A stretch of DNA of 14,674 nucleotides, taken from the NCBI GenBank assembly GCA_049700215.1, contig JBNAVT010000036.1, positions 1 through 14,674 of the forward strand, written 5' to 3'. Position 1 is the first letter of the stretch. Each line of letters opens with the position of its first letter. The notes beneath the pieces were generated by a model, which was not told the DNA's origin, searched no databases, and saw only the letters and a list, made by a program, of their open reading frames with translations. A program made the translations under genes and the position numbers. The stretch is from Thermoproteota archaeon. GTDB taxonomy: Archaea > Thermoproteota > EX4484-205 > JAAOZP01. Of this stretch, positions 1 through 14,674 are shown piece after piece.

Positions 1-480
1 AACCTCCTCTATTTCCTCCCTTCTCCTAAACCTCGGGGGCTTGGCTAGTGGCGGGGGTATTTGAAGAACGTAGTAGGGGGGGATGCCTAGGCCGAACTTG
101 TCCACTAGAACACTGTACCTAGTGATCTTGCTGGCAACCCTGGCCCTGCAGTAGAGCTCAGGATCCAAAGCGTTTTCAGGAGGCACGTATCCCGTTTCAA
201 CCTCGACGACAAGCGTCCCATGGCCCCTGACAGCGTAAACATCGCAGACAAGCCCGCCGCCGAGGTCGTGCTCAACATCAACCTCGTAGCCCTTAAGCAT
301 GAGGTGTTTAGCGCAGACGAGCTCCATCACGGAATGGTTTATCTTCACGAGCCCCTTCTGGCTGAGCTCGATAAGCCTGTTCTTCAGGTTTTCAAGCCCC
401 CTCTTAACATCTTGGTTTACGTTCCTCCCAATCCTGTTAACCAGGGTTTCAACGTCCTCCTCGAACTTGTCTACGGGCAA
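1..480 (-). CDS. Conserved archaeal hypothetical protein with a PD-(D/E)XK nuclease-like motif (partial; 3' end runs off the window)
   Basis: Hand translation, absent from the ORF track: TTG at 480, open to base 1, MPVDKFEEDVETLVNRIG...HSVMELVCAKHLMLKGYEVDVEHDLGGGLVCDVYAVRGHGTLVVEVETGYVPPENALDP... GGAGG SD lies just upstream and a TATA at 508-516. The E...CD...VEVET pattern fits the restriction-endonuclease-like fold. Confidence 0.85.
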   Translation of the reverse strand, partial: MPVDKFEEDVETLVNRIGRNVNQDVKRGLENLKNRLIELSQKGLVKINHSVMELVCAKHLMLKGYEVDVEHDLGGGLVCDVYAVRGHGTLVVEVETGYVPPENALDPELYCRARVASKITRYSVLVDKFGLGIPPYYVLQIPPPLAKPPRFRRREEIEEV

Positions 481-507
481 TTCTCCCTCCCAACCTGTGT
501 CTTACGG

Positions 508-516
508 TTATAAAAA
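508..516 (-). promoter_or_regulatory. TATA box for the <1-480 gene
   Basis: Minus strand reads TTTTTATAA, about 28 nt upstream of the TTG start. Confidence 0.6.
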
Positions 517-567
517 GATTCTGCGGCTGAATCCAGACTTTTAGAGAAGTAACTACAGAATAGGCTC

Positions 568-584
568 CGAAACCCTTTTCTATA
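568..584 (+). promoter_or_regulatory. BRE + TATA-like promoter for the ncRNA candidate
   Basis: CGAAA-CCC-TTTTCTATA, about 22 nt before the 5' end of the closing helix at 605-607. Confidence 0.55.
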
Positions 585-604
585 TTCCACCAGCATACTT
601 CTAC

Positions 605-775
605 AAGCCCGGCGTGGGGAGTAGGCTTGGGCGGGAAGTGGCTGCAAGCCAATCCCGGAAGCAGCCTCCCACCGGTTGCTGGGAGACAACATCAAACAGC
701 AGCTTGGCGGAAGGCAGCGGCTGGGAAAGGCAAACAGCTACAGCTCGTTCAGGCTTAGACCCACCAACCGGGCTT
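605..775 (+). ncRNA. Unassigned structured ncRNA candidate (~170 nt)
   Basis: Ends pair: 605-612/768-775 (8 bp), 614-618/760-764 (5 bp), 622-635/744-757 (14 bp including 5 G-U pairs, which only work on the + strand). Possible internal hairpins at 639-651, 666-685 and 719-739. Promoter upstream, U-tract downstream, no credible ORF. Confidence 0.6.
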
Positions 776-784
776 TCTTTTTTT
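774..784 (+). terminator. Oligo-T archaeal terminator
   Basis: TTTCTTTTTTT directly after the closing stem of the ncRNA candidate. Confidence 0.6.
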
Positions 785-792
785 AAGGCCTC

Positions 793-1614
793 TTAGAAGA
801 GGGATATGCCCCTGGGTAGACTAGCCATCTCACCGTACTGGAAAACCGGGCCGTCTAGACACACATGCTTCCCTCCGAAATGACAGTGCCCGCATTTTCC
901 GATTCCACACCTCATCCTGCTCTCAAGCGAGGCGTAAATATTCTCCTTCGAGTAGCCTAGCTCGACAAGCCTCCTTAAGACGAATCTTATCATGACGGGG
1001 GGGCCGCATGTGCAGACTATTGCCTCAGCCTTGTTGAGCAAAGGCTTTCCAAGTATTGTCGTGACTACCCCAACGCTACCATCCCAGCCCTCCTCCCCCA
1101 CGTCGACAGTCAGGTGGAGCTTCACGCCGCGGCCAGCCCACTCTTCAAACTCATCCCTGTACATGAGTAGTGAGGGCGTTCTCGCACCGTAGCAAACAGC
1201 TATCTCGCCATACTTATCCCTCTCTCCCAGCAGGTGGAGGACGAGGGATCTTAAAGGTGCCAAGCCTATTCCACCCCCCACCATCAGAATATCTCTGCCA
1301 CTCATCTTTTCAACGGGCCAGCCCCGGCCGTAGGGCCCCCTCACGCCAACCTCGTCGCCAACACGGGCTTCGTGAACCATCCTAGTGACGCTACCCATCC
1401 TCCTGATGCTGAACTGCAGATGATCCTTGTCGAAGGGGGAGGAGCATATTGAGAATGGAGCCTCACCCACGCCGTAGACAGTGAGCATCGCGAACTGGCC
1501 TGGCGTGAAGCCTCCGAAATGGTTTGGGCTCAGCGTAACCGTCTTGGTGTCAGGAGCCTCGTCTTTAACCCTGACTATCCTAGCCGGCTTAGGAGCATAA
1601 GGGTTCAGCCCCAT
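793..1614 (-). CDS. flxA: FAD/NAD(P)-binding oxidoreductase with C-terminal [2Fe-2S] cluster (FlxA / AsrB / PyrK-like)
   Basis: PGQF, EAPFSICS, RGPYG, GGGIGLAP, CGPPVM and MRCGIGKCGHC..VCLDGPVF motifs. Start moved from 1674 to the ATG at 1614 (MGLNPY), which has GGAGG at 1625-1629. Confidence 0.9.
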   Translation of the reverse strand: MGLNPYAPKPARIVRVKDEAPDTKTVTLSPNHFGGFTPGQFAMLTVYGVGEAPFSICSSPFDKDHLQFSIRRMGSVTRMVHEARVGDEVGVRGPYGRGWPVEKMSGRDILMVGGGIGLAPLRSLVLHLLGERDKYGEIAVCYGARTPSLLMYRDEFEEWAGRGVKLHLTVDVGEEGWDGSVGVVTTILGKPLLNKAEAIVCTCGPPVMIRFVLRRLVELGYSKENIYASLESRMRCGIGKCGHCHFGGKHVCLDGPVFQYGEMASLPRGISLF

Positions 1615-2627
1615 CTTTTCAAAACCTCCCTTATGTCCACGCCAGTGGGGCAGAGCGAGACGCATCTCCCGCACCCGACGCAGCCGTAGGCGTTGAATGC
1701 GAGCGGGATCCTGCTTAGCTTATGGCAGAACCTGTGGCAGAACCTGTCGACCCTGCTCGCCCTCGGGTCTAGGCCGCTCGCCATCCTTGTGAAGAATGGG
1801 GAGGCACAGGTGTCCCAGCCTTTCGCCCTCACGTAAGCATTCTTCTCTAAATAATCCTCAGTGTCGAAACAGTAGCAGACCGGGCAGACGAATGAGCAGA
1901 GGCTGCACTCCAAACACCTCTGAGCAGCCTGCTGGAAATATTCTTCGCCAAGCTTTTCCTCAAGCTTAACCAGCTGTTCCCCGACTGTTTTAATCCTGCC
2001 CTCCATCTCCCCAGTCAGCCTACGAGACAGTTCTCCATACTCCTCCAAATGCTCAGCACCAGCTTTCTCGAAGAGGCTTCTGAAACCGTTTACTAGAAGC
2101 TTGCCCCTCCCACTCCTCTCCTCAACCAGGAAGCCCCCCGTTATCCGCGTAAGGGTAACATCCTCGCCGGAGCCCCTGACTGGACCCGTTTGGAAAACAT
2201 TGCAGAAACATTCCTCCCCAGGCCTAGCGCAGGAGAGGCTTACGACAGTAGTGCTCATCCTCCTAGACTCGTAGAAGGGGTCTGGGTACGGAGGCTTCAG
2301 CAGAACCTTGTCCAGGACGCTTAAGGCGGAGGCGTCGCACGGCCTGACGGCGAGCAGCACTGTTTCAACGCTTCCCCCAGGCTCCTGGCGGACCCCTGTC
2401 TCAGGATCATGCTTGAAAACCACCTCCCTCTGCGGGATGAAGAAACGCTTCGGGGGCAGCCTCGTATTAGTGTAATCCAGGGAGGCTTCCCTAGCATTTT
2501 TAATGGCTTTGAAGTCGAAGTAGCCGTCTGTCTCAACGGGCGCGATGACTTTTCTACTTGAGACAAGCTCCTCAAGGAGAAGCTTGAAACCGTCTTCACT
2601 TATGAAGAGCATGCTGGCCAGCCTCAA
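1605..2627 (-). CDS. flxB: 4Fe-4S dicluster protein (FlxB / AsrA / sulfhydrogenase beta-like)
   Basis: RPCD, CFC, CLECSLCSFVCPVCYC, WDTC, CVGCGRCVSLCP. TTG start overlaps the upstream TGA (TTGA). Confidence 0.85.
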   Translation of the reverse strand: MRLASMLFISEDGFKLLLEELVSSRKVIAPVETDGYFDFKAIKNAREASLDYTNTRLPPKRFFIPQREVVFKHDPETGVRQEPGGSVETVLLAVRPCDASALSVLDKVLLKPPYPDPFYESRRMSTTVVSLSCARPGEECFCNVFQTGPVRGSGEDVTLTRITGGFLVEERSGRGKLLVNGFRSLFEKAGAEHLEEYGELSRRLTGEMEGRIKTVGEQLVKLEEKLGEEYFQQAAQRCLECSLCSFVCPVCYCFDTEDYLEKNAYVRAKGWDTCASPFFTRMASGLDPRASRVDRFCHRFCHKLSRIPLAFNAYGCVGCGRCVSLCPTGVDIREVLKRWG

Positions 2628-3442
2628 CCACCCTCCTTGAAGACAAGCGCAGGAGGCGCCTCGCCAATCCTGCTCCCTGGAACATAGCCGTAGTTCTCCC
2701 TGAACCAGTGGTTAAGCTCATGGTAAAGCCTTGTCAAAGGGATTTCAACGGGGCAGGCGGATTCGCAAGCGCCGCACTCGACGCAGCGCCCAGCCATGTG
2801 GAGAGCCCTGGTAAGGTGGAACGTGAAAAGCTCCTTGGAATCCCTAAGCCTGTGAACCAGGTCCGGCTTAAAACCTTCTATAGAGCACTCCGTACAGTAG
2901 CAGAGTGGGCATGCTTTAACACACGCTAAGCATTTCAAGCATTTCGCGAACAGGCTCAGCCAGTCTGAAGCATGAGCCGTGGCGCCAGGGGACCCCCCCG
3001 GGGAACTCTGGTCATCGGCCTTCACAAGATAGTCTGCAACAGGCGAAACCCGTGAGACGCATCTCCCACAGTATTCCGCAGGAATGCTCGCGGCGCCGGC
3101 TGAACCGTATTTAACAGGCTTATTGACCCCGGTGCACTCCACAGCTATAACAATAATGTTCTCCCTGTCGACCTGGTTCTCATTCACCAGCTCCACGATG
3201 GATCTTCCGTCGCAACCCTTGGCGACAACCCCAACCCTCCTGCCCCTGAGGCTCCTCAAGTATTTCGCGAGGTTGAACCAGCATTCAGGGTTCCATACGA
3301 GCCTCCCAGCCTCCTCAGGCTTCGAGACGAAGCACGGCCTAACGCTTTTCCCGTAACGCTCATAACCCAAGACCAGCTCGACAACCCTGTTCTCCAAAAG
3401 GCTTCTAGCGATGCTTCTCAAGTCGTCCTCAGCCCTGCTCAA
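2624..3442 (-). CDS. flxC: FdhB/FrhB-like 4Fe-4S protein (FlxC)
   Basis: NLAKYL, KGCDGRSIVEL, CLKCLACVKACPLCYCTEC, HMAGRCVECGACESACP. Position in the operon fits. Confidence 0.85.
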   Translation of the reverse strand: MSRAEDDLRSIARSLLENRVVELVLGYERYGKSVRPCFVSKPEEAGRLVWNPECWFNLAKYLRSLRGRRVGVVAKGCDGRSIVELVNENQVDRENIIVIAVECTGVNKPVKYGSAGAASIPAEYCGRCVSRVSPVADYLVKADDQSSPGGSPGATAHASDWLSLFAKCLKCLACVKACPLCYCTECSIEGFKPDLVHRLRDSKELFTFHLTRALHMAGRCVECGACESACPVEIPLTRLYHELNHWFRENYGYVPGSRIGEAPPALVFKEGG

Positions 3443-3851
3443 CCATCCTCCCCCCTATGTTCAAGGGGCCGAGCCTCTCAACCTCCCCGAGTATTCTTGA
3501 AACCTCTCTGGAGAAGAGGCCTCCCTCGTTAGAAGAGATCCAGAGTATTCTCAGCCTATCCTCCTCAACCCCGATCGTCTTCAAAAGCCTCCTGAGGAGG
3601 CTTACCCTAGCCTCCGTAATCCTGCTCGGCGCAACACTCCTGAGCTCGCTCGGCCTGCAAGCCGTCACCAAGACGGTGTCAGCACCCTTCTCGAAAGCCT
3701 TGACGATCAGGCTCGGGTTGATGATCGCGGAGCAGGGAACCCTGATTGTTAAAAAGTTGGGAGGGTAGGTGAAGCCTTCGAACCCGGCTTGGTCGACACC
3801 GGAGCCTGAACACCAGCATGTGAAAACTATTATCCTAGGCTTCCACGCCAA
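3429..3851 (-). CDS. mvhD: MvhD/FlxD hydrogenase iron-sulfur (delta) subunit, divergent
   Basis: IIVFTCWC..AG...YPPN...IRVPCSA.INP...KAFEKGAD.VLV.AC...GVEEDRLRILWISSNEG..F matches the MvhD/FlpD family. TTG start with GGAGG SD. Confidence 0.88.
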   Translation of the reverse strand: MAWKPRIIVFTCWCSGSGVDQAGFEGFTYPPNFLTIRVPCSAIINPSLIVKAFEKGADTVLVTACRPSELRSVAPSRITEARVSLLRRLLKTIGVEEDRLRILWISSNEGGLFSREVSRILGEVERLGPLNIGGRMVEQG

Positions 3852-3854
3852 AAC

Positions 3855-6800
3855 CTAGTCCTCCAGCATCGCTGAAACCTGGGGGGCGAGCTGCTCCAGA
3901 CCCCAGTTGCCGAGAGTAATCGCTTCCTGGGGGCATGTTGCCAAGCATGCTCCACACCCGTTGCAAACACTCTCTAGAACCCTAACCTTGTCCCCCTCCC
4001 TGACTATGGCGCCGTATTCGCATGAAGACAAGCATCTCCCGCAGCCGGTACACTTCTCCGCAGAGACCTCAGCGGCCTCCGGAAGCCTAAGGCTACTCCT
4101 CCTGAATAGGCTTGTAACCAGCGCGGCTGCGCCACTCCCCTCGACAGCGCTCTCAACAATATCCCTTGGGCCGTGGCATGTGCCGGCGACGAATACTCCC
4201 CTAACCCTTGTTTCAAGCGGCTTCATCTTGGCGTGAGCCTCCTGGATAAACCCGTGCTTATCAACAGTGACGCCGAGCCTCCTGGCGAGCTCAACCATCC
4301 TCCCGGAGGGCTTGAAGCCCAGTGCTAGAACAACCATATCCACCTCCAGCTCGCCCCTCCTGCCTGTTAAAGTATCCTCGTAGACTATCTGAAGATTCCC
4401 GTTTCCAGCCCTCCTTATCTCGGACGGCCTCGACCTTATGAAGACCACACCCTCCTCCAGACACCTCCTGTAGAGAAGATCCTCCCAGCCTTTCCCGAAG
4501 GCCCTCAGCTCGTTGTAGAATATGAAGACCCTGGCCTCCCTGTCGTGCTCAAGGATCAGCCTAGCCTCCTTCATGCTTGCGGCGCAGCAGTAGTATGAGC
4601 ACTCCTCTATGCCTGGTCCAGACTCCCTTGACCCGACGCACTGTATGAAAGCCACCCTCTTAGCAGGCTTCCCATCCCTCCTGAGGAGTACTCCCCCGGT
4701 TGGGCCTGAGGCGCATATTATTCTCTCGAACTCCATGTTTGTTATAACGTTCTCATACTCCCCGTAGTGGTACTCTGGTTTAAGCCTGGGGTTGAAAAGG
4801 TCTGAGCCGACTGCGACAACTATGGCTCCAACGTTCAGCTCAACATTCTTAGGCTCGTCCCCAAGGTTTATCGCTGCCCTGGTGCAAGCCTTCATGCAGA
4901 GCCCGCATTCAACACAGTAATCCATGTTTATCACGTATTTCAATGGTACGGCTTGCGCGAAGGGGCAGTATATTGCTTTAACAGGCTTAAGGTCAGCATC
5001 ATACTTGTTAGGCTGGTAGACGGGGCAGACGTTAACACACTCCCCGCAGCCGTTACACTTGTCAGGATCCACATAAGTAGGGTTAACCCTGACCCTGACC
5101 TTGAAGTCGCCAACCCTACCTTTTACTTCAACAACCTCAGCGTTGGGAATAATAGTAATATTCTTATTCCTGCCTGCTTCAGAGAGGAGTGGACCCTCGA
5201 TACAGTTACTGACCACGAATGCTCCCTTTGGAATAAAACAATGCGTAGGATCCACCGTTATGTCATAGACATAGTCGTCTGTTGAGGGCACTATTCGCAG
5301 TTCCTCAACCCTATCTAAGAAGAATTCTGTTTTGAGAATTCCTTGAAGCTTTATAAAATCAGGGTCATTTCTGACAACGATTCTTTTAACGGCTTTGAGC
5401 ACACGATTCAGGTTTTTAGACGTGATCCTACATTTTTGACGCATAACTCTAATCATGTTTGAGTGAGCAAGTGGAAAAACTCTTAGAGGAATGCGATATC
5501 TTCGTTTAAGATTTGATATCAACCTTCCACATTCCAGAGGCATTTCGTCGAACAATCCGCCGCTTGACTTTCGAAATCTAAGACGTGTGGCGATCCTTCT
5601 TAACCTTAGCGATTTTTCAGGATGGCTGGAACCTACCTTCTTAACAAACCGCAGTACATCCTCGCTGCCCGAAATATCGACTATAACCCTACCTTTGTAT
5701 TCATACACTTTACTTAAAATCCCAAGCCTTTTAAGAAGCAAGTATAACCCGTACCCGTATTCATATTCATCACCGAGTGGGAAACCGATTTTCGCAGCCA
5801 CCCAATTAGGCTTCTCGATTAACACTGCATAACCGTCTCCATCAAAGAAGCCCTTTAAGAATGCTGCAACCAGCTTCTCGTGAAGCCGAAAAACAGGCCT
5901 CAGATCCTCCTTCACCCTCAACTTTTTAGCAAGCTCTGTGAGGATCCTGTTTTTCACCTGAACAACGGTTCTTTTCTTCTGATTTGGACTTTCAGGCTTT
6001 AAGTAGGTAAGGCAGGCAGCTCTGGTTGGAAATATTTCTTTATAGTTCTTCAGAAACAGTTTTATGAGTTGCCTGTTAGTATTATAAAATCTAATTCTTT
6101 CTGCTTCTACACACCCATCGGATGCAACCAACCCAAGAAGATACATTAATTTTTCATTGAGAAACCGGGGCTTAAGACGAATCTTCCCACCAGCTCCTTG
6201 ATACGTAAGTGCACCAACCTTTCTTTTAACTCTATTCCAATCAAAACCCACTGCTTCACAAGCCTTTTTCAGTTCACCTACTGAGAGAAAGTACTCAGTC
6301 CTTTGTAAAACATCATATGGAATGTTCAAGAGTGAGGAAGCGTTCCGCAATGTAGTAAATTTCTCCCTTAACTTATTACGGACTATTCTATTAAGATCGA
6401 TATCAGCAACTTTAAAAGAATCCTCAGGAAGCAGATCAATAATCCATTCTCTTGAGGCTTTAACTTTAAGTTTTCTTGGCGAGTATAGTCTGTCACCTGC
6501 TTTAAGCCGTTCACATTCAATCCAAATAGGACCCCCCGGAGAATCTACTAATATTTTATGATCCCGTGTGAAGCGTAATTTTGCTCCAGTACTGGTTTTA
6601 ACCTCAACCAGCGTTTTTGGAGAAGCTAGTTTTTGAGCGGAGATTATTTTACACTGCTTTAGAGAATGAGAGTTGAAGGAGTATGTTAAAAGCGCATCCC
6701 TATGCGAAGTCCTATTTACATCGGAGAGCTTGCCGACCAGCTCCCTTAAGGTAATGATCGTCCCGTCGTGGAGAATAATCTCAGAGTCACCAGGCATGCA

Positions 6801-7346
6801 TATGGAGCAGTCTAAAGTCGGAAACGTTTTGTCGAGCTGAGCCATCACACCACCTATGCTCGGCTCCTTTTCAACGATGTAGACACGGTAGCCGGCGTCA
6901 GCAATGTCTAGAGCACACCTGACGCCCGCTATGCCTCCCCCTATGACGAGCGCCTCCCTCGTAATCTTCAAACCCTCCACGCCGGGGGGCTGAGACGCGC
7001 GCAGAGCCTTCTGGACACCTCCTTTCACGAGGCGGATTGCCTTTAAAGTCGCCTCCTCCCTGCTTTCGCAAGCCCAGGCGCACTGTTCCCTTATGTTGAC
7101 GAACTCCACTAGACTAGGCTTTCCGAAAACAGCTTCGAGAAGCCTGCTTGAACACGCTGCGACAACAATCCTACCATCATCCCTCAAGCCAAGGTTTTCG
7201 CAAGCGTTTTCCTCGCACAGGCTATCGGTGATTAAAACCCTCCTCACGAGAGGACTGCTGGAAAACACGCTTCTAAGCCTGTCGAAATCAATCTTCTCCA
7301 GCAGGGTTGAGCAGCAGGTGCAGAGCACGACTGTCACACGCCTCAA
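3855..7346 (-). CDS. hdrA: Heterodisulfide reductase subunit A, intein-containing precursor (1163 aa; about 631 aa after splicing)
   Basis: NIREQC, VIGGGIAG FAD motif, QLDKTFPTLDCSI|CI, an inserted ferredoxin domain, MEFER, QCVGSR, CSYYCC..SMK, GVFVAG...GPRDI and a C-terminal 2x[4Fe-4S] domain. Confidence 0.96.
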   Translation of the reverse strand: MRRVTVVLCTCCSTLLEKIDFDRLRSVFSSSPLVRRVLITDSLCEENACENLGLRDDGRIVVAACSSRLLEAVFGKPSLVEFVNIREQCAWACESREEATLKAIRLVKGGVQKALRASQPPGVEGLKITREALVIGGGIAGVRCALDIADAGYRVYIVEKEPSIGGVMAQLDKTFPTLDCSICMPGDSEIILHDGTIITLRELVGKLSDVNRTSHRDALLTYSFNSHSLKQCKIISAQKLASPKTLVEVKTSTGAKLRFTRDHKILVDSPGGPIWIECERLKAGDRLYSPRKLKVKASREWIIDLLPEDSFKVADIDLNRIVRNKLREKFTTLRNASSLLNIPYDVLQRTEYFLSVGELKKACEAVGFDWNRVKRKVGALTYQGAGGKIRLKPRFLNEKLMYLLGLVASDGCVEAERIRFYNTNRQLIKLFLKNYKEIFPTRAACLTYLKPESPNQKKRTVVQVKNRILTELAKKLRVKEDLRPVFRLHEKLVAAFLKGFFDGDGYAVLIEKPNWVAAKIGFPLGDEYEYGYGLYLLLKRLGILSKVYEYKGRVIVDISGSEDVLRFVKKVGSSHPEKSLRLRRIATRLRFRKSSGGLFDEMPLECGRLISNLKRRYRIPLRVFPLAHSNMIRVMRQKCRITSKNLNRVLKAVKRIVVRNDPDFIKLQGILKTEFFLDRVEELRIVPSTDDYVYDITVDPTHCFIPKGAFVVSNCIEGPLLSEAGRNKNITIIPNAEVVEVKGRVGDFKVRVRVNPTYVDPDKCNGCGECVNVCPVYQPNKYDADLKPVKAIYCPFAQAVPLKYVINMDYCVECGLCMKACTRAAINLGDEPKNVELNVGAIVVAVGSDLFNPRLKPEYHYGEYENVITNMEFERIICASGPTGGVLLRRDGKPAKRVAFIQCVGSRESGPGIEECSYYCCAASMKEARLILEHDREARVFIFYNELRAFGKGWEDLLYRRCLEEGVVFIRSRPSEIRRAGNGNLQIVYEDTLTGRRGELEVDMVVLALGFKPSGRMVELARRLGVTVDKHGFIQEAHAKMKPLETRVRGVFVAGTCHGPRDIVESAVEGSGAAALVTSLFRRSSLRLPEAAEVSAEKCTGCGRCLSSCEYGAIVREGDKVRVLESVCNGCGACLATCPQEAITLGNWGLEQLAPQVSAMLED
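5205..6800 (-). mobile_element. Intein (532 aa, residues 183-714) with LAGLIDADG homing endonuclease
   Basis: Block A CMPGDSEI, block B TRDH, LAGLIDADG motifs LLGLVASDG (~6113-6140) and FLKGFFDGDG (~5833-5862), block F YVYDITVDPTHCF, block G VVSN followed by Cys+1. Removing it restores FPTLDCSICIEGP. Markedly AT-richer than the flanks. Confidence 0.96.
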
Positions 7347-8092
7347 CGCTTAACCATCCTCCTGAGCAGGGCCTCCGGGAAGCCTGCCTGCGCCGGGTCT
7401 AAGCCGAGTGAGAAGGCTGAAAGCTGAGCAAGGTGTAGAACAGGAATATTGCTGACAGGGCTTAGGCGAAGCATGCAGTGCGAGCATGTTGCGACAATAC
7501 AGTCGGCCCCAGCCTTCTCCGCCGAGCCAGCCTTCACCCTAGCCATCTCCCCGCCAATGTTCTCACCCGTCAGGAACCCGCCGCAACAGTCGAGCTCACG
7601 CTCATAGGGTACGGGGAGGAACCCGAGCATCTCGAGAACACTTTTAACAATCTTAGGGTCCTCAGGATTATCCAAGCCCCTGCCTGAGGGCCTTAGAAAA
7701 CGGCAGCTGTGCTGGACAGCACACCTTAAACCCGTGAAGCCGAGCCGCGGCTTAACCTCCCTCAGCCTCTCCAGCAGCAAAGCTTGGAAAGGCTTCACTT
7801 CAGGAGGCTTCACACCATTCCTGCCGGCTAAAACCCTGAAGGCATCGCTCAGGCTTGCGAAACAATCGTCGCAAGCGGTGACGACAGTACTGTTGAAAAG
7901 CCTCATGTTCCTCTCGTTAAGCCTGAGCCAAGCCTCCCTGCTAAGGGAGAAAAACCAGGAGGGGGCGCAGCAGGATGCCTCCGTCTTATCCTCGAACGAG
8001 ACACCAAGCCTGCTGAGAGTCTCCTTAACAGCCTTCTCAACCTCGGGGTGAACAGCCCTTATGACGCAGCCAGGGTAAAGGGCTAGGCTCAT
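7343..8092 (-). CDS. hdrB: Heterodisulfide reductase subunit B (two CCG domains)
   Basis: YPGC..ASCCAP..TACDDC and HSCRFLRP..DNPEDP..DCCGG..ATCSHC..IPVLHLAQL. Confidence 0.92.
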   Translation of the reverse strand: MSLALYPGCVIRAVHPEVEKAVKETLSRLGVSFEDKTEASCCAPSWFFSLSREAWLRLNERNMRLFNSTVVTACDDCFASLSDAFRVLAGRNGVKPPEVKPFQALLLERLREVKPRLGFTGLRCAVQHSCRFLRPSGRGLDNPEDPKIVKSVLEMLGFLPVPYERELDCCGGFLTGENIGGEMARVKAGSAEKAGADCIVATCSHCMLRLSPVSNIPVLHLAQLSAFSLGLDPAQAGFPEALLRRMVKR

Positions 8093-8535
8093 TTGAAACC
8101 CGCCTCCGAGAGGATCCTCCTCACCTCTCTTAAACCCTCTGCGCCCAGCCCCGCGTCAGGCAGCCCCAGGAGCCTCCTCCTCTCACGGGACTCCAGGGTG
8201 GGCGGGAAGGCTAAACCGGTTTCCTTAACCTGCTCAACCATCTTAAGGACTTCCTCGGGAGCCTTGCCCCCGTTTTCATAAAGGACTGCTCTCAAAACCA
8301 GGATTATGCTTAAAGGGTCAACACCCTGAGGGCATCTTTCAGAGCAGAGGGAGCAGGTTGAGCAGAGCCACGGGTCCTGGTCCGGAATCCTGTTGAACCT
8401 GGATAAGGAGCCGACTATCCTGCGCGGGTTGAAACCCTCCTGTATGCGGTTCACGGGGCAGGCGGAGGTGCATGAGCCGCACTGCACGCATTTAAGAGGG
8501 TTCCCAGCTTCCTTCTCCCTCAGCGTTTCAATCAA
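8089..8535 (-). CDS. hdrC: Heterodisulfide reductase subunit C
   Basis: CVQCGSCTSACP, FNPRRI, WLCSTCSLCSERCPQGV, RRRLLGLP. Stop overlaps the hdrB ATG (ATGA). Confidence 0.92.
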   Translation of the reverse strand: MIETLREKEAGNPLKCVQCGSCTSACPVNRIQEGFNPRRIVGSLSRFNRIPDQDPWLCSTCSLCSERCPQGVDPLSIILVLRAVLYENGGKAPEEVLKMVEQVKETGLAFPPTLESRERRRLLGLPDAGLGAEGLREVRRILSEAGFK

Positions 8536-8571
8536 GCCTCGGCTTACCCTTTCCTAACCCGGTTCAAACCT

Positions 8572-8587
8572 GTTTTTAAGATTTTTG
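8572..8587 (-). promoter_or_regulatory. BRE/TATA of the hdr-flx operon
   Basis: Minus strand CAAAAAT-CTTAAAAAC, about 40 nt upstream of the hdrC TTG and flanked by an 8-bp inverted repeat. Confidence 0.5.
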
Positions 8588-8655
8588 AGAAGCGTCTTGA
8601 ACCGTTTCACGGTAGGCTCGTCTTCCCGAAAAACACTGGTTGAAAACATTCCGGC

Positions 8656-9788
8656 TCAATACGGCGCGTTGAATATTGTTGCCGCAATATGCCTGACACC
8701 GCCTTCGCAGTCAACAGTGTCGCCAGCCTTGTTGAAATAGTAGACTGCGAGAACCCTTCCATCCGGGAGAAGCACTGTGCGTGGATAACCCAGGTCAGGG
8801 CTGCCCCCGTCGTCGCGCAGAACTATCTCCCTCCCCATGTCTCCCCACCGTCGCCGCTGATCCTGGCACGCACCCCGTAGGGTGGAACCCTGTAGCCGTA
8901 CGTGCAAAGAAGCCTTCCGTCTTTAAGCGTTTGGAGCGCCGCTGGAGCACCCCAATCGTTAACCCTAGATTGGAAACGCCAGGTTAACCCCCCGTCCTCG
9001 GAAACATATGTTTCAGTCCAGTGCAGCCTCCAGTCGGGCCATACTGTTCTAAGGGCAGTGATAATCCTGCCGTCCGGGAGAACAGCAGGGTGGGGACATA
9101 TCTTAGGAGGGTGAGAATCCTCCGGCGTAACATAGCTTAGGAAACACCAGCTGACAGCGCCGTCCGTGCTCGCCAAAACCATTGGCCTCCCCTCGGGAAA
9201 AATTCCGCGCGCAGCCTCGTCGAAACGCTTTCCCTGGACAAACCATAGCAAGACACCGTCTGAGCGAACAATGTACGAGGGCCGGGCTTAAATAGTTTCA
9301 AACACGGGGTTGAAGAGCAGGTGTGGACCCTCCCATGAATAACCCTTGTCACGCGTTACAAAGTATGCTGTCGGGCCAGTCTCGTTTCCAAGAGGGGTTT
9401 CAACAGCTAAAGCTGAACCAGGCTTCGAGAAGTCCACCGGCCTCGGCTTAGGTAAGGGGCTATCAGACGGAGGATAGTGAAGAACCTTCGCGCGCAGCTC
9501 AGCCTTGCTCTCCACGATCACTCTAAGGCCTTCAACAGGCCAGGTGCGGCCACCATCCTTTGAACGAAGCGTGACAAGCTGGCCGGCTCCCAGCTGAACC
9601 CTACTGTGCTCAACATCCCTGGGAGACACGTATGCGCACTTGTTACGGTTGAAGCCTACGAGTATCTCGCCCTCTCCGAAGCTTCATAGCCCCCCGTTGA
9701 AAGGCCACCCAGCATACTCGTCACCCCTATGGTAGACAGTCACGTGTTCAGCATCCTCCAGCCTAACCGGGTTCCTACGGCTAGCCAT
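8656..9788 (-). pseudogene. BNR/Asp-box (exo-alpha-sialidase-like) beta-propeller protein, disrupted
   Basis: ATG 9788 MASRRNPVRLEDAEHVTVYH..AGWPFNGGL*SFGEGEILVGF. In-frame TGA at 9684-9686, in-frame TAA at 9288-9290 and a 1-nt frameshift at the G-run 8833-8836. Five Asp-boxes: SKDGGRTW, TRDKGYSW, STDGAVSW, SEDGGLTW, SGDGGETW. Ends DLGYP..VLLPDG..LAVYY. Confidence 0.85.
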
Positions 9789-9906
9789 TCATCAGCAGCC
9801 TCAGAATAGGCGGGCGGCAGGTATTAAGCTTACGCAGTAACTAGGAGACAAAGGTTTGAGAGAGAAAACAGGTTGAAAACAGCTTTCCTCCGCGACTCAT
9901 TAGAAG

Positions 9907-11085
9907 CTAGTACTCGGCGACAAGCCACACCGTGGAACCCTTGCCCACAGCTATCCTAAGCGTGCCAAGCGGGTCCTCCAGGGTTCTCCAAGAATTCTTA
10001 ACCACTCTGAAAGCCTCTTCTACAAAATTCCCCTCCAAATGCTCCTTCACGCTAACCGCCTGCTGAACACTAACCGTCAGCGTTTTCCTAGACGGGCATG
10101 ATACTCCGAGCATCATCCTCCTAGCCCCCAGGAGATCATAGAGGGGAGGATTCCTAGTAGTCTTGTCGTCGAAAACCAGCTTGTCGAACATCCTCCCGTA
10201 GGCCCTGGCGTCGAAAATATTGAAGCCCGGCTCCCAAACCCAGATCTCATGCCTCCACTGCCTGCTGTAGTCTAAAACTGGAAACGGGGGCGCGTGAGAC
10301 ATGAAGAAGCTGAAAAGAACCTTAGGCTTCCCATCCGGGCCTGTGGTGAAAGAAGGATGACCAAGGTTGCTGTAGCCATCGTTGAAAGGCACGGGCAGGC
10401 TTGCGCTCAAGCCCCTGACGTTGGGAGCCAAGTAGGATCCGCACATAGCTATCCGCGACCTCCAGTTCTGCCTGTCGGTGAAGTACTCTACTAAGACTCC
10501 GAACCTGTCGTTAGTCCTGAAAGCGTCTATAACATCGTTAGAACCCTCCCAGTTGGAGAAAACTGTTTCTCCACCTAGCTCCAGCGAGCTCAAGTCGTCA
10601 ACACGCTTCACAAGCCTCCAGAGAATCCTGTCATCCTTCGGGTAGAATATTGCCGCATTAGGGTTCTGCTCGCTATAGTTTCCCATCAGGCTGAGGATAC
10701 CGGCTCCAGAATCCTGCATCCCGTCGAGCAGCTTCCTTGAACCAAGCTCCCTAAAGCCTTTGTCGAAAAACCTGATGTGCAACGGGCCGCCTTCAGTAGT
10801 TAAAACGATGAAACCATCCCTCCAAGGATCGTAAATCGCGTTGACAGCATCCCTCGTAGGCGGCGACGACAGTATCCTCCTGACCCTGCTTACCGTCATA
10901 TCCTTTTCAACCTCGGCGGAAAAGACTTCTCTAGAGTTAGCGTTCCTCCAGCCGGTGAAGAAGAGAAGCCAGCCTCCAGTCTCAGGGTCGTAAACCATTC
11001 TCGGAGTCCCCACGCCTCCAGCAAAATCAGGAATACTATTCTTATACTGGGAAGGAACTATCCAAGGGTAGATTCTTCCAGCCAT
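9907..11085 (-). CDS. Hypothetical protein, possible five-bladed beta-propeller glycoside hydrolase-like
   Basis: 392-aa ORF with host-like codon use and its own TATA. Blade-like segments GTPRMVYDPETGGWLLFFTG, NAIYDPWRDGFIVLT and GHPSF..GPDGKPKVLFS. Function is inferred only. Confidence 0.75.
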   Translation of the reverse strand: MAGRIYPWIVPSQYKNSIPDFAGGVGTPRMVYDPETGGWLLFFTGWRNANSREVFSAEVEKDMTVSRVRRILSSPPTRDAVNAIYDPWRDGFIVLTTEGGPLHIRFFDKGFRELGSRKLLDGMQDSGAGILSLMGNYSEQNPNAAIFYPKDDRILWRLVKRVDDLSSLELGGETVFSNWEGSNDVIDAFRTNDRFGVLVEYFTDRQNWRSRIAMCGSYLAPNVRGLSASLPVPFNDGYSNLGHPSFTTGPDGKPKVLFSFFMSHAPPFPVLDYSRQWRHEIWVWEPGFNIFDARAYGRMFDKLVFDDKTTRNPPLYDLLGARRMMLGVSCPSRKTLTVSVQQAVSVKEHLEGNFVEEAFRVVKNSWRTLEDPLGTLRIAVGKGSTVWLVAEY

Positions 11086-11110
11086 TACAATGCTTTAAGC
11101 GTTTGAACGC

Positions 11111-11120
11111 TATATAAAAG
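11111..11120 (-). promoter_or_regulatory. TATA box for the 9907-11085 gene (likely leaderless)
   Basis: Minus strand CTTTTATATA, 26 nt upstream of ATG 11085. Confidence 0.65.
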
Positions 11121-11157
11121 TAACGCGCAGCGGAGGAAAACGGGGAAAGTCTTAAGG

Positions 11158-11166
11158 TTAATATAT
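11158..11166 (+). promoter_or_regulatory. TATA box for anmK (likely leaderless)
   Basis: TTAATATAT ending about 22 nt before ATG 11188. Confidence 0.6.
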
Positions 11167-11187
11167 CTAACAAGCTCCGCCACAATC

Positions 11188-12393
11188 ATGGGGCCTGGCC
11201 CACTGGCGAGAAGGCTCGTCGACAAGATTTTTTCCGAGGAAAGGGTTGTAGCTGGGCTCATGTCTGGAACAAGCGCTGACGGTGTTGACATAGTGATCGT
11301 AAAGATAAGGGGCTTCGGAAGAGATGTTAAGTATGAGGTTCTCCACAAGGATACTGTCCCATACCCCGGCGAGTTAAAGAGATACATACTGGATTCTGTT
11401 GAACAAGGCTCCGTCAGAGACGTATGCCTCTTGAACCACCTTGTTTCTGAAGCATTCTCCGACGCGTTGAAGAACTCTCTAGGGGCATCGAGGATTTCCC
11501 TGAACGATATTGACCTAGTAGGGTCGCACGGTCAGACACTGCATCATTTTCCAGAATACGTTTCCGTAGGAGGCTTTTCAAGCAGGTGTTCCCTACAACT
11601 CGGCTCTGTTCAAGTCATAGCTGAGAGAACCGGTTTAACAACCATCGGAAACTTCAGGGCTAGAGATATTGCTGCCGGCGGACAGGGAGCCCCCATAATA
11701 GCCTACGTGGATTACTCTCTCCTCTCAGACCCCGTGAAGGGGAGGCTTGTTCAGAACATAGGAGGCATAGCCAACGTAACAGTTCTCCCGAGAAACCCTG
11801 AAACCAAGGATGTCTACGCTTTCGACACGGGACCTGGGAACAGCCTGATAGACTTTACGGTTGGAATGCTCTACCCGGAGCTGCCTCACGACCCTGGTGG
11901 CGAGATTGCTTCAAAAGGATCCTGCGACGAAGAAATTTTAAGAGGGCTTATGGCTCACGAGTATATCACTAGACCTCCTCCTAAAACAACCGGGAGAGAG
12001 GTTTTCAGCAGGTCTTTCGCAAAGAGGATTATTGAGAAGGGGCTTGGCAAAGGCTTGTCTAAGGAGGACCTGGTTGCCACCGTGACGATGTTCACGGTGA
12101 AGAGCATCGTTAAAAACTACGACCTCTTCATACTGCCTAAAACCAGGGTTGAAGAGGTTATCGTTGGGGGAGGAGGAGTCAGGAACAAGACTCTCATGAA
12201 GCATTTCGAGGAGGAATTGAGAAGGAGAGGCCTAAGAATGCTTAAACACGAGGATGTGGGGATCGACTCGAAGGTTAAGGAGGCTCTCGGAATGGCTATA
12301 CTGGCCCACGCGACTTTAAGCGGGGTTCCTAACAATATACCTGGGGCTACGGGAGCGGAGAGGAGCGTCGTCATGGGGGAGATAGCGCTATAG
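11188..12393 (+). CDS. anmK: Anhydro-N-acetylmuramic acid kinase
   Basis: GLMSGTSADGVD, GSHGQT, FRARDIAAGGQGAP, NIGGIAN, FDTGPGN, PPKTTGRE, GGGGVRN, KEA, GATGA. Confidence 0.95.
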   Translation: MGPGPLARRLVDKIFSEERVVAGLMSGTSADGVDIVIVKIRGFGRDVKYEVLHKDTVPYPGELKRYILDSVEQGSVRDVCLLNHLVSEAFSDALKNSLGASRISLNDIDLVGSHGQTLHHFPEYVSVGGFSSRCSLQLGSVQVIAERTGLTTIGNFRARDIAAGGQGAPIIAYVDYSLLSDPVKGRLVQNIGGIANVTVLPRNPETKDVYAFDTGPGNSLIDFTVGMLYPELPHDPGGEIASKGSCDEEILRGLMAHEYITRPPPKTTGREVFSRSFAKRIIEKGLGKGLSKEDLVATVTMFTVKSIVKNYDLFILPKTRVEEVIVGGGGVRNKTLMKHFEEELRRRGLRMLKHEDVGIDSKVKEALGMAILAHATLSGVPNNIPGATGAERSVVMGEIAL

Positions 12394-13470
12394 GGAGGAT
12401 ACTAGCAGGTTGTGGAAAACTGGTCTAAACCTCATTATCTTGGTGTTCCCCCTGCTTGGGTGAACCCTGTTGCTTAAGAGGACGGCGACAACCCTCTGCC
12501 CAGCATCTATGCATATCGAGGTGCCTGTGAAACCCGTGTGGCAGAAAGCATCTCCATCCGTAAACAGGTCGCCGAAAGCCTGTGAAACCGTCTTCCTGTA
12601 AACCTGCCACCCCAGCCCGTAGCAGTAATCGCCATCCGCCCAGGGCCTAAGCATCGTCGCCGCGGTAGCCTTTTTAACGAGACGGTCACTCCTGCCTAAA
12701 TATGCTTGCAGCATCTCGTTCCCTATTAACGCCACCTCCCTTGCTGTTGAAAACAATCCCGCGTGGCCCGAAAGGCCTTCCAGCGCCCTTGCATTCTCAT
12801 CGTGGACAACCCCCCTCAGGGGGAAACCGGTTCCAGGATCGATCTCCGTCGACGCAACCTGGTTTTCGGCGAAACCATGGTTCAAAGGATTGTAAACAGT
12901 CTTCCTCAAGCCCAGAGGCCTTGCGACAAGCTTCTCGAAAAGACTGTCGATCCTTTCACCAGTAATGCTTTCCACCAGCGCGGTGAGAACAATGTAGCCG
13001 ATGTCGCTGTAGATAACCCTCGACCCGGGTGGAAGGCTGACGAAGGATCTCGCAGCCTCCTCGAAGAGCCCAACCCTGCTTTTCTCCCCAAGCTTGTAAA
13101 GCGGAGCCCAAGCTGGGAGACCGGCTGAATGGGAGAGCAGCATCCATATTTCAGTCCTACTTTTAAACTCATCCTGCCCCGCGTTAGTCTCAGAATACTC
13201 AGGCAACACTTCTGAAACCCTCTGCTTCAAATGCAGGAGACCCTCTTCCAGAAGCCTTGCGACGATGATCGACGTTGCGAGAGGCTTAGTGAGGGAGGCA
13301 AGATCGTAAAGCGTCTCCACCGATGCTTCTCTCCTCTCCGGGGTCGCTTCAGCGTATCCGAAAGCCTCCTCGTAGACGAGATCATCATCCAGATAAACAG
13401 CTACTGAAGCCCCTGGGAAAACGTCTTCGACAGCATTAGCGAGAGCCATCCTCAGATTGTTAAACTTCAT
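12388..13470 (-). CDS. Serine hydrolase, beta-lactamase/class C family (AmiE/YbbE-like candidate)
   Basis: YDLASLTK (SxxK), LLSHSAGL, YSDIGY, GVVHDENA...GLSGHAGLFS, HTGFTGTS, LSNRVHP. No obvious signal peptide. Confidence 0.9.
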   Translation of the reverse strand: MKFNNLRMALANAVEDVFPGASVAVYLDDDLVYEEAFGYAEATPERREASVETLYDLASLTKPLATSIIVARLLEEGLLHLKQRVSEVLPEYSETNAGQDEFKSRTEIWMLLSHSAGLPAWAPLYKLGEKSRVGLFEEAARSFVSLPPGSRVIYSDIGYIVLTALVESITGERIDSLFEKLVARPLGLRKTVYNPLNHGFAENQVASTEIDPGTGFPLRGVVHDENARALEGLSGHAGLFSTAREVALIGNEMLQAYLGRSDRLVKKATAATMLRPWADGDYCYGLGWQVYRKTVSQAFGDLFTDGDAFCHTGFTGTSICIDAGQRVVAVLLSNRVHPSRGNTKIMRFRPVFHNLLVSSL

Positions 13471-13603
13471 TCCAAGTCTTAGATTCTATCTACTACCTCA
13501 TTTATATGTTTAAAGTTCTAGTTTCCGTATGCTTGTCTTCAAACAACAGAGCCTATTTCGCCATGCGAAAAGACTGTTAAACTCAGGTTATATGAGTTTT
13601 TTA

Positions 13604-14608
13604 TCACTGAGGATTAAAGCAGGCGACAAAATGATGGTTTCGAAGCTCTACTAAAGAAGGATTTTGCTTACTGCATTTCTCTGTTCGGAATGGGCAGCGC
13701 GGATGGAATCTACATCCTCTGGGAGGATCTATGGCACTCGCTATCTCCCCTGAGGCACTAAACATCTTCTTAGAATGATCGCCAAATCCTAGGCTTGCTG
13801 AAGCCGATAGGAGGAGTTGTGAATAGGGATGAAACTGGTGACTAATGAAATCTTCCGTAGGCGCCATCTCCATTATTTTTCCAAGGTACATAACTATTAT
13901 CCTGTCGCAAGAGTAATATGCCACTCCAAGATCATGGGTCGTAAGCAAATACGTTAAGCCGTATTGTTTTTTCAATTCCATCAAAAGATTAAGAACACCC
14001 GACCTGATGCTGAGGTCAAGCATTGAGACAGGCTCGTCCGCTATAAGAAAACGCGGCTTAACAGCAAGCGCTCTAGCTATCGAAACTCTTTGTCTCTCGC
14101 CTCCGCTCAATTCATGTGGATACTTGTATAAAACATCTTCGGAAAGACCTACATGCCTCAACAGTTCGCCGCAGTACTCCCTAATCTCATCCTTATCTTT
14201 CACGATGTTTTGGACTCGCAACGGAAACGCTATTGTTGAGAAAACTGTCAACCTAGGATTTAATGATTCATAAGGGTCTTGAAAGACCATCTGAACTATC
14301 CTCCTGTACTCCTTCAGATCTTTACCGCGGAAAGAAGAAATATCTCTTCCGTTGAACAGAACTTTCCCCCCAGTGGGAGGGGTAAGCTTCGCAATAACTT
14401 TCCCGATCGTGGTCTTACCGCTTCCACTTTCCCCTACAAGTCCCACAACCTCGCCAGAATCTATATAGAAAGACACATCATCCACTGCATGGACGTATTT
14501 CCTATGGAATAAATCGCCCGTTCTGGCGGGGAAATATACTTTTAGGTTTTCGATTTCAAACAGATGGGAGCTCTCGCTGAAAGTATTGGTATTCAGCGCT
14601 TCCATCAT
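13604..14608 (-). CDS. oppF: Oligopeptide/dipeptide-family ABC transporter ATP-binding subunit
   Basis: GESGSGKT Walker A, QMVFQDP, LSGGERQR, ADEP, THD and the C-terminal PPRGCRFHPRCP..C..HFVAC. Start set at ATG 14608 (or 14605), overlapping the upstream TGA. Confidence 0.93.
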   Translation of the reverse strand: MMEALNTNTFSESSHLFEIENLKVYFPARTGDLFHRKYVHAVDDVSFYIDSGEVVGLVGESGSGKTTIGKVIAKLTPPTGGKVLFNGRDISSFRGKDLKEYRRIVQMVFQDPYESLNPRLTVFSTIAFPLRVQNIVKDKDEIREYCGELLRHVGLSEDVLYKYPHELSGGERQRVSIARALAVKPRFLIADEPVSMLDLSIRSGVLNLLMELKKQYGLTYLLTTHDLGVAYYSCDRIIVMYLGKIMEMAPTEDFISHQFHPYSQLLLSASASLGFGDHSKKMFSASGEIASAIDPPRGCRFHPRCPFRTEKCSKQNPSLVELRNHHFVACFNPQ

Positions 14609-14674
14609 GAAACCACGTTGTGACAAGCAACATAGTGGCCAAGCTCTATTTCGATTAACTCCGGCTTCTCGTAG
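14605..14674 (-). CDS. oppD: C-terminal end of the upstream ABC ATP-binding subunit (partial)
   Basis: Hand translation YEKPELIEIELGHYVACHNVVS*, a typical OppD/DppD oligo-HPY tail. Stop 14605-14607 is coupled to the oppF ATG. Confidence 0.8.
   Translation of the reverse strand, partial: YEKPELIEIELGHYVACHNVVS

Follow-up and report, generated by a model that had tools for sequence, protein, structure and literature searches.

The window analysed here is the whole stretch of 14,674 nucleotides of Thermoproteota archaeon DNA. Sequence comparison supports the presence of a stand-alone gene at positions 605 to 775 of its forward (+) strand, encoding a structured RNA, rod-shaped and about 170 nt long, whose family we have not found described. 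Next to it, at 1..480 of the reverse (-) strand, lies a divergently oriented partner, designated gene A, represented by its 5' part of 160 codons, since the gene is cut by the contig end. Our proposal is that the RNA works together with the product of this adjacent gene, a predicted nuclease, which would bind the conserved core of the RNA, the latter serving as its scaffold or regulator; taken as a whole, we consider the proposal evenly poised between right and wrong.

Structure, boundaries and identity of the RNA gene

The RNA is predicted to fold into a single interrupted hairpin, or rod, of about 171 nt from the first to the last paired base. The preliminary description of this DNA had suggested an RNAfold z-score against shuffled sequences as a check, and for the + strand at 604-780 the minimum free energy (MFE) was -102.3 kcal/mol against a shuffle mean of -66.1 (sd 4.6), corresponding to z = -7.81, with none of 200 shuffles folding as well; the - strand of the locus gave -83.1 kcal/mol (z -4.43). 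In the MFE structure, the foot of the rod consists of two closing stems, P1 of 8 bp (605-612/768-775) and P2 of 5 bp (614-618/760-764), of a GAG/GA internal loop (619-621/758-759) and of a G-U-rich helix of 14 bp (622-635/744-757). This reproduces exactly the interrupted helix of 8, 5 and 14 bp and the internal loop described before, and the sequence of 568-784 also matches that account. The competing hairpins proposed earlier for the interior were, however, unsupported, as both the MFE structure and the consensus structure (54 pairs) form one continuous rod. The same applies to a suggested GGAA-capped stem at 698-722, a segment that makes up the 3' strand of the rod and in which GGAA is not conserved, being absent from 6 of the 13 sequences of the genus, with GGAG in five.

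The rod carries an apical element at 682..696, a conserved loop of the family's "type A" with the consensus GAGAUAACAUCAAA, which was also found in 11 sequences of the f15 family. The A/C-rich stretch noted before at 686-697 falls within this element and is invariant within the genus. Inspection by eye revealed no complementarity between the apical loop and the start of the gene A mRNA.

Upstream of the RNA, the BRE/TATA element reported previously was confirmed as a promoter-like block at 568..586 (+), kept in all 13 sequences of the genus and with invariant alignment columns at window positions 568, 570-572 and 576-579. The centre of its TATA-like hexamer is located 22 nt upstream of the first paired base. 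Across the family, such a hexamer occurred 20-35 nt upstream in 33 of 39 members, compared with 9 of 39 on the opposite strand. Downstream, the expected U-tract corresponds to a T-tract at 774..784 (+), a likely transcription stop, and a run of at least four T within 30 nt downstream was present in 31/39 members versus 13/39 on the opposite strand. Together with the G-U pairs and with the scores of covariance model R1 at the RNA (186 bits for +, but 66 bits for -), these strand-specific signals provide indirect evidence in favour of the + strand, from which the RNA is presumably transcribed. It was also correctly stated earlier that the RNA converges on an hdr-flx-like operon; the distance to the stop of the converging gene is 17 nt.

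The preliminary description had seen no signature of tRNA, SRP RNA, RNase P RNA, C/D or H/ACA RNAs and had suggested a stable, possibly undescribed archaeal non-coding RNA family, against which an Rfam match or dispersed, MITE-like copies would speak. None of the 4227 models of Rfam 15 matched at gathering score anywhere in the window; the best sub-threshold match in 480-860 was to the plant microRNA MIR6457 (25.2 bits, cut-off 140). In 14 related loci, Rfam returned nothing but a neighbouring tRNA. ARAGORN predicted no tRNA or tmRNA genes in the window. The only match of the genome to archaeal SRP RNA (RF01857) maps to a different contig (C64:3139-3447, 136.5 bits), and its RNase P RNA (RF00373) is likewise encoded away from the RNA locus (C37:470-762, 187 bits); type T RNase P RNA (RF02357) had no match in the genome, but none in the control genomes either. 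C/D box sRNAs have a C box (RUGAUGA) and a D box (CUGA) near their ends, and 604-781 is devoid of both TGATGA and CTGA; there was also no Rfam match to any snoRNA or sRNA. In H/ACA sRNAs, a hairpin with a pseudouridylation pocket is followed by a single-stranded ACA; here, the tail 3' of the closing stem is a T-tract without ACA, again with no Rfam match. The RNA is single-copy in its own genome, and this, the lack of Rfam matches and the covariation described below support the earlier suggestion. Full-text literature searches, judged from titles and the openings of abstracts, returned no such RNA.

Distribution and conservation of the RNA family

We identified homologues of the RNA in 45 genomes. 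Of these, 13 belong to a single Brockarchaeota-like genus and the remaining 32 to nine further families, the close protein relatives of which are labelled Bathyarchaeota. Conservation and covariation, likewise named beforehand as a check, were strong in three alignments. In two of these, fitted to the covariance model's own structure, 94.5% of cells were paired among nine sequences from six families (26-46% with partners slid), with both partners changed in 41 of 54 pairs and none of 500 shuffles as high, and 87.6% among the 11 f15 sequences (22-45% slid; 36 of 54 pairs). The f15 relatives belong to another class than the source organism, and the whole rod covaries in them. The third, a MAFFT alignment of 19 sequences from ten families, was fitted to no model and took its structure from one member sequence; it gave 89.4% versus 15-58% and 14 of 21 pairs, with both-side changes in all ten outer-stem pairs.

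While the interior of the RNA varies in sequence and in the number of arms (one or two), its basal core is nearly invariant. The 5' half of the core, at 619..628 (+), reads GAG-UA-G-GCUU here (family consensus RAG-YA-N-GCUU), and the 3' half, at 751..759 (+), reads AGGC-U-UA-GA (consensus RGGC-U-UA-GA). Across sets of 15 and 19 sequences (seven and ten families, respectively), A, G and GCU of the 5' half and GGCUUAGA of the 3' half were invariant. Among the core-helix pairs, G-C, C-G and U-G were each present in 19/19 sequences and A-U in 18/19. The flanking Y/A and N/U positions were assigned to the loop because they are often unpaired across the family. The family can therefore be defined by a closing stem, a purine-rich internal loop (RAG-YA-N / U-UA-GA) and an invariant helix GCU(U)/(R)GGC with a U-G wobble. 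The outer junction is absent in most other families, in which the outer stem is continuous. It should be added that readings of the loop as a K-turn or a sarcin-ricin (bulged-G) motif were rejected, as the register required by either consensus conflicts with the covarying closing stem. In the source genus, the core helix has the sequence AGGCUU on either strand and is thereby a two-fold pseudo-symmetric site of a type that a homodimer could recognise.

Distant members were sought by IUPAC pattern scans combined with a stem test, a procedure that detects only members keeping the core motif. Scanning of 401 genomes in this way gave true matches in 30, of which 29 had a single true RNA copy; the remaining genome, G167, has three dispersed copies with unrelated flanks. 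Runs of R1 over five whole genomes (G022, G093, G167, G179 and G275) gave no match, and since the pattern scan found the three copies in G167, such runs evidently miss distant members, and R1 negatives outside the genus are weak.

Gene A and its linkage to the RNA

In 38 of the 45 RNA-bearing genomes, gene A lies beside the RNA in divergent orientation, at a distance of about 90-300 nt, and this adjacency spans seven families. The far-side neighbour of the RNA changes from one family to the next, with an NAD/FAD oxidoreductase gene here and genes for a permease-like protein, peptidase S49, radical SAM, Pyr_redox, PCC, Cdc48 or DNA ligase elsewhere. Downstream of gene A, no gene is common across families. 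Neither the link with the divergent gene nor the spread of the RNA family past the source lineage had been noticed in the preliminary description.

Gene A is present in all 45 RNA-bearing genomes, including the seven, G167 among them, in which the pair is unlinked and each RNA copy retains a promoter-like element. When the f15 family was represented by one genome per genus (41 genomes), both were found in 11 genomes, gene A without the RNA in two, the RNA without gene A in none, and neither in 28; i.e. the RNA occurred in 11/13 gene A-positive and 0/28 gene A-negative genomes, counts that refer to related genomes and not to independent events. Within the source genus, 13 genomes have both genes and three have neither; in one genome, gene A is located at a contig end. 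Furthermore, all 23 genomes with only false pattern matches failed the stem test, and this set covers every match in genomes where gene A had not been found. The joint occurrence of the RNA and gene A across uncultured archaea suggests, at the level of genome sequences, that the two work together.

The gene A family is wider than that of the RNA, occurring in 126 of 301 genomes of the phylum. At 20 further gene A loci, 18 from five other families plus those of G022 and G093, the covariance model found no RNA beside the gene, and the strict motif had no true match in the five families. Most of these loci have an ORF upstream of gene A instead, and many of the respective genomes are small and complete and are taken by us to belong to ammonia oxidisers. 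No RNA was found in G022, G093 and G404, all with gene A, among the 30 of 41 relaxed-pattern matches that were checked. Apparently, either the gene A protein can do without an RNA of such form, or its partner there has diverged past our searches.

These observations bear on the best-surviving alternative, namely that we deal with a genuine new structured RNA with other partners, for example as the scaffold of a general RNA-binding protein or a trans-acting regulator, and that its adjacency to gene A reflects only an inherited divergent promoter region that is shared and co-regulated. The unlinked pairs, whose RNAs have promoter-like elements of their own, and the many genomes with gene A and no detectable RNA are compatible with this, and binding of the RNA by the gene A protein is itself putative. 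Nevertheless, the adjacency is maintained in seven families though the far flank changes every time, no genome yielded the RNA in the absence of gene A, as the gene A-negative f15 genomes illustrate, and the false matches, those of all gene A-negative genomes included, failed the stem test. We regard this explanation as rather unlikely.

The gene A protein has about 220 aa (the full ORF, seen in L008, encodes 221 aa) and had no sequence match in Pfam, NCBIfam or PDB. Its AlphaFold model (pLDDT 91.3) was matched by VIA-align to SPO1766 (3dnx; Z 11.0, rmsd 2.4 over 104 residues), AF1548 (1y88; Z 9.2), XisH (2okf; Z 8.8) and the C-domain of NucS (2vld; Z 7.4), and most entries on the list of structural matches are PD-(D/E)xK-fold nucleases. 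As judged from the model, the protein is thus of the PD-(D/E)xK fold, with a restriction-endonuclease-like alpha/beta core shared with these four proteins. Residues H49, E70, D80, E93, E95 and K118 are invariant in 29 sequences; the acidic residues D80, E93 and E95 form a conserved D...ExE motif, putatively at the catalytic positions expected for PD-(D/E)xK nucleases and in the same arrangement as in BamHI. Unlike these structural neighbours, the protein has an additional N-terminal helical hairpin and a C-terminal extension, and no Pfam or NCBIfam family claims it by sequence. We know of no RNA partner for any of 3dnx, 1y88, 2okf and 2vld.

The protein is furthermore predicted to be a homodimer: modelling gave an ipSAE of 0.66 in each of three runs (0.00 for the best of three controls), with a contact agreement of at least 85% and pLDDT of at least 88. 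In calibration, the mark was reached by 20 of 30 proteins solved as one-chain pairs and by 1 of 23 solved as single chains. The family counts more than 2000 members, is unannotated and essentially single-copy, and shows 40-59% identity across families. In the gene A tree, the sampled families stay together and the Brockarchaeota-like genus groups with Bathyarchaeota-like sequences; with a support of only 80/86 and open deep nodes, this is insufficient for postulating a horizontal transfer of the RNA and gene A into that genus. No fused or longer forms of gene A were found, which is weak evidence. In the ESM Atlas, gene A fell among unnamed clusters, the nearest named one being phage PDDEXK_14 (0.86), which we treat as a lead only.

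Proposed function, related systems and alternatives

According to our proposal, the 5' end of the RNA would coincide with the base of its closing stem, behind the BRE/TATA promoter, and its 3' end with the T-tract. The RNA would act together with the divergently encoded, predicted homodimeric PD-(D/E)xK nuclease, which most likely would bind the conserved, nearly two-fold-symmetric basal core, with the RNA as scaffold or regulator of the protein. The gene A protein probably binds the RNA, with the basal core as a binding site inferred from the models; the role given to the complex is likewise an inference. A more specific version, to which we give somewhat less than an even chance, is a new ribonucleoprotein, in which the homodimeric, restriction-enzyme-like nuclease would recognise a pseudo-palindromic site in the double-stranded RNA at the base of the rod and the RNA would switch, aim or restrain the nuclease. 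If true, Bathyarchaeia and their relatives would possess an RNA-dependent nuclease system of a new type.

In sediments, few uncultured archaea are as abundant as Bathyarchaeia, and their non-coding RNAs are, to our knowledge, almost wholly uncharacterised. The present data add a covarying RNA family with a searchable signature and a conserved, unannotated protein family, together with genomic evidence tying the two; they also account for a recurrent "empty" intergenic region in the RNA-bearing genomes. The RNA would merit an Rfam entry even if its link to gene A were merely regulatory. Should the complex exist, it would be the first PD-(D/E)xK-fold protein known to us with a dedicated structured RNA partner, and a function would be assigned to a protein widespread in Bathyarchaeia and in presumed ammonia-oxidising archaea.

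Among known systems, bacterial Y RNAs are 100-200 nt long and encoded beside the gene of their protein partner (Ro60/Rsr), which binds the internal loop or bulge of the end stem, and their distal part differs between lineages. The RNA described here similarly has its gene by a protein gene, a long end stem with a conserved internal loop and a variable distal part. It differs in that the partner has a PD-(D/E)xK fold instead of the Ro60 ring and that binding is putative, as well as in the lack of a tRNA-like domain and of any match to Rfam Y RNAs. The RNA also resembles 6S RNA and SRP (7S) RNA, as it forms a single extended helix, interrupted and with purine-rich internal loops, and is single-copy with its own promoter. 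In contrast to both, it matches no Rfam family (the SRP RNA of this genome being encoded elsewhere) and its conservation is concentrated at the base of the rod instead of the middle or the tip; the large central bubble of 6S RNA is also missing. As in ToxIN and in the transposon-associated TnpB/IscB with their omega RNAs, a structured RNA gene is inherited together with a neighbouring nuclease gene, though the nuclease fold is different. The RNA described here has, in addition, no single-stranded variable guide, its variable part being double-stranded, and there are no transposon ends or multi-copy spread.

Rather than serving as a cofactor of the nuclease, the RNA might be its substrate: cuts on both strands at the internal loop would free the distal rod, perhaps to be circularised, by analogy with archaeal bulge-helix-bulge processing. 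The location of the conserved loop near the base of the rod, with a helix on either side, the nuclease fold of the partner with its conserved acidic residues, and the combination of a pseudo-symmetric core helix with a predicted symmetric protein dimer would all fit. However, a bulge-helix-bulge has two 3-nt bulges on opposite strands, 4 bp apart and with no bases opposing them, whereas the junctions of the RNA are 1x3 and 3x2, with bases on both sides of each, and flank a helix of 5 bp; the second junction is, moreover, absent in most families, and cleavage as such is a conjecture. We consider this scenario improbable.

Marginally less probable still than the substrate scenario is an accessory toxin-antitoxin or defence module, with the structured RNA restraining the nuclease. 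Its two-gene composition and patchy spread (13 of 41 f15 genera; one genus and one genome in the source order) would agree with such a module. On the other hand, the protein evolves slowly, as seen from its identity across families, it is near single-copy and its tree keeps families together. PADLOC gave no match better than E 0.01 for three members of the gene A family, and neither RNA nor protein matched in phage and plasmid collections. Finally, type III antitoxin RNAs precede the toxin gene in the same orientation and consist of tandem direct repeats, whereas a search of 480-800 revealed no tandem repeats and the RNA and gene A are divergent, which also distinguishes them from ToxIN.

Compared with our reading of the locus as an RNA gene, its interpretation as a bidirectional terminator of the hdr-flx-like operon, a MITE or a short ORF (614-796 +, 60 aa) is very improbable: the 17 nt to the stop of the converging gene, the overlap of a 60-codon ORF with the RNA and the three copies in one genome could be quoted in its favour, but the structure is kept beside eight different far-side genes, one- and two-base indels intolerable for a reading frame occur within the genus, the RNA is single-copy in its own genome, its promoter and T-tract signals are strand-specific, and the substitutions in its stems are compensatory.

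Locus, fold and identity of the RNA gene

The RNA gene (605-775, plus strand, promoter block at 568-586) is situated in an intergenic region (481-792) flanked on both sides by minus-strand genes. Gene A, its divergent neighbour (1-480, minus strand), runs off the contig end, and this ORF has no Pfam match. The gene on the other side (793-1674, minus strand) encodes an oxidoreductase with NAD-binding, FAD-binding and DHODB Fe-S domains and closes a run that includes 4Fe-4S proteins, an MvhD/FlpD protein, an HdrA-like protein and CCG-domain and ferredoxin-like proteins, so that "hdr-flx operon", as the converging genes were called in the preliminary description, is a fair label. A short inverted repeat with arms of about 6 bp and a 2-nt loop (789-802) is located between the T-tract of the RNA and the stop-codon region of the converging gene, of which it may be the terminator.

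On the plus strand, 604-780 folded into a single long interrupted hairpin with a minimum free energy (MFE) of -102.3 kcal/mol; dinucleotide shuffles averaged -66.1 (sd 4.6), none of 200 folded equally well, and z was -7.81. The reverse complement reached only -83.1 kcal/mol (z -4.43), as expected because of the many G-U pairs. In the MFE fold, a base helix of 8 bp (605-612/768-775) is followed by a second helix of 5 bp (614-618/760-764), a GAG/GA loop (619-621/758-759) and a third helix of 14 bp (622-635/744-757). The preliminary description had given this 8+5+14 bp base with its GA/GA-type loop in exactly this form, and its G-U-based strand bias and the suggested comparison with shuffles were borne out; in place of the competing hairpins proposed for the interior, both the MFE and the consensus structure show the rod extending onward to a conserved apical element (682-696) that caps it.

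In the window, a TATA-like hexamer is centred at -22 and a T-tract occupies 774-784, from which a transcript barely longer than the rod itself is predicted. Among 39 members over the stem threshold (47 loci entered the script, and L011, L012, L014, L015, L016, L078, L086 and L114 were left out), 33 had such a hexamer, its centre 20-35 nt before the first paired base, against 9 on the opposite strand, and at least four T in a row occurred within 30 nt downstream in 31, against 13. Promoter-like and terminator-like signals, as initially ascribed to the RNA, are strand-specific across the family.

No Rfam 15 family reached its gathering threshold anywhere in the window of 14,674 bases. With E relaxed to 10, region 480-860 returned four matches, all far under threshold; the best scored 25.2 bits with a plant microRNA precursor model, whose cut-off is 140, and was rejected as merely another long hairpin. 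ARAGORN found no tRNA in the window, and the SRP and RNase P RNAs of the source genome sit on contig 64 (136.5 bits) and contig 37 (187 bits), in agreement with the initial remark that the RNA shows none of these signatures; the lack of a match to the type T RNase P model is uninformative, because that model matched none of the control genomes either. A BLAST search of the 2.09-Mb source assembly with the element returned the element itself and two matches of 18-24 nt (E 0.18 and 0.63), no tandem repeats were found at the locus, and R1, the covariance model built from the alignment of the home genus (the Brockarchaeota-like genus of the source genome), matched the source genome at this locus only. 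The element is hence single-copy in its own genome, and a MITE, envisaged earlier as one refuting possibility, is effectively excluded, as are cis-element and small-ORF readings.

Conservation, covariation and interior types

The element was present in 12 of the 16 other species of the home genus, at 73-91% identity and always between the same two genes. The 13-sequence alignment has invariant blocks within the promoter region, basal helix and apical loop, and a reading frame across the element is ruled out because of one- and two-base indels. Of the 54 pairs in the RNAalifold consensus, just 4 showed double changes among these close relatives, and many changes were one-sided, from G-U to G-C or A-U. 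R1 scored 151-201 bits on the plus strand of home-genus genomes against 35-68 bits on the minus strand, and had no match in 9 genomes from other genera of the order.

Without filters, R1 found 9 matches with E below 1e-3 at 16 gene-A loci from other families, each directly upstream of gene A on the opposite strand and each folding alone to a rod of 146-179 nt (MFE -65 to -115 kcal/mol). At 3 further loci, folding and the core motif revealed a variant that shares the base but is longer and has two arms, bringing the total to 12 of 16.

The core at the foot of the rod (619-628 and 751-759) has the consensus 5' RAG-YA-N-GCUU, 3' RGGC-U-UA-GA in a table of 30 copies; the derived regular expression matched 27; the 3 copies it missed deviate slightly, as do 2 that it matched, and one of these deviations replaces the U-G wobble by C-G. 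In two sets, of 15 sequences (7 families) and 19 sequences (10 families), the letters that never vary are A, G and GCU in the 5' half of the core and GGCUUAGA in its 3' half. The core pairs G-C, C-G and U-G were formed in 19 of 19 sequences and A-U in 18, whereas the "Y-A" and "N-U" positions paired in only 9 and 12 and therefore belong to the loop. As AGGCUU occurs on both strands in the home genus, the core helix is two-fold pseudo-symmetric there.

Two interior types surmount this base. Type A, with the apical loop GAGAUAACAUCAAA, is found in the home genus and family f15; in type B, which has one or two arms, the loop is GAAACGGCUGAAG-like and the bulge GAUAAAGAC-like. The two-armed versions (about 210-240 nt; L083 2460-2690, L089 2380-2600, L091 about 2350-2590, L119 1501-1700, L120 1501-1710) bear a pair of similar hairpins, both of which have a GAAACGGCUGAAG-like loop and a GAYAAAGAC-like bulge; this looks like an internal duplication of the arm. 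In a single case (L179, genome G409) the type A apical loop reads GAUCACCUCAAA in place of GAUAACAUCAAA, and may resemble the 16S rRNA 3' end.

When the 9 cross-family sequences were fitted to R1, paired cells made up 94.5%, compared with 26-46% after the partners had been slid; both sides had changed in 41 of 54 pairs, and 0 of 500 shuffles reached any of five measures. The 11 f15 sequences gave 87.6% against 22-45%, with 36 of 54 pairs changed and covariation in all four main interior helices (8/8, 6/6, 3/4 and 9/10 pairs). Because both fitted alignments lean towards the model, a MAFFT alignment of 19 sequences was added; with a hand-given 21-pair basal structure, somewhat favourable since it was taken from one of the 19, it yielded 89.4% against 15-58%, and all 10 pairs of the outer stem were changed on both sides. 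The conservation and covariation check thus came out positive, and we hold it very probable that this is a real structured RNA family.

Co-inheritance of the RNA gene with gene A

A strict pattern (two core halves, 80-230 nt apart) matched in 53 of 401 genomes of the phylum, and the reversed-pattern control gave 3 matches. The stem test applied to every match (flanking complementarity and fold energy) separated true from chance matches cleanly: true members, in 30 genomes, had flank stems of 7-15 bp, or 4-6 bp in the home genus because of its bulge, whereas the 23 genomes with chance matches only showed 4 bp or fewer and weak folds. In f15, scanned with a slightly relaxed pattern in one genome per genus (41 genomes), 10 clear members lay about 300 nt from gene A, divergently; a further one was found in G161 (R1 33.5 bits, gene A on a different contig), and the other 16 matches all failed the stem test. 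Gene A was present in 13 of these genomes: 11 had both genes, 2 gene A only, none the RNA only and 28 neither.

Altogether the RNA was found in 45 genomes and gene A in all 45 of them, counts that come from related genomes and hence do not represent independent events. The two adjoin in 38 (13 home-genus genomes, 16 belonging to six other families, and another 9 in f15) and are apart in 7 (G167, G317, G395, G273, G381, G291 and G161). The complete genome G167 has three copies about 90% alike on one contig (L113, about 729953-730068, minus strand; L114, 740165-740280, plus strand; L115, 1993911-1994029, plus strand), two of them inverted and 10 kb apart, none near gene A and all among unrelated neighbours (MarR-like, UbiA, DJ-1/PfpI, TrmB, AsnC-type); whole-genome R1 misses distant members and returned nothing there, and it was the pattern scan that brought the three copies to light. 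In G379 (L144, contig 3, about 259187-259579) gene A contains an in-frame TAA and is matched as two fragments, possibly as a pseudogene or through a sequencing error, with the RNA intact beside it.

The gene on the far side of the RNA varies by family: the NAD/FAD oxidoreductase in the window, and elsewhere a permease-like ORF, peptidase S49, a radical SAM enzyme, a Pyr_redox protein, a PCC-domain protein, Cdc48 or an ATP-dependent DNA ligase. The ligase converges on the RNA 3' end at six f19 loci (L081, L083, L085, L086, L089, L091; order gene A - RNA - ligase), which may be lineage synteny only. No gene downstream of gene A common to the families was found. At 20 further gene-A loci R1 gave nothing better than E 0.17; these are mostly from families of small, complete genomes, presumably ammonia oxidisers, most have an ORF starting about 100-150 nt upstream of gene A, and the strict motif had no true match in their families. 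Likewise, no RNA was found in the gene-A genomes G022, G093 and G404, with 30 of 41 relaxed-pattern matches checked.

The RNA is a conserved, covarying, single-copy, promoter-bearing gene co-inherited with a nuclease-fold protein gene. The divergent arrangement might also be that of an independent RNA merely sharing a promoter region with gene A; the picture obtained, in which the two genes are present or absent together and gene A is the only neighbour that stays constant, is the one that a functional pair would give, and we consider a functional tie to gene A probable.

The gene A protein and a possible working of the pair

Complete in relatives, gene A encodes 221 aa (L008:750-1415, minus strand). 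The protein had no Pfam, NCBIfam or PDB sequence match, and Pfam gave no family for any of the 29 aligned members. It has 2181 homologues at E of 1e-5 or below, the named ones all "hypothetical protein" from Brockarchaeota, Bathyarchaeota or Thermoproteota MAGs, and 126 of the 301 genomes sampled across the phylum carry it, almost invariably as one copy; no longer fused form was found. AlphaFold2 with the 29-sequence alignment gave pLDDT 91.3 and pTM 0.87. Foldseek matched this model best to 3dnx (E 1.5e-3), then to AF1548, Can2, SfsA, XisH, restriction enzymes, NucS and Hjc, and VIA-align, independent of Foldseek, to 3dnx (Z 11.0, rmsd 2.4, 104 residues), 1y88 (Z 9.2), XisH (Z 8.8) and NucS (Z 7.4); the predicted fold is that of PD-(D/E)xK nucleases. 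The family, with more than 2000 public members, is without a Pfam or NCBIfam model despite this confident fold. Invariant residues in 29 sequences include H49, E70, D80, E93, E95, R114, K118 and R121, and KINHS, VEIETGF.PPE and SKI.RYS are strongly conserved; D80 with E93-x-E95 we take to be arranged as in BamHI.

All three runs of the homodimer model reached ipSAE 0.66, whereas none of the three controls scored above 0.00; the runs had at least 85% of contacts in common, and partner pLDDT was at least 88. In calibration the mark was reached by 20 of 30 proteins solved as one-chain pairs and 1 of 23 solved as single chains, counts only approximate here as our own alignment was used; the pass may partly reflect likeness to PD-(D/E)xK dimers, because these are common in the PDB.

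We suggest that the RNA would be transcribed and stable, that the gene A protein, as a symmetric dimer, would bind the conserved loop and helix located at the rod's base, and that the lineage-specific distal rod and loops could present something to the protein or keep it inactive or targeted. Direct binding as the nature of the tie has about an even chance of being correct, and we place the whole proposal, a stable RNA working with and bound by the dimeric protein, midway between acceptance and doubt. The RNA might otherwise be a substrate of the nuclease, or the two genes an antitoxin-like module; type III toxin-antitoxin and omega-RNA systems are similar in gene content (an RNA-plus-nuclease pair), PADLOC had no match for the protein, and no relatives were found in phage or plasmid collections. 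For an RNA bound by the gene A protein, the closest analogue in logic is bacterial Y RNA-Ro60, where the RNA gene likewise adjoins that of its protein and a conserved loop in the closing stem is combined with a variable distal part; 6S and SRP RNA are alike in shape. Because the RNA failed every membership test run for the Y RNA, 6S, SRP, type III toxin-antitoxin and omega-RNA families, and no description of such an RNA was found in the literature as judged by titles and abstract openings, we rate it a new class of RNA with predicted expression and function.

It should be added that the HdrA-like ORF of the converging run (3855-7346, minus strand, 1163 aa), with FAD/pyridine-nucleotide oxidoreductase and several 4Fe-4S domains, contains an intein (Intein_splicing, residues 190-710) with a LAGLIDADG_3 homing-endonuclease domain (residues 493-572).

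Follow-up and report, generated by a model that had tools for sequence, protein, structure and literature searches.

An hdrA-like gene in an archaeal contig is interrupted within its FAD domain by 532 codons, which raises the questions of what the inserted segment is and how a functional enzyme subunit could be obtained from a gene so arranged. We address both for a 14,674-nucleotide stretch of DNA from a Thermoproteota archaeon (the window), on which all features described here lie on the minus strand. Our reading, to which we assign a probability of roughly 0.9, is that positions 5205–6800 encode a canonical class-1 intein with a LAGLIDADG homing endonuclease that is mobile by homing, both splicing and DNA cleavage being predicted from sequence.

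The insert and its splicing residues

The hdrA-like precursor ORF (3855..7346), whose best solved-structure match is HdrA 5odc_A, is open throughout its 1163 residues and consists of an N-extein of 182 residues (6801..7346), the intein of 532 residues (183–714 of the ORF; 5205..6800) and a C-extein of 449 residues plus stop (3855..5204). The N-extein ends in KTFPTLDCSI, the intein runs from CMPGDSE to FVVSN and the C-extein begins with CIEGPLL, with the codons of intein Cys1 (TGC) at 6798–6800, of the C-terminal Asn at 5205–5207 and of Cys+1 (TGT) at 5202–5204. Both junctions are in frame and coincide with the exact intein boundaries, and the insertion point lies in the FAD (thioredoxin-reductase-like) domain, where the conserved DCSxC motif is split just ahead of its second Cys. 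A first-pass annotation, made from the sequence, had proposed a 532-residue intein splitting KTFPTLDCSI/C (slashes mark insertion points) with the second Cys of DCSxC as the Cys+1 nucleophile; length and exact site are confirmed by the ORF, Pfam, the fold and an empty-site locus described below, and the cysteine at the nucleophile position is invariant in 18/18 aligned intein-bearing HdrA proteins. The intein is compositionally foreign to the host gene, with GC contents of 0.41 (intein) and 0.55 (exteins) and GC3 values of 0.39 and 0.63–0.64, respectively.

A Hint fold is supported by a match to Pfam Intein_splicing (PF14890; 47.7 bits against a cutoff of 35.8, ORF residues 190–710), by an AlphaFold2 model of the intein from a 56-row alignment (pLDDT 95.0, pTM 0.93) and by Foldseek matches to intein structures. 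The latter include the archaeal homing-endonuclease inteins TliVMA (7QSS), PI-TkoII (2CW7) and PI-PfuI (1DQ3), with E values between about 1e-20 and 1e-16 (1.4e-20, 1.5e-20 and 1.1e-16, respectively), TM scores of 0.55–0.75 and sequence identities of only 15–17%; phmmer searches of the intein sequence against solved structures gave marginal matches (E about 1e-3 to 1e-2), and the fold search was needed to make the connection. The HdrA intein shares with these three class-1 elements a Hint domain split by a two-motif LAGLIDADG core, extra helical domains of DNA-binding type, Cys1 and a terminal Asn, and differs from them in host gene, in insertion site and in having Ser where they have the penultimate His.

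The residues expected of a splicing intein are in place. Intein residue 1 (block A) corresponds to Cys183 of the ORF, which is invariant in the 18 intein-bearing HdrA proteins and in 56/56 rows of the wider intein alignment, as are the Thr and His of the block B TxxH motif (T260-R-D-H263; 6558..6569). Blocks F and G (VYDITVDPTHCFIPKGAFVVSN; 5205..5270) contain the invariant Asp695, His702, Ser713 and Asn714; in the nomenclature of PMC4031507, with the residue assignment made in the present analysis, Asp695 and His702 are F:4 Asp and F:13 His, conserved in 18/18 proteins. Asn714, which is followed by Cys715 (Cys+1), is also invariant in the 56-row alignment, so that Cys1, the block B Thr and His, the block F Asp and His, the terminal Asn and Cys+1 are all unchanged across the 18 HdrA proteins, and the splicing residues other than the penultimate His are kept across inteins down to 39% identity. 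That penultimate position (G:6) is occupied by Ser713, and by Ser in 21/21 HdrA copies; a Ser-Asn ending is also found in most of the related inteins that interrupt other essential proteins. The penultimate His assists splicing and is not obligatory. Papers on splicing in its absence are listed in PMC4031507.

The endonuclease is equally recognizable. Pfam LAGLIDADG_3 (PF14528) matches ORF residues 493–572 with 56.5 bits (cutoff 22.5) and, together with the alignment, places the second motif, AFLKGFFDGDG with Asp504, at 5832..5864; the first, YLLGLVASDG with Asp410, lies upstream of the Pfam match at 6114..6143. As is characteristic of this class of homing endonuclease, both motifs finish in an acidic residue and Gly, and the core fold resembles I-DmoI and I-Tsp061I in Foldseek comparisons. 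We take Asp410 and Asp504 to be the catalytic residues.

The host protein and its gene neighbourhood

The ORF aligns with HdrA 5odc_A (E 2.4e-148) in two stretches that flank the intein, covering residues 62–199 and 197–652. The N-extein, aligned to residues 62–198, supplies the HdrA N-terminal Fe–S domain and the start of the FAD/thioredoxin-reductase-like domain, with Pfam FAD-binding families at ORF residues 131–170; the C-extein, as judged from Pfam and the same structural alignment, holds an inserted ferredoxin domain, the CxGxRE...CSxxCC motif, the remainder of the FAD domain and a C-terminal 2x[4Fe-4S] ferredoxin domain. The family features of HdrA are thus present, namely the N-terminal Cys domain, the FAD domain with DCSxC, two ferredoxin domains and CxGxR[DE]...CSxxCC, and the HdrA cysteines are invariant in the 18-protein alignment. 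For the NCBIfam HdrA2 model, whose cutoff is 1100 bits, the score was 487 bits, a value that refers to the C-extein alone and not to the spliced protein.

Cys+1 aligns with Cys197 of 5odc_A and, in 9sfi_A from Methanococcus maripaludis, with residue 197, which is written X in the entry and named Sec197 or U197 in PMC13518236. HdrA Cys197 is, according to PMC9012536, a ligand of the N-terminal Fe–S cluster of the partner protomer. The statements of the first-pass annotation, that this cysteine is selenocysteine in some methanogens and is implicated in Fe–S ligation, agree with these sources, and the insertion hits a cysteine that bridges the clusters of two protomers. HdrA, the flavin subunit central to electron bifurcation of the heterodisulfide-reductase type, is hereby added to the list of intein hosts.

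In the maturation pathway that we propose, Cys1 would form a thioester after translation, Cys+1 (the equivalent of HdrA Cys197/Sec197) would attack it and Asn532 of the intein would cyclise, joining the exteins into an intact HdrA of 631 residues, which would then take up FAD and Fe–S clusters and dimerise. As Cys+1 is separated in the precursor by 532 residues from its partner in the motif, active enzyme would be expected from the window allele only after splicing, and maturation would have to pass through this step before cofactor loading and dimerisation. Strict dependence of the enzyme on splicing, as first proposed, is a fair expectation for this allele only, given that intein-free alleles with 97–99% identical exteins exist.

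The genes around hdrA form a set of the Flx–Hdr type on one strand (793–8535). Upstream lie an hdrC-like gene (8089..8535; TIGR03290, 78 bits, below cutoff) and an hdrB-like gene with two CCG domains (7343..8092; Pfam CCG 4e-25, TIGR03288 below cutoff); downstream follow an mvhD/flxD-like gene with an FlpD domain (3429..3851; Pfam FlpD 1.9e-31), a flxC-like 2x[4Fe-4S] gene (2624–3442), a flxB-like gene with Fer4_22 that resembles ShyB/HydB/AsrA (1605–2627) and a flxA-like gene with FAD/NAD-binding and 2Fe-2S domains that resembles ShyC/HydG/AsrB (793–1674), the last three with matches below the equivalog cutoff. No tRNA genes or Rfam families were found in the window. With subunits named by domain content, the cluster is probably of the hdrCBA-mvhD-flxCBA type and not the methanogen Mvh–Hdr system that had been implied at the outset, and the host is probably an uncultured, Brockarchaeota-like TACK archaeon. 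The FlxABCD-HdrABC NADH dehydrogenase/heterodisulfide reductase of Desulfovibrio, reportedly described by Ramos et al. in 2015 (a reference listed in PMC5861303), has a matching gene set (hdrC, hdrB, hdrA, an MvhD-like protein, two Fe–S proteins and an FAD/NAD-binding protein); the window differs in being archaeal, in its gene order hdrCBA-flxDCBA and in having its subunits assigned by domain content. Methanogen HdrA proteins (M. thermolithotrophicus 5ODC and M. maripaludis 9SFI) share domain order, cofactor motifs and DCSxC with the window protein, whereas they have no intein and their partner genes encode the mvh/vhu hydrogenase instead of flx-like proteins; they are about 42–48% identical in the C-extein to most of the genome loci recovered (at least 80).

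Intein-bearing and empty alleles

The same site is occupied in other public sequences. A protein search with the intein alone returned 81 matches, of which 21, the window's protein included, are HdrA-like with an intein at DCS[IA]/C; the 20 others are separate public protein clusters. When the alignment of 18 proteins was used as a search profile, no further intein-bearing HdrA cluster appeared among the best 120 of 7653 matches, in which PF14890 was present 16 times, always in proteins already identified, and no intein was found in the 80 hdrA loci listed from GTDB genomes. One of the clusters carries the automatic JGI name 'heterodisulfide reductase subunit A-like polyferredoxin/intein/homing endonuclease', and an NCBI record names an intein-bearing copy 'LAGLIDADG family homing endonuclease', which illustrates how easily intein-split hdrA genes are mis-called. 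In the literature searched, no published description of an HdrA intein was found. The early impression that no such intein had been characterised agrees with that search, and the site is not new to sequence collections: the host site was not found described, similar sequences are already in public databases and the element itself is ordinary.

A second intein site in HdrA, suggested by two loci (L071 and L077) in which the C-extein is split by 1.3–1.4 kb, was rejected, as translation revealed a non-intein flavoprotein domain. We read this insert, from its sequence, as a domain resembling the glutamate-synthase small subunit or NfnB, located within the ferredoxin domain. A search for the intein among phages gave one weak match, 27% identical across 59% of the query, to part of an Aeromonas phage gene for anaerobic ribonucleotide reductase, and a plasmid search gave none.

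Intein-free alleles, the search for which had been proposed together with the initial reading, were found close at hand. The nearest of the listed genome loci, L001, runs collinear with window positions 1–5204 and 6796–8552 and precisely lacks the insert, its protein reading DKTFPTLDCSI-CIEGPLLSE across the empty site, which lies around L001 positions 2146–2205. An intein-free protein of 631 residues (P0083) matches the two exteins at 96.7% and 98.7% identity, and a further 22 full-length intein-free proteins have C-extein identities of 81–93%. As for other class-1 inteins, the segment is therefore inserted in frame at a conserved position of a protein of which versions lacking it also exist.

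The distribution of the intein is patchy even among close relatives. An extein phylogeny with 44 rows, 18 carrying the intein and 26 lacking it, requires 8 changes in intein presence, and starred branches compel at least 7 of these (this and the other trees are quick reconstructions with SH-aLRT support only), and three near-identical host pairs or triples are discordant for intein presence. Intein and extein distances disagree as well: the window's protein and P0006 have 99% identical C-exteins and only 75% identical inteins, whereas P0003 and P0006 have 84% identical C-exteins and 87% identical inteins, and on the inteins a clade of the window with P0006 fails the AU test (p 8e-7, for a pair picked after the identities were known). 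P0006 stands for a third allele beside the window's and the empty one, with exteins 96–99% identical to those of the window. Both motif Asp residues are retained in 11/18 intein-bearing HdrA proteins, among them the window's; at least one is replaced in the other 7, 2 of which also have deletions of 64–73 residues, and this mix of intact and degraded endonucleases is the decay pattern expected of the homing cycle.

These allelic states and the disagreement between intein and extein trees point to ongoing gain and loss by homing, as read from sequence comparison. In such a cycle the endonuclease would cut intein-free hdrA at the same site and repair would copy the intein in, which would account for patchiness among near-identical hosts. 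Part of the disagreement between the trees could also stem from recombination among intein lineages of long standing, and not from recent homing. With one empty and two divergent intein-bearing states in exteins that are 96–99% identical, hdrA offers a natural system in which to study homing dynamics.

Related inteins and alternative readings

The intein phylogeny groups the HdrA copies in one clade (99, starred), and their nearest non-HdrA relatives sit in NiFe-hydrogenase/NuoD, NuoB, ACS, OFOR/TPP beta, POR alpha and A-ATPase B, and also in Cbf5. The sister inteins in these enzymes occupy other host genes, likewise at Cys sites, are 27–38% identical over the full 532 residues and mostly have Ser-Asn before Cys+1. 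To speak of a new intein host class, as the first-pass annotation did, goes too far: besides these relatives in energy metabolism, the O2-labile oxidoreductase MoaA has already been described in print as an intein host (PMC10663303). The hydrogenase, ACS, NuoB, OFOR and A-ATPase B inteins, now joined by that of HdrA, show that uncultured anaerobic archaea commonly carry inteins in core energy enzymes and not only in replication proteins.

How firmly can other explanations be set aside? A mis-join at 5205/6800, listed at the outset among the findings that would overturn the intein reading, could produce the sharp drop in GC within the insert; we give it practically no credence, since the junctions fall in frame on exact intein boundaries, the flanks are collinear with L001 and the same junctions recur in 20 other clusters from other contigs and sources; the arrangement goes far beyond anything that chance would produce. 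It is also very improbable that the insert is a decayed intein or intein-like domain that does not splice, leaving this hdrA copy a pseudogene or a gene with another role. The absent penultimate His speaks for such decay, whereas a 1163-codon frame that has stayed open, exteins still 97–99% identical to intein-free alleles and the invariance of every other splicing residue among inteins as little as 39% identical speak against it, and a Ser-Asn ending that abolished splicing would not persist in most related inteins of essential hosts. Somewhat less remote, yet still unlikely, is a fixed and immobile element with a dead endonuclease, inherited only vertically, its patchiness due to precise losses alone. 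The intein tree does roughly track host clades at deep levels, the single HdrA clade implies that inteins are not currently arriving from other host genes, and the motif substitutions and deletions noted above fit this reading as well. Against this stand the intact Asp pairs of the window's copy and 10 others, the discordant distances inside the closest clade together with the AU rejection of a host-like grouping, the three sets of near-identical hosts that differ in intein presence and a GC3 of 0.39 in the intein against 0.63 in the host gene, all of which favour a homing intein.

A further reading would add to the homing intein a regulatory role, which we consider doubtful: the element would also act as a redox switch, in which an oxidised disulfide between Cys-3 and Cys1 blocks the first splicing step, so that the oxygen-sensitive flavo-iron–sulfur enzyme would mature only in a reduced cell. 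Cys180 of the N-extein occupies position -3, the junction reads D-C-S-I/C in the window, all 19 copies long enough to cover it show DCS[IA]/C, and the same geometry is seen in related inteins of NiFe-hydrogenase/NuoD (RICGI/C) and of one ACS site (SCTL/C). The precedent is the MoaA intein of P. abyssi, in which a disulfide between an N-extein Cys and Cys1 blocks splicing until conditions are reducing (Callahan 2011, as cited in PMC10663303). That host, too, is an oxygen-labile oxidoreductase of an anaerobic archaeon with an N-extein Cys near Cys1; it is a different protein, and redox control was demonstrated there, and the HdrA intein resembles it in junction geometry. A CxxC also arises automatically, with no need for selection, wherever an intein with Cys1 enters a host CxxC directly ahead of its second cysteine, and intein-free alleles in near-identical hosts argue that the host can do without the element. 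More broadly, and equally tentatively, large Ser-Asn-ended archaeal inteins of the HdrA lineage may specialise in sites just ahead of cysteines that act as metal ligands or in redox chemistry, in oxygen-sensitive energy enzymes of anaerobes, with splicing as a redox checkpoint before cofactor insertion; the sites in this proposed lineage are HdrA DCSx/C, NiFe-hydrogenase/NuoD RICGx/C, ACS /CGC and SCTL/C, and NuoB /CNGC. As Cys1 rebuilds a CxxC with Cys-3, the precursor could be kept disulfide-bonded until the cell is reduced, and the checkpoint would in this case guard an electron-bifurcating complex. The CxxC at the HdrA junction offers a testable case of redox-conditional splicing.

Anatomy of the intein and its insertion site

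The HdrA-like ORF (3855..7346, minus strand) is open for 1163 codons and contains an intein at 5205..6800 (minus strand), which a script mapped to ORF residues 183-714, in exact agreement with the coordinates proposed in the first-pass annotation. The intein starts with CMPGDSE and ends with FVVSN, and is flanked by KTFPTLDCSI and CIEGPLL. Pfam recognizes an Intein_splicing domain (residues 190-710, 47.7 bits, cutoff 35.8) and a LAGLIDADG_3 domain (residues 493-572, 56.5 bits, cutoff 22.5), and elsewhere the ORF carries the domains expected of HdrA, FAD-binding and ferredoxin. The composition also differs, with a GC of 0.41 and GC3 of 0.39 in the intein versus 0.55 and 0.63-0.64 in the exteins. 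An AlphaFold2 model of the intein, built with 56 aligned relatives, reached a pLDDT of 95.0 and a pTM of 0.93, and in structure it comes closest to the TliVMA intein (7qss), PI-TkoII (2cw7), PI-PfuI (1dq3) and PI-SceI; a plain sequence search against solved structures gave marginal matches only.

Across 18 aligned full-length HdrA proteins that bear the intein, Cys1 is invariant, as are Thr and His of block B, Asp and His of block F, the C-terminal Ser-Asn and Cys+1. The penultimate position, where His is usual, is Ser in all 21 HdrA inteins found, and splicing in the absence of this His has been reported in the literature. According to PMC4031507, a penultimate His commonly helps Asn cyclisation. 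Both LAGLIDADG motifs of the window's intein terminate in Asp-Gly (D410, D504). Both Asp residues are retained in 11 of the 18 and one or both are gone in seven (P0008, P0010, P0012, P0016, P0019, P0021 and P0024), two of which (P0010 and P0024) also carry 64-73-aa deletions within the endonuclease region; all seven retain every splicing residue.

Both exteins match the solved HdrA 5odc_A (E 2.4e-148), in two stretches that meet at the insertion point. The Cys after DCSI aligns to Cys197 of 5odc_A and to an X at residue 197 of 9sfi_A, and in the spliced product Cys+1 takes this Cys197/Sec197 position. In PMC13518236, 9SFI is an M. maripaludis Hdr-Vhu-Fwd model in which Sec197/U197 is paired with a cysteine between cluster A3 and FAD, and a comparative genomics study (PMC9012536) describes Cys197, in the thioredoxin-reductase domain, as ligating the N-terminal Fe-S cluster in the opposite HdrA protomer. 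The statement in the first-pass annotation that the second Cys of DCSxC is Sec in some Methanococcales HdrA and implicated in Fe-S ligation is therefore upheld by the alignment and by both papers. The precursor would splice by the standard four-step route via Cys1, Cys+1 and Asn and, because 532 residues separate the DCSxC pair, splicing would have to come before FAD and the Fe-S clusters are loaded and the protein dimerises. An intein has been published in the O2-labile oxidoreductase MoaA (PMC10663303); by analogy, the junction CxxC (Cys-3/Cys1) might make splicing redox-dependent here too, a prospect we consider unlikely.

Allelic states and probable mobility

Looking for HdrA proteins with an intein at this site and for intein-free alleles had been suggested at the outset, and both exist. 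An intein-only search of a 5.8-billion-protein set gave 81 matches among 8000 scored candidates. Of these, 21, the window's own protein included, are HdrA-like proteins in which the intein occupies the identical DCS[IA]/C site (the slash marks the insertion point); three of the 21 are truncated (P0015, P0017 and P0020). One carrier is named by JGI 'heterodisulfide reductase subunit A-like polyferredoxin/intein/homing endonuclease', and further carriers include proteins from Caldarchaeum, Hermodarchaeota and Bathyarchaeia MAGs. When the 18-protein alignment served as a profile query, 16 intein-bearing rows were the top 16 of the best 120 of 7653 HdrA-like matches, with no new intein-bearing cluster among those 120; the intein is therefore rare among HdrA proteins.

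Empty sites are found in very close relatives. A search limited to shorter proteins turned up the intein-free P0083 (631 aa; its contig is 154 kb long), which shares 96.7% and 98.7% identity with the two exteins of the window's protein, as well as 22 more full-length intein-free proteins with C-extein identities of 81-93%. A scan of species-representative genomes found the intein in none of at least 80 loci among the matches listed, the best of which, in a Candidatus Brockarchaeota MAG (L001), is collinear with window positions 1-5204 and 6796-8552 at 67-71% nucleotide identity; the insert is precisely missing and the protein reads DKTFPTLDCSI-CIEGPLLSE across the empty site. Some intein-free relatives bear Thermoproteota, Thaumarchaeota or Crenarchaeota MAG names, and these nearest relatives thus place the host, by sequence, most likely as a Brockarchaeota-like TACK archaeon.

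The intein is patchily distributed over the extein tree (44 rows, excluding P0002 as the window's own protein, P0015, P0017 and P0020 as truncated, P0106 and P0107 as partial, and all below P0110), which requires eight changes of state, at least seven of them forced by well-supported branches. Two near-identical pairs have mixed states, with the intein in P0011 and P0003 and none in P0108 and P0100, respectively. In a third near-identical group the window and P0006 carry inteins only 75% identical within exteins 96-99% identical and P0083 is empty, so that a single site exists in three allelic states among near-identical hosts. Pairwise identities of intein and extein disagree: the C-exteins of the window and P0006 are 99% identical and their inteins 75%, and those of P0003 and P0006 are 84% and 87%. 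The HdrA inteins form a single clade (99*) in an intein tree of 28 rows, in conflict with the extein tree in that a clade of the window and P0006 inteins is rejected (AU p 8e-7, for a pair picked after the identity table was seen). The simplest reading is homing among related populations, with the intein repeatedly gained, lost and replaced, in which the endonuclease would still cleave empty alleles; old intein lineages shuffled by recombination would look similar.

Ile follows Cys+1 (position +2, codon 5199-5201 in the window) in every one of the 21 HdrA clusters with the intein; of 26 close proteins that lack it (P0083-P0110), 11 have Val there, the 99%-identical P0083 among them. Nine of the 11 Val proteins fall in one near-identical clade, so that only about three independent lineages are represented; this could mean that the target variants resist the endonuclease or that splicing constrains the residue. 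Two further candidates for inteins in HdrA-like proteins (L071, 9361-12735, and L077, 6066-8840), one from a Dehalococcoidia MAG and one from an archaeal MAG, were rejected, as each has instead a ~450-aa flavoprotein domain within the ferredoxin insert; read from sequence, this domain resembles the glutamate-synthase small subunit or NfnB.

The wider intein family

Inteins are generally concentrated in replication proteins, as the first-pass annotation stated, but the closest kin of the HdrA intein lie in energy enzymes. Scanning all 1.84 billion representatives yielded 640 matches at E<=1e-3, of which 196 reached <=1e-10 and 33 reached <=1e-30. After two HdrA representatives and P0023, whose host is a NiFe-hydrogenase/NuoD-type large subunit, Pfam assigned hosts for the next 31 proteins as MCM (8), TPP-enzyme of OFOR beta type (7), Cbf5/TruB (4), ACS/CODH (4), NuoD/NiFe-hydrogenase large subunit (2), A-type ATPase B (2) and NuoB, Topo VI B and radical SAM (1 each), with one fragment in which the host domain is absent. 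The closest non-HdrA inteins (P0022-P0071 and P0203-P0233), whose hosts further include POR alpha, Cbf5 and nitroreductase, are 27-38% identical over their full length and are inserted directly before a Cys, and most non-HdrA relatives end in Ser-Asn. Junctions read RICGI/C in hydrogenase/NuoD, PMT[AS]/CGCFEC and SCTL/CQSF in ACS, /CNGC in NuoB, DMTNY/CEALRE in ATPase B and /CYDNEAY in the TPP enzymes; several of these +1 cysteines are presumably metal ligands. This looks like an intein lineage that prefers cysteine sites of anaerobic energy enzymes.

HdrA intein sequences are already public, one of them auto-annotated as such. We found no description of an HdrA intein in open-access main texts, in keeping with the earlier remark that no characterised one is known, and the one paper with both 'intein' and 'HdrA' mentions, in the passages retrieved, an intein only in ribonucleotide reductase. 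A LAGLIDADG intein at this host site is thus previously undescribed in open-access main texts. Its noteworthy features are the functional importance of Cys+1, the co-existence of three allelic states and the apparent tendency of the whole family to occupy cysteine sites of anaerobic energy enzymes.

Gene neighbourhood

All on the minus strand and all below equivalog cutoffs, hdrC-like (8089-8535) and hdrB-like (7343-8092) genes lie upstream of the hdrA-like gene, with an MvhD/FlpD-like gene (3429-3851) downstream, together with genes for an Fe-S protein (2624-3442), an ShyB/HydB/AsrA-like Fe-S protein (1605-2627) and an ShyC/HydG/AsrB-like FAD/NAD-binding protein (793-1674). In composition this cluster is similar to FlxABCD-HdrABC of sulfate reducers, reportedly described by Ramos et al. 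in 2015. There are no hydrogenase genes at the locus, so the term 'Hdr-Mvh' does not fit it.

Elsewhere in the window, ORFs of 392, 100 and 160 aa at 9907-11387 (minus) and 1-480 (minus) have no Pfam or NCBIfam match. A BNR/sialidase-like beta-propeller gene (8656-9683, minus) is apparently broken: an in-frame TAA (9288-9290) parts two same-frame pieces, and a third piece (8656-8922) lies in a different frame and overlaps the second, reflecting either a pseudogene or an assembly error. The GC drops to 0.41-0.46 across 13501-14500. The region 11188-14674 encodes an anhydro-N-acetylmuramic acid kinase above its NCBIfam cutoff (438.8 versus 387), adjoined by a PBP4B-like serine hydrolase and an OppF/DppF-like peptide ABC ATPase, a set that is unusual on an archaeal contig and might point to scavenged bacterial cell-wall fragments or to gene transfer.

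Follow-up and report, generated by a model that had tools for sequence, protein, structure and literature searches.

The hdrA-like gene of the window (the whole stretch of DNA analysed, 14,674 nucleotides) is interrupted by the coding sequence of a class 1 LAGLIDADG intein, placed exactly before the second cysteine of a D-C-x-x-C motif in an HdrA-like flavo-iron-sulfur protein. The locus as a whole is probably best explained by the homing of a mobile intein into a motif derived from the host, with any capacity for redox control of splicing being a by-product. The features are listed in Table 1.

Table 1. Features of the HdrA-like locus, numbered from the first letter of the window.
Feature	Position	Strand	Remarks
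hdrA-like precursor ORF	3855..7346	minus	1163 aa; TTG start
N-extein	6801..7346	minus	aa 1-182; C-terminal end ...FPTLDCSI
C-S-I-C	6798..6809	minus	Cys180 = Cys-3 (6807-6809), Ser181, Ile182 (-1), Cys183 = intein Cys1 (6798-6800)
intein	5205..6800	minus	532 aa (aa 183-714); LAGLIDADG homing endonuclease nested in a class 1 splicing domain
splicing block B FTRDHKILV	6546..6572	minus	Thr260, His263 invariant in 53 clade members
LAGLIDADG motif 1 LLGLVASDG	6114..6140	minus	aa 403-411
LAGLIDADG motif 2 FLKGFFDGDG	5832..5861	minus	aa 496-505
splicing block F VYDITVDPTHCFI	5232..5270	minus	Asp695, His702 conserved
block G and C-terminal junction AFVVSN/C	5202..5222	minus	Ser713, Asn714, Cys715 = Cys+1 (5202-5204)
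C-extein	3858..5204	minus	aa 715-1163; begins CIEGPLLSE; Cys715 aligns with Cys197 of PDB 5odc_A
hdrB-like gene	7343..8092	minus	CCG domains; stop overlaps hdrA start
hdrC-like gene	8089..8535	minus	4Fe-4S dicluster
downstream module	793..3851	minus	four genes, mvhD/FlpD-like to sulfhydrogenase-gamma/AsrB-like
mvhD/FlpD-like gene	3429-3851	minus	
Fe-S protein gene	2624-3442	minus	
sulfhydrogenase-beta/AsrA-like gene	1605-2627	minus	
sulfhydrogenase-gamma/AsrB-like gene	793-1674	minus	FAD/NAD(P)-binding

The reverse complement of window positions 6812..6795 reads GAC TGC TCC ATA TGC ATG, which translates to D-C-S-I-C-M. DCSIC occupies residues 179-183 of the 1163-aa open reading frame, and C-S-I-C (residues 180-183) maps exactly to 6798..6809. 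When the precursor is aligned with PDB 5odc_A, Cys180 pairs with Cys194, and Cys197 of the structure is paired twice, with Cys183 in the stretch on the N-terminal side and with Cys715 in the stretch on the C-terminal side. An earlier note on this DNA had described the junction as D-C-S-I-C1, with an extein Cys-3 and the intein Cys1, and translation, ORF mapping and the 5odc_A alignment all bear this out. Cys180 and Cys183 supply the pair (Cys at extein -3, Cys at intein 1) that a redox trap of the Pyrococcus abyssi MoaA type would require. To judge from the alignment, the intein Cys1 replaces the second cysteine of the host, and the CxxC is rebuilt in the HdrA-like precursor because a Cys1 intein has been inserted directly before the second cysteine of a host CxxC. 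Chance is the wrong null for the C-x-x-C1 arrangement, which is an automatic outcome of the insertion site. In the excerpt available of a study of HdrA (PMC9012536), Cys197 is a ligand of the N-terminal Fe-S cluster of the partner protomer; the same excerpt does not mention Cys194, the equivalent of Cys-3, and gives it no role in mature HdrA.

Membership of the HdrA family rests on a match to 5odc_A (E 2.4e-148) in two stretches on either side of the intein, which extend over the FAD and ferredoxin domains as well as the Fe-S motifs. In the precursor, an N-terminal Fe-S domain is followed by a FAD/thioredoxin-reductase-like domain, which the intein splits, and by two ferredoxin domains; the database copy of the precursor (P0002) starts three codons later than the TTG. 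The curated CoB-CoM HdrA equivalogs were matched with 626, 490 and 448 bits against NCBIfam cut-offs of 1100, 1300 and 1400, scores that the presence of the intein reduces. The HdrB- and HdrC-like neighbours also score below the curated cut-offs. Within the Hdr complex, the flavin/Fe-S subunit is HdrA, and the disulfide-reducing site sits in HdrB, not in HdrA. The designation of HdrA as a thiol/disulfide enzyme in the earlier note has been corrected to flavin/Fe-S subunit; the CCG-domain protein of HdrB type is encoded by the adjoining gene. The closest relatives of the locus are Nitrososphaerota/Thermoproteota MAGs, that is, non-methanogen archaea, and no hydrogenase gene was found within the window. 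A role of CoM-S-S-CoB as effector or substrate is left unsupported by the sub-cut-off Hdr scores, the non-methanogen relatives and the NAD(P)H-type module of the operon. The window also contains a disrupted neighbouring gene.

The insertion is precise and in frame. Its 532 residues equal the 1163 of the precursor minus the 631 of an intein-free allele (P0231), which is collinear with the exteins and has DCSI-C at the junction. Pfam Intein_splicing matches residues 190-710 of the precursor, LAGLIDADG_3 matches in two stretches (E 3.5e-15), and NCBIfam intein_Nterm matches residues 183-267. The nucleophile at position 1 (Cys183) and the C-terminal Asn714 with Cys715 at +1 are invariant in an alignment of 53 clade sequences, and block B carries the TxxH motif as T260-R-D-H263. 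A penultimate His is common in inteins, though not universal, and is replaced here by Ser713. At least 90% of the 53 clade members have Ser here, as do all 19 HdrA-type sequences in the alignment (that of the window and 18 relatives), so that Ser713 is a trait of the clade rather than a lesion. The hosts of Ser-Asn-Cys inteins in the clade include V-ATPase B-type (PF02874/PF00006), Cbf5/TruB-type and other proteins.

An AF2 model of the intein (pLDDT 91, pTM 0.91; residues 1-11, the Cys-3 region, fall below 50 and are unreliable) has the Hint fold, its best Foldseek matches being the solved inteins TliVMA, PI-TkoII and PI-PfuI, with E values of 1e-20 to 1e-17 and TM up to 0.75 (target). Matches to I-DmoI and PI-SceI, together with two motifs bearing acidic residues, identify the LAGLIDADG endonuclease. 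With phmmer, no PDB sequence matched the intein at E<=0.001. The conserved residues point to a class 1 intein, predicted to splice, whose LAGLIDADG homing endonuclease is intact in sequence and putatively active.

The CxxC is found at this position in 128 of 150 HdrA-family representatives, which are cluster representatives and not independent samples; 126 of the 128 lack an intein and two contain one. Neither cysteine is present in nine representatives and only one in five, so that the two cysteines co-vary. The 15 intein-free HdrAs that were inspected, 14 from among the 24 closest and P0083, all have DCSIC, and the S-I at -2/-1 was unchanged in the intein-free close relatives checked. Since Cys-3 and the -2/-1 residues are identical in these alleles, the flank is without intein-specific adaptation. 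All 63 related inteins have Cys1, irrespective of the protein that they occupy. Cys-3 accompanies it in 23 of them, all in hosts with a CxxC (18 HdrA, three ACS-type and two [NiFe]-hydrogenase-type). The insertion site, Cys-3, Cys1 and Cys+1 are the same in all 19 HdrA relatives whose N-terminal junction was examined. Judged by these distributions, the CxxC belongs to the host and not to the intein, and the arrangement is a host motif combined with a clade-wide Cys1.

Evidence for mobility comes from comparison with close relatives. The intein-free allele P0231 is identical to the exteins of the window at 176 of 182 and 443 of 449 residues (98%). An Ile/Val difference at extein position +2 may be a mark of resistance to homing. 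Against a syntenic relative that bears an intein (L003), DNA identity is 94-96% in hdrC, hdrB, the exteins (95-96%) and mvhD, and 78.9% in the intein, the drop occurring in the bins across the splice junctions. Synonymous divergence (dS) is 0.83 in the intein versus 0.17 and 0.15 in the exteins. The intein is under purifying selection, since its dN/dS is 0.16 (0.18 in the HEN part; 0.04-0.10 in the exteins). Faster neutral drift was considered as the source of intein divergence and rejected, because dS is approximately 5-fold higher and dN/dS is low. Identity matrices of the intein and the C-extein are incongruent, presence of the intein is polymorphic among near-identical hosts, and two diverged intein variants, that of the window and the L003/P0006 type at 75% identity to it, occur in hosts that are 98% identical. 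These comparisons indicate that the intein behaves as a selfish mobile element with its own horizontal history, exchanged between hosts.

In the proposed mechanism, Cys183 would attack the carbonyl of Ile182, as the conserved residues suggest, and the acyl group would then be transferred to Cys715. Cyclisation of Asn714 and formation of the Ile182-Cys715 peptide bond would restore DCSIC. Because Cys715 holds the position that ligates the N-terminal [4Fe-4S] cluster of the partner protomer, the precursor would be inactive until spliced. By analogy with the P. abyssi MoaA intein, it is chemically plausible that a Cys180-Cys183 disulfide could trap the precursor. Such a Cys-3/Cys1 trap would most likely be a passive consequence of where the intein inserted, rather than an evolved regulator of Hdr. 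Two points speak against such a reading: the authors of PMC10663303, in the portion available, consider the same geometry in MoaA to be more than coincidence, and the recurrence of the clade at the CxxC metal motifs of three metalloenzymes could reflect more than conservation of the target. The host could still make use of a by-product, and the sporadic distribution of the intein can be reconciled with a benefit in some niches.

The main alternative, advanced in the earlier note, takes the Cys180-Cys183 disulfide for a physiological switch that responds to oxygen or redox state: upon oxidation or at high disulfide load the HdrA precursor would stay unspliced, and Hdr would mature only once thiols are reduced, which would protect or gate an oxygen-labile enzyme. 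Three elements of that interpretation stand, namely the intein itself, a Cys1 three residues past an extein Cys (the C-x-x-C1 geometry), and insertion in an Fe-S ligand motif, here that of a multi-cluster flavoenzyme. The precedents named for it also agree with review accounts, as far as the excerpts of PMC10663303, PMC3922620 and PMC6195587 extend. In these, a native Cys-3/Cys1 disulfide controls the activity of the P. abyssi MoaA intein (Callahan et al., 2011, as reviewed in PMC10663303 and PMC3922620), an engineered trap is known for Ssp DnaE (PMC10663303; PMC3922620), and the Mycobacterium tuberculosis SufB intein is sensitive to oxidation (PMC6195587). Retention of Cys-3, Cys1 and Cys+1 in the 19 HdrA inteins and purifying selection on the splicing domain are likewise in its favour. 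An evolved switch is nevertheless unlikely. Against it stand a flank shared with those intein-free alleles that were checked, in which Cys-3 is a host residue, a Cys1 that is universal in the clade irrespective of host, a 98%-identical host without the intein, and horizontal exchange of the intein. According to the excerpt of PMC6195587, not every class 1 Cys1 intein is subject to cysteine-based redox inhibition, and relevance of CoM-S-S-CoB is improbable in this locus.

A broader version of the idea takes in the whole clade of LAGLIDADG inteins ending in SN before a +1 Cys. These are found repeatedly at the second Cys of a metal-binding CxxC in oxygen-sensitive metalloenzymes, namely HdrA (DCSI/C), the large subunit of [NiFe]-hydrogenase (RICGI/C) and acetyl-CoA synthase (SCTL/C), each time with what would be the same Cys-3/Cys1 trap. 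That they jointly form a general checkpoint, gated by redox state or metal supply, in the maturation of anaerobic energy enzymes of archaea exposed to oxygen is a doubtful proposition, to which we give a low probability.

It is also quite improbable that other cysteine chemistry dominates, in the form of a Cys1-Cys+1 disulfide or of metal or Fe-S binding by Cys180, Cys183 and Cys715, possibly with Cys703. Maturation would then depend on the supply of metal or clusters, or on the oxidation of thiols in general, and Cys-3 would have no specific role. Both catalytic nucleophiles are indeed invariant cysteines, the insertion site is a metal-ligand motif, and a Cys1/Cys+1 disulfide prevents splicing of the Pab PolII intein (PMC3922620, in the excerpt available). 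Of the 19 HdrA inteins aligned, 12 have Cys703 beside the block F His702, but the residue is not conserved, being N or R in the other seven, and the proposal is purely inferential. A decaying or splicing-defective intein in what is effectively a pseudogene, as might be suspected from the penultimate Ser713 where many inteins have His and from the disrupted neighbouring gene, is very improbable and was rejected on the intact ORF, the low dN/dS of intein and exteins, the presence of every other catalytic residue, and the Ser-Asn-Cys shared by clade members in varied hosts.

Literature searches on inteins and heterodisulfide reductase/HdrA turned up no description of an HdrA intein; the intein in PMC3087415, in the part available, is that of a ribonucleotide reductase. 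With homing into a host motif as the preferred explanation, the locus mainly exemplifies a general rule, by which the most conserved cofactor-binding motifs are the sites into which inteins home. A working trap would place HdrA beside MoaA as the second natural example of an intein that keeps an oxygen-labile Fe-S enzyme from maturing before the cell is in a reduced state, and it would be without precedent in an electron-bifurcating complex of the Hdr type. A clean experimental test is possible because near-identical intein-free and intein-bearing alleles exist, as well as two diverged variants of the intein.

Among known systems, a close parallel is the MoaA intein of P. abyssi, whose insertion site is an Fe-S motif. 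Both are archaeal class 1 inteins with Cys1 and an N-extein Cys-3 in an oxygen-sensitive metalloenzyme, and a disulfide of the MoaA type would block the first step of splicing here likewise. The two differ in that the present host is HdrA-like and that redox dependence has been shown for MoaA, whereas for the HdrA intein it would be an extrapolation. The engineered CPGC redox trap of Ssp DnaE also has C-x-x-C1 at the N-terminal junction, whereas the arrangement in HdrA is natural and has Ser-Ile between the cysteines. The Pab PolII, Mtu SufB and Msm DnaBi1 inteins resemble it in having catalytic cysteines as redox-sensitive sites, and the SufB host is also Fe-S-related, but the disulfide partners and hosts are different. 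TliVMA (7qss), PI-TkoII (2cw7) and PI-PfuI (1dq3) share the Hint splicing domain and LAGLIDADG endonuclease fold, at 14-17% identity and in contrast to the penultimate Ser of the HdrA intein. The host protein most resembles the HdrA of the methanogen HdrABC-MvhAGD complex (5odc, 8rvu, 7bkb), with which both extein halves align, DCSIC falling at Cys194/Cys197, and which is matched by the hdrB-, hdrC- and mvhD-like neighbours. Unlike that complex, the present locus has sub-cut-off scores, Nitrososphaerota/Thermoproteota MAG relatives and a sulfhydrogenase beta/gamma-like module of the NAD(P)H type.

The exteins of the hdrA-like ORF form an HdrA-family protein, whose top PDB match is 5odc_A, the HdrA of the methanogen HdrABC-MvhAGD complex (E 2.4e-148, in two stretches flanking the intein). 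D-C-S-I-C-M is encoded by window nucleotides 6812..6795 on the minus strand, and the final cysteine of DCSIC, Cys183, is intein residue 1 (Cys1). The N-extein Cys180 (Cys-3) aligned to Cys194 of 5odc_A, and Cys197 of 5odc_A pairs with both Cys183, in the N-side reading, and Cys715 (Cys+1), in the C-side reading; the earlier note's placement of Cys1 in the register of the host's second cysteine was thus borne out. In the available text of PMC9012536, Cys197 of the thioredoxin-reductase domain is supplied by one HdrA protomer as the ligand for its partner's N-terminal Fe-S cluster, and we infer from the same number and domain that this is Cys197 of 5odc_A. No role for Cys194 was found in that text, which does not mention the residue.

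Features of the hdrA-like gene, its intein and the surrounding operon
Feature	Position	Strand	Remark
hdrC-like	8089-8535	-	
hdrB-like	7343-8092	-	stop overlaps hdrA start
hdrA-like ORF with intein	3855..7346	-	1163 aa; after hdrB-like
DCSIC	aa 179-183; C-S-I-C exactly 6798..6809	-	ORF mapping
intein	5205..6800	-	532 aa
intein_Nterm (NCBIfam)	aa 183-267		
Intein_splicing (Pfam)	aa 190-710		
LAGLIDADG_3 (Pfam)			two stretches
mvhD-like	3429-3851	-	
Fe-S protein gene	within 793-3851	-	after mvhD-like
sulfhydrogenase-beta/AsrA-like and sulfhydrogenase-gamma/AsrB-like FAD/NAD(P)-binding subunits	within 793-3851	-	end of operon

The C-terminal intein junction is AFVVSN/C (slash, splice junction), with Asn714 followed by Cys715. 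In an alignment of 53 members of the clade of related inteins, Cys1, Thr260 and His263 (block B), Asn714 and Cys+1 are invariant, and conservation is 90% or more at Asp695 and His702 (block F) and at Ser713. The penultimate residue is this Ser713 (window 5208-5210) rather than the usual His; it is a trait of the clade, because S-N-C is kept in at least 90% of the 53 members across many host proteins. An AlphaFold2 model of residues 170-730 (pLDDT 91, pTM 0.91) found its best PDB fold matches in the homing-endonuclease inteins TliVMA (7qss), PI-TkoII (2cw7) and PI-PfuI (1dq3), with E values of 1e-20 to 1e-17; searching the PDB with the intein sequence alone gave no match. At 456 and 458 aa, the HdrA inteins of relatives P0010 and P0024 fall some 75 aa short of the usual 521-532 aa; their junctions are intact, and they may have lost part of the endonuclease domain.

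Counts across related inteins cover 63 of 81 matches, leaving out those whose N-terminal alignment was truncated or shifted. All 63, whose alignments begin at residue 1, have Cys1 irrespective of host (V-ATPase B-type, Cbf5/TruB, NuoB-like, TPP enzyme or HdrA). Cys-3 occurs in 23 of the 63, only where the host motif is its source: 18 HdrA, three acetyl-CoA-synthase-type (SCTL/C) and two [NiFe]-hydrogenase large-subunit-type (RICGI/C) proteins. Judged from sequence, the CxxC1 arrangement is inherited, not acquired. Other metal-binding motifs, too, have same-clade inteins at their cysteines, in the [NiFe]-hydrogenase large-subunit type (P0023, P0036; RICGI/C...N/CSVAH), the acetyl-CoA synthase type (P0022, P0055, P0069; SCTL/C) and NuoB-like proteins (P0030, P0033; TGS/C...N/CNGC), and the Cys-3/Cys1 pair arises in the first two of these as well.

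Wherever the N-junction could be read, in 19 HdrA relatives, the insertion site is shared and Cys-3, Cys1 and Cys+1 are kept; the HdrA intein alignment comprised the window protein and 18 relatives, with P0015, which starts MDCSI/C, outside it. Among the best 150 HdrA-family representatives at 50% identity, C-x-x-C is present at this position in 128, both cysteines are absent from nine, and five have one (the first in three, the second in two), a distribution indicating that the two cysteines co-vary; in eight the N-extein probe had no match. The intein is present in only two of the 128 (P0006 and P0017). DCSIC, the same as in the spliced product, is read in 15 of 15 intein-free HdrAs checked (14 of the 24 closest, and P0083), so that no flank adaptation is peculiar to intein-bearing alleles.

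The intein-free HdrA P0231 has 631 aa, exactly 1163 minus 532, and is collinear with the window's exteins, with 176/182 and 443/449 identical residues. None of the best 24 matches of the C-extein search (P0231-P0254) has the intein; they are 612-639 aa long and 80-99% identical over the C-extein. L003, a syntenic locus from an uncultured Nitrososphaerota MAG, is 94-96% identical to the window in DNA across hdrC, hdrB, both exteins and mvhD, whereas the intein reaches only 78.9% (1262/1599); across 150-base bins, the two over the splice junctions have identities of 0.90-0.92 and those within the intein 0.75-0.82. By the Nei-Gojobori method, dS is 0.83 in the intein vs 0.17 and 0.15 in the exteins, and dN/dS is 0.16 (0.18 in the endonuclease part) vs 0.10 and 0.04. 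Relaxed drift as the source of the excess divergence is ruled out by these dS values and the intein dN/dS. The divergence instead reflects an older split within the intein, and selection is purifying in both of the resulting lineages. Intein and C-extein identity matrices are incongruent: P0001 and P0006 have 99% C-extein identity and 75% intein identity, and the P0006 intein matches the inteins of P0003 and P0005 at 87-90%, with host identities of 84% and 92%. The intein is thus mobile and has a history separate from its host's; with alleles of one host group empty, invaded or re-invaded, the pattern is that of a homing cycle. Ile occupies +2 in each of the 20 intein-bearing HdrAs aligned, the window's among them (Ile716, window 5199-5201; CIEG/CIEA/CILT); the 24 closest intein-free cluster representatives, which are not independent, have 13 Ile and 11 Val, and P0231, the 98%-identical empty allele, has Val. 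From protein sequences, the +2 residue may mark the homing site or co-conversion.

Every Hdr match fell below the curated equivalog cut-offs, the named relatives are Nitrososphaerota, Thermoproteota, 'Thaumarchaeota', Caldarchaeum, Bathyarchaeia and Hermodarchaeota MAGs, and no hydrogenase gene was found among the window genes. Because of the scores, the operon genes, with their NAD(P)H-type sulfhydrogenase-like subunits, and the taxa of the relatives, the complex resembles an Hdr-type, NAD(P)H-linked module from a non-methanogen, and on the same grounds CoM-S-S-CoB, listed in the earlier note among the reagents for a splicing assay, is unsupported as an effector. Relative to an intact 378-aa L003 ORF (3554-4690), a BNR/Asp-box repeat gene (8659-9788, minus strand) is disrupted: its reading frame shifts near 8832-8835 and a stop codon falls in frame at 9288-9290, through either pseudogenization or an assembly error. 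An anhydro-N-acetylmuramic acid kinase gene (11188-12393, plus strand; 438.8 vs the NCBIfam cut-off of 387) adjoins a PBP4B/beta-lactamase-family gene (12388-13470, minus strand). L003 has size-matched counterparts: on the corresponding strand an ORF of 401 aa, and beside it one cut by the locus end. Both genes are of peptidoglycan-recycling type, on a contig with archaeal MAGs as its relatives, and may let the archaeon scavenge the cell walls of bacteria.

Standard class 1 splicing would regenerate DCSIC, and the precursor would be inactive because the intein interrupts the cluster-ligand loop. By analogy, a Cys180-Cys183 disulfide could plausibly block the N-S acyl shift: the available text of PMC10663303 and PMC3922620 describes such traps for two inteins, the native MoaA one of P. 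abyssi and an engineered Ssp DnaE one, and that of PMC3922620 reports for the Pab PolII intein a disulfide between Cys1 and Cys+1. In our judgement, there is an even chance of some Cys-3-dependent redox sensitivity in vitro. The best-supported reading, and probably the right one, is an incidental trap left by a selfish element aimed at a conserved cofactor motif. The physiological redox switch through Cys-3/Cys1 proposed in the earlier note has the MoaA and DnaE traps as precedents, but it is unlikely, given that Cys-3 is host-derived and equally present in intein-free HdrAs, that Cys1 is kept whatever the host and that the intein is mobile. Moreover, the portion of PMC6195587 available, in which SufB intein sensitivity is cited, cautions that not every class 1 intein is subject to redox inhibition through cysteines.

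The analysis establishes the anatomy and conservation of the intein, the host origin of Cys-3 and intein mobility. The main value of the locus lies in its natural trio of alleles in near-identical hosts, one empty and two with diverged inteins, which makes the hypothesis cheaply testable. Literature searches found no paper on an HdrA intein; the database label of P0010 reads 'heterodisulfide reductase subunit A-like polyferredoxin/intein/homing endonuclease'. Native Cys-3/Cys1 inteins in metalloenzyme motifs are already known, and this locus adds another.
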